Source of the DNA: Candidatus Latescibacterota bacterium | GTDB taxonomy: Bacteria; Latescibacterota; UBA2968 | Length of the DNA stretch: 64,000 bases | Reading direction: 5' to 3' | Assembly: GCA_038279365.1 (NCBI GenBank) | Contig: JAYODI010000016.1 | Coordinates: 224 to 64,223 of the forward strand | Shown: in pieces, positions 1 to 64,000 of the stretch | Numbering within the stretch: position 1 is the stretch's first letter | How the letters are laid out: the number at the start of each line of letters is the position of its first letter | The notes under the pieces: model-generated | What the model was told of the DNA's origin: nothing | The model's database searches: none | The model's input: only the letters and a program-made list of their open reading frames with translations | Position numbers and translations under genes: made by a program

Positions 1-941
1 CCATCTTCTAATAAGTGAGTTGCAAAACTGTGTCTAAGTGTATGCATGGTCACACGTTTTGTAATTTGTGCTTTTGCTATTGTTCTTTGAAGCGTTTTTT
101 GAATGCTCCGCTCTGTTAAATGATGTCCTGTGCGCTGGCCTTCAAAAAGCCAATTTTTAGGATGATAGGCCTCTTGATAGATGGTAATTGCTCTATGTGC
201 GATTTTAGATAAGGGGACATAGCGATCTTTTTTACCCTTTGCTTTTCTGACATGGATCATGTTTCGGTCTGTATCTATATCTCGCGTTTTGATTCGAACG
301 GCTTCACTGACTCGTAAACCTGCAGAATAGGCCAAGATGAGTAAGGCACGGTGTTTCAGATTTTGCAAAGACTTAAAAATACGTATGATCTCTTGTCGGC
401 TTAAAACCACGGGAAGGAGGCGTTCCTCTTTTGGGCGAGGGATAGCCTCTACGGTATAAGGCATTTTTAAAATTTTGCGAAACAAAAACTTAATTGCACT
501 AATCACTTGGTTAATATAGTTACGAGAAACCTCTTTGTCATCTACTAAATGTAAAAGGTAGTCTCGGATTTCGGTTTCGGTGATTTCGGGGAAGGGTTTA
601 TCAAACATGGAAAGAAAACGTTTAATTTGATTGTGGTAGGTTTTGCGGGTATTGTAGCTGAAATGAAGAAGCTTCATTTCATTGTCAAGGGCACGCATAA
701 TCAAATCTAAATTGCGTGTCATTGTGTGATGATTGGGAGGGAGTATTTCGATTTTTTCGTCAGCAAAAAGCGTTTTTAACTGTTCGAGCGAAATATCGAA
801 TTGAGGAAGAACCCACACTTTGCGATTGGCATTCCAGCGCCTGTGAGATAAGGTATGCATTTTGGCAACGCGTTCTGGTGAATACGGCAAATGGACAATT
901 AAATTTTCACTTTCTTTGAAAATGCGAATGGTATTGTTCAT
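1..941 (-). CDS. tyrosine recombinase / phage-type integrase (C-terminus cut by window edge)
   Basis: Absent from the ORF track because it runs off the edge. My minus-strand translation from ATG 941 (SD AAGGAG at 949-954) gives MNNTIRIFKE...NYINQVISAIKFLF...LLILAYSAGLRVSEAVRIK...VRKAKGKKDRYVPLS...MHTLRHSFATHLLEDG. This shows the SAM-like N-domain and the catalytic R, K and HxxR of tyrosine recombinases. The last catalytic residues lie beyond position 1. Confidence 0.85.
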   Translation of the reverse strand, partial: MNNTIRIFKESENLIVHLPYSPERVAKMHTLSHRRWNANRKVWVLPQFDISLEQLKTLFADEKIEILPPNHHTMTRNLDLIMRALDNEMKLLHFSYNTRKTYHNQIKRFLSMFDKPFPEITETEIRDYLLHLVDDKEVSRNYINQVISAIKFLFRKILKMPYTVEAIPRPKEERLLPVVLSRQEIIRIFKSLQNLKHRALLILAYSAGLRVSEAVRIKTRDIDTDRNMIHVRKAKGKKDRYVPLSKIAHRAITIYQEAYHPKNWLFEGQRTGHHLTERSIQKTLQRTIAKAQITKRVTMHTLRHSFATHLLED

Positions 942-1055
942 ATGAAATCTCCTTGAATAAGTGGGTGTGCCTTCGCATATGAACAAGTATAGATAGAATT
1001 TGGGGTATGTGTCAGGATAATTTGGAAATGGGATATATTTTGAACAACATGTTCA
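934..1055. repeat. inverted repeats built from TGAACA half-sites around the integrase start
   Basis: TTGTTCATATG (934-944) and CATATGAACAA (976-986) form a perfect 11-bp inverted repeat bracketing the start codon and SD. A second palindrome, TGAACA-ACA-TGTTCA, lies at 1041-1055. Confidence 0.45.
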
Positions 1056-1110
1056 ACACGTTGGCTTAAATGGAAAAAAGTGTGCTATAAAGTTTGAGGC
1101 GTACATAAAC

Positions 1111-1147
1111 AAAAGACACCATTCGCAATTTACGGATGGTGTCTTTT
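1111..1147. terminator. hairpin, probable intrinsic terminator
   Basis: AAAAGACACCA / TGGTGTCTTTT form an 11-bp stem with a 15-nt loop, and U-runs are possible on both strands. It lies just downstream of the minus-strand PhyH gene. Confidence 0.5.
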
Positions 1148-1192
1148 GTGAGGTTTTATGAGCCAGTTGCTGAACCTTTGAAAGTCTAAATT

Positions 1193-2020
1193 TTAAGGCC
1201 GTCGGATGGGAATGGGGTCTAAAATTTGTCGTCTTTCGGGGGTTAATTTGTTTAGCAAATCGTCGGATTGTTCAATATTGAATCGCGTGCGAATGTGTTT
1301 GGGTGAATATCGATACACAACCGATCGGCGATATCCGTCATTGATACGCTCAGATGAGCCATGTGTGACAGCATCTGTAAAAAACAAAACATCGCCAGCC
1401 TTGAGATGTATTTCCTGCATACCAATTGCGGTTTGTGCCAACAATCCATCATTAAGACTGCCGACTTTTTCGCCATCTACCTGCAACCGTGGGTGGGTTT
1501 CGGTAACTTTGTGACTCCCAGGAATCAACACAGTGCCTCCATCGCCTAAGCCGATGTCTTCAAGTGCTATGAGCACATTAATTTGTCCCACCATCCATTC
1601 ACTGGTGTTGTGGTGTCGAAATGTGAAATATTGACGTGGAAAATGGCCACCGCTATGGATGTAGAGGTGGCCACCTTTTCCGCGAACGTTGAGAAAATTT
1701 TCATGAATAGACAAACCATTGTTGGGGGCAATGTATTTGCGCACCAAATGGATCCAAGCAGGGTAATCGATCAGTTTTTCAAAAACAGTTCCACCATCCA
1801 CAATGTTTTGAAAATTTACACCATCTTGGCCACCATAGCTTTGAGTTTCTATTCGCCCAATCCAACGCGATCGACCATCTGCATCTTTGGGAGTTATGAC
1901 ATAATCCCAATGATCATCTACCCATTGGTTCATGGCTGCCAAATCTGTTGTGGCTATGGCGTTTTCAAGAATGAGATATCCATTGAGATCGAATAGATAA
2001 TCTGTGAGTTGTTCGTCCAT
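1193..2020 (-). CDS. phytanoyl-CoA dioxygenase (PhyH) family Fe(II)/2-oxoglutarate oxygenase
   Basis: 275-aa ORF. Motifs DLNGYLILENAI, IHSGGH and GQINVLIALEDIGLGDGGTVLIPGSHK. Paralog of 6374..7204. Confidence 0.85.
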   Translation of the reverse strand: MDEQLTDYLFDLNGYLILENAIATTDLAAMNQWVDDHWDYVITPKDADGRSRWIGRIETQSYGGQDGVNFQNIVDGGTVFEKLIDYPAWIHLVRKYIAPNNGLSIHENFLNVRGKGGHLYIHSGGHFPRQYFTFRHHNTSEWMVGQINVLIALEDIGLGDGGTVLIPGSHKVTETHPRLQVDGEKVGSLNDGLLAQTAIGMQEIHLKAGDVLFFTDAVTHGSSERINDGYRRSVVYRYSPKHIRTRFNIEQSDDLLNKLTPERRQILDPIPIRRP

Positions 2021-2023
2021 ATC

Positions 2024-3988
2024 TTATTCCGTCCAGTTGGGCAAAGAGACGGTTGCTTGATAGTTGGAATAGTTGGATAATGAGTTGCGAATGGGGTTGT
2101 AGAGTTTGCCTGTTTTTGGGCCATCATCTTGGGTATAGACCCAGAGCTCATTGGGGTCCCAAACCACAATTTCATCGCGGCAATCGCCCGTAATATTGAG
2201 TACGGCATTGCACATGTCGGGGTGACCATCATCGGGAAATTGGACCACTGGTCTGCCCCACCCATCGAAAAGCCCACCCCAACGGGGGTTGGGGTTGTGT
2301 ACAAAATATTCGGTGCCATTGCCCGTCCAATTGATAGGCAGACACATCGACCCAAAAGGATTGGGTTCGGCATCGTGATAGATGTTGCCGTCTTTGTCAT
2401 AAAAGTGCAAAATGCCCTGATTGCCCCAAAAGTTAATGGACACCACTTGTAGACCTGGCAAGTCATCTCGTAGTTTTAACAGGGCAGGGTTTTGGCCATG
2501 ACCAATCCAGTGGTGTTTGAGAATGTTGCCATCCAAATCCGCAAAGAAAATGCCTGAGTCGCTACCGGCATACAAAATGGTGAGAGGGCCGTCATCGGGC
2601 GCATTAAAATTGCCAATGGCCACACCGTCAATGTGGTCTTGCAATGTATTTTCAATGTTCCACAGCTGAGTGCCATCATGGTCATAAAGGGCATGGCCCA
2701 AGGCCAGTTCATCTTTGCCATCGTTGTCAATGTCTAACGCAAAAGGATAATGCCCAGTACGGATTTCATCTTCCCATTGTATTTCAAGTTTTTCGTTGAG
2801 CATCCAAAAACGCCAATACCGGTCTTTGATCAAAATGTCACCTTTGTGACCTTGCCCACGCATGTCACAAAAGAAAAGGCTGTCGCCTAAGATTTGAGGA
2901 AACTTGTCTGCAGGAGGGTAGCTCTTGGGCGTGGGGGCCCTGTGTTTGACTTGTCCGGTTGCGCCATCGAGAATGATGATTTCTAAATTCATGCAATAGA
3001 CCACTTCGTTTTTGCCGTCGCCATCTACATCAACAATTTGAAAACCCACATCGTTGGTGAGGTGGTTGTTGTCGGGGTTGGGTTTGCCCACGCGCCACAA
3101 AACATCACCATCAAAGTTCAAGGCCGTGAGGCAAGAAAGCTCACAATAAGCATCTCGTGGGCCGTGATGATACACTTGTCCAATGAGCACATCGGGCACA
3201 CCATTGCCTGTGAGGTCGCCAAAACGCAAATTGCGCCCCACGCCAAACCCTTTGGTGCTAAACTTTTTCCAAAGCACGGGCTTGGGGTTTTGGGCGCGAA
3301 GATCGTCCAATTCTTTTTCACGTTTGTCGCGATGTATGTGAAAAGCGGTCAGTTCTTCTGTGGTTACGTGCACGCTGTGATATTGTGTGGGGCTATCAGA
3401 CAAGAGACCCATTTTGCCTTTGGGCCATGTGCTGTCGTGGGCTTCGAGCGTGGCCACATTTTCAATGCTGGCTTGAATGTGCGTGCCAGTGACCGTGACT
3501 GTGGCCGTATAGGTTTGCCCAGGTTCCCAAGCGCAGGTTTGGGTGGCCAATATCTTTTCATTGGGTTGGCGGTAGGTGACATCGTGTTGGCGCATCAAGA
3601 GGGTGACCGCGTCATTGTAAAAACCAAAGAAGTAATAACACCGATTGTTGTGATAGCGAAACACCACACCGTTTTGCCCTGTTTTTTCTTTGGGTGTAAA
3701 GGAGACAGTAAGGGTATAATTTTCCCAGAGAAAATCACCGGCATTGAGCATGGGATGTGTGTGCGTGTGTTTGTTTTGGATGGTTTGTGTGACGATGTTT
3801 TTGCCTTCTTGAGATTCGACATGCCAAGCCAAGCCACGATCCCCACCCGAAGCAAAACATGCCACACTCCAGTTGCCTTTGGGGGCGGCTTCTGGCAAAA
3901 AATGATACTCTGTGTGTGCCCCCACATTTGCAGAAAGTGTGCCTACGGGCAATTGATCAAACGCATCGGTGAGCAAGGTTGATGGCAT
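2024..3988 (-). CDS. FG-GAP/VCBS-type beta-propeller protein with N-terminal ConA-like (DUF1080-like) domain
   Basis: Long ORF with repeated Ca-binding loops VDVDGDGKNEVVY and DIDNDGKDELA. The start is set at ATG 3988 (GAGGA 7 nt upstream); the alternative start is 4018. The precise function is unknown. Confidence 0.6.
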   Translation of the reverse strand: MPSTLLTDAFDQLPVGTLSANVGAHTEYHFLPEAAPKGNWSVACFASGGDRGLAWHVESQEGKNIVTQTIQNKHTHTHPMLNAGDFLWENYTLTVSFTPKEKTGQNGVVFRYHNNRCYYFFGFYNDAVTLLMRQHDVTYRQPNEKILATQTCAWEPGQTYTATVTVTGTHIQASIENVATLEAHDSTWPKGKMGLLSDSPTQYHSVHVTTEELTAFHIHRDKREKELDDLRAQNPKPVLWKKFSTKGFGVGRNLRFGDLTGNGVPDVLIGQVYHHGPRDAYCELSCLTALNFDGDVLWRVGKPNPDNNHLTNDVGFQIVDVDGDGKNEVVYCMNLEIIILDGATGQVKHRAPTPKSYPPADKFPQILGDSLFFCDMRGQGHKGDILIKDRYWRFWMLNEKLEIQWEDEIRTGHYPFALDIDNDGKDELALGHALYDHDGTQLWNIENTLQDHIDGVAIGNFNAPDDGPLTILYAGSDSGIFFADLDGNILKHHWIGHGQNPALLKLRDDLPGLQVVSINFWGNQGILHFYDKDGNIYHDAEPNPFGSMCLPINWTGNGTEYFVHNPNPRWGGLFDGWGRPVVQFPDDGHPDMCNAVLNITGDCRDEIVVWDPNELWVYTQDDGPKTGKLYNPIRNSLSNYSNYQATVSLPNWTE

Positions 3989-4028
3989 GCTATAATCCTC
4001 ATTTTTGTGGAATGGCATATTTCAAGTC

Positions 4029-5363
4029 TTAATCAAGATATTTTTCAACCAACGCAACAAAGGCATCCCAACTTTTAATTTCCACGTGTGGCTCAGGGCC
4101 GTCGTTGGGGTCTTCTGCACGGTTATACCAAATGGCACCCATGCCAGCATTGCGCGCGGCAGCCACATCGTAGTGTGCCGAGTTGCCCACATACCAAACA
4201 TCGCGATTGGCAAAACCAAGCTTGGCGGCCGCGGTGTCCATGAGCAATGGATGGGGTTTGCGCACCCAATAATCGGCACTGGACATGAGAAATCGAAAAT
4301 AATCAGAAAGGCCTTGTTGTTCCAATTCCCACCACAAAGTACTGCCTGTAAAAGCGGCGTTGCTTACAATGCCTAAGGGAATGCCGTAAGCCTGAAGTTT
4401 TTGAAGCATGGCCTCTACACCCGGTTCGTGCTCCCACTTCATGGCGTGACGCCAAAAAACGCGTTCGACAGCGGCGTGATCTCTGTCGAATGTGATGTGG
4501 AGTGCTTCATAAACGTGGCGTTGAATGATGTGTGGGTGAAACTCAATTTGGGCCTGTTCCCGTCTGGGAACGAGGTCTTGGTTAATGCTCTCAATGCGCT
4601 CGTTAATGCTTTCTGCAGAATGTCCAAAGGGGTTGTTTGCAATCTTAAGCAAGGCCTCTGTACCTGCTGTTGGATCAAAGCGCAAATGGCGCAAGAGCGT
4701 ATCACCCAAATCAAACAGAATACCCAAAGGTTTTTCAAGTGAAATGGATAGTGGGGCGGGCTCTGTTTGGGTGGTTGTTTGGCTGACACGCTCGGGGCGT
4801 CTTTCGAGCTCTTCAATGGCTTGGCGTGTGATGTCTTTGATTTTTTCTTGGGTCTGGGTGGCCAACTCCGTTTGCATTTGTTGGAGCATGTTCTGCTCAG
4901 TTGGGTGTTCGTCTAAGGGCGCATTGCCATTGTTGCCATTTTCTAAATTGTCAAACAGGTCCTCTGGCTGGGTGTCGTCAAGGCCATTTGGTGTATCGCG
5001 ATCATCTAAGTCGTCTGGATTTTCGGGGTCTTCAAAAACATTTTGAATGATGTTTTGGAGTTCTTCCTCAAGTGTGGGCATTTCTTTTAAGAGCACTTCG
5101 GTATAAAAACGCAAACACCGCTCACACACACGGGGAGAATAGGTGGCGCGGTTGAGCAAGTGGCGGTATCCTTCGCTGGGGCGGCGGTTACAATTGTCAC
5201 AGCGTTGTGGCGAAGTGGTGATGGCCCAGCCCGTGACCAATTCGCCATCTAAAACCTCCAAACAGGTGCGAATACAGTCTGAGCAAATATTGAAGTTGGT
5301 GCCATACACAATACGGTCTACTTGGTTGTCTGGCACACGACAAAACGAACACCTTTGGGCCAT
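4029..5363 (-). CDS. fusion protein: two ClpX-type C4 zinc fingers, acidic linker, C-terminal HAD-superfamily hydrolase
   Basis: SD AGGAGG lies upstream. N-terminus CSFCRV..ICSDCIRTC, then CDNCNR..VCERCLRFY. The linker is rich in D/E/N/Q. The HAD motifs are ILFDLGDTLL (motif I), VSNA and a C-terminal GNS..D. Confidence 0.75.
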   Translation of the reverse strand: MAQRCSFCRVPDNQVDRIVYGTNFNICSDCIRTCLEVLDGELVTGWAITTSPQRCDNCNRRPSEGYRHLLNRATYSPRVCERCLRFYTEVLLKEMPTLEEELQNIIQNVFEDPENPDDLDDRDTPNGLDDTQPEDLFDNLENGNNGNAPLDEHPTEQNMLQQMQTELATQTQEKIKDITRQAIEELERRPERVSQTTTQTEPAPLSISLEKPLGILFDLGDTLLRHLRFDPTAGTEALLKIANNPFGHSAESINERIESINQDLVPRREQAQIEFHPHIIQRHVYEALHITFDRDHAAVERVFWRHAMKWEHEPGVEAMLQKLQAYGIPLGIVSNAAFTGSTLWWELEQQGLSDYFRFLMSSADYWVRKPHPLLMDTAAAKLGFANRDVWYVGNSAHYDVAAARNAGMGAIWYNRAEDPNDGPEPHVEIKSWDAFVALVEKYLD

Positions 5364-5428
5364 TTTAAAGCCTCCTAAAAGATCAATGGTATGCGCAAAT
5401 GATAAGGGTTAACGAGGGCCAAATCAAG

Positions 5429-6250
5429 CTAAACAAAAGATGGTTTTTCACTTTTGCGATATTGACTGGGGGTTTGTTCCCCTGCAAATTTTGCAAAGGC
5501 ATCATAAAATCGGCTGGGTGAAGCAAAACCCGCTTCATAAGCAATGGTCAATATCTTTTTGGGGGTGGTTAAAAGCTGGCGCTGTGCATGAGAGATGCGC
5601 AATCGGGTGATGTATTCCCAAATGCTCATGCCGCATTGGCGTTTAAATATTTGCATGAGGTAGTTGGGGTGGAGCCCCATTTGTTGGGCCAAATCTGTAA
5701 TGGCTATGGGCTCTGTATATTGCTCGCCAATAAGCCGTGTGATGTGCTCAAATTGGCTGATTTCACCCGACCCTGTTTCGGTGGGGCGCGTTGCCAAACG
5801 CAAATCGCGGGCAAGACGCCTAAAGAGGGCTTCTATTTCGAGCAATACAATGGTGGTGTTTTCTGCCGAAGCATCGGTTGTGTCTTTAAGCCACTGTGTG
5901 AGTTGGGGTTGGTAGTTGTTTTTTGGAAAAAGCAACCATCCATCTATGAGCAAACGCTCTTGCAGGCCTGACAACCGCCACTGTAAAAACCAAGCCAAAG
6001 GAATGGTCACCCAAATGCATTCGGCATTGGGGGCATGGGCCATCATTTGGTGGGGAAGACCACCCCATAAGACTGCCAAACGGTTTTCGGGAATGACGCA
6101 GAATTTTCCACCAACAAAGTAACGCATCCATCCCGATATGACAAAATTAAGCTCGATGGCTGTATGGGCATGGGGGGTAGGCATGATGCGATTTTGCAAG
6201 GCACCTTGCCAAATTTGGAAGCCCAAATGGGTGTTGGTTAGTGTATTCAT
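5429..6250 (-). CDS. AraC/XylS family transcriptional regulator (cupin sensor domain plus HTH)
   Basis: The C-terminal region ...IAITDLAQQMGLHPNYLMQIFKRQCGMSIWEYITRLRISHAQRQL...IAYEAGFASPSRFYDAF is a typical AraC double HTH. The start is trimmed to ATG 6250 (MNTLTN...); the track extension to 6424 is AT-rich low-complexity sequence. Confidence 0.85.
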   Translation of the reverse strand: MNTLTNTHLGFQIWQGALQNRIMPTPHAHTAIELNFVISGWMRYFVGGKFCVIPENRLAVLWGGLPHQMMAHAPNAECIWVTIPLAWFLQWRLSGLQERLLIDGWLLFPKNNYQPQLTQWLKDTTDASAENTTIVLLEIEALFRRLARDLRLATRPTETGSGEISQFEHITRLIGEQYTEPIAITDLAQQMGLHPNYLMQIFKRQCGMSIWEYITRLRISHAQRQLLTTPKKILTIAYEAGFASPSRFYDAFAKFAGEQTPSQYRKSEKPSFV

Positions 6251-6373
6251 GGCGGAGTATCTTAGGATTCGGGAAATTTTAACCCAGATTTGGGTAGAAA
6301 TATAGCAAATCATAAGGTAATATAACAACTTCAAATTTATTATGATGTAGATATGATATATAAAGGGGGCAAT
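6251..6373. promoter_or_regulatory. divergent promoter/operator region between the AraC regulator and a PhyH gene
   Basis: A 123-bp AT-rich spacer lies between divergently transcribed genes. No specific boxes could be assigned. Confidence 0.4.
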
Positions 6374-7204
6374 ATGATTCGCGATTTGGATGTGTACTTG
6401 TTTGATTTGAAGGGGTTTTTGCATTTGGAAGGGGCCTTGTCTGCTGACGAGGTCAAAGACTTAAATGCGTGTTTAGATGAAATTCCTTCTCTAAAGCCTG
6501 GTGAATGGCACGGGTATGTGCAAGGTCATTCATATGGAGATGTGACTTCTGGGGTGAACTATCAGCAGATCTATGAGGCGGGCAAACCGTTTGAAAATTT
6601 GATTGATCATCCGTCGTGGTTTGAGATGGTGAAGTATTTTGTGGGCGGAGAAGGCACATTTGATTACCACCACGGGCCTTTGTTTATTGATGAAAATTTT
6701 GCAAATTTTCGGGCTCCAGGAGAGGCCATTGGTTTGCATTCGGGTGGGTTCCCACCCATTCAGCGCAACCAGTTTCGGTATCATGGCGGGCGGTTTATGT
6801 GCGGGCAGGTCAATGTTTTGATGGCATTGACAGATATTGGCCCAGGAGATGGTGGCACCATGCTTATTCCTGGCAGTCATAAGTCCAATTTTAGACATCC
6901 CGAAATGGATCAGGCTAAGATGGGCAAAGACAGATCGGTAGATGGTGTGACGGCTGCAGTGGAAGTGTATATGAAGGCAGGAGATGCCCTGTTGTTTGTG
7001 GACGGGATTTCGCATGGATCGGCGATGCGCAAAAACGAAGGTTTGAGACGCATTGCAGTGTATCGTTATGGCCCTTCGTGGACAAACTTTCGACATGGTT
7101 ACCAACCATCGCCAGAGTTGTTGGAACGGCTCACACCACAACAGCGAAAAATTGTGCAACCACAAGTGCCCATTCCACGTGAGCCACAGGTACAGAAAAA
7201 GTAG
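6374..7204 (+). CDS. phytanoyl-CoA dioxygenase (PhyH) family oxygenase
   Basis: Motifs DLKGFLHLEGAL, LHSGGF and GQVNVLMALTDIGPGDGGTMLIPGSHK. ATG 6374 is preceded by AAGGGGG; the track start is 6353. Confidence 0.85.
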   Translation: MIRDLDVYLFDLKGFLHLEGALSADEVKDLNACLDEIPSLKPGEWHGYVQGHSYGDVTSGVNYQQIYEAGKPFENLIDHPSWFEMVKYFVGGEGTFDYHHGPLFIDENFANFRAPGEAIGLHSGGFPPIQRNQFRYHGGRFMCGQVNVLMALTDIGPGDGGTMLIPGSHKSNFRHPEMDQAKMGKDRSVDGVTAAVEVYMKAGDALLFVDGISHGSAMRKNEGLRRIAVYRYGPSWTNFRHGYQPSPELLERLTPQQRKIVQPQVPIPREPQVQKK

Positions 7205-7253
7205 GGATGATGTTGTTATTAGCAATTTCAACCCTGGCGCGATGCCTATAAGT

Positions 7254-7285
7254 AAGGGACAGCAAAACTGCTGTCCCTTTTTTCA
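7254..7285 (+). terminator. intrinsic terminator
   Basis: AAGGGACAGC-AAAACT-GCTGTCCCTT followed by TTTTT. It sits between the convergent genes 6374..7204 and 7308..8159. Confidence 0.65.
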
Positions 7286-7307
7286 TTTTACATTTTTAAT
7301 GTATTTT

Positions 7308-8159
7308 TTAACACGTGACGCCCAAACTTTCGCCCCCATAAAGGGCCATGCGATCTTCTTTGGTAAGGGCCACCGCGCTTTTGGGGCGGTAGTGATATTG
7401 TAGGGCGCGTCGGCGTTGGTTGGAGTGGTTGCTGGGGCTTCCGTGGTGCAAGAGACCGTGCCAAATGAGGCATCCACCGGCTTGCAAGGGCACGGTTGCA
7501 TCTTCTTCTACGGCAACGTCTGTGTCGCAAATTTGCCAATCGCGTTTGTTAAAGTGGGGTTTAGGGCCTTGTTTGTGTGAGCCTGGAATGATGTGCAAAC
7601 ATCCATTTTCGACGGTTGCTGGATCAATGGCAATCCAAACGCCTACAACGATGGTTTCGGCGGGGTAGTTAAAATAAGCACAGTCTTGATGCCAGGGCTT
7701 TTCTCGGCCAATGCGTGGGGGTTTAATCAGCCCCATATCTTGAAAAAGTACGGGTGTATCGTTCATTAACTTTGTGATGGTATTGATGAGCGTGGCATCT
7801 TGCGACAAGTCTTTGAGGCGTTGGTCATAATCAATAAATTGCCAGAGTTTGCGCACGGCATCTCGTCGGGCTTCTGATGTGAGTGCATCAAAATTGGCAC
7901 GTGTGCCAGCTTCGGCTTGCAGGCCCTTAAAGTTTGGGTTTTTGCCGTCAATCAAATCCCACATGGCTTGGCCTGCCGTTTGAATTTGTGTGGGGGTAAA
8001 GGCGTGCCGAACGGCGAGATAACCTTGTTCGTGAAATTGGGCAATTTCTGTTTCACCCATATCTTGGAACGTGTTGATATAATTGGCTTGGCGTTTAAAT
8101 TGATACAGATCGGGTGGGTGCTGATCTACTGGAACTTCATCGGGAACGGTGTTTGCCAT
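7308..8159 (-). CDS. phytanoyl-CoA dioxygenase (PhyH) family oxygenase
   Basis: Motifs FHEQGYLAVRHAF, PWHQDCAYF and LHIIPGSHKQG. The start is trimmed to ATG 8159 (GGAGG upstream) because the track extension overlaps the upstream gene. Confidence 0.85.
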   Translation of the reverse strand: MANTVPDEVPVDQHPPDLYQFKRQANYINTFQDMGETEIAQFHEQGYLAVRHAFTPTQIQTAGQAMWDLIDGKNPNFKGLQAEAGTRANFDALTSEARRDAVRKLWQFIDYDQRLKDLSQDATLINTITKLMNDTPVLFQDMGLIKPPRIGREKPWHQDCAYFNYPAETIVVGVWIAIDPATVENGCLHIIPGSHKQGPKPHFNKRDWQICDTDVAVEEDATVPLQAGGCLIWHGLLHHGSPSNHSNQRRRALQYHYRPKSAVALTKEDRMALYGGESLGVTC

Positions 8160-8172
8160 TGTGGCCTCCACG

Positions 8173-8571
8173 TTAATCAGACATGAGTTTGATATGTAGT
8201 TTTCGGGTGCGCGGTCCGTCGAATTCACAAAAATAAATGCCTTGCCAAGTGCCCAATACCAGACGTCCATTTTCAACGATGAGGGTTTCTGATGTGCCAA
8301 AAAAACAGGCTTTTACGTGAGAGGCAGAATTGCCCTCTAAGTGTTTGTAGCTTGGATCGTGAAAGGGAATGATTTTGTCAATGGCCATGAGAATATCACG
8401 CGCCACATCGGGATCGGCATTTTCGTTAACCGTGACGGCGGCTGTGGTATGGGGCACATAGAGTATGCACAGGCCACTTTGTAGGCCACTTTGGGTAATG
8501 TGGTCTTGGATGCGATCAGTAATGGGCACCAGTTCGTCGCGTTTGTGGGTTTGGATGGTGAGGGTATGCAT
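8173..8571 (-). CDS. YjbQ/UPF0047 family protein (secondary thiamine-phosphate synthase-like)
   Basis: MHTLTIQTHKRDELVPITDRIQ...GLCILYVPHTTAAVTVNENADPDV...GNSASHVKA...GTWQGIYFCEFDGPR is the characteristic family signature. The start is trimmed to ATG 8571. Confidence 0.85.
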   Translation of the reverse strand: MHTLTIQTHKRDELVPITDRIQDHITQSGLQSGLCILYVPHTTAAVTVNENADPDVARDILMAIDKIIPFHDPSYKHLEGNSASHVKACFFGTSETLIVENGRLVLGTWQGIYFCEFDGPRTRKLHIKLMSD

Positions 8572-8725
8572 AGCACAAATTAAGGCTTGTTTGTAGGCGC
8601 TGTCAAGGTGGTTGTTGTGATTGCTGATTGCTAAAAATGTGTGTATCATGGTCGTGTTGGTAATTTGTGAGCAACGTTTCTGATGGATGGTTGTGATCGC
8701 AGGTTTTTTTATTGGAGGTGGATTT

Positions 8726-9820
8726 ATGCGCGCATCGGTGTTGGTTGAGCAGGGGCATCCTTTGGAAGTAGAAGATATCGAGTTGGATGATCCCAAAGCA
8801 GACGAAGTGTTAGTAAAGATGGTGGCCAGTGGGGTTTGTCACAGTTGCCTCCATGCGGCCGATGGCAGTTGGAAGGGTATTCCTGTGCCAATTGTGTTGG
8901 GTGATGAAGGCGCTGGGGTGGTTGAAGAGGTGGGACCTGGTGTGCGCGATTTAAAAGTGGGCGATCATGTAATTTTGTCTTGGGCACCGGCTTGTGGGCG
9001 GTGTCATTATTGTGTGACGGGGCGTTCTCAATTGTGTGAAAAACAGGCTCCAGCACGTGGTACATTGTTAGATGGCAGCACGCGCATGCGATTAAAAAAT
9101 GGTACGCCAGTCTATCACTATGGCCATGTGGCCTCTTATGCATCGTATTCTGTATTACCTGCTTCTTGTGCCATTCCGGTGCGCAAAGATATGCCTCTTG
9201 AACAGGCGGCACTCATAGGCTGTTCGGTCATGACGGGAGTGGGTGCTGTGTTGAATACAGCACAAGTGCCTGCAGGTGCCAGCATGGCGGTTTTTGGTGC
9301 CGGTGGCATTGGACTTAACGTGATACAAGGGGGTGCTTTGGTGTCTGCACATCCGATTATTGCCGTGGATGTGCAAAAGAACAAACTTGATTATGCAACT
9401 TCAATGGGTGCCGATTATGGCATTGATGCATCGCAAGACGATCCGGTCGAAGCGATCAAAGACATTACGGGGCGTGGTGCCGATTATGCATTTGTGGCGG
9501 TTGGGCATGCAGGTGCTGTGAAGCAGGCCATGGACTGTTTGGCTCCGGCGGGAGTTTGTGTGATTATTGGCCTGCCCGCATCAGGATCAACCACCCCTTT
9601 AGATTTGGAGGCGTGGGTGCGTGGTGAGCGTGTGGTGCGTGGGTGCAAATATGGCAGTGCCAAAACACACGATGATTTTCCACGGATGGTCGAATTGTAT
9701 TTGGCAGGTAAACTCAAAATTGATGAACTGATTTCCAAACAATATGGTTTGGAACAAGCCAACGAAGCTTTTGCCGATTTGGCGGCGGGTGTAAATGCGC
9801 GTGGGATGATTGTATTTTAA
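8726..9820 (+). CDS. zinc-dependent alcohol dehydrogenase family oxidoreductase
   Basis: Motifs GVCHSCLH, GDEGAGVVEEVG, CGRCHYCVTG and the GAGGIGLNVIQG Rossmann motif. SD GGAGG lies before ATG 8726. Confidence 0.9.
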   Translation: MRASVLVEQGHPLEVEDIELDDPKADEVLVKMVASGVCHSCLHAADGSWKGIPVPIVLGDEGAGVVEEVGPGVRDLKVGDHVILSWAPACGRCHYCVTGRSQLCEKQAPARGTLLDGSTRMRLKNGTPVYHYGHVASYASYSVLPASCAIPVRKDMPLEQAALIGCSVMTGVGAVLNTAQVPAGASMAVFGAGGIGLNVIQGGALVSAHPIIAVDVQKNKLDYATSMGADYGIDASQDDPVEAIKDITGRGADYAFVAVGHAGAVKQAMDCLAPAGVCVIIGLPASGSTTPLDLEAWVRGERVVRGCKYGSAKTHDDFPRMVELYLAGKLKIDELISKQYGLEQANEAFADLAAGVNARGMIVF

Positions 9821-9824
9821 AGGC

Positions 9825-9892
9825 AGTCGCAGGTCTGCAGGTCGCAGGTCAGAATCAAAAACCTGCGACTTTCCGACTTGTGACTTGCGACT
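9825..9892. repeat. imperfect palindrome built from tandem heptamers (AGGTCGC-type), hairpin-forming
   Basis: The left arm is AGTCGC AGGTCTGC AGGTCGC AGGT. The right arm is its approximate complement, ACCTGCGAC TTTCCGAC TTGTGAC TTGCGACT. The core stem GTCGCAGGT (9841-9849) / ACCTGCGAC (9861-9869) has an 11-nt loop. Confidence 0.6.
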
Positions 9893-9902
9893 TAAAAAGA
9901 AA

Positions 9903-10520
9903 GTGAGTGTTGTTGTGCCTAAGATTTTGGTGACGGGTTTTGAACCTTGGGACAATTGGTCACACAATCCATCGGGTGACATTGCTTTGGCTTTGGATGG
10001 TGCGTCAATAGCGGGGTGTGAAATTGTTTCTGCTATATTGCCCGTGATTCATGGTGAAGACATTGCCATTGTAAAGCCACTCATTAAAAAACATCGGCCT
10101 GTGGCAGTTGTTTCTTTGGGGCTTCATGGATCGGCTTCTGTTGTGCATATTGAGCGTGTGGCCCTTAACTTGAAGGTGGTAGATGGTAAAGATCTCCCTG
10201 TGGTTCAGGGCGGTCCGGATGCATATTTTGCCACTTTGCCAACCCGAGAAATGGTTGAGGAGATTCAAGAGACGGTTCAGGTCCCTGCAAAACTGACCTA
10301 TTCGGCAGGCACATTTTTGTGTAACCATATTATGTACCAGGTGTTGCATCACATAGATGTGCATGATCTGGATATCAAGGCGGGGTTTATCCACTTGCCA
10401 CCCACACCCGATATGGTGCTTGGCACAAATAAAGCCAGTATGGCCTTGTCCGATATCCAGCGAGGTGTTGTGGGTGCCTTACAAGCTGTTGCAAAAAATG
10501 CAAACGTTTTGACCGTTTGA
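9903..10520 (+). CDS. pcp: pyroglutamyl-peptidase I (peptidase C15)
   Basis: Motifs KILVTGFEPW, NPSG, HIERVALN, YSAGTFLCNHIMY (catalytic Cys) and GFIHLP (His). The start is probably GTG 9903 or 9915; the upstream part of the track ORF crosses the repeat element. Confidence 0.8.
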   Translation: MSVVVPKILVTGFEPWDNWSHNPSGDIALALDGASIAGCEIVSAILPVIHGEDIAIVKPLIKKHRPVAVVSLGLHGSASVVHIERVALNLKVVDGKDLPVVQGGPDAYFATLPTREMVEEIQETVQVPAKLTYSAGTFLCNHIMYQVLHHIDVHDLDIKAGFIHLPPTPDMVLGTNKASMALSDIQRGVVGALQAVAKNANVLTV

Positions 10521-10613
10521 ATCGTCTCAGATATGGGGTATATGGTCATGATTACCCAAGTAATATGGGACGTGGACAACGACCTACTGACTCAATCCAT
10601 AGAGTTGGCGCGT

Positions 10614-10641
10614 TGACTGACTGCTGACTGCTGATTGCTTC
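10614..10641. repeat. short heptanucleotide tandem array (TGACTGA CTGCTGA CTGCTGA TTGCTTC)
   Basis: Read directly from the intergenic sequence between pcp and the next gene. Confidence 0.5.
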
Positions 10642-10682
10642 GTTTTTTTAGCCGGGAATATCCATCTTGAAGGAGGTGTTTG

Positions 10683-11312
10683 ATGAAACGTTGGTGGGTG
10701 TGTTTGACGGCTGTTTTTTGGGTGGGGGTAACACAAGTCCAAGCCGACATTACGGGTTTGGCAGAAGATGATGACGAATTGGTGGCAGGTGTGAATGTGC
10801 AACCGATTCGGGGTGGGCGATGGGAAATTACGCCCATTATGTCGATGCGGTTTTCAAATGGCGATTTGTTCTATCGGGCGGGTATTGCGGTGGCGTATTC
10901 GATCAATCGCCACCATCAATTAGGCGGTTCTTTTGTGGCGGGCAAGCGAGAATACAACCGTTTGGCGCCAAATAATACAACGGGTATTTCAAATGTGGAT
11001 GCGGTGCAGAATATTCGGGGGCGTTATTTGACCGTGGATGAAGGATTTGGTTCTTCAGTTTCGGGGTTTTACCGGTTGAACATTCCTTGGCAAATTGAAC
11101 GGCGCACATATCCATATGTGGAGGTTTTTGGTGCTCGCGATTTTTGGGGTTGGGGCAATGTGAGTGAGTTAGGGGGGGGCGTGGGGGTGCGCAAATTGGT
11201 GTCTCGTCGTACGGCGTTGACCACCACATATGGTTATTCGGTGTTGTTTACCGATGGACAACATATCAGACGCCATATGATAACGGCAGGTGTTTCGATG
11301 TTTTTTAGATAG
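10683..11312 (+). CDS. secreted hypothetical protein, possible small outer-membrane beta-barrel
   Basis: SD AGGAGG lies 6 nt before ATG 10683. The signal peptide is MKRWWVCLTAVFWVGVTQVQA. The protein shows alternating hydrophobic patterns, is rich in G/Y/R, and has an aromatic C-terminus (MFFR). Confidence 0.5.
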   Translation: MKRWWVCLTAVFWVGVTQVQADITGLAEDDDELVAGVNVQPIRGGRWEITPIMSMRFSNGDLFYRAGIAVAYSINRHHQLGGSFVAGKREYNRLAPNNTTGISNVDAVQNIRGRYLTVDEGFGSSVSGFYRLNIPWQIERRTYPYVEVFGARDFWGWGNVSELGGGVGVRKLVSRRTALTTTYGYSVLFTDGQHIRRHMITAGVSMFFR

Positions 11313-11336
11313 TTTATGGCTTTATGGATGTGCATC

Positions 11337-11369
11337 AAACCTTGGTCAGATTTTGGCCAAGGTTTTTTT
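11337..11369 (+). terminator. intrinsic terminator
   Basis: AAACCTTGG / CCAAGGTTT form a 9-bp stem followed by a T-run. Confidence 0.6.
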
Positions 11370-11495
11370 ATGACCACTCTTTAGCAAGGTTGTTTGCAAG
11401 ACGAGGTTTGTATATATTGGCAATGTTTGATTTTATAAGACTTTATATTAAACTGAAAAAGTCAGGGGCGTGTTCATTATTTTGGGGAGGTCGAG

Positions 11496-12275
11496 ATGTC
11501 ATTGTTTTCATTAGAAGGCCAAGTGGCCATTGTAACAGGTGCAGGGCGGGGCATTGGGCGAGGTATTGCCGAAGGGTTGGCCCACAGCGGTGCCAAGGTG
11601 GTCTGTGCGGCACGTACGCGATCTCAGTTGGAAGATGTGGTGCAAGCCATTGTCGATGCAGGTGGTGAGGCCATGGCCTATGAGATGGATATGAAAGATT
11701 TGGATTCTGTGCGTGGGGGTGTTTCTGCCGCCATTGATGCATATGGTCAGGTGGATATATTGGTGAACAATGCGGGTATGAACATACGTGAGCCTTTTGA
11801 AAAAGTGACAGAAGCACACTACGACGAAATTATGGCCGTCAATTTAAAAGGGCTCTATTTTTTGACACAAGCGGTTGTGAACCATATGATTCCACGCAAA
11901 CAGGGCAAGATCATACATATTGGTTCACTGACAACGGGGTGGTCCCTTTCGCAGATTTCGGTTTATACGGCCACCAAAGGTGCGGTTGGTCAGTTGGCAA
12001 AATCGCAAGCATTGGAGTTGGGGGCGCATAATATTCAGGTGAATGCCATTTGCCCGGGTTTTATTTTAACGCCATTGACTGAAAAGGTTTGGGCCAATCC
12101 CACAATGAACGAATGGGGAGTCAATCGCGTGCCTCTCAAACGTTTGGGAACGCCCGATGATTTGGTGGGGACGGCTGTTTTTTTGGCGGCACCTGCGTCT
12201 AACTATGTGACGGGGCAGAGTATTTATGTCGATGGTGGATTTATGGCTGGTGAACACTGGCCACTTCCGGGATGA
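11496..12275 (+). CDS. SDR family oxidoreductase (gluconate 5-dehydrogenase / 3-oxoacyl-ACP reductase-like)
   Basis: Motifs TGAGRGIGRGIA, NNAG and YTATKGAV (YxxxK). Confidence 0.9.
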   Translation: MSLFSLEGQVAIVTGAGRGIGRGIAEGLAHSGAKVVCAARTRSQLEDVVQAIVDAGGEAMAYEMDMKDLDSVRGGVSAAIDAYGQVDILVNNAGMNIREPFEKVTEAHYDEIMAVNLKGLYFLTQAVVNHMIPRKQGKIIHIGSLTTGWSLSQISVYTATKGAVGQLAKSQALELGAHNIQVNAICPGFILTPLTEKVWANPTMNEWGVNRVPLKRLGTPDDLVGTAVFLAAPASNYVTGQSIYVDGGFMAGEHWPLPG

Positions 12276-13369
12276 TCAAAAGATCAAACGATAGGATTGT
12301 GATGACACGTTGCTATTTTTTAATTTTGCTATTCACACTTAGCCTAAAGGGCATCAGCATGGCAGAGCGTTATACGGTAAAACAAGAAGATTTTAAAGGA
12401 CATACGGTGTATGTTTTAACCGATACCCAAATGGGGCAAGAGGCCCGTGTGTTGCCTTCGGTGGGAAACAATTGTTATTCATATAAAATTCGCAAAGGGG
12501 AGGGGCAAATTGAATTGTTATGGGTTACGCCCGATCCTGAAACTTTGCAAGGGCGTGCCAGCGGCTATGGTATTCCGATATTGTTTCCTTGGCCCAATCG
12601 GATTGATGAAGGGAAGTTTTCATTTGATGGCAAAAAATATCAATTGGAAACCCCTGGCCCTGGCCAACATGCATCACATGGTTTTGTGCATACGCGCCCT
12701 TGGCAGGTGGCCGGTTCTGGGGCTTCGGATGCCGATGGCGCATGGTTAACCAGTGTTTTTAAGTCGGTAGATTTTCCCGAAATTGGCAAACACTTTCCTT
12801 TTCCATTTGAAGCGCGTGTCACATATCGCATCAAGGATGGGGCACTTGTTCACGAGTTTGAAGGGAAAAATGTGGGGCAAGGCGATATGCCGATGGGCTT
12901 GGGGATTCACCCTTATTTTCCACTTCCGCTAACCGAAGCCGGAAACCGAGATGTGTGCACGGTGCAAATGCCTGCCGATACGTATTGGCCATTGCGTGAT
13001 GATCCCATTCCAACGGGTGAAATTTTGCCTGTAGACGATACAAAATTTGATGTGCGCCAACCTACGGCTTTAAAAGGGCTTTATTATGACCATGTTTGGT
13101 CGGGTGTGACCTTGACGAATGGGTGGAGTCGGTGTGAATATATCGACCCTGTTGCGGGTGTTAAAATTGCGATGGAAGCCGATGACGTGTTTCGTGAATT
13201 GGTTTTATATGCACCCGATTCGCGACCCGTGGTTTGTTTTGAGCCCTATACGTGTGTGACCAATGCGGTCAATTTGGATGTGCAGGGTATTGACGCAGGG
13301 TTGATGCGCGTTAAGCCAGGTGAGGGGTTTCAAGGTGTGATGCGCATTGTGGGTGAAGTGATCAAATAA
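12272..13369 (+). CDS. aldose 1-epimerase (galactose mutarotase-like) family protein
   Basis: Motifs GIPILFPWPNRI, HGFVHTRPW, GIHPYF and FEPYTC. ATG 12272 overlaps the SDR stop (ATGA). An alternative start at ATG 12359 (MAERY) would remove a signal-like extension. Confidence 0.75.
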   Translation: MIKRSNDRIVMTRCYFLILLFTLSLKGISMAERYTVKQEDFKGHTVYVLTDTQMGQEARVLPSVGNNCYSYKIRKGEGQIELLWVTPDPETLQGRASGYGIPILFPWPNRIDEGKFSFDGKKYQLETPGPGQHASHGFVHTRPWQVAGSGASDADGAWLTSVFKSVDFPEIGKHFPFPFEARVTYRIKDGALVHEFEGKNVGQGDMPMGLGIHPYFPLPLTEAGNRDVCTVQMPADTYWPLRDDPIPTGEILPVDDTKFDVRQPTALKGLYYDHVWSGVTLTNGWSRCEYIDPVAGVKIAMEADDVFRELVLYAPDSRPVVCFEPYTCVTNAVNLDVQGIDAGLMRVKPGEGFQGVMRIVGEVIK

Positions 13370-13404
13370 GCCTTATTTCATTTTGATTTTGTGGGTTTTG
13401 GATG

Positions 13405-13432
13405 AGGCGTCTTAAGCATATGACGCCTTTTC
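13405..13432 (+). terminator. intrinsic terminator
   Basis: AGGCGTC-(10 nt)-GACGCCT followed by TTTT. Confidence 0.5.
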
Positions 13433-13460
13433 CATTTGTTATATTATGAGGATAGAATCT

Positions 13461-14051
13461 ATGTCTGATCGGTTACACAAACAGATGGCATTTTTGATGG
13501 AAATTGATCAACTTAAGCAGGTTTTTCGACAGACATATTTGTTGGATGAATCACGCAAAGAAAACGATGCAGAGCATTCGTGGCACTTTGCAATGTTTGC
13601 TGTGCTGCTGGTTGAATATGCCAATGAAAAAGTCGATTTGCTCAAGGTGATCAAAATGGCACTGGTGCACGATTTGGTTGAAATTGACGCTGGAGATACG
13701 TTTTTGTATGATGTAGTGGGCAATGCCGATAAAGCAGAGCGAGAAGAAAAGGCGGCCAAACGCATTTTCGGTTTGTTGCCACCGGATGTGGGCCAAGAAT
13801 TACACGACCTTTGGATCGAGTTTGAGGCCAAAGAAACACCAGAATCGAAGTTTGCGGGTTCATTGGATCGTTTGCAACCTTTTTTGCATAATATTCATAC
13901 CCAAGGGCGTGCGTGGTCTGAGCACGGCATATCTGCCAAACAAATACGCAAACGCAATTGTGTGATAGAAGATGGCAGCAAAATGCTATGGGATTATGCG
14001 GTTGGGCTCATTGATGAGGCTGTGGCGCAAGGGCATGTTGTGGCAGAATGA
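13461..14051 (+). CDS. HD-domain phosphohydrolase (YfbR/HDDC2-like 5-prime-nucleotidase family)
   Basis: Motifs ENDAEHSWH and LVHDLVEIDAGDT. GAGGA lies 7 nt before ATG 13461; the track start is 13446. Confidence 0.8.
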   Translation: MSDRLHKQMAFLMEIDQLKQVFRQTYLLDESRKENDAEHSWHFAMFAVLLVEYANEKVDLLKVIKMALVHDLVEIDAGDTFLYDVVGNADKAEREEKAAKRIFGLLPPDVGQELHDLWIEFEAKETPESKFAGSLDRLQPFLHNIHTQGRAWSEHGISAKQIRKRNCVIEDGSKMLWDYAVGLIDEAVAQGHVVAE

Positions 14052-14053
14052 AT

Positions 14054-14776
14054 TTAGGGATTTCGAATGCGCAGTGGGGTAACCAAGTGAAATCGCAATG
14101 GGGTTTGGGCGGGGATGAGCATTTCGCCGGAATGGGTAATAAAGTCGCCCAATTCGGTTTGTGAATCAAAGGCCGACTCGCCTGCAATAACGGTGATGAG
14201 GTCACCGTCGCAGATGAGTTCGATGCGGTTTGTGGTGAGGGTATACAGGTGGTTGTTTATATTAACGGTGCTGAGTTCCATTGCAATTTGTGATGTGCCT
14301 AACTTAATGGACTGAATGCGTGTGATGCGCCCATATATTTTGGTATTTTGGGGTAAGATGACGCGTCTGTTTTGCCGAATGTCATCTTTGAGGGTAACGG
14401 TAAAGCGATTGCCTCGTTTCTGGTCTGCGGTGTGAAGCATTTGGGCAAGGTTTACATTTAAGGCTGTTTGAACAGGCAGAGTGAGTCCTGAGGGGCTGTT
14501 TTTGAGTGTGATTTGTGTGGGAAATTGTGGTGATGTTGGGTGTTTAACCACAGGTTGTTCGGGTGGTGTTGGGGAGGGAATGGTTTCTTTGTTTTCAAAG
14601 CTCAGACCCATAATATTTGAAATGGGAATGTGTTGGATCTTGTCTTGAACTTCAAATTGAATACGTAAGCGGGTGCCTCCAATGTACGTACCTGTTAATT
14701 CTGTACCATCTATGAGCTTGAGTGTGTCGGATTGGGCATTTGTAGCAAGCAGAGCAAGTAAGAGCATGAGATACAT
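14054..14776 (-). CDS. secreted hypothetical protein
   Basis: The signal peptide MYLMLLLALLATNAQS is followed by a P/T-rich linker. I recognise no motif. The track start at 14800 is TTG. Confidence 0.55.
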   Translation of the reverse strand: MYLMLLLALLATNAQSDTLKLIDGTELTGTYIGGTRLRIQFEVQDKIQHIPISNIMGLSFENKETIPSPTPPEQPVVKHPTSPQFPTQITLKNSPSGLTLPVQTALNVNLAQMLHTADQKRGNRFTVTLKDDIRQNRRVILPQNTKIYGRITRIQSIKLGTSQIAMELSTVNINNHLYTLTTNRIELICDGDLITVIAGESAFDSQTELGDFITHSGEMLIPAQTPLRFHLVTPLRIRNP

Positions 14777-14955
14777 GGTTGCATCCTGTTCTTTGTGCAA
14801 TGTGTTTTTGTTTAAGTGTTTTGTTTTACATATTCTTATGGAAGGTGGGTGGGTTGGGGGGAGGTAGTTGTTAGGTTTTTATCGAGCCTCCAGTGGTGAT
14901 ATTTTATATCTTACAAAGAGATGTTTCTTTATGGGTTTTATATTGTGAGGTGAAG

Positions 14956-15702
14956 ATGGCTAATTTCCGTAAATATATAGAAATGCGCCCCGATGAGTTA
15001 GAGGGAATTTTAAAAGATGCCCCTGTTGCATTGTGGCCATTGGGTTTGTTGGAACATCATGGATGGCATTTGCCTGTGGGGTTTGATGGCATTAAGGCCG
15101 AGCGCATGTGCGAACGGATTGGCCAAAAAACAGGTGGGGTCATGTTGCCCGTGATGTGGTGGGGCGGTGGTGGTGGACACGATGTGTTTAAGTGGACATT
15201 TTACCAATCGGAAGAAGCTTATGCGGCCATTTTAACCGAAACGGTGAAAAAGCTGATCGAATATGGGTTTAAGGCCATTGTGGTTTTGGCTGGGCATTAT
15301 CCGTGGCAAAGCACGTTAGACAAATGTTTGCCAGCGCTTCAAGAAGCAAACACCGACGTATTGATTTTGTGGGGCACTGAGGTCAAGATTTGTGCCGATG
15401 TGGTCTCCATTCAGGGCGATCATGCCGCCAAAGAAGAAACGTCTTTTGGCTTGGCATTGTTTCCCGAATATGTTGATATGAACCAATTGACCTCTGGGCG
15501 GGGCTCAGAAGTTTGGATTGGTGGGGAACCACCGCCAAAAGACAGGCAACATCCAAAAGTATGTTTTGACCCCAATGATCCGTTGTTTTCGCAAATGGGT
15601 GTAGATGCCCGTGAAGCATCGGCAGAACATGGTGAAGCGAATACAAAAAAAGTGGTTGATGAAGTGGCACGGCGCATCTTGGCACATATTGATCAGGAGT
15701 AA
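14956..15702 (+). CDS. creatininase-family amidohydrolase
   Basis: Motifs PLGLLEHHGWHLPVGFD and VLAGHYPW. The start is trimmed to ATG 14956. Confidence 0.8.
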   Translation: MANFRKYIEMRPDELEGILKDAPVALWPLGLLEHHGWHLPVGFDGIKAERMCERIGQKTGGVMLPVMWWGGGGGHDVFKWTFYQSEEAYAAILTETVKKLIEYGFKAIVVLAGHYPWQSTLDKCLPALQEANTDVLILWGTEVKICADVVSIQGDHAAKEETSFGLALFPEYVDMNQLTSGRGSEVWIGGEPPPKDRQHPKVCFDPNDPLFSQMGVDAREASAEHGEANTKKVVDEVARRILAHIDQE

Positions 15703-15704
15703 AC

Positions 15705-17558
15705 ATGAGTCAAACTCTAAAAGATTTGCTCAATGAGAGTTTTGAGCGTTATGCAGATCGTACGGCTGTGCGCGTATTGCGACAGGCCGACCAACCGGGT
15801 GAAAAAGGTTTACGTTATGTGCCAGTTACTTATAAACAGTTGCGTGATCAGCGCAACCGATTGGCTTCTGGTTTTGCGCTGTCGGGGTTGAGCAAGGGGC
15901 AGCGGATTGGTTTGGTGACTGATGGTGGCTTAGAATCGGTGTTGGTGTTTTTGGCCTGTGATATGTTGGGGATTTCTACCGTGCCATTGTGTAACAAACT
16001 GCCCGATGATTTGCTCATTCACAACATCAATCATTCGGGCATTGTGTGGTTGATTTCAGATGCCAGAAGTTTGGATCAGGTGATGCGGGTCCACCCGCAA
16101 TTGGATCACCCGCCTGAATTGGTGCTTACGGAAGGGCACCCTGAAAATGCAAAATCTTTTTTTGAATTGGTTCAAAAAGGTGCACAAGCACCGCCACCAG
16201 AAATAGACATTGCCCCCGATGACGAATCTAAAATTTTGTATACATCGGGCTCATCGGGTTTGCCCAAAGGCGTTATGCAAACACATCGCAATTTGGTGGG
16301 CAATGTTTTGTCTGTGTTTGATGCGATCAGTAAGCGTGAAGATCTGATATTGTTCAAATCGGCCCCAGATTACCATACCATGGGTATTTTAAATATTTAT
16401 TATGCTTTGGTAAAGGGGTGGACGTTGGATTTGGCGCGGTCTCCGGATCGGGTGTTGGCCGATATTCGGTATTCAGAACCCCACGGGTTTTTGACGGTGC
16501 CGCTTATTTTGGACAAGGTATATGGCAATGTGCGAAAAGAAATTGAGGCCGGTGGCACACGTGGGAAATTGATCGCAAGGTCTGTGCGTGCCAAGCAGAA
16601 ATTGGCACGTGGAAAGGCATCGATTTTGGATCGGTTGATTTATGTGGCCATTGGGCGAAAAGTAGTGGCACAAATTAAGGCAAAGTTGTCACAGCGGGTG
16701 GGTGCTCGGTTGGAGGTTTTGATTGTGGGGTCTGCCAAGGCCGATCCAGAAGCTTTGGATTTTTTCCAAGACGTGTTGGATATTCGTGCTTTTGAAGGAT
16801 ATGGGGTAACCGAATGTAGCCCATTGATTGCAGCCAATACATTACACGGGCAAAAAACAGGCACCGTAGGACGCCCCTTGCAAGCCGTCAAATTGGTAAC
16901 GGAAACGGGCGTAGAAATCGCACACGGTGACCCAGTGACCCAATCTTATAAAGGAAGCGGTGGTGGGATTGGTGAACTTTGGGTTCATGGTGATCATGTG
17001 ATGGTGGGGTATTTGGATGAACCAGAGCGTACAGCTGAGGTTTTGGTGACGGATGATGCGGGAAAGGTATGGTATCGCACTGGTGACTTGTTTCGTATGG
17101 AAGATGATGGTTTTCTTACGTTTCAGGGGCGTGTGGGGCGGCAGTTTAAATTGAAAAATGGCGAGTTTGTAAACCCCGAGCGTTTGGAGCGCATCTTTTC
17201 GCGGGTGACCCTTATTGAGCATGTGTTGGTTTGTGGCGATCAGTCGCGCACCTTTCCCTTACCTGTGGTAACAGTCAATGTTGAAGAGGCGCGTTTGCAA
17301 ACCGATATACCCGACTTGCCCACTGACGACGATGCTTTGCGCACGCATCCTGCGATTGCTGAACGGATTCGAGAGCGGTTGCTCAAAGAGGCGACCGATG
17401 CGGGGTTACCCGGGCATGAGCGGCCCCAAAAGGTGTTGGTTTTGCCAGCACCCTTAAGTGAAGAAAGTGGCACATTAACACGGGGATTGAAGAAGGTGGT
17501 ACCTAAAAAAATAATGGCCCTTTATGAATCGGCCATTCAAACCGCATATGAACAATAG
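15705..17558 (+). CDS. AMP-dependent synthetase/ligase (long-chain acyl-CoA synthetase-like)
   Basis: Motifs ILYTSGSSGLPKGV (AMP-binding motif I), GYGVTE, YRTGD and LKKVVPKK. Confidence 0.9.
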   Translation: MSQTLKDLLNESFERYADRTAVRVLRQADQPGEKGLRYVPVTYKQLRDQRNRLASGFALSGLSKGQRIGLVTDGGLESVLVFLACDMLGISTVPLCNKLPDDLLIHNINHSGIVWLISDARSLDQVMRVHPQLDHPPELVLTEGHPENAKSFFELVQKGAQAPPPEIDIAPDDESKILYTSGSSGLPKGVMQTHRNLVGNVLSVFDAISKREDLILFKSAPDYHTMGILNIYYALVKGWTLDLARSPDRVLADIRYSEPHGFLTVPLILDKVYGNVRKEIEAGGTRGKLIARSVRAKQKLARGKASILDRLIYVAIGRKVVAQIKAKLSQRVGARLEVLIVGSAKADPEALDFFQDVLDIRAFEGYGVTECSPLIAANTLHGQKTGTVGRPLQAVKLVTETGVEIAHGDPVTQSYKGSGGGIGELWVHGDHVMVGYLDEPERTAEVLVTDDAGKVWYRTGDLFRMEDDGFLTFQGRVGRQFKLKNGEFVNPERLERIFSRVTLIEHVLVCGDQSRTFPLPVVTVNVEEARLQTDIPDLPTDDDALRTHPAIAERIRERLLKEATDAGLPGHERPQKVLVLPAPLSEESGTLTRGLKKVVPKKIMALYESAIQTAYEQ

Positions 17559-17569
17559 GATAAATTACG

Positions 17570-18601
17570 ATGCCTGTTTTTAGGCCAGAAGAATTGCGCC
17601 AACTTGGGTGTGCGATTTATGAGTGTATGGGTGCTTCTGCCAGTGAAGCCAAGACCGTAGCCGATTTGTTGGTTGACGCCAATCTTGCAGGGCACGATTC
17701 TCACGGTGTGGTGCGCATTCCTCAATATGTGTCTGCCATCAAACGCGGGCAAATCAAGTTGGGTACAGCGCCAGAAATAGAACAACAAACTGCGGCAACG
17801 GCGGTGCTCAATGGGCATTGGGGGTTTGGGCATGTCACCGCCAAGGCCGCTATGCAGTTGGCCATTGAAAAAGCCCGTGAAGTTGCGGTGGGTATTGTGA
17901 CCGTGCATCGGTGTAATCATGTTGGCCGATTGGGAGCTTATCCACCGTTGGCGACCGATGTGGGGATGGCTGGGTTGATGACCAACAATGGTCATGGGGC
18001 AGATCGGTCTATGGCACCTTTTGGTGGGTTGGGGCGCATATTACCGGCCAGTTGTATGGCTGTTGCATTTCCCTCGGATCGCGCATTTCCTGTGGCGCTC
18101 GATTTGACGGCTGCTGCTGCTGCGGGTGGCAAAATGCGGGTGGCGTTGGCACGGGGTGAAAAAGTGCCCGAAGGATGGTTGATGGGGGCCGATGGTTTGC
18201 CCACTCAAGAACCGGGAGATTATGTGCATGGCAATGCTTCTTTGGTACCCTTTGGGGGGCACAAGGGATATGGTTTGGGCATAGTGTTTGATATTTTGTC
18301 GGGGGCGTTTTCACCGGCTGGATGCACCCGAGAAAAGTCTCCTGTAACGGGAAACGCTTTGTTTGTGCAGGCAATACGAATAGATGCATTTGTAGCGATG
18401 GATGATTTTAAAAGTGAAGTGGGGCGTTTTATTGACTATGTAAAGTCGTCTCCAAAAGCGCCAGGGGTTGATGAAATTTTGATTCCTGGAGAACGGTCTT
18501 GGCGCACGTGTATGGCGCGAGAAAAACAAGGCATTGAAGTTGAAGAAGCAACCTGGAAGCAAATAAGTGAACTTGCAAAAGATTTGAATGTGAAGATTTA
18601 G
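17570..18601 (+). CDS. Ldh_2 family (malate/L-lactate/ureidoglycolate-type) NAD(P)H oxidoreductase
   Basis: Motifs GHDSHGVVRIPQYV, NHVGRLG and FGGHKGYGL. Confidence 0.85.
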   Translation: MPVFRPEELRQLGCAIYECMGASASEAKTVADLLVDANLAGHDSHGVVRIPQYVSAIKRGQIKLGTAPEIEQQTAATAVLNGHWGFGHVTAKAAMQLAIEKAREVAVGIVTVHRCNHVGRLGAYPPLATDVGMAGLMTNNGHGADRSMAPFGGLGRILPASCMAVAFPSDRAFPVALDLTAAAAAGGKMRVALARGEKVPEGWLMGADGLPTQEPGDYVHGNASLVPFGGHKGYGLGIVFDILSGAFSPAGCTREKSPVTGNALFVQAIRIDAFVAMDDFKSEVGRFIDYVKSSPKAPGVDEILIPGERSWRTCMAREKQGIEVEEATWKQISELAKDLNVKI

Positions 18602-18650
18602 GACATTTGTTTTGGGGCGGGAGGTATCCTGCAAAATAAGGAGATAGGAT

Positions 18651-19982
18651 ATGGCAGACGATATTCAAGCCGCAGCAAAGGCGGCTCGCCAAGCGGGGTT
18701 GCGCCTAAGCCAGGCAAGTCATCAAGCACGGAACGCTGCCTTAGAAGCCATTGCGAAGGCGTTGGGGGCCAATCAGGATAAAATTTTGGAAGCCAATGCA
18801 CGTGATATGAAGGTGGCTGAAGAGATGGTTCAAAAAGGCAAGTTGGGCATGCCTTTACTTAAGCGATTGAAAGTGGATGAGGCCAAGTTGCAAGGGGAAA
18901 TTGTGGTGGGGGTGCGCAGTGTGGCCGATCAAGAAGATCCGATTGGTAAGACCCTAACGGCAACAGAATTGGATGATGGGCTCAATTTGTTTCGCGTTTC
19001 GGTGCCCATTGGTGTGATTGGCGTTATTTTTGAATCGCGACCTGATGCATTGGTACAAATTGCGTGTTTATGCCTTAAATCGGGTAATGCCGTTATGCTC
19101 AAAGGTGGCAGTGAAGCGTTGCACACCAACCGGGCTTTGGCAGAAGTGATGGTTGCTGCAACGGCTGGTTTGCCAGGTATTCCCGATGGTTGGATGCATT
19201 TGCTTGAAGCGCGTGAAGAAGTGGCCGCCATTTTGGATTTGCACGATCTGATCGATTTGATTATTCCGCGTGGTGGCAATGAGTTGGTGCAACACATCAT
19301 GAGCAACACAAAAATTCCTGTGATGGGACATGCCGATGGGATTTGCCATGTGTATGTGGATAAATTTGCAGATGTTGAAAAAGCAAAGCGGATTGCCTTG
19401 GATTCTAAGACACAGTATGTATCGGTATGCAACGCTGCTGAAACGCTGTTGGTGCATCAAGATATTGCAGAAACATTTTTGCCTGATATGGTGAAGGTGT
19501 TTCAGGAGGCGGGTGTGGAAGTTCGTGGCGATGAACGTGTTCAGAAGCTGTGCGGCAATGTGGTTGCGGCAACGGACGTTGATTGGGCAACGGAATATTT
19601 GGATTTGATTATTTCGGTAAAAGTGGTCGATGACTTAGAGGGTGCGATTGACCATATTAATACGTATGGCAGCCATCATACGGATGCCATTGTAACGGAA
19701 GATCAAACGTCTGCGACCTACTTTTTGCAGGCGGTTGATTCGGCATCGGTGATGCACAATGCGTCTACGCGCTTTGCCGATGGTTTTCGATATGGTTTGG
19801 GGGCCGAAGTGGGCATCAGTACCATTCGTTTGCACAGCCGAGGGCCCGTAGGGCTGGAAGGTTTGGTGATTTATAAATATGTGGTGGAAGGCAATGGACA
19901 AATAGTTGGGGATTATGGTGGGCAAAGTGGCAAGCGTTTTACACACAGAAAGTTGGATGCTGTTTGGACACCCAAACAATAA
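18651..19982 (+). CDS. proA: glutamate-5-semialdehyde dehydrogenase (gamma-glutamyl phosphate reductase)
   Basis: Collinear with ProA. Motifs VPIGVIGVIFESRPDA, LKSGNAVMLKGGSEA, IPRGG, VCNAAETLLVH, HTDAIVTED, NASTRFADG and HSRGP. Confidence 0.9.
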   Translation: MADDIQAAAKAARQAGLRLSQASHQARNAALEAIAKALGANQDKILEANARDMKVAEEMVQKGKLGMPLLKRLKVDEAKLQGEIVVGVRSVADQEDPIGKTLTATELDDGLNLFRVSVPIGVIGVIFESRPDALVQIACLCLKSGNAVMLKGGSEALHTNRALAEVMVAATAGLPGIPDGWMHLLEAREEVAAILDLHDLIDLIIPRGGNELVQHIMSNTKIPVMGHADGICHVYVDKFADVEKAKRIALDSKTQYVSVCNAAETLLVHQDIAETFLPDMVKVFQEAGVEVRGDERVQKLCGNVVAATDVDWATEYLDLIISVKVVDDLEGAIDHINTYGSHHTDAIVTEDQTSATYFLQAVDSASVMHNASTRFADGFRYGLGAEVGISTIRLHSRGPVGLEGLVIYKYVVEGNGQIVGDYGGQSGKRFTHRKLDAVWTPKQ

Positions 19983-20045
19983 GGTCAATTTAGTAGATCT
20001 CGTCAAATATCGTATGAGATTGTTATTCGACCCAAGGGGGTTTTA

Positions 20046-22910
20046 ATGAGACGCTGCTTGATAGTGTTTTTATGCGTAATTTTTGCAAGGTGTTCTGCCA
20101 CACAGCAAGGTGTTCAAACACCTCCTGTTGCGGATGTTTTTCCTGTTTCTGAGACGGTGGTGTTGCCCATTGATGACGCTGTGCGCAAAGGGCAATTGGA
20201 CAATGGCCTGACGTACATCATTCGTGAAAATAAACGACCTGAAAACCGGGCGGAGTTGCGGTTGGTGGTCAATGCGGGTTCTATATTAGAAGACGAAGAT
20301 CAACAAGGGTTGGCACATTTTGCAGAACATATGGCATTTAATGGCACGGAACATTTTCCCAAACAAGATATTGTCAACTTTTTGGAAGGTATTGGCATGC
20401 GTTTTGGCGCAGATCTCAATGCCTATACCAGTTTTGATGAAACGGTATACATGTTGCAAGTGCCTACTGATAGCGCGCTGGTGATGTACAAAGCATTTCA
20501 GATATTGGGTGATTGGGCATATCGGGTTGGCTTTGATGGTGAAGAAATAGAAAAAGAACGCGGTGTGGTGATTGACGAATGGCGAACAGGGCGTGGCGCG
20601 GGTGCACGTATGCGTGATTTACAACTGCCCATATTGCTCAAAGGCTCACGTTATGCCGAACGATTGCCCATTGGGCAAAAGGCACTGTTGGATACGTTTG
20701 CCCACGAATCGCTTAAAAGATATTATCAAGATTGGTATCGCCCCGATTTGATGTCTGTGATTGCTGTGGGTGATTTTGACCGTGATTCGGTTGAGGCATT
20801 GATTCAAAAAACGTTTGGTGAACTGCCTGTCGTTGAAAATGCACGTGAGCGTACATCATATACGATTCCAGACCATGAAGAAACATTGTTTGCCATTGCA
20901 ACGGACCCTGAAGCAACGAGTACTTCGGTGTCGATTTATTTTATGCAGGATGTTGCACCACAAGGTACAAAAGAAGATTATCGGCAGATGCTGATTCGCT
21001 CTATGTTTAACAATATGTTAAACCAACGATTGCGTGAATTGACCAAAAAACCCGATCCACCTTTTTTGGGGGCAGGTTCAAGTCGTGGCAATTTGGTGAG
21101 AACAAAAGCAGCTTATATTTTGGGCGCAGGTGTAAAAGAAGGTGGCATTGAACGCGGTTTGGATGCTGTGTTGACAGAAGCACTGCGGGTGCAACGCCAT
21201 GGGTTTACGGTGGCTGAGTTGGAGCGGTTGAAAATTAACATGTTGCGAGGAATTGAACAAGCATATCGCGAGCGTGACAAATCTCGCTCGAGTGGGTTTG
21301 CTTCTGAATATGTGCGCCATTTTTTAACCGGAGAAGTGATTCCGGGTATTGCATATGAGTATGAATTGTATCAGGAGCTTGTGCCTCAAATACAGGTGGA
21401 AGAAATCAATGCATTGGTTGATGAGTGGATTACAAATACCAATCGCGTTATTTTGGTAAATGCACCCGAAAAAGAAAATGTTCCGGTTCCGAGTGAGGCC
21501 GATTTGTTGGCTGTTATTGAAGCGGTGCAACAAAAAGAAATTGCACCTTATGCAGAAAATGTTTCGGACGAACCACTTGTTACAGATATACCAACGCCTG
21601 GCTCTGTTTTGGCAGAGAGCCGTATTGAAGCGTTGAATGTGACAGAATGGGTTTTGAGCAATGGGGTTCGCGTGGTCATGAAGCCCACAGACTTTAAAAA
21701 TGATGAGGTGTTGTTTACTGCTTTTAGCCCTGGTGGCCATTCATTGGTTGACGACAAAGATTATATTGCGGCCACAACGGCAACAACGGTGTTGTCTGAA
21801 AGTGGTTTGGGGAAATTTGATCAGATTGAGTTGGGAAAAAAATTGGCTGGCAAAGTGGCGCGTGTGTCTACGGGAATTGGCAGTCGCACGGAAAGTTTGT
21901 CGGGCAGTGCGTCTCCGCAAGATTTGGAAACGATGTTTCAGTTGATTTATTTAGAATTTATGGCACCTCGCGCAGACAGTTCTGCATTTGTTGCATTTCA
22001 AGATCGTATTAGAGGTATGTTGCAAAATCGTAATTTGAGCCCACAGGCGGCATTTAACGATACGGTGCAGGTAACGATGTCGCAAAATCATTTTCGCTCT
22101 CGTCCGATCTCAATGGATATGTTAAACGAAATGAACTTGCAACGCTCTTTGGAGATTTATAAAGATCGGTTTGCCGATGCCAGTGATTTTACATTTGTTT
22201 TTGTGGGCAATTTTGAACCTGAAAAAATGCGTCCCTTGATTGAAACCTATTTGGGCAGTTTGCCCGGATTAATTCGAAATGAAACACCACGCGATGTGGC
22301 TCCAAAACCACCGGTGGGCGTGGTTGAAAAAACAGTGAAACGGGGTAAAGAACCCAAAAGCCAAACGCTGATTCAATTTACGGGTATGTTTGATTGGCAA
22401 GACCGATTGCACCGTTATCGTTTTGATGCAATGGTCGACGTGTTGCAAATTAAGTTACGCGAAACATTGCGCGAAGACGAAAGTGGGACTTATAGTGTGA
22501 GCGTGCGTGGGTCTCGTTGGCAACATCCGGAACCGCGTTATAGTATTTCGGTGAATTTTGGATGTGATCCTGAACGATTGGAAGAGCTCACGCACTTGGT
22601 GTTTGTCCAAATGGACAGTTTAAAACAATCTCCAGTTGAAGCATCTTATCTTCACAAGGTGACGGAGATGGATTTGCGCAGACGAGAAACGAATTATAAA
22701 GAGAACAGCTTTTGGCGTGGGGCGTTGCGTTCGGCTTATGAAAACAACAGTGATCCGTTGGATATTTTGACTTATGACGATGAAGTGATTCGAAAAGTGA
22801 CAGTAGAGGACATTCAACGGGCGGCACAACAATATTTTAATATGGAAAATTATGCACGGTTTGTGTTGTTGCCAGAGGTTGACGAGATGGCAACACCTGA
22901 AAAACCATAA
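20046..22910 (+). CDS. M16 (pitrilysin/insulinase) family zinc peptidase, double-module, secreted/lipoprotein-like
   Basis: Inverted zinc motif HFAEH, a signal sequence with Cys (FARCSA), and 954 aa with two M16 halves. Confidence 0.9.
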   Translation: MRRCLIVFLCVIFARCSATQQGVQTPPVADVFPVSETVVLPIDDAVRKGQLDNGLTYIIRENKRPENRAELRLVVNAGSILEDEDQQGLAHFAEHMAFNGTEHFPKQDIVNFLEGIGMRFGADLNAYTSFDETVYMLQVPTDSALVMYKAFQILGDWAYRVGFDGEEIEKERGVVIDEWRTGRGAGARMRDLQLPILLKGSRYAERLPIGQKALLDTFAHESLKRYYQDWYRPDLMSVIAVGDFDRDSVEALIQKTFGELPVVENARERTSYTIPDHEETLFAIATDPEATSTSVSIYFMQDVAPQGTKEDYRQMLIRSMFNNMLNQRLRELTKKPDPPFLGAGSSRGNLVRTKAAYILGAGVKEGGIERGLDAVLTEALRVQRHGFTVAELERLKINMLRGIEQAYRERDKSRSSGFASEYVRHFLTGEVIPGIAYEYELYQELVPQIQVEEINALVDEWITNTNRVILVNAPEKENVPVPSEADLLAVIEAVQQKEIAPYAENVSDEPLVTDIPTPGSVLAESRIEALNVTEWVLSNGVRVVMKPTDFKNDEVLFTAFSPGGHSLVDDKDYIAATTATTVLSESGLGKFDQIELGKKLAGKVARVSTGIGSRTESLSGSASPQDLETMFQLIYLEFMAPRADSSAFVAFQDRIRGMLQNRNLSPQAAFNDTVQVTMSQNHFRSRPISMDMLNEMNLQRSLEIYKDRFADASDFTFVFVGNFEPEKMRPLIETYLGSLPGLIRNETPRDVAPKPPVGVVEKTVKRGKEPKSQTLIQFTGMFDWQDRLHRYRFDAMVDVLQIKLRETLREDESGTYSVSVRGSRWQHPEPRYSISVNFGCDPERLEELTHLVFVQMDSLKQSPVEASYLHKVTEMDLRRRETNYKENSFWRGALRSAYENNSDPLDILTYDDEVIRKVTVEDIQRAAQQYFNMENYARFVLLPEVDEMATPEKP

Positions 22911-22932
22911 ACAAAAGTCTTTTTAAAAGGGG

Positions 22933-23646
22933 ATGGGTATGCGTGTGCAAGAGGGTATGAATCGAATTCAACGGGCAAGTTATCCAGGGCGAGGCATCGT
23001 AATTGGGCTCTCGCCAAGTGAGAGGCACTTTGTTCAAGTGTATTGGATTATGGGACGCAGTCCTTCCAGTCGCAATCGGGTGTTTGTGCAGGCGGATGAT
23101 TTTGTAAAGACCGATACAGTAGATAAAACGCAAAAGGTCGATCCACTTACCCTGTATTATCCCATTAAATTTGCCGGGGCATCACATATTGTGAGCAATG
23201 GTGATCAGACCGATACCATTTATGATGCCTTGCAAAAGGGAGGTACTTTTGAGTCGGCCTTAATGACGCGCACATTTGAACCCGATGGCCCCAATTTTAC
23301 GCCTCGGATTTCTGGGGTTGTCGATTTAGAAGATGTTGTTGCTTATCGATTGGCCGTGTTGAAGACGGTGGGTGGTGACGCACGTTATTGTTCTCGACAA
23401 TTTTTTACCTATGAAACAGCCATTGCTGGTGTGGGGCATTGTGTAACAACCTATGTGGATGATGGAAACCCTTTGCCATCATTTGATGGCGAGCCATTTA
23501 CCGTTGCTTTGTATGATGATGCGCAAGAAACGGCAGATGCGTATTGGCATATACTAAATGTGGACAATCGGGTGTCGATGTTGGTGAAATTTATCGATCG
23601 AGATTCGGGCGCATCTCAGTTGATTGTTGTGAATAAGTATGCGTAG
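22933..23646 (+). CDS. IMP cyclohydrolase-like protein (archaeal PurO family)
   Basis: YPGRGIVIG, VSNGDQTDTI and FTPRIS match my recollection of the PurO signatures YLGRILAVG, VSNGSHTDTI and NTPRIA. Confidence 0.7.
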   Translation: MGMRVQEGMNRIQRASYPGRGIVIGLSPSERHFVQVYWIMGRSPSSRNRVFVQADDFVKTDTVDKTQKVDPLTLYYPIKFAGASHIVSNGDQTDTIYDALQKGGTFESALMTRTFEPDGPNFTPRISGVVDLEDVVAYRLAVLKTVGGDARYCSRQFFTYETAIAGVGHCVTTYVDDGNPLPSFDGEPFTVALYDDAQETADAYWHILNVDNRVSMLVKFIDRDSGASQLIVVNKYA

Positions 23647-23675
23647 GTGCCGAATGCTTTTATTGGAGCGCAAGC

Positions 23676-24419
23676 GTGTCTGACTGGCATGAAGACGACG
23701 CGTTTTGGACCGCATTTTACCCTGTGATGTTTTCAGATGCGCGGTGGGCAGTTGCCGATGACGAAGTCCGATCTGCCTTGTCGCTTTTGGACATTCATTC
23801 TCCAACGGATGTCTTGGATTTTTGTTGTGGCCCTGGGCGGCATGCCATTGCACTGGCAAAATTGGGGCATCGCGTTTTGGGGGTTGATCGCACCGCGTTT
23901 TATTTGAATGTGGGGCAAAAAAAAGCCAAAGATGCGGGCGTTGATGTGGTGTTTGAACGAGCAGACGTGCGTTTGTTTCGGCGTATTGAGGCATTCGATT
24001 GTGCGTTGAGCTTGTTTACGTCTTTTGGTTATTTTCAAGACCCTTTTGATGACCTTCAGGTACTCAAAAATGTTTATGAATCGCTGCGGTCGGGGGGGAA
24101 GTTGTTGATGGATTTGTCGGGCAAAGAGGTGGTGGAAAAAGCCCTGACACCATACAGTTGTGCAGAACCCGAACGGGGTTTGATTTGGACTGAAGATCGC
24201 CAAGTCATGGGTGATTGGGAGGGCATTAAAAACAAGTGGACGTTGTTGCGTGGGGAAGAGAAGTTTGAACACACATTGTTTATTCGATTGTATTCGGGTG
24301 AGGCTTTAAAAAAAGCGATGTTGGACGTTGGTTTTTCTCGCGTGAGTTTGTTTGGGTCTTTAGAGGGCGATCCATACGATGATCGGGCGAGGCGTTTGGT
24401 TGCTGTGGGGGTAAAGTGA
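23676..24419 (+). CDS. class I SAM-dependent methyltransferase
   Basis: VLDFCCGPGRH (motif I), VLGVDR and an acidic post-I residue. The start is GTG. Confidence 0.8.
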   Translation: MSDWHEDDAFWTAFYPVMFSDARWAVADDEVRSALSLLDIHSPTDVLDFCCGPGRHAIALAKLGHRVLGVDRTAFYLNVGQKKAKDAGVDVVFERADVRLFRRIEAFDCALSLFTSFGYFQDPFDDLQVLKNVYESLRSGGKLLMDLSGKEVVEKALTPYSCAEPERGLIWTEDRQVMGDWEGIKNKWTLLRGEEKFEHTLFIRLYSGEALKKAMLDVGFSRVSLFGSLEGDPYDDRARRLVAVGVK

Positions 24420-25127
24420 GTGATGGCTGTTCGGGCGTTGACGTTTGATGTGTTTGGCACCGTGGTGGATTGGCGCAGTTCAATTATTCGCGATGGTGTG
24501 CGATTGGGCAAGGCCAAAGGAATGGATGTCGATTGGGCGGCTTTTGCCGACGCTTGGCGAGCAGGATATGGCCCTGCCATGCAGCGGGTCAGGCAGGGTG
24601 ACTTGCCTTGGACAAAAATAGATGATTTGCATCGCATGATCTTAGATGATCTTTTGGATCGTTTTGGCATTTCAAGTTTGAGCGAAAAAGAAAAAGTGGA
24701 TTTGAATTGTGTGTGGCATCGGCTTGATCCTTGGCCCGATGCGGTGGGGGGGCTGTTGCGTTTAAAATCGAAATTTTTGATTGCAACGTTGTCCAATGGC
24801 AATGTGTCTTTATTGGCACATATGGCCAAATATGCTGGTTTGCCGTGGGATTGTATTTTGTCTGCGGAATTGGCACATCATTATAAGCCCGATTCTGAAA
24901 CGTATTTGATGGCCGCCCATTTGCTCAGTTGTCAAGCCAATGAGGTGATGATGGTGGCGGCGCACCAAGGCGATTTGCGTGCGGCAGCCAAAGTGGGGAT
25001 GAAAACGGCTTTTGTGATGCGCCCATTGGAGTATGGGACTGACTGTCAAATTGATGTAACACCTGACCCTCAGTTTGATTATGTGGCACAAGATTTCCAC
25101 GATTTGGCTCATCAATTGGGTCTGTGA
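24420..25127 (+). CDS. HAD-superfamily hydrolase, haloacid dehalogenase type II-like
   Basis: Motifs LTFDVFGTVVDW (DxxGT), LSNG, YKPD and VAAHQGDL. It abuts the preceding stop. Confidence 0.8.
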   Translation: MMAVRALTFDVFGTVVDWRSSIIRDGVRLGKAKGMDVDWAAFADAWRAGYGPAMQRVRQGDLPWTKIDDLHRMILDDLLDRFGISSLSEKEKVDLNCVWHRLDPWPDAVGGLLRLKSKFLIATLSNGNVSLLAHMAKYAGLPWDCILSAELAHHYKPDSETYLMAAHLLSCQANEVMMVAAHQGDLRAAAKVGMKTAFVMRPLEYGTDCQIDVTPDPQFDYVAQDFHDLAHQLGL

Positions 25128-25158
25128 TTGGATATTGTGCCAAAAACAAAGGTATGTT

Positions 25159-26433
25159 ATGATTGAAAACATTGATGTTGCCTATGGGCGTGGTTACATA
25201 CCTATTCGGGCAGATTCTGATTTGGCCGATTGGTCTGTGATTCGCCCTAAGTTTGAAGCGGCATTAGATGCGCCCAAACAGGCTTTTACACAAGCGGTTC
25301 GCAACCCCATTGGGGCGAAGCCTTTAAGAGATATGGTGAAACCGGGTGATCGGGTGGTGATTGCTACGTCGGATGGTACGCGCCCAGTGCCCAACAAACA
25401 ACTGATTCCGTGGTTGCTCGAAGAATTGCCTGTGCCCGAAAGTCAGGTGACGGTATTGGTGGGCACGGGCACGCACCGGCCCAATACCGATGCAGAATTG
25501 GAGGAGATGTTTGGGAAGGATGTGATGCGGCGGGTTCATATTGTGAACCATGATGCATTTGATGGGGGGGGTAATGAACACATTGGAGAGACACAAAGTG
25601 GCACGCCTGTTGTGTTGAACAAGATTTATTTACAAGCGGATTTTAAGATTGCGGTGGGGTTTATTGAACCCCATTTTTTTGCGGGTTTTTCGGGTGGGCC
25701 TAAGGCGGTTGCACCAGGGGTGGCCAGTATTGAGACGATTTTTCGCCTGCATCGGGCTGAATTGATTGGTGATCCTAAAAGTACGTGGGGTGTGTTGGAC
25801 GACAACCCGCTCCATCGCGAAGTGCGTGAAGCAGTGGCACTTTGCCCGCCCGATTTTATGGTGAATGTGACGCTTAATGCAGAGAAGAAAATTTCGGGAT
25901 ATTATGTGGGTGACTATTGTGAGGCGCATCAAAAAGGCTGTGCTGATGTGAAAAAATCTGCGATGGTGGCTGTTAAACAACCCTTTCCTGTGGTGGTTAC
26001 ATCCAACAGTGGTTTTCCTTTGGATCAGAATTTGTATCAAACCGTGAAAGGGCTGTCTGCTGCGGCACGCATTGTGTCGGATGGTGGCAAGATTTTTGTG
26101 GCCAGTGAATGCAGTGATGGGGTGCCCAATCATGGCAATTTTGCATCTTTGATGTTGGAGGGGCAAACACCAGATGATGTGATTGCATCGGTTTATAAAA
26201 AAGAACCGATCTTGGATCAGTGGCAAGCACAGGTATTGAGCAATATCCTGAAACGTGCCGATGTGCATGTATTTACGGCCATGGATGCCGATCATGTACG
26301 CAATTGTAAAATGACGGTGGTGGATGATTTGGATGTGGCCATCAGTGCCCATGTTAAAACGTTGGGGGGGGCGGTGCGTGTGGCCGTACTGCCTGATGGC
26401 CCACTCACCATTCCTTATGTAGAAGGGCTGTGA
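25159..26433 (+). CDS. LarA-like (DUF2088) nickel-pincer-cofactor-dependent racemase/epimerase family protein
   Basis: The motifs GTGTHRP and IEPHFFAGFSGGPKAV correspond to the LarA His and cofactor-tethering Lys region. The start is trimmed to ATG 25159. Confidence 0.75.
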   Translation: MIENIDVAYGRGYIPIRADSDLADWSVIRPKFEAALDAPKQAFTQAVRNPIGAKPLRDMVKPGDRVVIATSDGTRPVPNKQLIPWLLEELPVPESQVTVLVGTGTHRPNTDAELEEMFGKDVMRRVHIVNHDAFDGGGNEHIGETQSGTPVVLNKIYLQADFKIAVGFIEPHFFAGFSGGPKAVAPGVASIETIFRLHRAELIGDPKSTWGVLDDNPLHREVREAVALCPPDFMVNVTLNAEKKISGYYVGDYCEAHQKGCADVKKSAMVAVKQPFPVVVTSNSGFPLDQNLYQTVKGLSAAARIVSDGGKIFVASECSDGVPNHGNFASLMLEGQTPDDVIASVYKKEPILDQWQAQVLSNILKRADVHVFTAMDADHVRNCKMTVVDDLDVAISAHVKTLGGAVRVAVLPDGPLTIPYVEGL

Positions 26434-26434
26434 G

Positions 26435-27280
26435 ATGACTGATGTGATAAACGCTAAAATGAGCCGATTTAATCCTTTGTCGCGCATTGTTTGTTTTGAC
26501 GATTTTGATAGTGGTTTAAATGGGTGGACGGGGTTGATTGGCAATTATGAGAAAACGTTGGATGCCTTGTTACCTGGATATCGCGATTTGCGCCCCCCTA
26601 TGTTGAGCAATGCAACGATGTGGGATACGGGGTCTGCTGGGTCTTGGGATGGTACTTATGCGATGAAGCTGGCCACACGCCCAAAGGCAGGAAGTTTGGC
26701 GGTGGCACTAAAAAGATTGACTTGGCGCTTTGCTGGGCCAATTCGTTTGGAAGCGTATGTGACCTTTAAACCCGAAGCCACCGAATTGGAATTGTCGGAG
26801 TTGGATGTGCGGGCTTTTGGGTTTTTGTGGGATTTGCAAAATGAAAAAGACCGTGTGATGCCGCATTTGCGTTATGTGAACGCGCAAAATGGTGAGCGTA
26901 TTTCGAAATGGCAGTTTAAAAAAGAACGTGAGCCTTTGGCAGATATTGGCAAGTCGGGCAAAACAATGTCGCATTTTCACTTGGCCAACAGCGGGTGGGA
27001 AGATATTCCAAATGCTTCACAACTAATGTGTTACAATGAAATTGCAACCAAGCAAAATTGGCATTATATGTGTGTTGATTTTGATTTGGATTCTATGATG
27101 TTTACGGGCTTTCGGTTTAACAATCACATATTTGATGTGTCACAGATTGCGCCTATGGTGATGCCTGCGATGGCAAATTTGTGGTGTATGTTAAATATGG
27201 TGTTTTTTGTGGAAACCGATTGTGACAAACGGGCATTTTTGTCTGTGGATTCGGTGATGATTTCAGGGGAGTGGGACTGA
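26435..27280 (+). CDS. hypothetical protein (281 aa, no recognised motif)
   Basis: The ATG lies 1 nt after the LarA-like stop. The ORF is uninterrupted with composition matching the neighbours, and it looks beta-rich. Confidence 0.65.
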   Translation: MTDVINAKMSRFNPLSRIVCFDDFDSGLNGWTGLIGNYEKTLDALLPGYRDLRPPMLSNATMWDTGSAGSWDGTYAMKLATRPKAGSLAVALKRLTWRFAGPIRLEAYVTFKPEATELELSELDVRAFGFLWDLQNEKDRVMPHLRYVNAQNGERISKWQFKKEREPLADIGKSGKTMSHFHLANSGWEDIPNASQLMCYNEIATKQNWHYMCVDFDLDSMMFTGFRFNNHIFDVSQIAPMVMPAMANLWCMLNMVFFVETDCDKRAFLSVDSVMISGEWD

Positions 27281-27615
27281 TGCGACAAAGTCATACATCA
27301 ATTATTGAGCGGAATATCACTTGGGAAGATGCATTTGAGACAGAACCCTATGAAGTGGCTTGGGCGTCGGAAGCCATTTTTTTTGTGCGTACGTTGTCGG
27401 TTTTGGGTGTGGTGGGAGATGTTGACGCAAGGGTTCAGATATCACCCGATGGCATGCGTTGGTGTGATGAAGGGACGGTGGTGCCGCTTTCGGGTGAGGT
27501 GGATGGTGTGACCTTTGGTAAGGTATCTCATTTTGGTACCTATTTGCGTTTGGTGGGCGAACTGCCCAAGGGCATGGCATTGACGGTGATTGTGGCTCTT
27601 TCTTTGAAGGAATAA
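27280..27615 (+). CDS. hypothetical protein (111 aa)
   Basis: ATG 27280 overlaps the preceding TGA (TGATG coupling). I recognise no motif. Confidence 0.6.
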   Translation: MRQSHTSIIERNITWEDAFETEPYEVAWASEAIFFVRTLSVLGVVGDVDARVQISPDGMRWCDEGTVVPLSGEVDGVTFGKVSHFGTYLRLVGELPKGMALTVIVALSLKE

Positions 27616-27618
27616 AAA

Positions 27619-28371
27619 ATGGCAAACGGCAAACGGCAAATGGCAAAGGTGTTGCTTCAAATGGTGACGGTTGGGCTGATGTATTTGCTGATGGTGGGGG
27701 CTTTACAAGCTGGTGAGCCCTTTGCCGTATTGGAATTGTTTACTTCTCAAGGCTGATCGAGTTGCCCGTCTGCCGATCAGTTGCTCGGCGAATTGTCTGA
27801 TGTTGATCAACGTATTTTTGCGTTGAGTTTCCATGTAGATTATTGGAATCGTTTGGGGTGGGTGGATCCTTTTAGTCAAAAAGCTTTTTCGCAACGGCAA
27901 CGCCGTTATGCCCAAGTTTTGAAAGACCGGCGTGTGTATACGCCCGAAATGGTGGTGAATGGCAAAGATGGTTTTGTTGGCTCGGATCGTCAAAGAGCCA
28001 AACATCGCATTGCACAAGCTTTGCGCGATACGGTGGACGTGTCCTTAGATTTGACGACGCAATCTGGAGGCAATGCTACCCGATTACAGGTGGTTTATCG
28101 ATTGGATGTGGTTCCTGAAAATGCCGTGTTGCATGTGGCATTGGTGGAAAAAATGGCACAGGTGCAGGTGCCACGTGGCGAGAATGCTGGACGTAGTCTA
28201 CAGCATCATCATGTGGTGCGTGAATTTGTCTCTGTAAAGGCAGATACGATGGGTGTGGTGCGTTTGAAAATACCTGATGGACTTGAAAGAGAAAAGATCG
28301 ACGTGATTGGATTTGTGCAGGATAAAGTGTCGATGTCTATTTTGGCAGCAAATTTTTTAGGCCAAGAATAA
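27619..28371 (+). CDS. DUF1223 thioredoxin-fold protein with in-frame TGA at 27754..27756 (candidate selenocysteine, UxxC)
   Basis: Same frame as track ORF 27781..28371. Upstream translation gives MANGKRQMAKVLLQMVTVGLMYLLMVGALQAGEPFAVLELFTSQG-TGA-SSCPSADQLLGELSD..FALSFHVDYWNRLGWVDPF..RVYTPEMVVNG. The family hallmark is ELFTSQGCSSCPxAD. The total of about 250 aa matches the family size. Confidence 0.6.
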
Positions 28372-28398
28372 CTTCAGAACAAAAGGGAGGCGGTTCAG

Positions 28399-29559
28399 AT
28401 GGGTAATCCGGTGAAGGTTGCAGTGGTTGGTTTGGGGCAACGTGGTTTGCAACACCTCAAAGCTTTGTGGACATTACAAAGTGAAGGGCAAGTAGACGTG
28501 GTTGCTTTGGGTGATGCATTTGAAGGCAATTTGGCGCAAGAGAAGATTGCCAAATATGTACCCGGTTTTGTATTGGGTGATATTCCAACATTTACACAGT
28601 TTGATGATTTATATGCCAATACGAAATTTGATGCGTTATATATGGTGATTCCGCCAGGATTTCACAAAGGTGAAATTGTGCGTGCGGTAGGTGATGGCGT
28701 GCATATTTTTGCCGAAAAACCTATGAGCTTGTTTTTGGACGAAGCCATCGAAATGGATGAAGCCATTCGCAAATCGGGTGTGATTTCAACAACGGGTTTC
28801 CAACGCAGGCACGAACCTTTTAGTGAGGTTGCGCATCAGTTTTTTAAAGACAAACGCCCCGTGATGGCCACTATGATTTCTGAAGGGTTTTTGGAACAGC
28901 ATTCGGTGAAACACACGCAAACGGCAACAAAGGGTGGACCCAAAGACAATGTGTGGGCCAAAAACGCGGCTTGGTCGGGTATGACGGTTGTGGAAGCGGG
29001 TATTCATCAAACCGATTTGATGCGGTATTGGTTTGGCGATATCAAATGGGTACAAGCGGCTTATGTGCCACGTGATGCAGAGGATGTGGAAGACGGAGGA
29101 GATAACCCATATGCCTATACGGTGACGTATGGATTTGAAAATGGGGCGGTGGGCAATTTGCTGATGTCGCGTTTGCGCAAAGTGTATCGCTCGGGTGGGT
29201 ATCAAATTGCGATGTGGAATCACGGTCATTTGGTGCAAGAAGGCAACGAGGCAGTGGCTTACTATTATGATGGACCCTATCCGCCTTCAGACAAACCTAC
29301 TACGGATTCGGTGCGCCATGTTTTGGAGATGCCAGAGCAACGCGACACGACATATGAGATCAACAAAGCTTTTGTTCAGGCAGTACAATCGGGAGATGAA
29401 TCGGGTATGCGCAATACGTTTGCCAGCAGCATGAACAGTTTGGCCGCGGTATTGGCCGCAAATGTGTCACACATGCGCAATGGTGAACGCATAGATTTGG
29501 ATGCCTTTTTAACTTCTGATGTGTATGCTCAATATCGACAACGACCGGAAGGAATGTAA
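28399..29559 (+). CDS. Gfo/Idh/MocA family oxidoreductase
   Basis: N-terminal Rossmann motif VKVAVVGLGQRG, then EKP. SD GGGAGG. Confidence 0.85.
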   Translation: MGNPVKVAVVGLGQRGLQHLKALWTLQSEGQVDVVALGDAFEGNLAQEKIAKYVPGFVLGDIPTFTQFDDLYANTKFDALYMVIPPGFHKGEIVRAVGDGVHIFAEKPMSLFLDEAIEMDEAIRKSGVISTTGFQRRHEPFSEVAHQFFKDKRPVMATMISEGFLEQHSVKHTQTATKGGPKDNVWAKNAAWSGMTVVEAGIHQTDLMRYWFGDIKWVQAAYVPRDAEDVEDGGDNPYAYTVTYGFENGAVGNLLMSRLRKVYRSGGYQIAMWNHGHLVQEGNEAVAYYYDGPYPPSDKPTTDSVRHVLEMPEQRDTTYEINKAFVQAVQSGDESGMRNTFASSMNSLAAVLAANVSHMRNGERIDLDAFLTSDVYAQYRQRPEGM

Positions 29560-29560
29560 T

Positions 29561-30520
29561 ATGGGATCTATAGATAAACCATTGACAGAGTTGGTGGGAT
29601 ATAAACCTGATCAAACAACACCTTCAGATTTTGATGCTTTTTGGGATGGTTTGTGTGGTGAAAGTGCATCCATTCCGCTCAATGCCAGTTTTACAAAGGT
29701 GGATGATATATTGCCTTTGGCCAATGTGTACGATGTGGCATTTGATGGGGTAGATGGTGTTCGGGTAAAAGGGTGGTTTTTGACACCCAAGGATATTGCC
29801 CAACCTCTACCTGCTGTGGTACAGTTTATTGGGTATTCGGGGGGGCGAGATTATCCGCACGCATTGGCGTCTCATGTGCTGAATGGTTTTTGTGCATTTA
29901 TTATGGACTCTCGCGGGCAAGGGGGCAATACGGGGCAACGGTTGGATACGTCGCATGGTGGACAGCGCGGATTTATTACCCATGGTATTTTGGATAAGAA
30001 CGAATATTATTACAAAAATTTCTATTTGGACACCATTCGAGCCGTAGAAGTTGTGCGTGAACGCGAGGAAGTGGATGGGGCGCGCATTGCTGCCATTGGT
30101 GGCAGCCAAGGGGGGGCGTTGACCATTGCATGTGCGGCTTTATCTCCGCATGTGACGGTGATGGCTCCTGATGTACCTTGGTTGTCACATTTTCGGCGTT
30201 CGGTTGATTTGGCGGTGGGGCCCTATGAAGAGATTACGGATTTTATGAAGCGGTTTCCAGATCGCATTGAAGATGCATTTTCTACCTTGGCTTATTTTGA
30301 CAATATGAATTTGGTAAGCCGGGTAGGGGTTTCTCAGGCTTATTATTCTGTGGGTTTGTGGGATAATATTTGCCCGCCATCGACGGTCTATGCGTCTTAT
30401 AATTGGTTGCCCACATCTGTTGAAAAGCAGATCGCTGTGTATCCTTATAACGGCCATGAAGGCGGTGGTAATTTGCATCAAAGCCGCAAGCTAAAATGGT
30501 TGCGAGACGTTTTGGGATAG
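29561..30520 (+). CDS. acetyl-xylan esterase / cephalosporin-C deacetylase (CE7, AXE1)
   Basis: PSDFDAFW, nucleophile elbow GGSQGG, and a C-terminal ..YPYNGHEGG. The start is trimmed to ATG 29561. Confidence 0.85.
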   Translation: MGSIDKPLTELVGYKPDQTTPSDFDAFWDGLCGESASIPLNASFTKVDDILPLANVYDVAFDGVDGVRVKGWFLTPKDIAQPLPAVVQFIGYSGGRDYPHALASHVLNGFCAFIMDSRGQGGNTGQRLDTSHGGQRGFITHGILDKNEYYYKNFYLDTIRAVEVVREREEVDGARIAAIGGSQGGALTIACAALSPHVTVMAPDVPWLSHFRRSVDLAVGPYEEITDFMKRFPDRIEDAFSTLAYFDNMNLVSRVGVSQAYYSVGLWDNICPPSTVYASYNWLPTSVEKQIAVYPYNGHEGGGNLHQSRKLKWLRDVLG

Positions 30521-30540
30521 GACTGGCATAACAAAATAAA

Positions 30541-30574
30541 AGCCCCCAGCAACATGCGTTGCTGGGGGCTTTTG
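30541..30574. terminator. bidirectional intrinsic terminator
   Basis: AGCCCCCAGCAAC-ATGC-GTTGCTGGGGGCT forms a 13-bp GC-rich stem flanked by A-runs and T-runs. It lies between the convergent esterase and pckA genes. Confidence 0.8.
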
Positions 30575-30583
30575 CGTGATCTT

Positions 30584-32164
30584 TTATTTGGGACCTGCTT
30601 TGATAATCTCTTTGCTGGTGCCAGATTCAAATTGTTTGAAATTTTGCTTAAACAAATGTGCCAAATGTGCGGCTTTTGCATCGTAGGCACTGGCATTGGC
30701 CCACGTGTTTTTGGGCCACAAAATACTCCCTGTTACATCGGGGCAGGTTTTGGGCACATTGAGGCCAAAGACAGGATCGATGTCGTAGTCTATATTGGCC
30801 AGAGAACCGTTGTGGATGGCGTTGATGATAGAGCGTGTATTGGTGAGTGTGATGCGTTTGCCCACACCATAACCGCCACCGGACCACCCGGTGTTGACCA
30901 ACCAAACGTGGGAGTCGTGTTCACGGATTTTTTCAGCCAACATTTCGGCATATTTGCTGGGGTGCCAAACCAAAAAGGGTGCACCAAAGCATGCTGAAAA
31001 GGAGGCCTGTGGTTCGGTAATGCCCATTTCGGTGCCTGCTACTTTTGCTGTGTAACCACTGATAAAATGGTACATGGCTTGTTCGGGTGTGAGTTTGCTC
31101 ACGGGAGGCAGTACCCCAAATGCATCACAGGTGAGAAATATTACATTTTGTGGGTGCCCACTGATACAAGGAATTTGGGCATTGGGTATGTATTCAATTG
31201 GATATGCGGCTCGGGTATTTTCGGTAATGGTGTCGTCTTCATAATTGACAGATCGGTTGTTGAGATCGTATCCCACATTTTCTAAGACGGTACCAAAACG
31301 AATGGCATTGTAGATCTCGGGTTCACGGGCTTGTGATAGGTTGATGCATTTGGCATAACAGCCGCCTTCAAAGTTGAACACTCCTTTATTGCTCCAGCCG
31401 TGTTCATCATCACCAATGAGGCGACGGCGAGGATCGGCTGAAAGGGTGGTTTTGCCTGTCCCTGATAACCCAAAAAAGAGTGCCGTATCGCCGGCATTGC
31501 CTACATTGGCAGAACAATGCATGGACATGATACCTTGTTTGGGGAGCAAATAATTGAGCACTGTAAAGATGCCTTTTTTCATTTCGCCGGCATATTCGGT
31601 GCCCAAAATCACCATTTCTTTGTGTTCAAAGCTTAAGTCTACGCTGGTTGTAGATGTCATGGCTGCGGTGTAACGATTGGCTGGAAAACGCCCCGCATTA
31701 AAAATGACATAATCTGGATCACCAAAACTTTCTAAATCGCGTCGGGTGGGGCGAATGAGCATGTTGTTCATAAAGAGAGCATGGTAGGCACGTGTGCAAA
31801 TGACGCGTACTTTGATGCGATATTCGGGGTCCCAACCGGCATAACCATCGACAACAAAAAGGCGATCACACACATTGAGATAGTCGATGGCACGTTCGCG
31901 GTTGACCAAGAAAGTGTGTTCGTCGAGTTTGATATTGATGTCACCCCACCAAATGTCTTTTTCACTGTCGGGGTGGTACATCACACGCTTATCCCCTGGG
32001 CTTCGACCTGTTTTATCGCCAGATCGAACCGCCAATGCACCTGTATTTGTAATGACTGATCCGGTTTCTCGTTTTAGTGCTTCTTCATAAAGAACGGCTG
32101 GTGAGCAGTTGCGGAGGATGTTCTGATTGGTAATGTGATATTTTTCCAGGCTAATGTTATTCAT
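30584..32164 (-). CDS. pckA: phosphoenolpyruvate carboxykinase (ATP)
   Basis: Motifs [27 protein letters not shown] and GCYAKC. The start is set at ATG 32164 (GGAAGGA 9 nt upstream). Confidence 0.95.
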
Positions 32165-32351
32165 GTATAACATTCCTTCCTCGGTGAAAAAAGATGAGTT
32201 TAAATTCCCATACCTAATATACCTTATTGGACAACTTTTGCACAAGCGCGTCTTTATTAAAATTTTGATTGGATGGCTGGGTGCGTTTTTTTTGTCTTTT
32301 ATTTTTATTTGGTTTTATATTGCACCATCACCTTTTTAGAAAGGAATGATT

Positions 32352-33749
32352 ATGAAGCTGCAATTTTGTGGTGGGGCAAGAACGGTTACGGGATCGCAAC
32401 ATTTGTTGATGGTAAATGACAAACGTATTTTATTGGAATGTGGTCTTTTTCAAGGTCGTCGTGCCGATACGTATGATCGCAATCTCAATTTTTGTTTTGA
32501 TCCAGCAACCATAGATGCCATGATTTTGTCACATGCGCACATTGATCACAGTGGCAATATTCCCAATTTTGTAAAACACGGTTTTACAGGATCCATTTAT
32601 GCCACGGCGGCAACGGTAGACTTATGTCAAATTATGTTACGCGATTCGGCCTATTTGCAAGAAAGAGACGTAGAGTGGGCAAACAAAATTCGTCGCAAAC
32701 GTGGTGAAGATTTGGTTGAACCGCTTTATTCTATTGAAGATGCCGAAAAAGCAATGACCCAATTTGTAGGTATGCAGTACAATCGTCCATATGAGATTTG
32801 TGACGGTGTGGAAATGATGTTTCGCGATGCAGGACATATTTTGGGTTCGGCGGGAGTGTTGCTCAACATTAAGGAAAATGGCCGTACTTTCCGTTTGGGT
32901 TTTACGGGAGATATTGGGCGCACAGAAGTGCCCATTATTCGCGACCCTGATGTGTTGCGCGATGTGGATGCACTGATTATGGAAAGTACATATGGCAACC
33001 GATTGCACAGCCCCCGAGAAGACGTTGAAGAAGAATTGGCCAGTACAATTCGGGATGTGGCCAAAGGGGGTGGGAAAGTGATCATCCCTGCTTTTGCGGT
33101 GGGGCGCACCCAAGTGATTGTGTATATGTTGCACAAGCTATTTGATCAAAACCGCATTCCCGATATGCCCATTTTTGTTGACAGCCCATTGGCCACAGCG
33201 GCAACGCAAGTATTTCGTTCGCACCCAGAATGTTTTGACAGAGAAACCTATCGGGTATTTTTAGATGGACAAGATGATCCCTTTGGTTTTGACCGTTTAA
33301 AATATGTGGGCAGTGTAGAAGATTCAAAAAAATTGAATGATTTAAAATATCCGCATATCATTATTTCGGCGTCTGGTATGGCCGAAGGTGGGCGCATTGT
33401 GCATCATTTGCGGAATAACATTGGCAATTCGCGGGCGATGGTGTTGTTTGTGGGGTATGCCGCTGAGCATACTTTGGCGCGCCGGATTATGGATGGGCAT
33501 TCTCCAGTGAAAATTTTTGGTGAAGAATTTGATGTGCGCTGTCAGGTCAAACGCATGGATGCTTTTAGTGGGCATGCAGATCGCAATGAGTTGCTTGAGT
33601 ATATTTCTTATGCATCACCAGAAAAGCTGAAACATATTTTTTTGGTACACGGAGAAGAAGAACAAGCATTGCCATTGCGTGATGCGATTAAAGAAAAAGG
33701 ATTTAAACGGGTGGACTATCCTGCACCCAGAGAGATTTTTGAACTTTAA
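32352..33749 (+). CDS. MBL-fold beta-CASP family hydrolase (RNA-metabolising metallo-beta-lactamase)
   Basis: HAHIDHSGNIP (HxHxDH), the beta-CASP region ESTYG and a C-terminal SGHAD. Confidence 0.85.
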   Translation: MKLQFCGGARTVTGSQHLLMVNDKRILLECGLFQGRRADTYDRNLNFCFDPATIDAMILSHAHIDHSGNIPNFVKHGFTGSIYATAATVDLCQIMLRDSAYLQERDVEWANKIRRKRGEDLVEPLYSIEDAEKAMTQFVGMQYNRPYEICDGVEMMFRDAGHILGSAGVLLNIKENGRTFRLGFTGDIGRTEVPIIRDPDVLRDVDALIMESTYGNRLHSPREDVEEELASTIRDVAKGGGKVIIPAFAVGRTQVIVYMLHKLFDQNRIPDMPIFVDSPLATAATQVFRSHPECFDRETYRVFLDGQDDPFGFDRLKYVGSVEDSKKLNDLKYPHIIISASGMAEGGRIVHHLRNNIGNSRAMVLFVGYAAEHTLARRIMDGHSPVKIFGEEFDVRCQVKRMDAFSGHADRNELLEYISYASPEKLKHIFLVHGEEEQALPLRDAIKEKGFKRVDYPAPREIFEL

Positions 33750-33768
33750 ACCAGATTGTGGAGGTCGT

Positions 33769-34857
33769 ATGGCTAAGCAGAAGAGAATCCGAGTAGGGGT
33801 TTTGGGGCAAGGGCGTAGTGGGCTTAACATTCATTGTGAATGGTTTCGCAAATCAAAAGCCAAATATGAAATCGTTGCTGTATCGGATATTTTAAAAGAC
33901 CGACGCGAACGTGCTGAAAAAGAATTGGGTTGTACGGCATATGCTGATTATCACGATTTGCTCAAACGCGATGATTTGGATTTGGTGGTGAATTCATTGC
34001 CTTCTCATTTGCACCCACAAGGCACCATAGACATTTTAAAAGCCGGACACAATGCGGTATGTGAAAAACCTTTGGGTGCTACGGTAAAAGATGTGAAGCG
34101 TGTGATTGCAACGGCTAAAAAAACGGGTAAAATTTATGCGCCTTTTCAACAGTCGCGCAATGCACCTGCCTTTCAGCAAATGAAAAAAGTAATTGATTCG
34201 GGTGTATTGGGGCGGGCGGTGATGGTTAAGATTGCTTATAATGGGTATGCGCGTCGATGGGATTGGCAAACTTTGCAAGAGTTTTCGGCAGGGAATTTGT
34301 ACAATACAGGCCCACACCCTATGGATCAGGCCATGTGTTTGCTCGATTGGAAAATGCCAGAAGTGCATTGTGTAATGGATCGTGCCAATTCGTATGGTGA
34401 TGCAGAAGATCATGTTAAGGTGATTATGACACGTAAGGGGGCGCCCACCATTGATTTGGAGATATCTTCTTGTTGTGCTTATTCGGGCGATATGTATCAA
34501 GTATATGGCACACGGGGTGGGCTTACGGGCGGGCCATCGGGAATGAAGTGGCGGTATTTTAACCCAGACAAAAATGAAAAACAAAGCCTTATTCGTACAC
34601 CCTTGCCTGGGCCCAGTTATTGCAGAGAAACGTTGACGTTTACAGAAAAAACATGGGTGCCCAATGCGCAACAGAAAGACACTTTTACGTATATGTCGAA
34701 AGCATTTTACGATCATCTTTATAAGGTTTTGACCGAGGGAGCACCTTTGGCCATGACACCTGAACAGGTGATTCCTCAAATTGCTGTAATGGAAGAATGT
34801 CATCGACAGAATCCGTTGAAAAAACTCAAAAGTAAAGGTTGGCCCAAAGGAAATTGA
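33769..34857 (+). CDS. Gfo/Idh/MocA family oxidoreductase
   Basis: Motifs IRVGVLGQGRSG and CEKP. SD GGAGG lies before ATG 33769. Confidence 0.85.
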   Translation: MAKQKRIRVGVLGQGRSGLNIHCEWFRKSKAKYEIVAVSDILKDRRERAEKELGCTAYADYHDLLKRDDLDLVVNSLPSHLHPQGTIDILKAGHNAVCEKPLGATVKDVKRVIATAKKTGKIYAPFQQSRNAPAFQQMKKVIDSGVLGRAVMVKIAYNGYARRWDWQTLQEFSAGNLYNTGPHPMDQAMCLLDWKMPEVHCVMDRANSYGDAEDHVKVIMTRKGAPTIDLEISSCCAYSGDMYQVYGTRGGLTGGPSGMKWRYFNPDKNEKQSLIRTPLPGPSYCRETLTFTEKTWVPNAQQKDTFTYMSKAFYDHLYKVLTEGAPLAMTPEQVIPQIAVMEECHRQNPLKKLKSKGWPKGN

Positions 34858-34871
34858 GATAGGATGATGCC

Positions 34872-35732
34872 ATGAAGAAACTTCGTGTTGCGGCTTGTCA
34901 AATGTTGGCGGGTGAAGATATTGAATCCAATGCCCAAAAAATAGTTGATCGTTTGCGATCTTGTGCCCGTGAAGGTGTTGATGTGGCTGCATTTCACGAG
35001 GGTGTACTTTATGGATATTCTTGTCGGCCCGAATTTTGGGATACGTTTGATCAAAAACGCATCGAAAAAGCGGAACGTCGGATTATTCGGACATGTAAAA
35101 CATTGGATATTGGATGTGTGTTGGGCTCAACACATGTTGAGGCCGATGTTCGATATAACAGTTTGTTGATCATTGATAAAGATGGCACGGTTTTGGGGCG
35201 GTATGGCAAAATCCATTTGGCCGGTGAAAAATGGTGTGCGCCGTCTCAAAACATGCCCATTTTTAACCTTTGTGGCGTGCCTTGTTGTTTTATTATTTGC
35301 CACGATGTGCGTTATCCTGAATTGGTGCGGTTGCCTGCGGCGGCTGGGGCGAAGGTGTGTTTTTTTTGCAGTTGTGAAAGCTCAATCATTTCCGAATATA
35401 AGTTGTCGGCTTATCGGGCTATGCCTATTAGCCGTGCAACTGAAAACAGTATTTATGTGGTGATGACCAATGCCCCTGCCGACGCCAATGATTTGCATCG
35501 CTCTGGGTCTTCTCATGGCGAGTCAAAGGTCATTCACCCCGATGGAAATGTGTTGGTTGAAGCAGGTATGTTTACGGAAGAAATATTGATACACGATTTG
35601 GACTTGGGTGCCGCGTCAAGAAGCATTGCGTTGCGCGGACTAAATGATGTAACGTGTTTAACCGATTGGATGCATGATGGGGTGAAATTGGTCACATCCG
35701 TGCCGTCCAAATCTCGGCGAAAGAAGGCATAA
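34872..35732 (+). CDS. carbon-nitrogen hydrolase (nitrilase superfamily)
   Basis: LRVAACQM, the catalytic Cys context CCFIICHDVRYPE, and the E..K..C triad spacing. Confidence 0.85.
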   Translation: MKKLRVAACQMLAGEDIESNAQKIVDRLRSCAREGVDVAAFHEGVLYGYSCRPEFWDTFDQKRIEKAERRIIRTCKTLDIGCVLGSTHVEADVRYNSLLIIDKDGTVLGRYGKIHLAGEKWCAPSQNMPIFNLCGVPCCFIICHDVRYPELVRLPAAAGAKVCFFCSCESSIISEYKLSAYRAMPISRATENSIYVVMTNAPADANDLHRSGSSHGESKVIHPDGNVLVEAGMFTEEILIHDLDLGAASRSIALRGLNDVTCLTDWMHDGVKLVTSVPSKSRRKKA

Positions 35733-35735
35733 GAT

Positions 35736-37193
35736 ATGACGGGATCACGGCCCAATATTTTGTGGATTTGTACGGATCAACAGCGTTATGACACGATTGG
35801 GGCATTGGGTAATGTGCATGTTTCAACGCCCAATATTGACCGACTTGTCAAAGAAGGTGTGGCTTTTACTCATGCCTATTGTCAAAGCCCCATTTGCACA
35901 CCCAGCAGAGCCAGTTTTTTAACGGGGATGTATGCCAGCGCGGTGCATGTAAATGGCAATGGCAATGCGCACTTTCCCGATCACCCGCCGTTGGTGACCA
36001 AGTTGTTGGCCGATGCGGGTTATGATTGCGGGCTTATTGGCAAATTGCATTTGTCGAGTGCATTTGGGCGCGTGGAAAAACGTGTGGACGATGGTTATCG
36101 GTATTGGCAATATAGCCATGCACCACGCGATGATTGGGAAACGGGACATGATTATGCCGATTGGGTACGTGATCAAGGTGAGGTATTGGGAGACTTAACC
36201 AAAAGTGTGGATGGCGTGCCTGCCCAATTTCATCAAACAACGTGGTGTGCCGAAAAGACCATTGAATTTATAAAGGAAGAACGCAAAGGACCGTGGTTGG
36301 CCAGTGTGAATATTTATGACCCACACCCGCCCTTTAACCCACCCAAGGCTTATCGCGACCAATTTGACCCAGATGACATGCCTGAGCCGTTGTTTTTGGA
36401 AAGCGATTTGGTTCAACAAGAAAAATTGGCCGCATTGGATTTTCAATCGAGGGCAAAACACCCGAGTGAATTGGACATTAAAAGCCCGATTATTCCGTGG
36501 AAGCAAACGCGTGGTTTAAAAGAGCCAGAGTCGGCGGGTTTGCGCGATGGAAAGACGTTGAAGGCGGCTTATTATGCGATGATTAAATTGATTGATGACC
36601 AAATTGGGCGCCTGTTGGATGTGTTGGAAGAAACGGGCCAGCGTGAAAATACGCTCGTTATTTTTATGAGCGATCACGGTGAAACATTGGGCGACCATGG
36701 CCTGATTCAAAAAGGGTGCCGATTTTATGAAGGTTTGGTGCGGGTGCCATTGATTGTTTCGTGGCCAGGAAAAATACAAGAAGATGTTGTGAATGATGCA
36801 TTGGTTGAGTTACGTGACATTGCACCGATGTTGCTCAATTTGGGTGGTGTTGACGTGCCTGCGTGGGTTGATGCACCGTCTTTGTGGCACTTGCTAACAG
36901 GATCGCGAGCACCCCAAGAACATCGTGACTTTGTGCGTTGTGAATATTATAATGCACTGGATATGAAAGACAATACGTTTGCTACGATGTATCGCAATGC
37001 CCGATATAAATTGGTGGTGTATCATGGGCATGGTTTGGGAGAGTTATACGATCTTCAAAACGACCCCGATGAGTTTCATAATTTGTGGGATGATGAAGCA
37101 CATCAAACCATCAAGATGGACTTGATGCAGCGCAGTTTTGATGCGTCTATATTGGCCATGGATAAAGGACCACCGCGTATTGGGCCGATGTAG
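35736..37193 (+). CDS. sulfatase (formylglycine-dependent, arylsulfatase A family)
   Basis: Motifs NILWICTDQQR, CTPSRASFLTG (CxPxR) and SDHGE. Confidence 0.9.
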   Translation: MTGSRPNILWICTDQQRYDTIGALGNVHVSTPNIDRLVKEGVAFTHAYCQSPICTPSRASFLTGMYASAVHVNGNGNAHFPDHPPLVTKLLADAGYDCGLIGKLHLSSAFGRVEKRVDDGYRYWQYSHAPRDDWETGHDYADWVRDQGEVLGDLTKSVDGVPAQFHQTTWCAEKTIEFIKEERKGPWLASVNIYDPHPPFNPPKAYRDQFDPDDMPEPLFLESDLVQQEKLAALDFQSRAKHPSELDIKSPIIPWKQTRGLKEPESAGLRDGKTLKAAYYAMIKLIDDQIGRLLDVLEETGQRENTLVIFMSDHGETLGDHGLIQKGCRFYEGLVRVPLIVSWPGKIQEDVVNDALVELRDIAPMLLNLGGVDVPAWVDAPSLWHLLTGSRAPQEHRDFVRCEYYNALDMKDNTFATMYRNARYKLVVYHGHGLGELYDLQNDPDEFHNLWDDEAHQTIKMDLMQRSFDASILAMDKGPPRIGPM

Positions 37194-37310
37194 TGCATTG
37201 GGATATTTGTTGAAGATGATGGGTGTTTTTGATTATTTTATTCACTGGATCTGGTCGTCGCGGACCTCCAATGGTATTTCCGGGTCTTTCACGTTTGGGA
37301 GGTTGTTGAT

Positions 37311-38177
37311 ATGGCAAAAGCAGCGGTTCAAAAACCACAAATAAAAATAATGGCCGCAGATTGGTCATTGCGAGATTATCCTTCGGCAGGTAAACCGTGG
37401 TCGATACAGACCAAAGTACAAAAAGTCAAAGAAGCGGGTTTTCAGGGCATGGCTTCGGGAGCCAATGCAGAACTGGCCGCAGAATTACAGGCCCATGGCA
37501 TGGAGTTGGTTGGGGGGGTGGATGTGGGCAGTAAAAAGGCTGCTGAAGAAAAGCTACAGGCATTTGCCAATGTGGGTGTGATCCATGTCAATGTGCAATT
37601 GTGTGATCATGATACACCGACCAAAGATGCGGTAAAGATTGCACGACACGTGATGAAGGTAGGAGATAAACTCAAGATCAAACCCGCGATTGAAGTGCAT
37701 CGCGATACCTGTACGGAAACCCCCGAAAAGGCATTTGCACTGGCACTTGCTTATGAAAAAAAATACAAAAAGAAATTGCGAATGAATTTTGACCATTCTC
37801 ATCCTGCGATTATCAAACAAATTCGCCCCGCTGATTATTGGTCACGGTTGTCTGAGCGCACCGACTTGTTACAAATGCATGAGTTGATACATTTTCGTCC
37901 GTTTACGGGTAGCCATTGTCAAACACCCGTGACCAATGGACGTGGGCAGTTGGATCGTGATTTTAAGGTTTGGCTTGAAAATTATTTGGAACCCGCATTG
38001 GCCGCTTGGCTTGCTGGTGCAGAACCAGGTAAGACACTTTATGCGGTTCCCGAATTGGGGCCTCAGGGGTCGGGGTATGCATTGGCCTGTTTTCCTGATA
38101 TTTGGAAAGATGCCATTCGGGAAAAAGATGAAATCATGAAAGTTTGGCGGCGTCTGATTCGCAATTGGAAAGCATAA
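37311..38177 (+). CDS. probable xylose-isomerase-like TIM-barrel protein (sugar phosphate isomerase/epimerase family)
   Basis: SD GGGAGG. The beta-alpha pattern and the ..EAGFQG.. module resemble those in 38250..39020. The assignment is weak. Confidence 0.5.
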   Translation: MAKAAVQKPQIKIMAADWSLRDYPSAGKPWSIQTKVQKVKEAGFQGMASGANAELAAELQAHGMELVGGVDVGSKKAAEEKLQAFANVGVIHVNVQLCDHDTPTKDAVKIARHVMKVGDKLKIKPAIEVHRDTCTETPEKAFALALAYEKKYKKKLRMNFDHSHPAIIKQIRPADYWSRLSERTDLLQMHELIHFRPFTGSHCQTPVTNGRGQLDRDFKVWLENYLEPALAAWLAGAEPGKTLYAVPELGPQGSGYALACFPDIWKDAIREKDEIMKVWRRLIRNWKA

Positions 38178-38199
38178 TAAGCGGATAAAAGGGGTTGTG

Positions 38200-38229
38200 G
38201 GGCGTTTATTGGGCGGCCAATAAACGCCC
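38200..38229 (+). terminator. intrinsic terminator
   Basis: GGGCGTTTATTGG-GCGG-CCAATAAACGCCC forms a perfect 13-bp stem. Confidence 0.65.
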
Positions 38230-38249
38230 TGTTTATGAGAGGTGTGGAT

Positions 38250-39020
38250 ATGGCAGATATTTTGATTGGATCGATATTGTTGGATGTAAACCGATGGGGA
38301 AACCCAAAGGCGCCCACATATGAAGTGAGTGGGTGGCTTGATCGGTTTCAAGAGGCTGGTTTTGACGGGGTTGAACTGTGGGAGTACCATGCGACATTGT
38401 GTTCTGAGGATGAACGCAAACGTTTAATGGCATCGGACTTTGCCAGTACATTGTACAATATTTATTCAGACTTTAATGATGCTTCTGAAGCTGAGCGTAT
38501 GGCTGCGGCAGATATGATTGCTCAATTGGGTTCTCGGGGGGTGAAATTTAATGTGGGCAAAGACCCTGCTTTGCGTGCCGAATATTTAAAGAATTTACGT
38601 GCGTGGCGTGAGGCCGTACCTGATTCGTGTACTTTGATGTGTGAATGTCACCCTGGTACTGTTGTGGAAGACCCTGAAGCGGCCAAGTCTTTTTTTGACG
38701 AATTGGGTATGGATGGGTGGGAAGTGATGGTGCATTGTTTTATTCCTGAGCAAAATGTATTGAAGCGTTGGTTTGATCTATTTGGAGACAAAGTGACACA
38801 TGCCCATGTGCAAATGCGAGATGCACAACGCAATATTATGATGCTGGAAGAAGATTCTTCTCGGGCAAAAGCCGCATTAAAGTTGATGTATGATGCAGGA
38901 TTTAAGGGTTCTTATACGGTTGAGTTTGCAAAAGGCACACGTGAACCTGGGGAAAACATGGATGACTTGTGGGCTGCAGCCAAATCTGATTTGGACTTTT
39001 TACGTGCGCATACCCCCTAA
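38250..39020 (+). CDS. xylose-isomerase-like TIM-barrel protein (sugar phosphate isomerase/epimerase family)
   Basis: Motifs EAGFDGVELWEYH, ..CECHPGT.. and ..YTVEF... Confidence 0.65.
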   Translation: MADILIGSILLDVNRWGNPKAPTYEVSGWLDRFQEAGFDGVELWEYHATLCSEDERKRLMASDFASTLYNIYSDFNDASEAERMAAADMIAQLGSRGVKFNVGKDPALRAEYLKNLRAWREAVPDSCTLMCECHPGTVVEDPEAAKSFFDELGMDGWEVMVHCFIPEQNVLKRWFDLFGDKVTHAHVQMRDAQRNIMMLEEDSSRAKAALKLMYDAGFKGSYTVEFAKGTREPGENMDDLWAAAKSDLDFLRAHTP

Positions 39021-39174
39021 TTGGGCAAAACTGGGTGATGGTGATTTGTATCACAGTGGATGGGGGGAGAAATGGTTACATGAAGGGTCAGTTTCGGAAC
39101 ATTTCTATGTGTGGTGAGGCCACACGGGTCACTTGGATGCGATGGTTTTGTGTCTATTTGATAAGGACGGTATT

Positions 39175-39558
39175 ATGACTGACCCATTATATCCCTTTAG
39201 AGAGGGTTCTTTGTGGGGGTTTCGCGATGCATCTGGGCAAGTGGTGATCGCGGCCCAATTTGATGGTGCGGGAAGTTTCTCTGAAGGATTTGCACGTGTT
39301 AAAATGAATGGCAAGTGGGGTTTTGTAAACACTTTGGGTGAAATGGTTATTGTGCCCCAATTTGATCAGGCGCGTTTTTTTCAAGGTGGGTTTGCCAAAG
39401 TTCAACAAGGTAATGTTTGGGGATATATTGATGTAAAAGGTTTTTTTGTTGAAAAACTTCAAACCAATGGCTTTCTTGATAAAACAGGTGATTTTATTTC
39501 AGAAAAAGATTATCAACAGTGGGGTAAGCCACCCCGTGTTGATGATCATGAGTCGTGA
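39175..39558 (+). CDS. WG-repeat (KWG) protein
   Basis: Three repeats of the type G.WGF.D..G..VI.PQFD.A..F..GFA.V. The start is set at ATG 39175; the track start 39133 is TTG. Confidence 0.65.
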   Translation: MTDPLYPFREGSLWGFRDASGQVVIAAQFDGAGSFSEGFARVKMNGKWGFVNTLGEMVIVPQFDQARFFQGGFAKVQQGNVWGYIDVKGFFVEKLQTNGFLDKTGDFISEKDYQQWGKPPRVDDHES

Positions 39559-39604
39559 TAAATGGTGTTATTAATTTGGTGTTTTTTTTCGAAGGGGGTT
39601 GTTG

Positions 39605-40888
39605 ATGGCGCGTAAGGTAACCATTGCGCTTATTGGTGCGGGGATGTTTGGTGGCGATGTGCACGCTCGGGCCTATGCCGATTTGCAAAAGTGTGGTCTT
39701 AGTGGCAATTTGGGGCGTGTGGGTTTGGATGCTTGGGCACGGGATGTGGCCGATATTGAGTTTGACTTGGTGGCCGTGGCAACACGATCGGAAGCTTCGG
39801 CAAAACGTGCACAAGCCAACTTTAAAGCGTGGACCGGACATGCGCCCAAACCCTATTGGGGAGAAACCCCTTGGGAAGATGTTTTAAAAGACTTTCCAGA
39901 CTTAGATGTGATGGCTGTGGCAACGCCTGATAATTTGCACACACCTGTTGTGTTGGCAGCATTGAAAAATGGTACACATGTTTTAACTGAAAAGCCAATG
40001 TGTTTGTCCATTCAAGAGGCCGATGAGATTGTGCAATTGGCTCGCGAAAAAGACTTGATTTGTGCAGTGGACATGCACAAACGATATGACCCCGATCACT
40101 TGCGTATTCAGCATGATATTTCGGAACGTATTGGTGAACCGCTTTACGGTTTGGCCATGTTGGAAGAGCCCTTAGAGGTTTCAACGGGCACGTTTAAATG
40201 GGCAGAGCAGAGTGACCCATTTTCGTATGTGGGGCCTCACTGGGTTGACTTGTTTTATAATTACTATCGTTCCAAGCCTGTTTCGTTAACTGCTGTGGGG
40301 CAAAAGAAACGCTTGGTGCGCGACAATATTGATGCTTATGATGCCGTACAAGTGCGTGTTGATTTTGAAAATGGGATGAGTATTTATTTTCATAACAACT
40401 GGATTAACCCCGAAGATTTTGAAGGCAATGTGAATCAGGAACACGAAATTGTTGGCACCGATGGCAAAGTGGAGTCGGATCAGCAATACCGAGGGTTTCG
40501 ATATTGGTATAATGGCGGGGGGAGTCGCACGTCTAACAATCACTTTACGCGTGATGTGGAACGCCCAGATGGTTCACATGCTTATATTGGGTATGGTGTG
40601 GACAGTATTACGGTGTCTTTGGTGGCCATTTGTCGGGTGAAGTATTTGGGTGATTCTGTGGAAGATGTGAAAGCGATTTATCCAACAGCAGAAGATGGGC
40701 GCATTACGTCTGCTATTGTGGATGCGGCACGTGTGGTGCGCGATTTGAACTTTAAGTACTTAAGTGAAGGAAAAGGCGCAACCGTAACGGCGAGATTTGG
40801 CAAAGACGGCATTACCATTGTCGATCCAAACCGTTTGGATGAAGGTGCCGATGCTGTGTTTCAAAAGATTTATGACAAACCCATTTAG
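39605..40888 (+). CDS. Gfo/Idh/MocA family oxidoreductase
   Basis: Motifs VTIALIGAGMFGG and TEKP. SD GAAGGGGG. Confidence 0.8.
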   Translation: MARKVTIALIGAGMFGGDVHARAYADLQKCGLSGNLGRVGLDAWARDVADIEFDLVAVATRSEASAKRAQANFKAWTGHAPKPYWGETPWEDVLKDFPDLDVMAVATPDNLHTPVVLAALKNGTHVLTEKPMCLSIQEADEIVQLAREKDLICAVDMHKRYDPDHLRIQHDISERIGEPLYGLAMLEEPLEVSTGTFKWAEQSDPFSYVGPHWVDLFYNYYRSKPVSLTAVGQKKRLVRDNIDAYDAVQVRVDFENGMSIYFHNNWINPEDFEGNVNQEHEIVGTDGKVESDQQYRGFRYWYNGGGSRTSNNHFTRDVERPDGSHAYIGYGVDSITVSLVAICRVKYLGDSVEDVKAIYPTAEDGRITSAIVDAARVVRDLNFKYLSEGKGATVTARFGKDGITIVDPNRLDEGADAVFQKIYDKPI

Positions 40889-40946
40889 TTTTATGATGCA
40901 TCATTTTAAAACCAATTTTCAATTGTGTGATTGAATAGGAGTTGTG

Positions 40947-42320
40947 ATGGGTAAAGAGTTTGATATAACACCTGTAGATGTGCCAAAAGTTGAAACAAAA
41001 TATAGACGCATTGTGACACAAATTCCACATCCTGAATCGGTTCAAACCCTTAAAACACTGCACCGTGTCGAACCCATTTCAATGCGAGGGCAGCCTCCTA
41101 TTGTGTGGGAGCGCGCCGAAGATTGCCAGGTGTATGACAAGTATGGCAATATGTGGTTGGATTGGAGTTCGGGTGTTTTGGTAACCAATGCAGGGCATGG
41201 TATGCCTGAGGTGAGACAAGCCATTATTGATCAAGTCAACAGTGGGTTGTTGCACAATTATGTGTTTCCAAGTGAAGAACGTGCGGCATTGGCCGAGTTT
41301 TTGGTTGAATTGGCACCTGAAGGAATGGACAAAGTTTTTTTGCTCACGACGGGATCTGAGTCGACAGAAAATGCGTTTAAATTGGCACGTACGTATGGTA
41401 TTTCTAAGGGTGGCAAAAAGAAGATCGGGTTTGTGGGGTTTGAACGTGGTTTTCACGGACGAACCTTGGGGGCACAGCAAGCGGGTGGGATTCCGGGACA
41501 AAAAAATTGGATCGGAAATGAAGACCCTGCAATCGTGCAAGTGCCCTTTCCCGATGGGTATTGGACTGAAAATGTTGATTTTGACTATTTTTGCACGAGC
41601 TTAGAAAAAAAAGGTCTCAAACCCGATGAAGTATGTGGGGTGATGTTGGAGACCTATCAAGGTGTCGGACCGGACTTTGCCCCTGTGGAATATGTAAGGG
41701 CATTGGCTGAGTGGTGTAAAAAGCACGATGTGTTGCTCATCTTTGATGAAGTACAAGCAGGCTTTGGGCGCACGGGAAAATTTTGGGGATTTGAACATTA
41801 TGGCGTTGTGCCCGATTTGCTTTGTTTTGGCAAAGGCGTGAGCAGTTCGCTGCCATTGTCGGGCGTAATTGGTCGCAAAGAAGTAATGGATCAATATCCT
41901 GCTGGGTCGATGACGAGTACGCACACGGGTAATCCGGTGTGTTGTGCCGCGGCGTTGGCGAGTTTAAAAAAGATTGTCAATGAAGATCTCACTGGAAATG
42001 CGGCACGTTTGGAACCGATTGTGATGGATGCATTGACCGCCATTCAGAAAAAGCACCCAGATGTGATTGGGCATGTGACCTGTAAAGGTTTGGTGGGTGG
42101 TTTACAAACGGTGAAGGCGGGTGAAAAAACGCCCGACCCAGATTTGGCCTATGACATTATTTTAAAGTGTTTTCACAAAGGCTTGCTCTTTTTTGCCCCT
42201 GTGGGTGCTTGGGGCCAAACGGTTAAAATATCGCCGCCCTTAACTATTACACAAGAGGCCTTAGAAGATGGTTTGCAGGTTTTGGCCTCATGTGTGGATG
42301 AAGTTATTGCCAGTCGGTAA
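40947..42320 (+). CDS. class III (omega/acetylornithine/GABA-type) PLP aminotransferase
   Basis: Motifs GSESTENA, LIFDEVQAGFGRTG, CFGKG (PLP Lys) and TSTHTGNP. Confidence 0.9.
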   Translation: MGKEFDITPVDVPKVETKYRRIVTQIPHPESVQTLKTLHRVEPISMRGQPPIVWERAEDCQVYDKYGNMWLDWSSGVLVTNAGHGMPEVRQAIIDQVNSGLLHNYVFPSEERAALAEFLVELAPEGMDKVFLLTTGSESTENAFKLARTYGISKGGKKKIGFVGFERGFHGRTLGAQQAGGIPGQKNWIGNEDPAIVQVPFPDGYWTENVDFDYFCTSLEKKGLKPDEVCGVMLETYQGVGPDFAPVEYVRALAEWCKKHDVLLIFDEVQAGFGRTGKFWGFEHYGVVPDLLCFGKGVSSSLPLSGVIGRKEVMDQYPAGSMTSTHTGNPVCCAAALASLKKIVNEDLTGNAARLEPIVMDALTAIQKKHPDVIGHVTCKGLVGGLQTVKAGEKTPDPDLAYDIILKCFHKGLLFFAPVGAWGQTVKISPPLTITQEALEDGLQVLASCVDEVIASR

Positions 42321-42382
42321 GGTGCGGGCAAATGTGAAGTCGGAAGAGCATAGACATTGCTTGTTGGTCATTTGAGGTTTTC

Positions 42383-43543
42383 ATGCGGCGGGTGATGCGT
42401 TCCATTTGGCGATTTGTGAGATCCATTGTTGAGAACCAGTTGGTTTGGATTGTCTCGATGATTGTGGTGTTTGCACTTGTGAGTGGATATGCAATTTTGC
42501 TGTTTGAAAAACAACCCGACCGCGAAGAATTTGCTACGCTTGCCGATGGTATTTGGTGGGCTGTGGTAACCATGACCACTGTGGGATATGGCGATGAATA
42601 TCCCATTACCACGCCGGGGCGTATTATTGGTGTGGCACTGATGTTTTCGAGCATTGGGTTGGTGTCGGTTTTCACGGCAACGATATCGTCTATTTTTGTG
42701 GCACGAAAAATTCGAGAGGGACGCGGTTTGGAAGAGGTTGATTTTGAAGACCATGTGTTGATTTGTGGTTGGAATGCCAAGGCCATTCGGGTGGTGGATA
42801 CCTTATATCAATCTACATCACCGCCCAAGGTGGTTTTGGTGAGTTCGATTGCTCCTGATGATATGGATAATGTGATAAAAGCCCATTCCAAAATGGATAT
42901 ACGTTTTGTGCGAGGCGATTATACCAAGGAAGAAGTTTTGGACAACGCCAATATCCGGTATGCCCGGGCCGCCATTTTGTTGCCTGATTTGTCTGATCCC
43001 AACACCATTAATGCCCCTGATCAACGCACCATTTTGGGGGCACATGTGATTCGGTCGATTAACCCCGAAATGAAAGTGTATGCGCATTTGCTTGAAGAAG
43101 AGTATTTGATGGATCTCAAACGTGCAGAAGTAGATGGGGTGGTTGTGAGTGATGCCTATTCTGGCGAACTGTTGGCCGAACATGTGGCATCACCTGGCAC
43201 ACCACAAGTGGTCGATTTGTTGCTCAACGATCAGACCCAGTCGGAGTTGGAACGCACACCTGTTCCTGCAGAGTTTGTGGGGCGAAAATTTATGGATCTG
43301 TTTGTGCATTTCAAACAAGAACGCGATTGTATTTTGATTGGGTTTGTGCGTGAAGCGCCTGGTTTTGGTTTGGACGATGAAATTTCGGGGGGCAACCGCG
43401 AGATCTTGGATTTGATCAAGCGCAAAGTGCAAGAAGCGGGTATCAATACGCGTACCAAAAGTAAAATTGACGTGCAGCTCAATCCGCCAAATGAGTATGT
43501 GATACGGGAAAGCGACTATGCCATCGTCATCAGAAATGCCTGA
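42383..43543 (+). CDS. two-TM potassium channel with cytoplasmic RCK/TrkA domain (MthK-like)
   Basis: Selectivity filter TTVGYGD flanked by two hydrophobic helices, then the Rossmann-like HVLICGWN and a TrkA-C-like tail. Confidence 0.85.
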   Translation: MRRVMRSIWRFVRSIVENQLVWIVSMIVVFALVSGYAILLFEKQPDREEFATLADGIWWAVVTMTTVGYGDEYPITTPGRIIGVALMFSSIGLVSVFTATISSIFVARKIREGRGLEEVDFEDHVLICGWNAKAIRVVDTLYQSTSPPKVVLVSSIAPDDMDNVIKAHSKMDIRFVRGDYTKEEVLDNANIRYARAAILLPDLSDPNTINAPDQRTILGAHVIRSINPEMKVYAHLLEEEYLMDLKRAEVDGVVVSDAYSGELLAEHVASPGTPQVVDLLLNDQTQSELERTPVPAEFVGRKFMDLFVHFKQERDCILIGFVREAPGFGLDDEISGGNREILDLIKRKVQEAGINTRTKSKIDVQLNPPNEYVIRESDYAIVIRNA

Positions 43544-44078
43544 AACCGACGGCTTGATATCACTCAAAGAATTGAGTTTGTTCCATATTTTTCGTGACCT
43601 GAGTGATGAAAAGTTGGCAAAGGTTCGCGACATTATAGAGATCAAAAAATGGGCGGCTGATGAGGTTGTCATTCAAGATGGTGAGGTGGGGGACACCCTT
43701 TATTTGTTGTTGGATGGTGAGGTGGCCGTGACCAAAGCACTGGTATTGCGCATGTCTCGGCAAGAGGTGGATCAAACAGATAAATCGTTTTTAAGTTTGT
43801 CTTCGGCACCCCATCCCACATTTGGGAAGCCTATTTTTGGAGAAATGGCTCTTTTTAGTGACAACAGCAAACGCACAGCCACTGTTAAGACCACCTGTGC
43901 GTCTACGTTGGGTGTGATTTATCGTGAGCCATTTTTTAATCTTTGTGAATCGGACATGGAAATTGGCTATCGCATTTCTAACACCATTGCGGTGATGTTG
44001 AGCGATCGTTTGGATAAGGCCAATCAAGACGTGCTTAATTTGACAACGGCGTTGAGTTTTGTGTTGGCATCCCATTAG
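43518..44078 (+). CDS. cyclic-nucleotide-binding (cNMP/CAP effector) domain protein
   Basis: Motifs GDTLYLLLDGEV and FGEMALFS...RTATV. It overlaps the channel gene end by 26 nt; the alternative start ATG 43536 gives an 8-nt overlap. Confidence 0.8.
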   Translation: MPSSSEMPETDGLISLKELSLFHIFRDLSDEKLAKVRDIIEIKKWAADEVVIQDGEVGDTLYLLLDGEVAVTKALVLRMSRQEVDQTDKSFLSLSSAPHPTFGKPIFGEMALFSDNSKRTATVKTTCASTLGVIYREPFFNLCESDMEIGYRISNTIAVMLSDRLDKANQDVLNLTTALSFVLASH

Positions 44079-44083
44079 GTGAG

Positions 44084-44578
44084 GTGTATATGAATCGTCA
44101 ACAACATATGTTGATGACGATTCTCCAGAAGATTCGCGTTTTTGATGGCTTGGAGATTCATGAAGCACAAACTTTGCTTTCGCTTGCGCAGATGCGACAG
44201 TTTGAAAAGGCTGAGATTGTTTACACATTTGGCGACCCCAGCAATGATATGTTGGTGTTAATCAAGGGGCGTTTGAAAGTGATGAGTAAAGATGGCAAAC
44301 CGTTGGTCGATATTCCGCCAGGGGCTTCAACGGGTGAGATGGGTTTGTTTACTGGGATGCCGCGTTCTGCAACCATTATGGCTGCAGAGCAGTCGGTCTG
44401 TGTGATGTTTGAGCGGTCGCGCCTGCGCAACCTTATGGAGACTGAGGTTCATCTAAAAAGTGTGATTTTGCAAAATGTGGTTGATTTGCTTGCTGAGCGG
44501 TTGGTGGAGACGGATCGTAAACTTGTGGAACAGATGCAACGTGTTGCAGAATTGGAAGGAAAACAGCCGGCACCATGA
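44084..44578 (+). CDS. cyclic-nucleotide-binding domain protein
   Basis: Motifs MLVLIKGRLKV and TGEMGLFTGMPRSATI. Confidence 0.8.
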   Translation: MYMNRQQHMLMTILQKIRVFDGLEIHEAQTLLSLAQMRQFEKAEIVYTFGDPSNDMLVLIKGRLKVMSKDGKPLVDIPPGASTGEMGLFTGMPRSATIMAAEQSVCVMFERSRLRNLMETEVHLKSVILQNVVDLLAERLVETDRKLVEQMQRVAELEGKQPAP

Positions 44579-44603
44579 GGTTAAATACATCTATTCATTG
44601 ATT

Positions 44604-44638
44604 GGTGAATTGAACATGGTTCGATTCACCTTTTTTTT
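44604..44638 (+). terminator. intrinsic terminator
   Basis: GGTGAATTGAAC-ATG-GTTCGATTCACC followed by TTTTTTTT. Confidence 0.75.
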
Positions 44639-44650
44639 AAGAGGTTTCTA

Positions 44651-45811
44651 TTGGTGAAACAAGGTGGAATTGGTGAAATTGCGGCCCTCTTTTTAAAATT
44701 GGGTGTGATTGGATTTGGTGGGCCTGCGGCACATATTGCCATGATGGAAGACGAGGTGGTAAGCAAACGCAGTTGGATGTCTCGTGAGCAGTTTTTGGAT
44801 TTGGTGGGTGTCACCAGCATTATTCCTGGGCCCAACTCAACTGAGATGGCCATCCATGTGGGGTATTTGCGGGGTGGGTTCTTGGGTTTGGTGGTGGCGG
44901 GTTTGTGTTTTATTTTGCCAGCGGTGACAATTACTACGGTGTTTGCTTGGTTGTATATGTCTTATGGGGCTGTGCCGCAGGTGGCGTGGATGCTCTATGG
45001 TATTAAACCTGCGGTTTTGGCCGTGATCTTAGGGGCTCTGTGGCGATTGGGTAGCAAAGCGCTTAAAGGATGGCGACTGACGTTTTTGGGTGTGGCGGTG
45101 ATGCTTGTGGCACTTACTGAGTTTAGTGGTGTGTTTGCGTTATTGGGTGGGGGCGTGTTGGGGATGCTGTGGTTGCGTATGTCACAACGTGAAGGTGATG
45201 CAGGTCAGGCTATGGTGGCATTGCCTTTTGCGGGGTCTGTGACGGCAACGCTGATGAGTGTGGCACCTGTTGGTGGGCCTTCGTTGTTGGCTTTGGGACT
45301 GTTCTTTTTAAAAATTGGTTCTATTTTGTATGGCAGTGGGTATGTGTTGGTTGCTTTTTTAGAGGAAGAGGTGGTGTTGCAGTATGCGTGGATGACGCAA
45401 GAGCAATTGCTAGAAGCCATTGCAATTGGCCAGTTTACGCCCGGGCCGGTTTTGTCTACGGCTGCATTTATTGGATATGTGGTGACGGGGGGATCGCTTT
45501 TGGGGGCATTGGTTGCTTCTGGGGCTATTTTTTTACCGTCTTTTGTATTTGTTATGGTGTTGAATCCCGTGTTGCCCAAATTGCGACAATCGGCGTGGGT
45601 ATCGGCCTTTTTGGATGCGGTTAATGTGTGTGCTGTGGGTTTGTTGGCGGCTGTTACCCTGGAATTGGGCTATTTGACATTGGATGATTGGCCCAAGTAT
45701 GTGATTGCGGGTGTGGCTGCTGTATTGGGACTTTGGCGGGGTGTTGGGGCTGTTTGGTTGGTTTTGGGTGGGGCGGTTGCTGGCTGGCTGGTCGTGATGA
45801 TCGGATATTGA
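44651..45811 (+). CDS. chrA: chromate ion transporter (CHR) family protein, two-domain
   Basis: FLKLGVIGFGGPAAHIAMM...IIPGPNSTE, and a second-half repeat FLKIGSILYGSGYVLV...FTPGP. Confidence 0.85.
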   Translation: MVKQGGIGEIAALFLKLGVIGFGGPAAHIAMMEDEVVSKRSWMSREQFLDLVGVTSIIPGPNSTEMAIHVGYLRGGFLGLVVAGLCFILPAVTITTVFAWLYMSYGAVPQVAWMLYGIKPAVLAVILGALWRLGSKALKGWRLTFLGVAVMLVALTEFSGVFALLGGGVLGMLWLRMSQREGDAGQAMVALPFAGSVTATLMSVAPVGGPSLLALGLFFLKIGSILYGSGYVLVAFLEEEVVLQYAWMTQEQLLEAIAIGQFTPGPVLSTAAFIGYVVTGGSLLGALVASGAIFLPSFVFVMVLNPVLPKLRQSAWVSAFLDAVNVCAVGLLAAVTLELGYLTLDDWPKYVIAGVAAVLGLWRGVGAVWLVLGGAVAGWLVVMIGY

Positions 45812-45851
45812 GGGTTAGGTATTGGTGGATGATAACGAGAAGGGATATCTG

Positions 45852-47039
45852 ATGGATTTACATGAAAAATATCGATTGACGCGCATTGTCAATGCCTGTG
45901 GCAAGGTGACTAAATTGGCGGGTGCCATTGTGTTGCCAGACGTGCGTGAGGTGGTGACCGAAGCGATGGGGCAATTTTTTGACTTGGAAGAGTTGCAAAT
46001 GCGTTCGGGAGAAGTGATTGCTAAGGCGACGGGGGCACAGTGGGGCTGCGTGACGGCTTGTACGGCTGCGGGCATTACACTGAGTGTGGCGGCAACCATG
46101 ACTGGTAAGTCTTTGGGGAAAGTGGGGCAATTGCCTGATACCACGGGCATGAAAAATGAGGTGGTAATCCAAAAGGGGCATACGGTTAACTTTGGCGCGC
46201 CTGTTACACAAATGGTGCGCCTTGCGGGTGCCAAGGTGATAGAGGTGGGCACGGTTGATGGTGCCTCAGAAGCGTTATTGGATCATGCCATTGGTGATGC
46301 GACGGCAGCTGTTTTGTTTGTGGTGTCACACCATACTGTACAGTTTGGATGTGTGACGTTGGCACGCGTGGTTGAGCTGGCGCATAAACGTGGTGTGCCC
46401 GTGATCGTTGATGGTGCGGCACAATCGTTTTTGATTAAAGAGATAGTGGAAACAGGGGCTGATTTGGTGATTTGCAGTGGGCATAAGTATTTGTCGGGCA
46501 CAACGGCGGGTGTGGTGTGTGGCAAGCGCGATTTGGTAGAAGCGGTTCATTTACAAAATAAGGGGATTGGCCGCCCGATGAAGGTGGGGAAAGAGGGGAT
46601 TTTTGGGGTGATGGCTGCGTTGGAATATCGGATGAAATTGGATGTGAAGGGTTGGCAGACGGAACAAAATCGCAAAATGCAGATGGTTTTGGATCAGTTA
46701 AAGGGCATTGATGGGGTGCAACTAAGTGTGGACAATGACCCCAATGGAAATCCGTTTGGTCGGGCCCATGTGGGCATTGATGCGTTGGTGGTGGGTTTGT
46801 CTCCGGCAGTGGTTTCTGCCGTCTTAAAAGACAACGACCCCGCCATCCATTTGCGTGATCACCACGTGGATGAAGGGTTTTTTACTGTGGATGCTATGGA
46901 ATTGACAGATGAAGAAGTTGTGCTGACCTGCCAACGATTGCGTGAGGTACTTACGGCATCTGAGGCTGAAAAAAGCCATCTGATGCATAAATATGGGGGG
47001 GGCGAACCTGTCGATATCAAACGCCATTGGTTGCGTTAG
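45852..47039 (+). CDS. SelA-family PLP-dependent enzyme lacking the tRNA-binding N-domain (DgaE / SelA-like)
   Basis: VICSGHKYLSGTTAGVVCGKRDLVEAV...GRPMKVGKEGI parallels the SelA motif SGDKLLGGPQAGIIVGKKELI...RALRVDK. At about 395 aa it is too short for a bona fide SelA. Confidence 0.65.
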   Translation: MDLHEKYRLTRIVNACGKVTKLAGAIVLPDVREVVTEAMGQFFDLEELQMRSGEVIAKATGAQWGCVTACTAAGITLSVAATMTGKSLGKVGQLPDTTGMKNEVVIQKGHTVNFGAPVTQMVRLAGAKVIEVGTVDGASEALLDHAIGDATAAVLFVVSHHTVQFGCVTLARVVELAHKRGVPVIVDGAAQSFLIKEIVETGADLVICSGHKYLSGTTAGVVCGKRDLVEAVHLQNKGIGRPMKVGKEGIFGVMAALEYRMKLDVKGWQTEQNRKMQMVLDQLKGIDGVQLSVDNDPNGNPFGRAHVGIDALVVGLSPAVVSAVLKDNDPAIHLRDHHVDEGFFTVDAMELTDEEVVLTCQRLREVLTASEAEKSHLMHKYGGGEPVDIKRHWLR

Positions 47040-47170
47040 TTTTGGTTGCGAATGGTTTGTATGAGTGTGCGGATTTGCTGGCGTTTTTGGCAGATCAGCT
47101 GATAAAAATCACGCTGTTGGGGTTTGGGCCACGTGGTTTCGATTTTTTCTTTTAATTCGGTATTAATCAT
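47036..47170 (-). CDS. possible small protein (44 aa)
   Basis: Below the track cutoff. MINTELKEKIETTWPKPQQRDFYQLICQKRQQIRTLIQTIRNQN has a strong SD, AAGGAGG, 8 nt upstream of ATG 47170. Confidence 0.35.
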   Translation of the reverse strand: MINTELKEKIETTWPKPQQRDFYQLICQKRQQIRTLIQTIRNQN

Positions 47171-47234
47171 GTTTATTTACCTCCTTTCCACATATTAGAC
47201 ATTTTTAATATTGTTTTTGTTCCAAGAATATATC

Positions 47235-47264
47235 AAAAAGGGCGTCTCTGGCAAGGAGACGCCC
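47235..47264 (-). terminator. intrinsic terminator ending the minus-strand glycan operon
   Basis: GGGCGTCTC-TGGCAAG-GAGACGCCC with a U-run on the minus strand (A-run 47235-47239) and also on the plus strand. Confidence 0.7.
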
Positions 47265-47287
47265 TTTTTATTTAAGTGTTTGGTTGT

Positions 47288-48523
47288 TTAATCGAGCAAT
47301 TTCCCACCACCAAACATAGTTGCAATATCACGTTTGATGTCTTCTGGGGTGAGGGGCCAACCGGCTTCTCGTAAGAGGGTATACTTTTCGGTGAAGACGG
47401 GGGCAATGACTTTGATGGAGTGTGCCCATTTGTAAAGCAATTGGTCGAGAATACGGGCATCGGAGTGTTGGGGCACAAAAGAAGTGCCAAGCAATTCGAT
47501 GCGTTCTTGTGTGATTTCCCGAATAATGCTGGGGTTGTTGAGGAACCACCAGCAACCAAATGGGTGCACATTGGGAAATTTGCGTCCTGTGACACAAAGC
47601 TCGTGTTGGTTTTCGCGAGACAAGAGGGTAATTAGGAAATTTACGCCTGGCCAATCGCGGGCAATGCGCTCAAGATTGCTGATGTCCCATTTGCCCAAGC
47701 TGTCGCCCCCATCGCGAAGAGCAGGATTGACTTGGCGTGTGACCCCCACCATCATGGCCGATGGAATGTTGAGTTTTTGTGCGGTGGGGTAAACCACGTT
47801 GGCCATGAGTTGGCTGATGCTGTCTTCTGATGGATAAGCAAAGTCGGGAGGTAATGAAATGGCCATATAACGGGCATTCATTTTGGTACACCAGTCGGTG
47901 AGGTAACGGCGTAATTCGGTATAGGTTTTTTCGGACAATTGGGTTTCAACTTCATAACCCAAAGCTTTTAATTTTTCGACGGGTGCTGGCCAGTTCATGA
48001 GGGCACTGTCGAGACGCAAAACGGCTTTGAAACGCGGGTCAATTTCTACATTGTTTTGCCACATGGGGCCTTCGGTGGGGTCTAAGGGATCATTGGTCAT
48101 ATAGACACATCCCACGCCCGATTTTTCGAAGACCATGTTGACATATTCTTCCCGTGACATGGAGGCATAAAGCGCACGAAACTCGGACAGATCTTTGGCG
48201 CGTGGGTTTAACCCCAAAGTGCTCATAACGGTGACCACGCCAATTTGTGCTTCGGCGATGGGTGAACTGTCACCCACAAACAGTTGTTGCCAGATGATGT
48301 CGGCTTGTTGGGGTTTGGGCATGGTGTTGAATGCTTCAACAGAAATGCCATCGGGCAAGTTGCGTGAACATTCGGCTTTGAGATAATGGTAGGTGACCAG
48401 TTCATCGGGGCCTGCCAAATACATTTCACCCATGGTGGGTGGATAAAGATGGGTGTGAATGTCTACAATCGCATGGTCTTGAAATGCTTTTTCAACGGCT
48501 TCTGCGATGGAAAAATCTGCCAT
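47288..48523 (-). CDS. amidohydrolase-fold TIM-barrel protein, glucuronate-isomerase (UxaC)-like
   Basis: SD AAGGAG. The N-terminal AIVDIHTHLYPP...VTYHYL resembles the UxaC IIDYHCHL...HYKW signature. The assignment is tentative. Confidence 0.55.
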   Translation of the reverse strand: MADFSIAEAVEKAFQDHAIVDIHTHLYPPTMGEMYLAGPDELVTYHYLKAECSRNLPDGISVEAFNTMPKPQQADIIWQQLFVGDSSPIAEAQIGVVTVMSTLGLNPRAKDLSEFRALYASMSREEYVNMVFEKSGVGCVYMTNDPLDPTEGPMWQNNVEIDPRFKAVLRLDSALMNWPAPVEKLKALGYEVETQLSEKTYTELRRYLTDWCTKMNARYMAISLPPDFAYPSEDSISQLMANVVYPTAQKLNIPSAMMVGVTRQVNPALRDGGDSLGKWDISNLERIARDWPGVNFLITLLSRENQHELCVTGRKFPNVHPFGCWWFLNNPSIIREITQERIELLGTSFVPQHSDARILDQLLYKWAHSIKVIAPVFTEKYTLLREAGWPLTPEDIKRDIATMFGGGKLLD

Positions 48524-48627
48524 TTACTGCTCCTTGTTCGATACGGTCGATTATTTTTAAGGACTCGAAATATAATAGATATGCGTGGTTTATGCAAAAG
48601 GGGCAACCTTTATGGGGCACGATTTTC

Positions 48628-49596
48628 TTATGTATTTCGCACCAAATACCCTTTTTCTTTGTCGATGATGTTCATCAGTGTTTCCCCATTGACAAAGCGT
48701 CTGAGGTTTTCGATAAAAATATTTTTGATGTTGACATCACCTTCTCCGCACAGGCTGGCGGTATGGGGTGTGAAAGACACATTGGCCATATCCCAAAGCG
48801 GACTGTCTTTGGGCAGGGGTTCTTTTTCAAAAACGTCGAGGCCGGCACCTGCGATTTTGCCTTGTTGTAGGGCGTCAATCAGGTCAGATTCGTTAATGAG
48901 GGGGCCACGCGCAATGTTGATGATGAGGGCTGAATTTTTCATGCTGTCAAAACACTGGGCATTGATGATGCCTTCTGTGGCAGGAGTGTGTGGCAGTGCT
49001 ACCACAACAATATCAGATTCGGCCAAGGCTTGGTGCATGGCATCGGGTTTGACCACGCGGTCTACGCCTTCTGGTGGTGTGGTGGCTTGTACGTCTACGG
49101 CGATGACTGTCATGCCAAATGCTTTGAGACGCAAGGCAATGGTGCGCCCAATAGAACCGAGACCGAGCACACAAGCGGTGAGCCCATCAAGTTGCATAAC
49201 GGGCACTGCTTCACGTGCCCATATGCGTTCTTTTCGGTTTCGCTCGTGCCCAATAATACCACGCGAGAGCGCAAGGATATGCGCCAGGGCATGTTCTGAG
49301 ATCACGGAATCGTATGCACCAGCGGTGTTGGTGATATGTACTTTGCTTGCAAGCATTTCGGGGTAGAGCATGGTTTCAAAACCCACACCAATGCTTTGTA
49401 CATAATTGAGTTTTTTGGCTTGGAGAAAGGCTTCGCGAGGCAGGCGCCCAATGACCACATCGGCATCGACAATTTCGCGTATTAAATCTTCGTTTGTGGA
49501 TGCGGCAACAACGTTGAGGTCTTTGGATACGGCTTGGAATTCGGGGATCCATGCTTGCCAGCGACCGGCCATAACAACAGCTTTGAATTTGCTCAT
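48628..49596 (-). CDS. D-isomer-specific 2-hydroxyacid dehydrogenase (NAD-binding)
   Basis: Motifs GLGSIGRTIALRLKAFGM, ARGPLI, LDVFEKEP and TPH. Confidence 0.9.
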   Translation of the reverse strand: MSKFKAVVMAGRWQAWIPEFQAVSKDLNVVAASTNEDLIREIVDADVVIGRLPREAFLQAKKLNYVQSIGVGFETMLYPEMLASKVHITNTAGAYDSVISEHALAHILALSRGIIGHERNRKERIWAREAVPVMQLDGLTACVLGLGSIGRTIALRLKAFGMTVIAVDVQATTPPEGVDRVVKPDAMHQALAESDIVVVALPHTPATEGIINAQCFDSMKNSALIINIARGPLINESDLIDALQQGKIAGAGLDVFEKEPLPKDSPLWDMANVSFTPHTASLCGEGDVNIKNIFIENLRRFVNGETLMNIIDKEKGYLVRNT

Positions 49597-49656
49597 TGTA
49601 TCAAATCCTTATGTGGTTTGGTTTGAAAATGTAAGAAGGAATAATATAGCATATTT

Positions 49657-51108
49657 TTAAAGCCCCATGCGCTCAAATTGGCATGCAGGCGCATCGTAAT
49701 GGGTGAGAAGGTCTTTCATTTTGGTGGCGAGTTTGTTTTCTAACTCAGTATCAAAAATAGGATTTGCTTGTTCTGGATCTTTTGTGATGTCGTAAATGAG
49801 GTTGTGATCGGGGGCATTGTGGTGTTTGCGCGATTGGGTTTGGATGCGATAGTGTGGAATGTCGTAGGTATGGTTCATAAAGATACCGAGTTCGGCTTTG
49901 GCCAATACGTCGCGTTTTTCAAAGTCTGAAAAATTGCATGCATTGGCGGTGTGATTGTAAAGTGTAGACCCTTCTAAGGCTTGTCGACAATAAGTGTATT
50001 GCCCATCTGTTAGGCCAATGTCTTTGCCAAAATAACCATAAATAATGGCGTCGTTGTGCGATTCTTCTTGGGTAAAGAGATGAACCATAGATTTTGCTTG
50101 TACGGCAGATGGATTTTGACCGCCGTGTAATTCCATAAAGGTGGGCATGAGATCCATGGTTGTGGTAAGGGCAGAAGACCGACGTGGGTCGGCATTGGGG
50201 GCGCACACAAAGAGGGGGATGTGGGTGAGCTTGTCGTAATCGAACATGTAGTTTTTGGCCCAATAACCGTGTTCGCCCAAAAGATGACCATGATCGGTGG
50301 TGAGCACCAGCGTGGTGTCTTTCCACATATCGAGTGCGTCCATTTTATCTAAAAGTTTGCCCAGCCAATAATCGGCCATGGTGAGGGTGCCTGCATACGA
50401 TTTGCGAATGTGTGCAATGGCATCTTCGTCTTCGGTGGTGGGGGCATAATCGGGCCAGTCGAAGTGGTAACGGTTGTCCCACGTGTCATTGTACATGTTG
50501 CGGTATTTGGACGGACAGACAAAGGGTTCGTGTGGGTCAAAACATTCAAGGTGTAAATGCCAGTTGTCTGCTGTGTGATTGTTTTCGAGAAAATCAAGTG
50601 CCTTGATGAAACACTGAGGCGTGGAATAATCTTCATCGCGTTCGGTGTCCATAAATTGTCGATTGACCCAATAGGCACGTCGGTTTTTGCCTCTAAATTC
50701 GGGAATGTCGGGGTCATTGACCAAGGGGTGCCACACATCACCTTCTTGCCCACGTAAAAACTCCCAGGAATTAAACCGGGTATGATAACATTCTCCGCCA
50801 CTGTGGAAATAGTGATAGTGGTCGGTGATCATATGTGAATAGGTGCCTTTTTGACGGTAAAGTTCTGGTTGTAAACAATCGTCCCAAGGTTGGATGGGTG
50901 ACCAAGGGGTTTCGAGAAAGCTGAGGCGACCTGTGTACATGTCTCTTCGGGCAGGCATACAGGGCATGGAACCACAATAGTGGTTGTCGAAGGTGATGCC
51001 CCGTTGGGCGAGTCGATTGATATTGGGTGTTTGTACCCACGCGTCTTTGTTATAGGGTTGGATATAGTGTCGATTGAGTGAATCGAGCATAATGAATATG
51101 GTACGCAT
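49657..51108 (-). CDS. sulfatase (formylglycine-dependent)
   Basis: Motifs IFIMLDSL, GSMPCMPARRDMYTG (CxPxR) and TDHGH. Confidence 0.85.
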   Translation of the reverse strand: MRTIFIMLDSLNRHYIQPYNKDAWVQTPNINRLAQRGITFDNHYCGSMPCMPARRDMYTGRLSFLETPWSPIQPWDDCLQPELYRQKGTYSHMITDHYHYFHSGGECYHTRFNSWEFLRGQEGDVWHPLVNDPDIPEFRGKNRRAYWVNRQFMDTERDEDYSTPQCFIKALDFLENNHTADNWHLHLECFDPHEPFVCPSKYRNMYNDTWDNRYHFDWPDYAPTTEDEDAIAHIRKSYAGTLTMADYWLGKLLDKMDALDMWKDTTLVLTTDHGHLLGEHGYWAKNYMFDYDKLTHIPLFVCAPNADPRRSSALTTTMDLMPTFMELHGGQNPSAVQAKSMVHLFTQEESHNDAIIYGYFGKDIGLTDGQYTYCRQALEGSTLYNHTANACNFSDFEKRDVLAKAELGIFMNHTYDIPHYRIQTQSRKHHNAPDHNLIYDITKDPEQANPIFDTELENKLATKMKDLLTHYDAPACQFERMGL

Positions 51109-51129
51109 AAAGGGCTCCGTTTGGGCGGG

Positions 51130-51984
51130 TTAATCTAAATTGGGCAGTGTGGGCTTGTTGGGTTTGACGGTGCGATGATCAACGCGTATGGGGTCTGCCA
51201 ATTCTTTAAACTCTTTGCAAAAGGCGACCACGTGATTGGCCGCGGCATCGAGAATGGTTTGGCCTTTTTCTTTTGTGGCCAAAGTGGGTGCACCTGATAC
51301 GCCGTTTGGTGTGGCTGAGCTTGTCCACTTGACGAGTTTGACGGGACCGATGCCTTTGGTGAGATCGACGTAGAGGTATTTGGAACCTTCGGCCCCAGCG
51401 GCACCGCCATAATGGTCTTGTGCTTTGTCCATTTGCACGCGGTCTTCGGCCAATGCAAGATAAAGCGATGTTTCCAATTCACAAGCGTGTGCCGCACCGC
51501 CCATACCAGAGTCGCGAATTTCTTCAAATTCTTCTTTGATGAAATTTGTCCAGATGGTGGATGCGATGAGGGCATCGGTTTCGAGGGTGGCACGGCGGGC
51601 AATAAATTCGCAGAGGTGTTCATTGGAGCCGTGGCCATCGACGATAAAGATGCGTTTGAAACCCGCATAGGCCACGCTTTTGCAGACATCGAGGCAATAT
51701 TCGATAAAGTGTTCATAGGTGACATGGATGGTGCCCGGAAAATCTTGGGCGTGTTCGTTATACCCATAGGGAATGGTGGGCATCACGAGCAGGTTGCGTG
51801 GATCGCGTTTGGCGGCTTCGAGGCAAATGCTGGAGGCCAAGAAATTGTCGGTGTCTAAGGGGAGATGATGGCCGTGTTGTTCGGTGCTGCCAATGGGCAA
51901 GAGAATGACTTTGCCTGCTTCGGCGGCTTCGTTAATTTCGGGCCAAGTGAGATATTCGTATTGGTATTTGTCGAGTGAATTCAT
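51130..51984 (-). CDS. creatininase-family amidohydrolase
   Basis: Motifs LLPIGSTEQHGHHLPLDTD, DGHG and ACELETS. The start is trimmed to ATG 51984. Confidence 0.85.
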   Translation of the reverse strand: MNSLDKYQYEYLTWPEINEAAEAGKVILLPIGSTEQHGHHLPLDTDNFLASSICLEAAKRDPRNLLVMPTIPYGYNEHAQDFPGTIHVTYEHFIEYCLDVCKSVAYAGFKRIFIVDGHGSNEHLCEFIARRATLETDALIASTIWTNFIKEEFEEIRDSGMGGAAHACELETSLYLALAEDRVQMDKAQDHYGGAAGAEGSKYLYVDLTKGIGPVKLVKWTSSATPNGVSGAPTLATKEKGQTILDAAANHVVAFCKEFKELADPIRVDHRTVKPNKPTLPNLD

Positions 51985-51995
51985 GGGATGTCCTT

Positions 51996-53138
51996 TTATG
52001 ATTCGATGTCTAATACACTGCCAGCAATGTGGCGAATGCCATCTTGGGTATAAAAATAATAAGTGACAAGAACGCGACCATCGGGCAAAACACAGCCCCA
52101 CGGATATCCGAGGTCTTTGCCCAAACCGTCTTGACGAATGACAAACTCGGGCGCACTGTCGATGTTGTCACATTCGGGATTGAGCAAACGCGCACGAATG
52201 CCAAATGGCTCGTGGCGATAACCGTAGACGAGTAAGACACGGTTGTCGGGCAGGCGAATGGGGGTATATGGGTGACCGATGATGTTGCGTTTTTGCCACG
52301 TGGACCATGTGTGACCGTTGTCTGTTGACTCTGTGGTGATGAGGTGATCGTCAAAGTTGGCAGTGCGAATGAAGCAAATGATTTTGCCCGATGGGGTATT
52401 GTAAAATGCGGGTTCATGCATGTCAACTTGGTTGTTGGGGTCTTGGGCAACGATTGATCTGAATGACCATGTCTGTCCGTTGTCTGAAGAGGCAAAAGCA
52501 TAGGCCGCACTTTTTGTACCTTGGCGTGGGCTGGTGTATGAGGGGATAAGGATTTCGCCATCGTTTTCAACGGGTAAACCACGAATGGCCCCTCCCAATA
52601 GGGGGCGTTTGTTGGGAATGATGTCATCGGTATTTGGTATGGCAGGGAGATATTGGTGTGGTGACCAAGTCTGCCCATTGTCATCGCTGTAGCGGGTGAA
52701 TGCACCCCACATGAGGTAATTGGCCCCTGTTGTTTCGGGGGTACCGTGAAAGGGTCTTTTGTAAGATTTTACGACATCGGCAAATGGGGGAGGAAAGGGA
52801 TACCAAGAAAATGCGGCGAGGATGATGCGACCTGATGCGAGTTTGATAAGAGAACCATCTTGGTCTGCGGCTTGGGTGTTGAGTGGGATGGCTTGTGGTT
52901 CGCCTATTGGATTTAGATTGGGGTCGAGTTTGATGTAGGCTTGATGGGAACGGGCTTCGACGTGAATGACTTTGTTTTTGAGCTCGGGAGGTGCTTCGTC
53001 TGTGAGTAAATAACGTGGGTCGAGGGCACGGCGGCAGGTGAGCAATATTTCATTGGTGTCGAGGGTGATGCATGATGGGAATGCGATGTAATAAAAAGGG
53101 TCTTTGTAGAGGGTGATGTCTTTGAGTTTTTTGATCAT
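51996..53138 (-). CDS. BNR/Asp-box repeat beta-propeller, sialidase (exo-alpha-sialidase)-like
   Basis: Three Asp-boxes: SDDNGQTWS, SSDNGQTWS and STDNGHTWS. The start is set at ATG 53138. Confidence 0.8.
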   Translation of the reverse strand: MIKKLKDITLYKDPFYYIAFPSCITLDTNEILLTCRRALDPRYLLTDEAPPELKNKVIHVEARSHQAYIKLDPNLNPIGEPQAIPLNTQAADQDGSLIKLASGRIILAAFSWYPFPPPFADVVKSYKRPFHGTPETTGANYLMWGAFTRYSDDNGQTWSPHQYLPAIPNTDDIIPNKRPLLGGAIRGLPVENDGEILIPSYTSPRQGTKSAAYAFASSDNGQTWSFRSIVAQDPNNQVDMHEPAFYNTPSGKIICFIRTANFDDHLITTESTDNGHTWSTWQKRNIIGHPYTPIRLPDNRVLLVYGYRHEPFGIRARLLNPECDNIDSAPEFVIRQDGLGKDLGYPWGCVLPDGRVLVTYYFYTQDGIRHIAGSVLDIES

Positions 53139-53224
53139 TTTTGTAGAACACCTTTTGATTGAAGTTTTTTGCCTTCGGCGAGATACTTTTTTTAACGACA
53201 AAAAAGTATCCAAAAAAGTTGCTT

Positions 53225-53379
53225 GCTGGCCGCGAGGGGCTTTTAATAATGTGCCGTGTTATTACAAAGGTAAACCACCCTTACCTGCCCGTACCGTTCA
53301 TCCCCTCCTGCCTCGTGTTTCACACGCCCCTCATTCCACCCATTTTCACCACACCAACGGCACAATGGCCCACACCACC
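53225..53379 (-). ncRNA. conserved intergenic element, copy 1 (candidate cis-regulatory leader RNA, sense = minus strand)
   Basis: Near-identical blocks are shared with 59994..60128: GCTGGCCGCGAGGGGCTTTTAAT (23/23), ACAAAGGTAAACCACCCTyACCTGCCCGTrCCGTTC, and CCACACCAACGGCACAAyGGCCCACACCACC. It ends 87 nt upstream of the BNR gene start. Confidence 0.5.
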
Positions 53380-53414
53380 CGTGGCTGGAATTGGCGTTGG
53401 GGAGAGGTAGCTTT

Positions 53415-55994
53415 TTAAAGGCGGATGGTTGTGCGTTTGGTTGCGTTGGCGTGAATGTTCTGGGTCAATTTTACTTGTTTGCCATTGAGGGTGAGTTTGT
53501 CGATTTCGAGTTCGCCTTCTGTGAGGTCTATGGTGAGTTGGGTTTTTGTAAGGGTGAGCGTGCCAAAGCCTGTGGCGGTTGAGATGAAGGTTTTAAATCG
53601 GTCGTTTTGCAATTTGGGCGATAGGTTCAAGGCTTTTTTTGCGCGTGAATAGTGGAAGCCTGATAGGGAATTGAGCACCGCAAAACTTGCCAGTGCGCGT
53701 GCGTAGTAGTTGCCACATTCGTATTCATTCCAGGGGTTTCGCGTGCGGCCATCGTGTCGATTGCGTACGGCTTTGACAAGGGTGAGGCCTTCTTTGACGA
53801 GGCCTTCTTCGATGAGGTGCGAGGCGACTTGATATTCAATGCCTGTCCAGACTTCATCGGAATATACAAAGGGGAGGGTGGGTTTGCCTCCGCGTGGCCA
53901 AGAGCAAAGCAAAAGGCCGGGTTCTGGGCCGTTGGCATAACCAGGGCGTTGTGTGCAGGCGTGATCGCTGAGGTCGTGGCGGAAATTATATTCGAAAATG
54001 GCTTTGAGGGTGCGCCGTGTGCGGGTGCGGTTTTGGGCGGTGGGAATGGCGTAGATTTTGGCCATCCAGGCACCAATGACCCCATCGGAAATACACCCTG
54101 TGCCGTATTGATATTTGGGGCCTTCTTTTTTGAGGAGTTTGTCCACTTCGTTGCTGTTGCGATTCACTTTGGCAACGTGTTTGGCAAAGGTTGTGTCATG
54201 TAGACCTTTGTATTGAACCTTTTGATAATAATATTCGCCATTAAAAAGATGTTTGTCGAGATAGGCCGCGCCTTTTTTGCCTAAATCTTTGTAGAACGTG
54301 GCTTCGTTTGATTTGCCCAAATCATTTGCCATTTCGGCCAAAGCCGCCAGGGCACCTAAGTAGATACTGGAACACATGCCATCGGCACCCCAAAATTCAA
54401 TATCATAGGTGTTGTGATGGGGTTCGATGAGTACACCCTTGTGGTCGGGATCCCATACTTTGATGCAATAGTCGAGGCTGCGTTTGGCGAGTGGATACAT
54501 TTTTTGAAGCCATTTTTTATCACCAGAGATTTGCCATTCGCGATAGACTTTCATGATGCCCCCGAGTTGACCATCGGAAGCGGCATGAAAGTTGTGTGTC
54601 ACTTCTCCATCGGGCAAAGCCGAGCGGAATGTGACGTGTCCTTTGCTGTCCATGGTGCGTTCGAGTTCTTGCTCGCGAAAGGTGCGCTCGATGTTGGGAT
54701 AGAGGTGTGGGAAAGCTTGTGCATAATTCCAAACGTGGGTGCAAGAGCCTGCGCAACAGCCTCGATCTACAAAACACCCTTCCCAGGCCCAAGCGTTGCC
54801 ATTTTCTTGGCGCAAGAATGTGGGGGATTTGAGGATGCCTAAGTTGGCAGATACGGCATCGAGCACATACGCGGGCAGGGTAGATGAAAAGAGCGCATTG
54901 TGAAAGGCTTGGGTACGGGTTTTGAGCATGTCGTAGTGTTTATGTACGTATGAAGCAACCTCGGCGGCATTGTGCCATAGACCAGCATAAAAGGGTCGCC
55001 AAGATGGGGGTGGGGTGTCATCACAGCAGGCGTCACTGTTGCAACTTGAATCGTTTTCAATACGGCGTTCGGTATAATGGCAATTTGGGAAATGCCAGGT
55101 GATGAGAATCGGATAGGTGATGCTTTCGCCTTTTTTGAGGCTGCCCGATAGTTGAATGGAACCTCCATTGCGCCCAGTGTATTCCTTTTTTTCATTGCCT
55201 GCATTGCTTTTAAACGTGCCTGTGGATACTTCTCGCCAAAGGGCCGAAATGCTGTCGAACCAGCCGCCCCGAAACCACATGGCTTTGGTTTTGGGTTTGT
55301 GGCCTATGACGGTTAATGAGGCGCTGCCAAAATTTTCGTCGTTGGCAGGTTCTGTGTTGTAAAAATGTGCCCCATTGGGAATAAGGGCATTGTGGCTGTT
55401 TTTACCACCGCTTGTGCCTTGTGCCAAATGTGACAAATGGTAGGCAAAATCGTAATCGACTTTGTTTTTGCTGTGGTTGGTGAGGGTGTATTCTAAAATG
55501 GCACAGGGGATACTTGAGTTTTTGTCATCGAGGGGAATAAAAGGGTTAAAACCTGTGATGTTTACGTGTAGGGGAACTTTGGGATCTTTGAGGGTCACGT
55601 TGCCAAAGGGATACTCACCGTGGAATGTGACGTTCTTAAATCGTGGTAATCCTTCAAAACCACCTTCTCGAAAACCTTGTCCTTTGGTGCCTAAGTTGTA
55701 AATTTTTTCGGGGGGCATAGGGCCTTCGACCAATTTGGTGATGCCATTCTTGCCTTTGATGTGAAGGGTTGCAAAGGCCGCATCACTGGTGCCGTGCCCG
55801 TCGGGGGTAGCTGAGGTGGCGGGCTTGTTTCGAATGGAAAAATCTTGTAAACCACCGTATCCATTGAGACAAATCATGCCTGCACCCAAACCACCTATCG
55901 GAAATGCAATTTGTAAATTGTTGTCAGAGGTAAAGGTGCGTTGTTTGCCATAGTCGTTTAATATTTTGTCGGAATAGGGTTTGGCTTTGGGCAT
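53415..55994 (-). CDS. GH116 family glycoside hydrolase (GBA2-type beta-glucosidase/xylosidase family)
   Basis: The N-terminal IAFPIGGLGAGMICLNGYGGLQDFSIRNKP is the GBA2_N signature. The protein is 859 aa with a C-terminal (alpha/alpha)6-like catalytic region. Confidence 0.8.
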   Translation of the reverse strand: MPKAKPYSDKILNDYGKQRTFTSDNNLQIAFPIGGLGAGMICLNGYGGLQDFSIRNKPATSATPDGHGTSDAAFATLHIKGKNGITKLVEGPMPPEKIYNLGTKGQGFREGGFEGLPRFKNVTFHGEYPFGNVTLKDPKVPLHVNITGFNPFIPLDDKNSSIPCAILEYTLTNHSKNKVDYDFAYHLSHLAQGTSGGKNSHNALIPNGAHFYNTEPANDENFGSASLTVIGHKPKTKAMWFRGGWFDSISALWREVSTGTFKSNAGNEKKEYTGRNGGSIQLSGSLKKGESITYPILITWHFPNCHYTERRIENDSSCNSDACCDDTPPPSWRPFYAGLWHNAAEVASYVHKHYDMLKTRTQAFHNALFSSTLPAYVLDAVSANLGILKSPTFLRQENGNAWAWEGCFVDRGCCAGSCTHVWNYAQAFPHLYPNIERTFREQELERTMDSKGHVTFRSALPDGEVTHNFHAASDGQLGGIMKVYREWQISGDKKWLQKMYPLAKRSLDYCIKVWDPDHKGVLIEPHHNTYDIEFWGADGMCSSIYLGALAALAEMANDLGKSNEATFYKDLGKKGAAYLDKHLFNGEYYYQKVQYKGLHDTTFAKHVAKVNRNSNEVDKLLKKEGPKYQYGTGCISDGVIGAWMAKIYAIPTAQNRTRTRRTLKAIFEYNFRHDLSDHACTQRPGYANGPEPGLLLCSWPRGGKPTLPFVYSDEVWTGIEYQVASHLIEEGLVKEGLTLVKAVRNRHDGRTRNPWNEYECGNYYARALASFAVLNSLSGFHYSRAKKALNLSPKLQNDRFKTFISTATGFGTLTLTKTQLTIDLTEGELEIDKLTLNGKQVKLTQNIHANATKRTTIRL

Positions 55995-56025
55995 GGGATT
56001 CCTCTAAAAGTTGTTTATGACAATG

Positions 56026-58035
56026 TTACCATTCTGAAATGGGTGTCACGGGTGATGGGGATGCATCTGGAAATGGTGTGAGTAATATTGTAAATTGCAA
56101 CTGTGCTGCTTCAAATAGAGGTGATATGATGAGGCGGCTGTACCCCGCGTTTGTTTTTTGAGGGCTTTTTTGTTGTGCCGAGTCGATGCCAAATTTCCAT
56201 CCTGAAGGCGATAGGATTTTGGCATAAATTTTTTTGTTATTTTGTGTCAAGATCGCAGATCCATCCGTTTGTAATGCGATGGTTGCTTTGGTGGTGATTC
56301 CCCATTGAATGAAACGAGGATTATCTAAGTTGTATTCGTCTTGAATAAGAATGTCTTGGCGATTGTTGATGAGCGCAATACCGCGTATGATTTTGCCCGA
56401 AGCGTTTTCGAGGTAGGCCTGAGATAAATCGACTGTGGCATATGGAAATGCGCCTTCGCTTCGAAACCCAATGAGCCTGGCTGTGCCATTGGGGTGCTGG
56501 CTTTTGTTGTTGATGAGCGGTACATTGTGGCTTTCGGAATTGAGGCGATAATAGGTCCAGCGGGTGGCATTTATGCCACTGCCAAAATAGTTGGGCAAGT
56601 TGTAATCATCGGACCCCAAATCACTGGCCCAGCGCTCGCCGAGGGCATCAACAACAAAATTGCCTAAATCGAGGTGGCCATGATTGACCTGATTATAACC
56701 GGCTTTGATGCCTACAAATACGGCATTGGGGTCTTCCCAACTGCTTCGCAAAAAGGCCACTTCGACAATGCCACCAAATTTGCGATCTAACTCGGGAATG
56801 GCAGAGATATTGGGTTTGGGCACATACCACATGATGTGTTGTGGTTCGGCTTTTTTGCGTGCCACAATGGCATGTTCGGATGCACCAATAAAGTCATCTT
56901 CGTAGGCCGATGCAAGCCAGAAGTTACTGGGCATGGGGGTGCGTTTGGCGGTTTCACCAACGTCGGCATAATTGAAATAATAATCGGTTGGGCCTGCACC
57001 ATGAACGGGGAAATACCCTGCTTTGGTCAGGCCATTTTTGTTTTTGAGGCCAAAGGTGGTGCCCAGTGCGGTATCGAGGGCAGATAGCCCATAAACGGTA
57101 TAACGCGTGGCGTAATCCCAATATCCTGGGCCTTCCCCCCAAGCCCCATCGGGTTCGTAGGTTTTAAGTGCGGTGGGCAGTGACTTGTAGACTTCGGGAA
57201 TGATTTGTTGGGCATATTGGGGATCTGTTTCGGCAATGGCCAAAGCCCCTACGATGAGGCCGCCATTGCAGACTTGATTCCAGTTGAATTCGGAGCTGAT
57301 CCACCAGGCGGGTTTGGTGCCCGTGTAGGCTTTGATGCCTTCTTGTAGACCGTGCCGAATCAAGCCTGTTTTGATGGTGTTTCGGGTTTGTTCGTTGAGG
57401 GCAGGATAAAACCAGTCGTATCCGATGCCAACGGCATGGGTCATTTCGGCAACATCGAGAAAGTGCGATGGGTTCCAGTCGGGAAAGGCCACTACGGTGA
57501 GGAGTACATCGCGCCCTGCATCGAGATATTTTACATTGCTGGTCCAACGATAAGCGATGCCAAAGTGATAGATGCGGTTTAAGGCATCTCTGCTGACAGA
57601 AAGCAAACGTGGCCCAATGAGTACATGGTGAAGGGGTGCTTTGCTGATGAGTTTGTCGGCTTCGGAGATCACATCGGAAACTATTTTTTTAAGTGCTGTA
57701 TCGGTTTGCCAGAGGATTTTGAGTTGGGCGAGTTGGTCGTCTTTGAGCATGAGACGTGGGTGATTTTTGTCGAGGGTATTTAAAAGGGTATCTGGATTGG
57801 GCGTACCTGTTTGGGCGTTTTGTGCATTGTATTGTGTGGCAAAAATGATAAAGTCGGGCAGATCCACTTTGCCATTGTTGTTGAGGTCGTAATGTGCTTC
57901 GGTGGTGCCAAAAGCGGTTGCAAATCGCAAAAAGTCAACAAACTCCACTTTGCCATTGCCGTCGAAATCGGCTGTTTGAGCCATTGCGGCGGTGGGGAGT
58001 AAACACAAAACAAAGATGTAAATGTGGCGATACAT
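56026..58035 (-). CDS. heparinase II/III family polysaccharide lyase with N-terminal dockerin-like module
   Basis: Signal peptide MYRHIYIFVLCLLPTAAMA. EF-hand pair DFDGNGKVEFVDF and DLNNNGKVDLPDF. Also FNWNQVCNGGLIVGALAIAE and NHGHLDLGNF. Paralog of 58059..59912. Confidence 0.8.
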   Translation of the reverse strand: MYRHIYIFVLCLLPTAAMAQTADFDGNGKVEFVDFLRFATAFGTTEAHYDLNNNGKVDLPDFIIFATQYNAQNAQTGTPNPDTLLNTLDKNHPRLMLKDDQLAQLKILWQTDTALKKIVSDVISEADKLISKAPLHHVLIGPRLLSVSRDALNRIYHFGIAYRWTSNVKYLDAGRDVLLTVVAFPDWNPSHFLDVAEMTHAVGIGYDWFYPALNEQTRNTIKTGLIRHGLQEGIKAYTGTKPAWWISSEFNWNQVCNGGLIVGALAIAETDPQYAQQIIPEVYKSLPTALKTYEPDGAWGEGPGYWDYATRYTVYGLSALDTALGTTFGLKNKNGLTKAGYFPVHGAGPTDYYFNYADVGETAKRTPMPSNFWLASAYEDDFIGASEHAIVARKKAEPQHIMWYVPKPNISAIPELDRKFGGIVEVAFLRSSWEDPNAVFVGIKAGYNQVNHGHLDLGNFVVDALGERWASDLGSDDYNLPNYFGSGINATRWTYYRLNSESHNVPLINNKSQHPNGTARLIGFRSEGAFPYATVDLSQAYLENASGKIIRGIALINNRQDILIQDEYNLDNPRFIQWGITTKATIALQTDGSAILTQNNKKIYAKILSPSGWKFGIDSAQQKSPQKTNAGYSRLIISPLFEAAQLQFTILLTPFPDASPSPVTPISEW

Positions 58036-58058
58036 GTGCCTGATCCTTTTAAACCTGT

Positions 58059-59912
58059 TTACCATTTGGACAAGGGTTTGATTTCTGTTGTTTCTATTGT
58101 CTCACCTGTGGGCCATTGGGGTGCGAACAAAACGGAGATGCACGTGTGATCTGTTTGATTTGGCAGATGGATGAGAAGGCGCTTGACACCTTCATTCTTT
58201 TTTTCAGGCGGTTCTTGTTCTGCGGAAGCGACTGTGAATGTGGCACCTTGCGGAGATAGAATATGCGCTTTGAGGGTTTGACCTTCTTGTGTGAGGGTGG
58301 CGGTTGTGCCGTTTATGTGAATGTTGGCATCGGTGGTGATGCCCCAGGTGATGTCGGTTTTTTGGGTGAGTTCAAATTCGTCTTGTAGCAGTGTTGCTCG
58401 TCGGTTATGGATGAGGGCAACACCGCGCAAGATAGATTTGGCTTGGTTTGGATAGCCTTTGGTCAGATCTATTTGGGCATAAGGAAATGCGCCTGTGGTG
58501 TCAAATTGGGTGAGTGTGGCAACACCACTTGGGTCTTGTTCTTTGGCATTGAGCGTGGGAACGTTGTGGCTTTTGGAGATGAGGCGATAATATTGCCAAC
58601 GCTGGCCACCAAAATAACCAGGCATGTTGTAATTGTCGGAGCCCAAGTCACGTGCCCAACGTATTCCGAGGGCATCGAGCTCAAAGTTGCCTAAGTCGAG
58701 GTGGGAATGGTTAGCTTCGTTGTATCCGGCTTTGATGCCCACCCACAGGGCATTGGGATCGTTCCATGCACTGCGAAAGAGAGCGAGTTCTACGGGGCCT
58801 CTAAAGCGTTTGTCGAGAGAAGGTTGTTCCAAATTGCCTTGGGGTTGGGGAACATACCAAACGACGTGCTGTGGAGAAACGTGATTTGTTTTTGCGATGA
58901 GGCGATGTTCGGCATCGGCAACAAAGGGATTGTTGAAGACTTTGGATAGCCAGAACATGCTGGCCATGGGCTGGTGGTGCGGGCGTTCGCCACAGTCGGC
59001 ATAGGCCAAATACATGCCTGTGGGGCCCGTGGTGTAAATGGGAGAAAGACCAGCTTCGGAGAGGCCTTCTATTTGGAGCAGATCAAAGTCTGTGTTGAGT
59101 GCGGTTTCGAGGGCGGCAAAGCCGAACATGGTGTAGCGAGTGGCATACCCCCAATAACCGGGGCCTTCTGCCCAGGCACCGTCGGGACCATACATTTTGA
59201 GCGCGCGCGGTAGAGATGCAACGGCTTGCGGAATGATTTGCTGGGCATATTGGGGGTGGGTTTCGGCAATGGCGAGGGCACCAACGATGAGACCTGCATT
59301 GCAGACTTGGTTCCAGTTGTGATCACATTTGGTCCACCAGCCATATTTTTCGGTACCCGCATAGGCTTTGAGGCCAGGTTCGAGGCCGTGTGTAATAAGG
59401 CCCTTTTGAATGTGCTGTTTTTGGTCTTCGGTTAAGATGGGATAGAGCCAGTCGTAGGCAACCCCTACGGCGTGTGACATTTCGGCGGTGTCGAGAAAGT
59501 GGCGTGGGTTCCAATCGGGGAAAGCACAAACTGCGAGGATGTTTTCAAGGAGGTTGTCGGCATACTTTTGTTCGCTTGTCCATCGCCAAGCCAAACCGAG
59601 GGCGTAAACTCTGGCCATACAGTCGCGGCTGGTAGAAAGGAGGCGCAGGCCGTCGGGGATTTTGTATTCAAGAAGGGGTTTGGTGAGGGTTTTGTCGGCT
59701 TCTTGAATGGATTTTTGGACATAAGATTGGAGTGTGGCGTCGGTTTGGGATAGATTTTTAAGTTCGATAAACCGGTCATTTTTGAGCATGAGGCGGGGGT
59801 GTTCGGGGTGGAGGGTGTTGAGTAGGGTGTTTGAGTTCATTTTTTGGGCCTCTGTGTTTGAGATAAAAAAGATCAGAATGGTTAAGAGCGTTGAGATCAG
59901 TTTTTTGTGCAA
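58059..59912 (-). CDS. heparinase II/III family polysaccharide lyase
   Basis: Motifs HNWNQVCNAGLIVGALAIAE and NHSHLDLGNF. A TTG start at 59912 (AAGAGG 5 nt upstream) gives the signal peptide MHKKLISTLLTILIFFISNTEA. The track start 59981 would run into the upstream hairpin. Confidence 0.8.
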   Translation of the reverse strand: MHKKLISTLLTILIFFISNTEAQKMNSNTLLNTLHPEHPRLMLKNDRFIELKNLSQTDATLQSYVQKSIQEADKTLTKPLLEYKIPDGLRLLSTSRDCMARVYALGLAWRWTSEQKYADNLLENILAVCAFPDWNPRHFLDTAEMSHAVGVAYDWLYPILTEDQKQHIQKGLITHGLEPGLKAYAGTEKYGWWTKCDHNWNQVCNAGLIVGALAIAETHPQYAQQIIPQAVASLPRALKMYGPDGAWAEGPGYWGYATRYTMFGFAALETALNTDFDLLQIEGLSEAGLSPIYTTGPTGMYLAYADCGERPHHQPMASMFWLSKVFNNPFVADAEHRLIAKTNHVSPQHVVWYVPQPQGNLEQPSLDKRFRGPVELALFRSAWNDPNALWVGIKAGYNEANHSHLDLGNFELDALGIRWARDLGSDNYNMPGYFGGQRWQYYRLISKSHNVPTLNAKEQDPSGVATLTQFDTTGAFPYAQIDLTKGYPNQAKSILRGVALIHNRRATLLQDEFELTQKTDITWGITTDANIHINGTTATLTQEGQTLKAHILSPQGATFTVASAEQEPPEKKNEGVKRLLIHLPNQTDHTCISVLFAPQWPTGETIETTEIKPLSKW

Positions 59913-59993
59913 GGTTGCCTCTTGGGTTGCTTGTGTTGCCTGCGGCGCCTTCTTTCTTGTAGAGACACAAGAAAGAAGCAAAGAAAGTCTCTC

Positions 59994-60128
59994 GCTGGCC
60001 GCGAGGGGCTTTTAATCATGTTCAGTGTTTTTACAAAGGTAAACCACCCTCACCTGCCCGTGCCGTTCCCACACCCCCCGCATCCCACCCACTACCTCCA
60101 CACCAACGGCACAACGGCCCACACCACC
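59994..60128 (-). ncRNA. conserved intergenic element, copy 2 (candidate cis-regulatory leader RNA)
   Basis: See copy 1. This copy is 20 nt shorter in the central C-rich (G-rich in minus sense) region. It ends 82 nt upstream of the lyase TTG start. Confidence 0.5.
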
Positions 60129-60160
60129 GGGAGGTTGAATGGGGCTTTTCTAAATATACC

Positions 60161-60919
60161 TTATGGGCGGGTGAAAATCAGATTGTGTACCACGCCGGGG
60201 GTGAAGCTGATGAGGTCGGCGTTGGAGAGGGTGAAGCCGGCTTCGGTGAAGGCTTCTTGAATGTTTTGGGCTATTTGGCCGTGCATGTAGACTTCGATGA
60301 GAAAGGTTTTGAGGCGTGGGTCGCGTAGGGTGTTTTTTGCACCTGATATGATGCGGTCTTCGATGCCATCGACGTCTACTTTGATGTGGGTGGGAAAGGG
60401 GAGGCCAAATTTGCCGGTGAGGTCGTCGAGGGAGACGGCCATGATGCCTTGGCGGTTTTGGGGTTCAAAGGCTTTTTCGCCTTGGGTAATGGCACGGCCT
60501 AAGGCGTGAAGGGCCGCACCGGTTTTAAAGGCTTTGGAATAGAAGTGGTCGATGCCTGTTTGATCGGATAGGGCCAATGGGTAGGCGGTCATGGTTTTGC
60601 CCAAGTTGTTGAGCACAATGTTGCGGTTGAGTTTGGCAAAGTTGAGGGCTTCGGGTTCGAAGGTGAGGATCTGGGCGTTGCCATTGAGGCATTTGGCGGC
60701 ATAGAGGGCATATTGGCCGATGTTGGCACCGATGTCGTAGAGGGTATCGCCTTCTTTGAGGTGGGTGTCGATCCAGTCGAGGGTATCGGGCTCTTTGTGG
60801 TCGTAGTGACCGGCACGCCAGAGTTCGTAGTTGCGAATGCCGTCTTCTGATTCTTGGTCGGTGTCGAGGTCGAGTAAGATGGTTTGTTTGCGTACGGTGC
60901 AGGTTTGGATGATGGACAT
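60161..60919 (-). CDS. FkbM family methyltransferase
   Basis: Motifs LYDIGANIGQYALYAA and FEPE. Confidence 0.85.
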   Translation of the reverse strand: MSIIQTCTVRKQTILLDLDTDQESEDGIRNYELWRAGHYDHKEPDTLDWIDTHLKEGDTLYDIGANIGQYALYAAKCLNGNAQILTFEPEALNFAKLNRNIVLNNLGKTMTAYPLALSDQTGIDHFYSKAFKTGAALHALGRAITQGEKAFEPQNRQGIMAVSLDDLTGKFGLPFPTHIKVDVDGIEDRIISGAKNTLRDPRLKTFLIEVYMHGQIAQNIQEAFTEAGFTLSNADLISFTPGVVHNLIFTRP

Positions 60920-60945
60920 TTTTGATCCTTTGTGATTGGTTGCGT

Positions 60946-62316
60946 TTAGGTTAGGGGTTGAATGTGAGGCATGGCGTCTAAATAACCTGTTTCAAGGTCG
61001 AGGGCGATGCCGTCTTTTGTAAGTTGTTTGCGCAGTTGATCTGCATCAAAATCGTGAACGCGTTCGCCAAAGAGGGCACTGGCGGTGCCTGCGGCTTGTC
61101 CGAGCACCATCATTGTGCGGCTGAGGCGGCAACTGGATGCGCCAATGGATGAGAAACTGGCCCCACGACAGGCAACGAGCAGGTTGCGAATTTCTTTGGG
61201 CAAGAGACAGCGAAATGGGATGCCATAGGGACCGGGCAGTTCACTGCTGGGGCGTGCGCCGTGAAAGTCGATGGAATGATCGGCAATGGCGATGATGTCG
61301 TGGTGGGTTTGCTTGGCGAGGGTGGCCATGAGGTCTTGCTCGCGAAGGACATATTGGCCCACGAGGCGATGGGTTTCACGCACGCCTAAAAAGGGGCTTG
61401 TCCAGATCATTTTCCAGGGTGCAAATTCGAAGCCGTATCGGGTTTGTAAAATGTGCCAATGGGCTTGATTGCGTTTTTTGGCAACGGTGTAGGCTTTTTT
61501 GCCCAACTCGTAGGCTTCAAGACCGGTCATGGTGTGTAGGGGATTCATATTGAGATCCCCATTGGGATAGGTGCGGATGCTGGTGACGGGTTTGATTTTG
61601 GCGAGGTCTACATCGGGTGGTAAGGGTGGGATTTCGGATGTTTCGCCTGATTTGAGAGGGGTGATGCGGTAACACAGGGTGGCGTTGTTGAGCACCATTT
61701 CGGGTTTTTCAGGCGCAGAGGGTTCACCGTAGGCATCGGGTGTTTCGGTGCCAATGGCACTTTGGCATCCGGCGGCACGGGCAAGATAAATGTCTGCTGT
61801 GGCGTCGATGAAAACGGTGGCTTGAATGGTGTGTGTGCCTTGTGCATTTTGGACGGTGATGGATGTGATGCGATTTTTGTCTAATTGAAGATCTGTAAAC
61901 CGAGTTTGGAGCAAAACGGTACATCCGGCTTCTTGGAGGAAGTGCTGCATGGCTTTGTCCATGAGCTCGGGTTCAAATGTAATGGGCATGCCCGTTTTGC
62001 GGCTGAGACTGAGGCGGTAGTCGGTTTCGGTGGCACAGTCGTATTTGCCCCACGGGCGCTCGGGCGTGTATGTAACCGCGCGTTTTTGAATGGCAACGGC
62101 GTTGGGTGTTTGGCGCAAATATTCATATAGTTCTTGGGGCAGGCCTGTGGCACCAGCGACGGGCTCGTAGTTGTTGACACCCGCATAAGTACTGGTTCCA
62201 CCTAAACCTAAGCCAGCTTCTATGAGGATGACGTTTGCACCATATCGGGCGGCAGCGCAGGCAGCACCAAAACCACCACTGCCACCTCCGACGACGCAGA
62301 TGTCGTATGTGTTCAC
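60946..62316 (-). CDS. FAD-dependent oxidoreductase (FAD_oxidored/GIDA-like family)
   Basis: YDICVVGGGSGGFGAACAAARYGANVILIE is a dinucleotide-binding motif. The start is GTG. Confidence 0.85.
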   Translation of the reverse strand: MNTYDICVVGGGSGGFGAACAAARYGANVILIEAGLGLGGTSTYAGVNNYEPVAGATGLPQELYEYLRQTPNAVAIQKRAVTYTPERPWGKYDCATETDYRLSLSRKTGMPITFEPELMDKAMQHFLQEAGCTVLLQTRFTDLQLDKNRITSITVQNAQGTHTIQATVFIDATADIYLARAAGCQSAIGTETPDAYGEPSAPEKPEMVLNNATLCYRITPLKSGETSEIPPLPPDVDLAKIKPVTSIRTYPNGDLNMNPLHTMTGLEAYELGKKAYTVAKKRNQAHWHILQTRYGFEFAPWKMIWTSPFLGVRETHRLVGQYVLREQDLMATLAKQTHHDIIAIADHSIDFHGARPSSELPGPYGIPFRCLLPKEIRNLLVACRGASFSSIGASSCRLSRTMMVLGQAAGTASALFGERVHDFDADQLRKQLTKDGIALDLETGYLDAMPHIQPLT

Positions 62317-62405
62317 GGGTTGTTGTCCTTGCCTAAAGTTTCATTTTTGGATATTGTAAGGACACGCAAGATACAAAATTCACACGTATATGCAAGGAGA
62401 GGTCT

Positions 62406-63395
62406 ATGTCTTTTGATGTGTATGGGTTGGGAAATGCTTTGGTTGATATTCAATATCAGGTTGAGCCCTCTTTTTTAAAAGAAATGGGTATTGATAAGGG
62501 TGTGATGACGCTGATAGAAGAAGACAGGCAATTGCAACTGATTGGCAATTTGGGTGGAAAAGAAATGGCACGTTCGTCGGGTGGTTCGGCGGCCAATACG
62601 ATGATTAGTGTGGTGAATTGTGGTGGTACAGGATATTATGCGTGTAAGGTGGCCAATGACAGTGATGGCGATTTTTATCTGAAAGATTTGGAAGCCGCCA
62701 ATGTGAAATCGAGTTTGTCGAATCGGGGAGAGGGGACGACGGGAAAGTGTTTGGTGATGATTACGGCAGATGCCGATCGTACGATGAACACGTTTTTGGG
62801 TATTACGAGCACATTTGGGCCAGATCAGATTGATCGGGATGTGATTGCACAAAGCAAATACATTTATATTGAAGGCTATTTGGTGGCCAGTGATTCGGGA
62901 TATGAAGCCGCAAAAGTGGCACAAAAAATGGCACAGGAAAGCGGTGTGAAGGTGGCATTGACACTGAGTGATCCGTTTATTACAAATATTTTTATGGAAC
63001 GCATGCAGGCCTTGGTAGATGCGGGTGTTGATTTGTTGTTTTGCAATGAAGAAGAAGCCAAGATGTTTACCAAAACGAATACGGTTGAAGATGCATGTGC
63101 GGCATTGGCAGATCGGGTGGGTGCTTTTGCTGTGACGTGTGGGGCCGATGGTGCGCGGGTAAAAGATGGTGGCGATTTGGTTCACGCTTCTGGATTTAAA
63201 GTGGATGCGGTAGATACCAACGGGGCAGGTGATTCATTTGCAGGAGCCTATTTGGCGGCGGTGACCAATGGATATACGACTGAGCAAGCGGCCAAATTGG
63301 CAACGTATGTGTCTTCTCGGGTGGTGTCGAAGTATGGGCCACGTTTTGAGGAGAAGTTGAGCAATGCCGATATTGAAAATATTTTGGCGATGTAA
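62406..63395 (+). CDS. PfkB-family carbohydrate/nucleoside kinase (adenosine kinase-like)
   Basis: N-terminal GLGNALVD, GGSAANT, and the C-terminal DTNGAGDSFAGAYL anion-hole motif. Confidence 0.85.
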   Translation: MSFDVYGLGNALVDIQYQVEPSFLKEMGIDKGVMTLIEEDRQLQLIGNLGGKEMARSSGGSAANTMISVVNCGGTGYYACKVANDSDGDFYLKDLEAANVKSSLSNRGEGTTGKCLVMITADADRTMNTFLGITSTFGPDQIDRDVIAQSKYIYIEGYLVASDSGYEAAKVAQKMAQESGVKVALTLSDPFITNIFMERMQALVDAGVDLLFCNEEEAKMFTKTNTVEDACAALADRVGAFAVTCGADGARVKDGGDLVHASGFKVDAVDTNGAGDSFAGAYLAAVTNGYTTEQAAKLATYVSSRVVSKYGPRFEEKLSNADIENILAM

Positions 63396-63444
63396 CAAGA
63401 GAAACAAACTTGTGGGTATGGGCTTTGAAGGCCTTACCCAGTGT

Positions 63445-63477
63445 AAACGACCCACATCATTTGTGGGTCGTTTTTTT
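63445..63477 (+). terminator. intrinsic terminator
   Basis: ACGACCCACA-TCATT-TGTGGGTCGT followed by TTTTTT. Confidence 0.8.
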
Positions 63478-63551
63478 GTATCAGAATAAGTGACAAGGTG
63501 TGTTTGATGTGTTGGGCGATAGGCTATCCTCTTTTTTGAAGATGGGGTGTG

Positions 63552-63580
63552 TTTTTTTTAATTTTTAATTTTTAATTTTT
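63552..63580. repeat. T-tract plus three AATTTTT heptamer units
   Basis: GTTTTTTTT AATTTTT AATTTTT AATTTTT lies 80 nt upstream of the sulfatase start. Confidence 0.5.
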
Positions 63581-63659
63581 CACTAAACTGTATAGGACTT
63601 GGGTGAGGGGCGCGCGCATTTTATTGATGAGTTGGTGTCTATTTGGAAGGAGCAGGTTT

Positions 63660-64000
63660 ATGGATCGGCCAAATATTATTTACATTCATTCACACGATAC
63701 GGGACGCTATGTGCAACCTTATGGGTTTGCAATTCCAACGCCAAATATTCAAAAATTGGCCGAAGGGGGCGCGTTGTTTCGGCAGGCGTTTTGTGCCAAC
63801 CCCACATGTTCACCAAGCCGAGCTTGTTTGTTGACGGGGCAGTGGGCGCACAGTTGTGATATGACGGGGTTGGTGAACCGAGGATGGTCGTTGCCGGAGC
63901 CTAAGCATTTGTTGTCACATGTGTTAAAAGATGCGGGATATGAAACGGCGTTGGCGGGGTTTCAGCATGTTGTGAAAGATGTGACAACGGGGGGGTGGGA
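63660..64000 (+). CDS. sulfatase (formylglycine-dependent), N-terminal part, continues beyond the window
   Basis: Not in the track as one ORF because it is open at the edge. My translation from ATG 63660 (GGAAGGAG upstream) gives MDRPNIIYIHSHDTGRY...FCANPTCSPSRACLLTGQW, which carries the CxPxR motif. Confidence 0.85.
   Translation, partial: MDRPNIIYIHSHDTGRYVQPYGFAIPTPNIQKLAEGGALFRQAFCANPTCSPSRACLLTGQWAHSCDMTGLVNRGWSLPEPKHLLSHVLKDAGYETALAGFQHVVKDVTTGGW

What the first reader, a model, noticed from the sequence alone, without database searches (positions are those of the whole stretch)
27619..28371. In-frame TGA at the first Cys of the CxxC motif of a DUF1223 thioredoxin-fold protein: candidate selenoprotein (UxxC)
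The ORF track reports only a TTG-initiated 196-aa fragment (27781..28371). Reading the same frame from ATG 27619 gives a signal peptide, then EPFAVLELFTSQG-[TGA 27754..27756]-SSCPSADQLLGELSD..FALSFHVDYWNRLGWVDPF. From memory, the defining motif of the roughly 250-aa DUF1223 family is ELFTSQGCSSCPxAD. The TGA therefore sits exactly where the first redox Cys belongs, and the full reading is about 250 aa. TGA terminates several neighbouring genes (12273, 25125, 26431, 27278), so the genome is not TGA-recoded. Replacement of the N-terminal Cys of a CxxC pair by Sec is the classic signature of bacterial thiol-oxidoreductase-type selenoproteins. Two hairpins could serve as a bSECIS. One is GCCGA (27772-27776) / UCGGC (27785-27789) with loop UCAGUUGC, starting 15 nt after the UGA. 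The other is CUGAUCG (27753-27759) / CGAUCAG (27774-27780), which encloses the UGA. I do not know whether a Sec-containing DUF1223 form has been described.
Basis: partly seen in the sequence, partly recalled or inferred. Interest (0 to 1): 0.8.

Follow-up and report, generated by a model that had tools for sequence, protein, structure and literature searches.

The report
Selenocysteine form of DUF1223 thioredoxin-fold protein
The in-frame TGA is very probably a genuine selenocysteine codon in an exported thioredoxin-fold protein (DUF1223/SrlA family), followed by a conserved RNA hairpin, and this selenium-containing form is widespread in environmental bacteria yet missing from current selenoprotein catalogues.

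Summary
ATG 27619 to TAA 28371 is one 250-codon frame with a single TGA at 27754-27756. The product is a full-length DUF1223 protein (Pfam E 1.4e-59), and the TGA occupies the first Cys of the CxxC motif, which is Cys in 80 of 80 reference-genome homologs.

It is not an error or a pseudogene:
- Nine distinct syntenic orthologs (63-92% identity) from independent assemblies keep TGA at that codon, and one ortholog has TGT.
- dN/dS is 0.04 upstream and 0.18 downstream of the TGA.
- A metagenome scan found 85 more U-x-x-C DUF1223 genes. Together with the window's clade they form 29 sequence clusters.

A 7-bp hairpin with an AGUU loop lies 22 nt after the UGA (window 27772-27789). It fits the published bacterial SECIS consensus, co-varies across clades, and is present in 29 of 52 Sec forms against 1 of 76 Cys forms.

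DUF1223 is absent from the 119-family selenoprotein table of a 2026 review.

One gap remains. No selA, selB, selC or selD lies in the window, so the Sec-decoding capacity of this Latescibacterota genome is inferred and not shown.

Verdict: a real, apparently uncatalogued selenoprotein family of a familiar UxxC type.

The parts
27607..27611 (+). Shine-Dalgarno-like AAGGA, 7 nt upstream of ATG 27619
   Evidence: Read directly from the sequence. No such motif precedes the TTG at 27781. The next gene (ATG 28399) has GGGAGG upstream, so this genome does use SD sites.
27619..28371 (+). Full DUF1223 selenoprotein gene: 250 codons plus TAA, with Sec at codon 46
   Evidence: Translation. Pfam PF06764 at E 1.4e-59 over the full profile. 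PDB 2AXO (Atu2684) at E 1.6e-27. Syntenic orthologs.
27619..27711 (+). Predicted signal peptide (residues 1-31, MANGKRQMAKVLLQMVTVGLMYLLMVGALQA), which implies export
   Evidence: Inferred from the sequence: a basic n-region, a hydrophobic core and an LQA|G cleavage site. The AF2 model of ortholog P0004 has an N-terminal helix at residues 5-23 followed by a low-confidence linker. The homolog SrlA is reported to have a predicted signal sequence (PMC9561847). No signal-peptide predictor was run.
27754..27756 (+). Sec-encoding UGA (residue 46)
   Evidence: Aligned to Cys in 80 of 80 reference homologs. TGA in 9 distinct orthologs and TGT in ortholog L084. TGA in 85 further metagenomic DUF1223 genes.
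27754..27765 (+). U-S-S-C redox motif (UxxC)
   Evidence: In the AF2 model of the Cys ortholog, the CxxC (residues 46-49) follows strand b1 (36-42) and caps helix a1 (49-59).
27772..27789 (+). bSECIS hairpin. The 5' arm is GCCGAUC (27772-27778), the apical loop AGUU (27779-27782) and the 3' arm GCUCGGC (27783-27789). Six of 7 pairs form, with a UxC mismatch at 27777/27784. The loop starts 22 nt after the UGA.
   Evidence: In-register pairing statistics, covariation, energies and suppressed synonymous variation.
27754..27793 (+). Match to covariance model R1 (UGA plus hairpin), built from Sec clades other than the window's own
   Evidence: 41.6 bits at E 6.6e-11, the only significant hit in 64 kb on both strands; the next best scores 11 bits. 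It scores above all 81 Cys-form controls, whose maximum is 33.1; ortholog L084 scores 11.9.

Best explanation
Window 27619-28371 is one gene for an exported DUF1223 (SrlA/Atu2684-type) thioredoxin-fold protein. The N-terminal redox Cys of its CxxC motif is replaced by selenocysteine, encoded by UGA 27754-27756.

Proposed mechanism, step by step:
1. Translation starts at ATG 27619, behind an AAGGA ribosome-binding site. The site is read from the sequence; its use is inferred.
2. A roughly 31-residue signal peptide directs the protein to the cell envelope (inferred).
3. When the ribosome reaches the UGA, the hairpin at 27772-27789 sits at the mRNA entrance, with its AGUU loop 22 nt downstream. 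It acts as a bacterial SECIS that recruits SelB-GTP-Sec-tRNA(Sec), so Sec is inserted instead of termination. The element and its conservation are shown; its function is inferred.
4. The mature protein carries U46-S-S-C49 at the N-cap of helix a1 of a thioredoxin-like domain, followed by a beta-sandwich domain. The geometry is shown by homology and by a model.
5. It probably works as a selenol/thiol oxidoreductase in envelope defence against oxidative or peroxide stress. This is inferred from the S. meliloti homolog SrlA.

The host is a marine Candidatus Latescibacterota bacterium.
For: - Family and position: full-length PF06764 match. The TGA column is Cys in 80 of 80 GTDB-representative homologs.
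- Conservation of the TGA: 9 distinct syntenic orthologs (63-92% identity, seen in 12 loci) from NCBI, ENA, JGI and Logan assemblies all have TGA. The one Cys ortholog, L084/P0004, has TGT. L179 reproduces the window's TGA from another read set.
- Selection: dN/dS is 0.04 for the 14 codons upstream of the TGA and 0.18 downstream, with dS of about 1.2-1.4.
- RNA constraint: synonymous variation reaches its minimum for the whole gene in the 12-codon windows starting between codon -1 and codon +7 relative to the UGA (0.16-0.21 against 0.44 overall).
- Breadth: 85 more UxxC DUF1223 genes in metagenomes. With the window's clade, the 79 complete Sec forms fall into 29 clusters at 60% linkage.
- Hairpin statistics: at least 6 of 7 pairs form in register in 29 of 52 non-redundant Sec forms against 1 of 76 Cys forms (Fisher 1.8e-13). 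A hairpin meeting the published criteria is found in 41 of 52 against 15 of 76 (2e-11).
- Covariation: score 0.255 against 0.110 +/- 0.015 in shuffles (0 of 500 reach it), and all slid registers score lower.
- bSECIS criteria are taken from PMC13188914, Fig. 2.
- Covariance model without the window's clade: one hit in the window, 41.6 bits.
- Fold: AF2 model with pLDDT 92.7; Foldseek top match 2AXO at E 5e-16.
- Function of the homolog SrlA: PMC9561847.
- TGA is a normal stop in 12 of 53 window genes.
Against: - No selA, selB, selD or tRNA-Sec lies in the 64-kb window or in any fetched locus. Sec-decoding capacity of this genome is therefore not demonstrated.
- No other selenoprotein candidate lies in the window.
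- The window's own hairpin is weaker than in other clades. It has one UxC mismatch and folds at -6.3 kcal/mol for the 18-nt core and -8.2 in a 32-nt context, against -10.9 to -12.8 elsewhere. It is not exceptional against shuffles (z -1.2).
- No Rfam family matches.
- The covariance model also scores Cys-form sites up to 33 bits, because it includes conserved coding sequence.
- There is no experimental evidence of selenium incorporation.
Confidence: 0.87

Rival explanations
1. Pseudogene or sequencing/assembly error: a TGC or TGT codon mutated or was misread as TGA, and the gene is dead.
For: The window holds no Sec machinery. Gene callers split the gene. One related lineage (L087/L088) does carry defects in neighbouring genes: a TAG in DUF6772 and a frameshift in AXE1.
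Against: The same TGA occurs in 9 distinct orthologs from independent assemblies and in 85 further genes. Purifying selection is strong on both sides, with dN/dS of 0.04 and 0.18 at near-saturated dS. L179 has the identical TGA from another read set. The nucleotide-level conservation and covariation of the downstream hairpin are specific to TGA forms.
Confidence: 0.02
2. The TGA is a true stop. A 45-residue leader peptide is made, and the DUF1223 body is either translated separately from an internal start (such as TTG 27781) or not used.
For: A TTG at 27781 is conserved in the clade, and gene callers use it.
Against: That TTG is a Leu codon inside the hairpin and has no SD-like sequence upstream. 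Gene callers choose different internal starts in different orthologs, giving products of 174-198 aa. A product starting there would lack the signal peptide, strand b1 and the whole redox motif of the thioredoxin fold. The upstream ELFTSQG segment is under very strong protein-level constraint and is continuous with the family profile.
Confidence: 0.04
3. The UGA is read through, but not as Sec. Possibilities are near-cognate Cys or Trp insertion, or a lineage-specific reassignment, with the hairpin acting only as a generic read-through stimulator.
For: Sec machinery is unverified. Stem-loops downstream of stop codons can stimulate read-through in other systems (general knowledge).
Against: TGA ends 12 of 53 genes in the window. 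The replaced residue is specifically the nucleophilic Cys of a CxxC motif, which is the classic Sec position. The hairpin matches the bSECIS consensus in loop size, in G-U at loop positions 2-3, and in its 22-nt spacing. The same arrangement recurs in 29 clusters from very different habitats and presumably different phyla, which a lineage-specific reassignment would not explain.
Confidence: 0.05

Closest known systems
DUF1223 (PF06764) Cys-containing proteins: SrlA of Sinorhizobium meliloti and Atu2684 of Agrobacterium (PDB 2AXO)
   Same: Same family (E 1.4e-59 to the profile, 1.6e-27 to 2AXO). Same ELFTSQG-x-SSCP-x-AD and HVDYWN motifs, the same N-terminal signal sequence, and the same thioredoxin-like domain followed by a beta-sandwich. 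SrlA is needed for salt and peroxide tolerance.
   Different: The first redox residue is encoded by UGA (Sec) instead of Cys, and the coding sequence of helix a1 is shaped by an RNA hairpin. Sec forms read ADQLIG or AEEFLG there, where Cys forms read ADRLLS or similar.
Known UxxC thioredoxin-fold bacterial selenoproteins (Trx, Grx, DsbA-like, DsbG-like, thiol:disulfide interchange protein, Prx-like, redoxin family)
   Same: Sec replaces the N-terminal Cys of a CxxC pair at the N-cap of helix a1. Cys-containing homologs predominate. A bSECIS lies within the coding region immediately downstream (PMC13188914 Table 1).
   Different: It belongs to a different Pfam family, which is not among the 119 listed families and subfamilies. 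It has an extra C-terminal beta-sandwich domain. No NCBIfam selenoprotein model matches it.
Bacterial SECIS element (consensus model of Zhang and Gladyshev, as summarised in PMC13188914 Fig. 2; prototype E. coli fdhF)
   Same: A stem-loop in the ORF after the UGA. The apical loop is 4 nt with G at position 2 followed by U. The spacing from UGA to the loop is 22 nt (allowed 16-37). The upper stem is 7 bp in most clades, with energies of -11 to -13 kcal/mol.
   Different: It is a short, family-specific hairpin embedded in conserved codons (GCC GAn nAG UUn nUC GGC). In the window's clade one stem position is mismatched and the energy is marginal. Some Sec clades use a hairpin shifted by a few nucleotides or with a different loop (CGUGC, AGAUG, GGUC). 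No Rfam model matches.

Membership tests
DUF1223 (Pfam PF06764) | Whole-protein score above the Pfam gathering cut-off, with full profile coverage | tested here: met
   202 bits against a cut-off of 30.7; residues 37-234 cover profile positions 1-202 of 202.
DUF1223 (Pfam PF06764) | Thioredoxin-like fold with CxxC at the b1/a1 junction, as in the solved member 2AXO | tested here: met
   phmmer to 2AXO at E 1.6e-27. AF2 model of ortholog P0004 has pLDDT 92.7, and Foldseek's top match is 2AXO at E 5e-16 with TM 0.66-0.74. The ortholog was modelled, not the window protein itself.
Bacterial selenoprotein gene | In-frame UGA aligned with Cys in homologs | tested here: met
   80 of 80 reference homologs have TGC or TGT at that codon. 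Syntenic ortholog L084 has TGT.
Bacterial selenoprotein gene | UGA conserved in orthologs, with purifying selection on both sides | tested here: met
   9 distinct orthologs plus 85 metagenomic genes carry TGA. dN/dS is 0.04 upstream and 0.18 downstream.
Bacterial selenoprotein gene | bSECIS stem-loop downstream: loop of 3-9 nt, upper stem of 4-16 bp, G in the first two loop positions, 16-37 nt from the UGA, MFE at or below -7.5 kcal/mol | tested here: met
   Family-wide: 41 of 52 Sec forms against 15 of 76 Cys forms meet all criteria, and covariation beats all 500 shuffles. In the window, the loop is AGUU with G at position 2, the spacing is 22 nt, 6 of 7 pairs form, and the energy is -8.2 kcal/mol in a 32-nt context. 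The UxC mismatch means the contiguous upper stem next to the loop is only 1 bp, so the window's own copy passes the strict rule only marginally. It was rejected by my strict script and accepted by the covariance model at 41.6 bits.
Bacterial selenoprotein gene | selA, selB, selC (tRNA-Sec) and selD present in the same genome | not testable with these tools
   None lies in the window or in any fetched locus. The rest of the genome could not be read. The SelA-like gene at 45822-47039 belongs to the DgaE family: TIGR01437 at 8.7e-101, and 58 bits to true selA against a cut-off of 268.
Bacterial selenoprotein gene | Selenium incorporation shown experimentally | not testable with these tools
   Needs 75Se labelling or mass spectrometry.
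Catalogued prokaryotic selenoprotein families (119 in PMC13188914 Table 1; NCBIfam selenoprotein models) | Family listed in the table, or matched by a dedicated model | tested here: not met
   PF06764/DUF1223 is absent from the whole table. No NCBIfam model matches above its cut-off. No paper in the library contains both 'DUF1223' and 'selenoprotein'. The term is absent from the held supplements of three selenoproteome screens.
Rfam SECIS families | Match to an Rfam covariance model | tested here: not met
   No match at gathering score over the window, and none at E up to 10 over 27700-27900.

The most novel reading that the evidence does not exclude
Sec-containing DUF1223 is a previously uncatalogued family of exported selenoproteins. 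It is ecologically widespread, with at least 29 sequence clusters from soil, rhizosphere, sediment and sea water. It has its own conserved in-ORF bSECIS, a 7-bp hairpin with an AGUU loop 22 nt after the UGA, which visibly constrains the amino-acid sequence of helix a1. Its presence would also be the first indication that marine Latescibacterota decode selenocysteine. The nearly identical hairpin sequence in distant Sec clades, together with its decayed remnant in the syntenic Cys ortholog, suggests an ancient Sec form with repeated Sec-to-Cys losses.
Probability: 0.6. Interest if true: 0.65.

Novelty: new member of a known kind. Interest (0 to 1): 0.6.

Why it matters
- Annotation. The finding adds a selenoprotein family that current catalogues and annotation pipelines miss. 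All Sec forms seen here were called as truncated 174-198 aa fragments, or as two ORFs, by every source.
- Function. It gives a functional handle on DUF1223/SrlA. A Sec/Cys pair at the first CxxC position is strong evidence that this residue is the catalytic redox nucleophile, so the family is a genuine envelope oxidoreductase. In S. meliloti a Cys-to-Ser substitution in the CxxC left the role of the motif ambiguous.
- Detection. It supplies a compact, well-defined bSECIS with natural covariation, which is useful for training SECIS and selenoprotein predictors.
- Ecology. It flags selenium use in Latescibacterota and in many soil and sediment lineages.

Tried and rejected
- Rfam scans gave no SECIS or other family, either over the whole window at gathering score or over 27700-27900 at E up to 10.
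- ARAGORN found no tRNA-Sec in the window or in 41 loci.
- Pfam and NCBIfam annotation of 39 window ORFs found no selB, selD or true selA. The SelA hit at 45822-47039 is a DgaE-family lyase.
- A systematic scan for other genes interrupted by an in-frame TGA found only the DUF1223 gene as credible. All other candidates lie inside, or overlap, better genes in other frames.
- The in-frame stop in DUF6772 of L087/L088 was checked as a possible second selenoprotein. It is a TAG aligned to Gln, so it is not Sec.
- The hairpin enclosing the UGA (27753-27780) is preferred by RNAalifold within the window's clade. Across the family it shows no excess pairing or covariation: 56.6% paired against 56.2%, with 123 of 500 shuffles reaching its covariation score. 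It was rejected as the functional element.
- Single-sequence folding energies were uninformative (z between +0.5 and -1.2).
- My strict implementation of the bSECIS criteria rejects the window's own clade because of the UxC mismatch. This was resolved by in-register comparison and by the covariance model.
- The covariance model separates Sec sites from Cys sites only moderately, because conserved coding sequence contributes to the score.
- The BSepDB supplements are not held as text. Literature searches linking Latescibacteria with Sec returned nothing relevant.
- The rest of the host genome could not be reached.

Full report
**1. The observation**

Window 27619-28371 (+) reads as one frame of 250 codons with a single internal TGA at 27754-27756. 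The mechanical ORF list shows only a TTG-initiated 196-aa piece, 27781-28371. With the TGA read as Cys, the protein matches Pfam DUF1223 (PF06764) over the entire profile: positions 1-202 of 202, 202 bits, E 1.4e-59. The TGA lies in ELFTSQG-[TGA]-SSCP, at the first position of the family's CxxC motif.

- TGA is the stop at 12273, 25125, 26431 and 27278.
- Among 53 window genes the stops are TAA 29, TAG 12 and TGA 12, so TGA is not globally recoded.
- An SD-like AAGGA lies 7 nt before ATG 27619. Nothing similar precedes TTG 27781.

**2. The homolog column**

A scan of one genome per species (GTDB representatives) returned 80 loci at 38-50% identity. Seventy-nine have TGC or TGT at this codon. 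The eightieth (L010) has an upstream frameshift but still encodes GCSSCP. The TGA therefore replaces an invariant Cys.

**3. Orthologs**

In the 5.8-billion-protein collection, the nearest relatives (63-92% identity) are all truncated calls of 174-198 aa. The exception is P0004 (66% identity), which is full length at 252 aa. I fetched the DNA around them. All lie in the same gene order as the window:
- Ldh_2, aldehyde dehydrogenase, M16 peptidase, IMP cyclohydrolase, methyltransferase, HAD
- LarA, DUF6772, a 111-aa ORF, DUF1223
- GFO/IDH/MocA, AXE1, and PEPCK on the opposite strand

Reading upstream in frame shows TGA at exactly the same codon in every truncated one. That is 9 distinct orthologs, seen in 12 loci from NCBI, ENA, JGI and Logan assemblies. 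P0004/L084 has TGT. An independent Logan assembly (L179) is 100% identical to the window over 1,964 bases, TGA included.

Selection is purifying on both sides. For the 14 codons before the TGA (GEPFAVLELFTSQG), dN/dS is 0.04 at a dS of about 1.2. For the body of the gene it is 0.18 at a dS of about 1.4. A dead gene or a sequencing error cannot produce this pattern.

**4. An RNA constraint after the UGA**

Among the 9 TGA-carrying orthologs, I measured the fraction of synonymous codon pairs that differ. It is 0.44 over the gene. It falls to 0.16-0.21 in 12-codon windows starting between codon -1 and codon +7 relative to the UGA, the lowest values anywhere in the gene. The Cys ortholog differs at many of these synonymous sites.

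**5. Family-wide distribution**

I scanned the metagenome collection for E-[LF]-[FY]-T-x-[QE]-G-TGA-x-x-C-P. It gave 85 stretches, and essentially all of them translate as genuine DUF1223 proteins through the TGA. They come from soil, rhizosphere, sediment and marine samples. Together with the window's clade, the 79 complete Sec forms fall into 29 clusters at 60% single linkage.

The window's clade (17 sequences) has a Cys form as its nearest relative (71% identity). Its nearest other Sec cluster is at 43%. Sec and Cys forms are therefore interleaved, as is usual for selenoprotein families.

**6. The SECIS element**

The published bacterial SECIS consensus (PMC13188914, Fig. 2) requires:
- an apical loop of 3-9 nt
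- an upper stem of 4-16 bp
- a G in the first two loop positions, usually followed by G or U
- 16-37 nt between the UGA and the loop
- an MFE at or below -7.5 kcal/mol

I applied these criteria to the 70 nt after the codon. A qualifying hairpin was found in 41 of 52 non-redundant Sec forms and in 15 of 76 Cys forms (Fisher 2e-11).

Most Sec forms share one hairpin in the same codon register. Counting the U of UGA as position 1, the stem pairs positions 19-25 with 30-36 and the loop is 26-29. The loop is AGUU in 29 of 52. The stems co-vary:
- GCCGAUC/GAUCGGC
- GCCGAGG/CCUCGGC
- GCCGACG/CGUCGGC
- GCCGAGA/UCUCGGC
- GCCGAUG/CAUCGGC
- GCGGAGG/CCUCCGC

At least 6 of the 7 pairs form in 29 of 52 Sec forms against 1 of 76 Cys forms (Fisher 1.8e-13). 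On the 51-sequence alignment, 77.3% of cells pair against 66.9% in shuffles. The covariation score is 0.255 against 0.110 +/- 0.015, with 0 of 500 shuffles reaching either value. All registers slid by 1-3 columns score lower. Pairs 24-31 and 25-30 each show three or four Watson-Crick or wobble types. Other Sec clades use hairpins shifted by a few nucleotides, with loops such as CGUGC, AGAUG or GGUC.

In the window the element is 27772-27789, GCCGAUC-AGUU-GCUCGGC. Six of 7 pairs form, with a UxC mismatch at 27777/27784. The loop starts 22 nt after the UGA.

| Hairpin | Energy (kcal/mol) |
|---|---|
| Window, 18-nt core | -6.3 |
| Window, 32-nt context | -8.2 |
| Other Sec clades, 18-nt core | -10.9 to -12.8 |
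| Cys ortholog L084, 18-nt core | -0.3 |

A covariance model built from 45 Sec sequences, with the window's clade excluded, finds exactly one significant site in the window's 128 kb of both strands. It is 27754-27793 at 41.6 bits and E 7e-11; the next hit scores 11 bits. The same model scores the CxxC sites of 81 Cys-form loci at 8-33 bits, and L084 at 11.9. The window ranks above all of them. The separation is moderate, because conserved coding sequence contributes to the score.

Across the family it has no support: 56.6% paired against 56.2%, and 123 of 500 shuffles reach its covariation score. Its loop would also start only 6 nt after the UGA, outside the 16-37 nt range of the consensus. 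No Rfam family matches.

**7. The protein**

PDB 2AXO (Atu2684) is a DUF1223 member (E 1.6e-27). An AlphaFold model of the Cys ortholog P0004 (pLDDT 92.7) shows:
- an N-terminal helix (residues 5-23)
- strand b1 (36-42)
- the CxxC (46-49) capping helix a1 (49-59), within a thioredoxin-like domain
- a C-terminal beta-sandwich

Foldseek's best match is 2AXO (E 5e-16), followed by the Omp28 domain and the thioredoxin-plus-sandwich C-terminal region of DipZ.

The only functional study I found concerns SrlA of S. meliloti, which is 58% identical to Atu2684. It has a predicted signal sequence and a thioredoxin fold. It is required for growth on high-salt solid medium and for tolerance to H2O2 and cumene hydroperoxide. 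A C61S change in its CXXC alters autoregulation (PMC9561847). Sec at the first CxxC position is the classic arrangement of redox selenoproteins (PMC13188914). The most likely function is therefore an exported selenol/thiol oxidoreductase in envelope defence against oxidative stress. That function is inferred, not shown.

**8. Host and Sec machinery**

Proteins at least 90% identical to six window proteins are labelled Candidatus Latescibacterota in several NCBI MAGs. The window itself is rich in sulfatases, heparinase-like enzymes, GH116 and sugar dehydrogenases.

The window holds no tRNA and no selB, selD or true selA. The SelA-family hit at 45822-47039 is a DgaE-type ammonia-lyase. None of the fetched loci carries a tRNA-Sec. 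I found no literature on Sec use in this phylum. The presence of Sec-decoding machinery in this genome is the one defining feature I could not test.

**9. Novelty**

- No paper in the searched library contains both 'DUF1223' and 'selenoprotein'.
- The 2026 review that compiles 119 prokaryotic selenoprotein families and subfamilies, with their Pfam and NCBIfam identifiers, does not list PF06764.
- No NCBIfam selenoprotein model matches the protein.
- The held supplements of three large selenoproteome screens do not mention it.

It is best filed as a new member of a well-known kind: a UxxC thioredoxin-fold selenoprotein with Cys homologs and an in-ORF bSECIS.

**10. Verdict**

I put the confidence that UGA 27754 encodes Sec at about 0.87. 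The remaining doubt comes from the untested Sec machinery and the somewhat weak hairpin in this particular clade.

Noticed in passing
window 45822-47039 (+): A 405-aa PLP enzyme hits Pfam SelA and could be mistaken for Sec machinery. NCBIfam places it in the DgaE (SelA-related ammonia-lyase) family at 8.7e-101. It scores only 58 bits to true selA, whose cut-off is 268.
   Followed up: yes
window 23676-25127 (+), TGA at 24417-24419: The methyltransferase and HAD-hydrolase genes lie in the same frame, separated only by a TGA. A JGI variant (P0162, 483 aa) has Gly at that codon and fuses the two proteins.
   Followed up: partly
L087 2901-2903 and about 6186; L088 9057-9059: In one marine lineage of TGA-carrying relatives, the neighbouring DUF6772 gene has a TAG at a position that is Gln (CAA) in the window, and in L087 the AXE1 esterase is also frameshifted. 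These may be pseudogenes, strain variants or assembly errors. They are unrelated to Sec.
   Followed up: partly
window 27620-27650 (+): The 5' end of the DUF1223 gene consists of four 7-nt units, GGCAAAN (encoding MANGKRQMAK). Orthologs vary in sequence and length here, which may indicate a slippage-prone N-terminus.
   Followed up: no
window 17570-32245 and loci L081-L093: A gene block is strictly conserved around DUF1223 in all relatives: Ldh_2, Aldedh, M16, IMP cyclohydrolase, MTase, HAD, LarA, DUF6772, an unannotated 111-aa ORF (27271-27615), DUF1223, GFO/IDH/MocA, AXE1, and PEPCK on the opposite strand. Any functional link to DUF1223 is unknown.
   Followed up: no
window about 28300-28371 (+): Synonymous variation among orthologs is also low at the 3' end of the DUF1223 gene (0.25-0.30 against 0.44 overall). 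This may reflect an overlapping signal for the next gene, whose SD (GGGAGG) is at about 28384-28389. It remains unexplained.
   Followed up: no
window 27772-27789; alignment A3: The RNA hairpin constrains the protein. Sec forms have A-[DE]-[QEK]-[FL]-[LIV]-G in helix a1 (ADQLIG, AEEFLG), whereas Cys forms mostly have ADRLLS or ADKLLA. The Cys ortholog L084 keeps a decayed copy of the hairpin (GCUGAUCAAUUGCUUGGG), which suggests a Sec-to-Cys conversion.
   Followed up: partly
window 51130-52165 (-): A stop-free frame of about 345 codons overlaps, in another frame, the 210-aa ORF 51135-51767, which has no Pfam hit. The latter is probably a shadow ORF, and the real gene here is mis-delimited in my ORF set.
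   Followed up: no

Follow-up and report, generated by a model that had tools for sequence, protein, structure and literature searches.

A dispersed family of folded RNA elements of about 225 nucleotides in Candidatus Latescibacterota

Two copies of the element and their neighbours

In the window (the whole stretch of 64,000 nucleotides that was analysed), two intergenic regions on the minus strand carry copies of the same element. Copy 1 (c1) is located between a GH116 gene (stop codon at 53415) and a BNR/sialidase-like gene (ATG at 53138), and copy 2 (c2) between an FkbM methyltransferase gene (stop codon at 60161) and a heparinase-like gene (TTG at 59912). The initial annotation described the segment 53225..53379 as recurring at 59994..60128 in the same orientation, and alignments within the window reproduce this repeat. 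Each of its three near-identical blocks occurs exactly twice in the window when up to three mismatches are allowed, against a chance expectation of 0-0.02, and the greater length of the variable segment of c1 is accounted for in the alignment by 20 nt that are present in this copy only. These 20 nt correspond to P3, a hairpin that is conserved in the family (see below) and was lost from c2. The distances of 87 and 82 nt that had been given between the repeat and the respective start codons are also correct.

The extent of the repeat had to be revised: the core repeat stands as described, but the homology continues 3' through the adjacent hairpins up to the sequence CGCCGMAGGCA, and the 3' ends of the two copies stop 27-34 nt short of the start codons. 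The hairpins themselves had been considered different in the two copies; the one in c1, GATACTTTTTT/AAAAAAGTATC at 53182-53210, indeed exists, but it is homologous to its counterpart in c2, both representing the family helix S2 with compensatory changes. On the other side, the upstream stop codon lies within 4-25 nt of c1, of c2 and of two copies at other loci (L015b and L024a). The parts of c1 and c2 are listed in Table 1.

Table 1. Extent and component parts of the two copies of the element in the window.
Feature	Position	Strand	Basis or remark
c1, full element	53162..53398	-	nhmmer profile match, 202 bits, E 1.3e-60; alignments
c1, 5' border: degenerate AAAC-TTSAAT family motif and small CCAC..GUGG hairpin	53375..53394	-	
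c1, P2 5' arm, UGUGCCGUU	53356..53364	-	helix 1 of the initial annotation; partner 53290-53298
c1, G-rich core inside P2, about 51% G, 7% C	53299..53355	-	composition and G-tract counts
c1, hairpin P3, within the G-rich core	53313-53327	-	4 of 6 pairs covary in the family
c1, P2 3' arm, AACGGUACG	53290..53298	-	covariation alignment
c1, junction AGGUAAGGGUGG	53275..53286	-	nearly invariant in all copies
c1, GCCC (3' strand of predicted P4), then hairpin P5, CUCGC-GGCCA-GCAAG	53222..53240	-	
c1, pseudoknot strand S1a, GCAAC	53218..53222	-	partner S2 loop 53194-53199; 4 of 5 bp in c1
c1, linker L1 (U6), between S1a and S2	53212..53217	-	
c1, hairpin S2: GGAUACUUUUUU, loop GUCGUU(A), AAAAAAGUAUCU	53181..53211	-	loop 53194-53199 is pseudoknot strand S1b
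c1, conserved 3' tail CGCCGAAGGCA	53170..53180	-	end of family homology
c2, full element without P3	59927..60148	-	nhmmer profile match, 194.5 bits, E 2.8e-58; alignments
c2, P2 around a 37-nt G-rich core without P3	60059..60113	-	arms 60105-60113 and 60059-60067
c2, GCCC, then hairpin P5, CUCGC-GGCCA-GCGAG	59991..60009	-	
c2, pseudoknot domain	59949..59991	-	S1a GAGAC 59987-59991; L1 UUUCUUUG 59979-59986; S2a 59968-59978
c2, pseudoknot domain, 3' half	S1b GUCUCU 59961-59966; S2b 59949-59959	-	
c2, conserved 3' tail CGCCGCAGGCA	59937..59947	-	

The family, its fold and the folded strand

The repeat is genuine and forms part of a hitherto undescribed family of folded RNA elements of about 225 nt. 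Pattern and profile searches identified 17 further sequences, which brings the total to 19 distinct copies, of which three are truncated at the 5' end; all are on Latescibacterota-type contigs, several copies per contig occur, before diverse genes, and the whole-length identity between copies is 65-91%. The host was assigned to Latescibacterota through the NCBI names of proteins that share at least 90% identity with those of the window. A scan of species-representative genomes with a 20-mer of block C yielded three matches, one of which is real (L012), and a covariance model of the 3' domain, applied to 270 kb, found the known copies only and no isolated 3' domains. There is no copy at three loci of more distant relatives, with a BNR identity of 55-62% (L049-L051), and no true match in plasmid, phage and viral collections, where two viral matches are chance matches of 20-35 nt. 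The initial annotation recognised no known riboswitch or leader, and no Rfam family matches the element, permissive thresholds included: no Rfam 15 match reaches the gathering score anywhere in the window and, at E<=10, c1 is overlapped by no match, c2 only partially by a chance-level match (drz-agam-1, 18 bits vs a gathering score of 37, E 7.6), and none overlaps an element at nine other loci. A literature search found no regulatory RNAs described for Latescibacterota.

Covariation was assessed on an unbiased MAFFT alignment of all 19 copies, with slid pairings and 500 shuffles as controls. Paired cells make up 95% of 717, compared to 41-59% in the slid controls; 18 of the 40 pairs are changed on both sides (4-6 in the slid controls); and none of the 500 shuffles reached the observed values. 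The initial annotation predicted two helices in which c1 and c2 differ only by changes that preserve pairing, and in this larger alignment, where covariation is strong, the first of them is the family helix P2, with CG, UA, AU and GC pair types, two pairs changed on both sides and 98% of cells paired. The other (AGGTAA/TTACCT) rests on a variant that is confined to the two copies of the window, with YYUNCGCCCG in the other copies, and was dropped because it is not conserved in the family.

The helices supported in the family are P2, P3, P5, the 12-bp S2 and the pseudoknot S1, in which an upstream strand pairs with the S2 loop. Across the family, 9 of the 12 pairs of S2 are changed on both sides, all five positions of S1 are paired in 18 of the 19 copies through six different pair combinations, and P5 is kept in four sequence forms (CUCGC/GCGAG, CUCC/GGAG, CCAC/GUGG and CCC/GGG). 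The hairpin at the 5' border, CACC-N4-GGUG in most copies, has a conserved stem and a variable loop; its covariation is weak, and the stem is absent from three copies. An additional helix, P4, is predicted between the GGGU of the junction and GCCC (53237-53240 in c1), with changes in the family that are one-sided only. A closing helix, P1, suggested by RNAalifold between 5' GGUG and 3' CGCC, was rejected given that it shows no covariation and that L015b and strain variants of c1 disrupt it. Single-sequence folding energies are no better than those of shuffles (z = +0.75 and -0.03); the evidence for the structure is comparative only.

The single-stranded junctions between the covarying stems are nearly invariant (GGGCC, UUGGUG, GGGAAC, CGGGCAGGURAGGGUGG and AAAGCCCC). 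The core is rich in GG and GGA motifs, most copies have GGA as the P3 triloop, and the core of c2 fits, as a sequence pattern, the canonical G-quadruplex. L1 is a pyrimidine tract that can be aligned in parallel with the S2 purine strand over 5-9 positions; its C then faces a G-C pair, in a near-constant register, in each of the 10 informative copies. Antiparallel Watson-Crick pairing between L1 and S2b, in runs of 5-8, scores about equal to the parallel triplex register. In c1, L1 may be either a third strand parallel to the A-tract of S2 or an alternative pairing partner of that tract. Alternative pairings include L1 in place of S2a opposite S2b, as well as GGUG with either the 5' CACC or the 3' CGCC.

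Given the excess of G-U over A-C cells (62 vs 8), the gene-sense strand, here the minus strand, is the folding strand, as had been deduced from the two copies of the window. The GC skew of the element is +0.20 to +0.30 and that of its flanks -0.1 to -0.4 in 13 of the 14 full-length element-bearing contigs; the two skews being opposite, the composition of the element is held against the local bias. The orientation relative to GC skew is alike in 13 of these 14 contigs, the folded strand being the C-rich, lagging-type strand. Coding potential was ruled out for either strand, in agreement with the initial annotation, by stop codons and indel lengths: the copies share no reading frame free of stops, and the length of most indels is not divisible by three.

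Genomic context, gain and loss

A co-oriented gene starts 26-101 nt downstream of the element in 14 of the 15 assessable loci; the convergent-gene context occurs in one of the 15, and the copy at L027 borders directly on the 3' end of a convergent gene. The random orientation or location inside genes that the initial annotation named as marks of a REP/MITE-like repeat was thus not observed, all copies being intergenic. A link to glycan degradation is not supported, given that the genes downstream of the other copies are heterogeneous and unrelated to each other; they code for sulfatases, an M19 dipeptidase, an FMN reductase, a glycosyltransferase, a GNAT-like protein, a peroxiredoxin-like protein, a DUF6785 membrane protein and a SelA-like enzyme (Pfam). 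At L047, an extra gene is located upstream of the element, yet the element still adjoins the BNR gene.

The Shine-Dalgarno (SD) sequence is located in an unconserved region, 20-90 nt past the conserved part. The search for sigma-70-type promoters returned none, and hand inspection of the 5' flanks showed no consistent -35/-10 pair. Several copies begin about 10-20 nt after a terminator-like hairpin and would need a promoter of their own, but none was recognised. The sequence TACCTTTG in the window copies resembles the Bacteroidetes -7 box; a promoter of this type was rejected given that the sequence is confined to these two copies and replaced by YCGCCCG elsewhere. Block A contains GGTGTGG repeats 21 bp apart. 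The search for intrinsic terminators returned a sole terminator-like match, the weak 5-bp P5 stem-loop of c2, at the chance rate of the region, and no riboswitch expression platform, that is, a terminator or an SD-sequestering helix overlapping the aptamer, was found.

The element was initially called conserved, but this does not extend to orthologous positions. Among orthologous sites, it is present in the window and in L047 and absent in L006, L007 and L048; the syntenic sister lineage L006 has a 21-nt spacer at the c1 site, with indel boundaries that differ from the family boundaries, and the more distant L007 lacks both copies. The operon is kept in the sister lineage despite the missing element. 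The two copies of the window share variants unique to them, yet their 3' domains belong to different subtypes; L027 contains a fragment beside a full copy; and the element is modular, with P3 lost in c2 and L1 duplicated in L015b. Copies exchange sequence by recombination. The non-orthologous positions, the range of identity between copies and the fragment at L027 fit a dispersed, gained-and-lost repeat family rather than an operon-dedicated leader.

With respect to marks of mobility, the AAAC-TTSAAT motif is conserved at the 5' border, and at the 3' border the family homology stops abruptly. Terminal inverted repeats are missing, all inverted repeats being internal helices (S2 and P2) that never join the ends consistently, and so are target-site duplications, the longest flank-to-flank matches being 5-10 nt at inconsistent positions. 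No genes for transposases, tnpA, TnpB/IscB or reverse transcriptases were noticed near the copies among the downstream genes compared to Pfam and, for some loci, the gene calls.

A proposed portable RNA module and the alternatives

The best explanation of these observations, which we put forward tentatively, is a portable cis-acting RNA module of Candidatus Latescibacterota that is dispersed, gained and lost, and is not a glycan-dedicated sensor. Of the cis-regulatory leader RNA envisaged at the outset, this keeps the structure, the gene-sense orientation and the co-oriented start close downstream, but not the glycan specificity or the conservation in place. The module would be transcribed in the same sense as the neighbouring genes, within an mRNA leader or an intercistronic spacer. 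In one of its two domains, P2 closes the very G-rich core, usually with the small hairpin P3; the 3' domain combines P5, the U/A-rich hairpin S2 and the S1 pseudoknot, in which the S2 loop pairs with the strand immediately 3' of P5. The data establish the family, its fold, the folding strand and the genomic behaviour; we infer that the module is transcribed with the downstream gene and affects expression in cis, on its own transcript, whatever the downstream gene does. As a compact fold on the 5' side of a cistron that is otherwise G-poor and unstructured, it may alter the fate of the mRNA, as a shield against 5'-end-dependent decay or processing or against premature Rho-type termination; such a protective or antitermination role is proposed on the basis of context and composition. 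A module that works wherever it lands is free to spread and can also be exchanged between copies or lost.

In a repeat family that expanded recently, however, covariation could reflect selection for propagation rather than for host function. A selfish, non-autonomous mobile element, the fold of which serves its own propagation or retention with incidental effects on neighbours, for example an end-only derivative of the IS200/IS605 type with a guide-RNA-like scaffold or an RNA-mediated SINE-like element, appears somewhat unlikely. It would account for the presence-absence differences at orthologous sites, for copies up to 91% identical before unrelated genes, for the fragment adjoining a full copy at L027, for the loss and duplication of modules and for the conserved 5' border motif; the lack of terminal inverted repeats and target-site duplications is shared with IS200/IS605 and REP elements, and the shared orientation relative to GC skew points the same way, although the folded strand is the C-rich, lagging-type strand, the opposite of what transposition of single-stranded DNA from the lagging template predicts. 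The similarity to IS200/IS605 PATEs and to TnpB/IscB guide-RNA scaffolds includes hairpins near both ends, an RNA pseudoknot and the sharp 3' end of homology; however, no tnpA, tnpB or iscB was noticed near any copy in this small sample of loci, there is no match to the Rfam HEARO model, and no tool result supports membership. The absence of matches in the plasmid, phage and viral collections and the discrepancy between the indel boundaries at the c1 site and those of the family also argue against mobility. Parasitic interspersed repeats accumulate between convergent genes, where BOX, RUP and SPRITE are enriched (PMC3049150), whereas the element precedes a co-oriented start at nearly all assessable loci. 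Extensive predicted RNA structure that may affect co-transcribed genes is described for small interspersed repeats (PMC3049150). BOX of pneumococci, ERIC of enterobacteria and Correia of Neisseria resemble the element in being multi-copy, intergenic, structured and about 100-250 nt long, with modular variants and presence-absence differences between relatives; they differ in that there is no sequence relation, and the element has a multi-domain fold with a pseudoknot instead of a long inverted-repeat hairpin and lacks terminal inverted repeats and target duplications. The same lack sets it apart from a classical MITE, with which it shares multiple copies (19) and insertion polymorphism.

A riboswitch-like sensor of a global signal, be it a small molecule, an ion or an RNA-binding protein, with a broad regulon, like that of c-di-GMP riboswitches, is an unlikely reading; its output would be access of Rho or RNase to the G-poor linker rather than a classical terminator or SD-sequestering helix. 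The multi-helix fold with a pseudoknot, the nearly invariant junctions between covarying stems, the alternative pairings, and a position and orientation that fit a 5' location are what such a sensor would display, and c-di-GMP-I/GEMM riboswitches likewise occur in several copies per genome before functionally diverse genes, as the element does on single contigs. The element differs from them in lacking an Rfam match and a recognisable expression platform, the SD being in unconserved sequence; its copies are too similar, the whole-length identity pointing to recent spread and not to ancient aptamers; it was lost from the sister lineage that kept the operon; and P3 is dispensable in c2. With riboswitches in general it shares a conserved, covarying 5' domain but neither a common gene function nor an expression platform; the lack of a functional theme among the controlled genes is still compatible with a ligand that reports a global signal. 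Antitermination RNAs such as put of phage HK022 and EAR of Bacillus are sense-orientation-only leader or intergenic RNAs of long operons, including polysaccharide operons, with a free distance to the start codon. They are similar to the element as structured RNAs in leaders or between genes; however, there is no similarity of sequence or model, and the element is a dispersed repeat and not a feature of one operon type. Multi-copy families of small RNAs are known, and the many GG and GGA motifs of the core, with the GGA triloop of P3, would suit independently transcribed, trans-acting RNAs, possibly a protein sponge; this is very improbable given that the orientation is tied to the downstream gene, that the upstream stop codons close to c1, c2, L015b and L024a leave no room for a promoter and that no terminator follows the element. 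Least probable of all is a DNA-level promoter or operator module for a transcription factor, to which the GGTGTGG repeats and the -7 box-like motif of the window copies could be related: the latter is specific to these two copies, no sigma-70-type promoter was found, and the recognition of double-stranded DNA leaves the compensatory changes and the G-U excess unexplained.

A joint reading, doubtful as a whole, is that of a new portable class of bacterial RNAs that combines a G-rich core (51-68% G; every copy has the potential to form a G-quadruplex) with a pseudoknot containing a U.A-U / C+.G-C triple helix, and is either a global-signal sensor or a protective or antitermination cap, mainly for genes that have G-poor transcripts and are located on the C-rich, lagging-type strand. 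H-type pseudoknots in which a U-rich strand occupies the major groove of a U-A helix are found in telomerase RNA and in the SAM-II and preQ1-II riboswitches, along with the ENE/MALAT1 triple helices (PMC7583470). The S1a-L1-S2a-S1b-S2b topology of the element is supported by covariation and, as in these RNAs, a pyrimidine tract can be aligned in parallel with the purines of its helix, here S2; the domain differs in being part of a larger RNA and in showing no sequence similarity, and its triple helix is a candidate only.

Latescibacterota are uncultured polymer degraders. In these bacteria, a covariation-backed RNA fold of about 225 nt that is duplicated, exchanged and lost upstream of unrelated genes would be a clear case of a portable bacterial module acting on expression at the RNA level. 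The structural interest lies in the helix-closed G-rich core and in a pseudoknot with a possible major-groove triplex, and the marked bias of the element towards the C-rich strand hints that the composition of a strand and the handling of its mRNAs may be connected.

Extent of the repeat and members of the family

Read on the minus strand, the two intergenic gaps of the window contain clearly homologous intervals: c1 lies in the gap that separates the stop codon of the GH116 gene (53415) from the ATG of the BNR/sialidase-like gene (53138), and c2 in the gap from the stop codon of an FkbM-type methyltransferase gene (60161) to the TTG of a heparinase-like gene (59912). Each of the three blocks reported in the initial annotation occurs exactly twice in the 64-kb window at up to 3 mismatches (chance expectation 0-0.02), and the 20-nt length difference between the copies was confirmed as well. 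The ends initially assigned, 53225 and 59994, are too short: the homology passes through both following hairpins, which had been taken to be different and represent the same family helix (S2), and ends at a common CGCCGMAGGCA. The limits in the table were set by the family profile. In strain-level contigs whose BNR proteins are identical, the same copies are present and differ by a few substitutions.

A 20-mer scan of species-representative genomes yielded one true match, in a MAG labelled Candidatus Latescibacterota (L012), and a contig reached via a BNR homologue (L009) carries a copy that is cut at the 5' end and located upstream of a sulfatase gene. A gapped pattern derived from features common to these four copies (AAAGCCCCTCGCGGC, 40-65 nt, CGSCGNAG) matched 32 metagenome loci, 12 of them with full-length homologues (13 copies, two being one sequence on two contigs); the remaining matches are due to chance in GC-rich coding DNA. 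Profile searches added a second copy on L015, two copies on L047, and a fragment of about 50 nt that matches the 5' end of the element some 30 nt upstream of the full L027 copy. The search for further copies proposed at the outset thus resulted in 19 distinct sequences, 3 of them cut at the 5' end, with 55-99% pairwise identity (65-91% for full-length copies at distinct loci). NCBI assigns the name Candidatus Latescibacterota to proteins that share at least 90% identity with the GH116 and sulfatase proteins of the window. No element was found in the viral contigs, plasmids and phages searched, or in more distant relatives of the glycan operon. The initial view that this is not a known riboswitch or leader holds: there is no Rfam 15 match at gathering thresholds, and at E<=10 the sole overlap with c1 or c2 is a chance-level partial match on c2, with zero matches overlapping an element in nine related loci.

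Some copies (on L022, L023, L024 and L040) have an additional conserved stretch at the 5' end, in which a CCCUUUCC-UAAA-GGAAAGGG hairpin precedes an A-rich spacer. This extension is near-identical in L040 and one L024 copy (L024b), although the flanking genes differ on both sides, and may represent an optional module of the 5' end or else the upstream gene's terminator.

Fold of the element and its strand

Folded singly, c1 and c2 have energies no better than those of shuffled sequence, so the case for structure must be comparative. RNAalifold predicts 43 pairs for 14 copies, 15 with compensatory changes. When the curated structure was scored against all 19 sequences in an unbiased MAFFT alignment, standard pairs occupied 95.0% of 717 cells, compared with 41-59% for partners slid by 1-3 columns, and both sides had changed at 18 of 40 pairs, compared with 4-6 in the slid controls; none of 500 shuffles reached the observed pairing and covariation values. 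G-U cells outnumber A-C cells 62 to 8 across the structure, and about 9% of pairs are lost when the opposite strand is treated as the folded RNA. The proposal of a novel RNA structured on the minus, gene-sense strand is therefore upheld by both covariation in the larger alignment and the G-U excess.

One of the two helices initially proposed is helix P2 of the family (UGUGCAGUU with AACUGCGCG, with CG/UA and AU/GC/CG variants); the other depends on UUUACCUUUG, a variant present only in the two window copies, and was abandoned. P3, a hairpin of 6 bp closed by a GGA, GAA or GGC triloop, has four covarying pairs and is lost from c2, and S2 is a U/A-rich hairpin with covariation at 9 of its 12 pairs. 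The S2 loop pairs with the strand just 3' of hairpin P5 (CUCGC/GCGAG, CUCC/GGAG, CCAC/GUGG or CCC/GGG), forming the S1 pseudoknot; 18 of the 19 copies have all five of its positions paired, by six different combinations (GAGAC/GUCUC, GAGAC/GUCUU, GCGAC/GUCGU, GCAAC/GUUGU, GCGGC/GCUGU and GCGGC/GCCGU). Given that P4 (GGGU with GCCC) is almost invariant, the comparison neither supports nor contradicts it. The top signals of an all-against-all column scan were the same helices, with no additional convincing one. A closing helix between 5' GGUG and 3' CGCC was rejected (zero covariation, broken in some copies).

The order of the pseudoknot strands requires that the pyrimidine tract between the 5' strands of S1 and S2 run along S2. 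It aligns parallel to the S2 purine strand over 5-9 positions, its C opposite a G-C pair in a near-constant register in each of the 10 informative copies, the arrangement predicted for U.A-U and C+.G-C triples. Because antiparallel Watson-Crick pairing with the same strand yields runs about as long, the data choose neither, and a triple helix here is possible. P2 encloses a region with a G content of 51-68%, in which C is nearly absent except in P3 and every copy has 7-12 GG runs; the canonical three-tier G-quadruplex pattern fits four copies, including c2, and this core might form a G-quadruplex.

In 13 of 14 full-length element-bearing contigs (listed: the window, L015, L021-L024, L026, L027, L029, L033 and L040), GC skew is +0.20 to +0.30 in the element and -0.13 to -0.40 in the flanks, the exception being L028 (flanks +0.15); G/U richness is therefore maintained against the local compositional bias. 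The G-rich sense strand of the element thus sits on the C-rich genomic strand in these 13 contigs, a placement bias for which no explanation tested accounts. On the plus strand of the window (1-64000), GC skew is strong throughout (+0.06 to +0.37), so the glycan operon is encoded on the C-rich strand; AT skew is mostly negative. Because the sign is the same across genes of either orientation, this looks like replication-strand bias.

Neighboring genes and turnover of the element

In 14 of 15 assessable loci, a co-oriented gene comes next, with its start 26-101 nt past the conserved tail; in the exception, L027, the ORF on the same strand is spurious, and the tail of the element meets the end of a real MR_MLE-like gene in convergent orientation. 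In this the element differs from parasitic pneumococcal repeats, which are enriched between convergent genes and have no association with gene function (PMC3049150). The downstream genes, confirmed by Pfam or clear motifs, encode the BNR protein (c1), the heparinase-like lyase (c2), two sulfatases, an M19 dipeptidase, an FMN reductase, a family-1 glycosyltransferase, a GNAT-like protein, an AhpC/TSA-DsbD_N protein, a DUF6785 membrane protein, a SelA-like PLP enzyme, a HAD-like protein and two proteins lacking any Pfam match, of which one carries a lipoprotein-type signal peptide. They have no functional theme, and the initial description as a conserved leader of glycan-degradation genes is not supported. 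Upstream genes are mostly co-oriented, with one divergent (L033). Four copies (c1, c2, L015b and L024a) lie 4-25 nt past the upstream stop codon and hence inside operon-like arrays; other copies come after a terminator-resembling hairpin. No sigma-70-type promoter was found, and terminator-like matches were no commoner than chance.

The element has been gained, lost and exchanged on a short evolutionary scale. The tree of four flanking proteins is ((window, L006), L047), L007. The BNR-upstream copy is present in the window and in L047, where it remains beside the BNR gene despite an extra MR_MLE gene upstream and so travels with it; it is absent from L048, L007 and L006, the last having a 21-nt spacer that corresponds to the final 21 nt before the ATG in the window. 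Given that a G-C flip of the outer S2 pair is common to c1 and its L047 counterpart alone, common descent followed by loss in L006 is favored. The 3'-domain subtype of c2 differs from that of its positional counterpart in L047. The P2 CC/GG variant, like the helix variant described above, is found in c1 and c2 and nowhere else, and these copies differ in P3 and the 3' domain, which points to exchange between copies within a genome. Identity reaches 91% between copies preceding unrelated genes; neither target-site duplications nor terminal inverted repeats were found.

Several further features of these loci were recorded (see table). The element-free heparinase leader of L007 keeps ATTCAA and CCGCCGTGGC...GGCAAAA...AAGAGG, resembling the 5' border motif and 3' tail of c2, and is either a deletion remnant or an ancestral leader. 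In L048, the place of the element and the GH116 gene ahead of the BNR gene is taken by a toxin-antitoxin-like nucleotidyltransferase/HEPN pair. The in-frame TGA (ADW-*-GYC) in the AhpC/TSA-DsbD_N gene after L024b looks like a selenocysteine UxxC redox center. Two adjoining heparinase-like genes of the window share a 197-nt direct repeat (71% identity) and are apparently tandem paralogues. An ORF of 44-45 codons directly follows a 411-aa gene without a known function; it is also called in the same place in L001, L002, L006, L007 and L047 and may encode a conserved small protein. The beta-CASP/metallo-beta-lactamase ribonuclease, whose best NCBIfam match is the type VII CRISPR Cas14 model (423 bits, well under the 800-bit cutoff), probably belongs to the housekeeping RNases of aCPSF/RNase J type.

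Coordinates of the elements and associated features
Feature	Sequence	Position	Strand
c1	window	53162-53398	minus
c2	window	59927-60148	minus
Glycan operon	window	47288-62316	minus
Direct repeat in heparinase-like genes	window	56582-56778; 58609-58805	
Small ORF	window	~47036-47170	minus
Beta-CASP ribonuclease gene	window	32346-33749	plus
5' fragment	L027	1730-1782	
MR_MLE-like gene	L027	2040-3410	minus
5' extension	L024	8915-8975	
5' extension	L040	1500-1560	
AhpC/TSA-DsbD_N gene	L024	9265-10221	
In-frame TGA	L024	9442	
Heparinase-gene leader	L007	3355-3451	
Nucleotidyltransferase/HEPN pair	L048	1128-1953	

Possible role of the element

These elements constitute a new family with a pseudoknot that folds on the gene-sense strand and is strongly oriented towards a downstream gene; a trans-acting sRNA and a DNA operator are both unlikely. 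Much of the same evidence fits a riboswitch for a global signal, for which neither an expression platform nor a ligand-related gene theme is visible, and also a selfish mobile element that relies on its fold to propagate; we consider either of these rather improbable.

A gene-independent protective or insulating module acting in cis is the reading we prefer, tentatively and at somewhat less than even probability, given the lack of a visible expression platform or ligand-related gene theme, the presence of the element in leaders and within operons alike, and its near confinement to C-rich transcripts. Under this hypothesis, the element would be co-transcribed with the downstream gene and act on the transcript that bears it, whatever that gene encodes, and might protect or insulate a cistron that is unstructured and poor in G from 5'-end-dependent decay, from processing or from termination of the Rho type.
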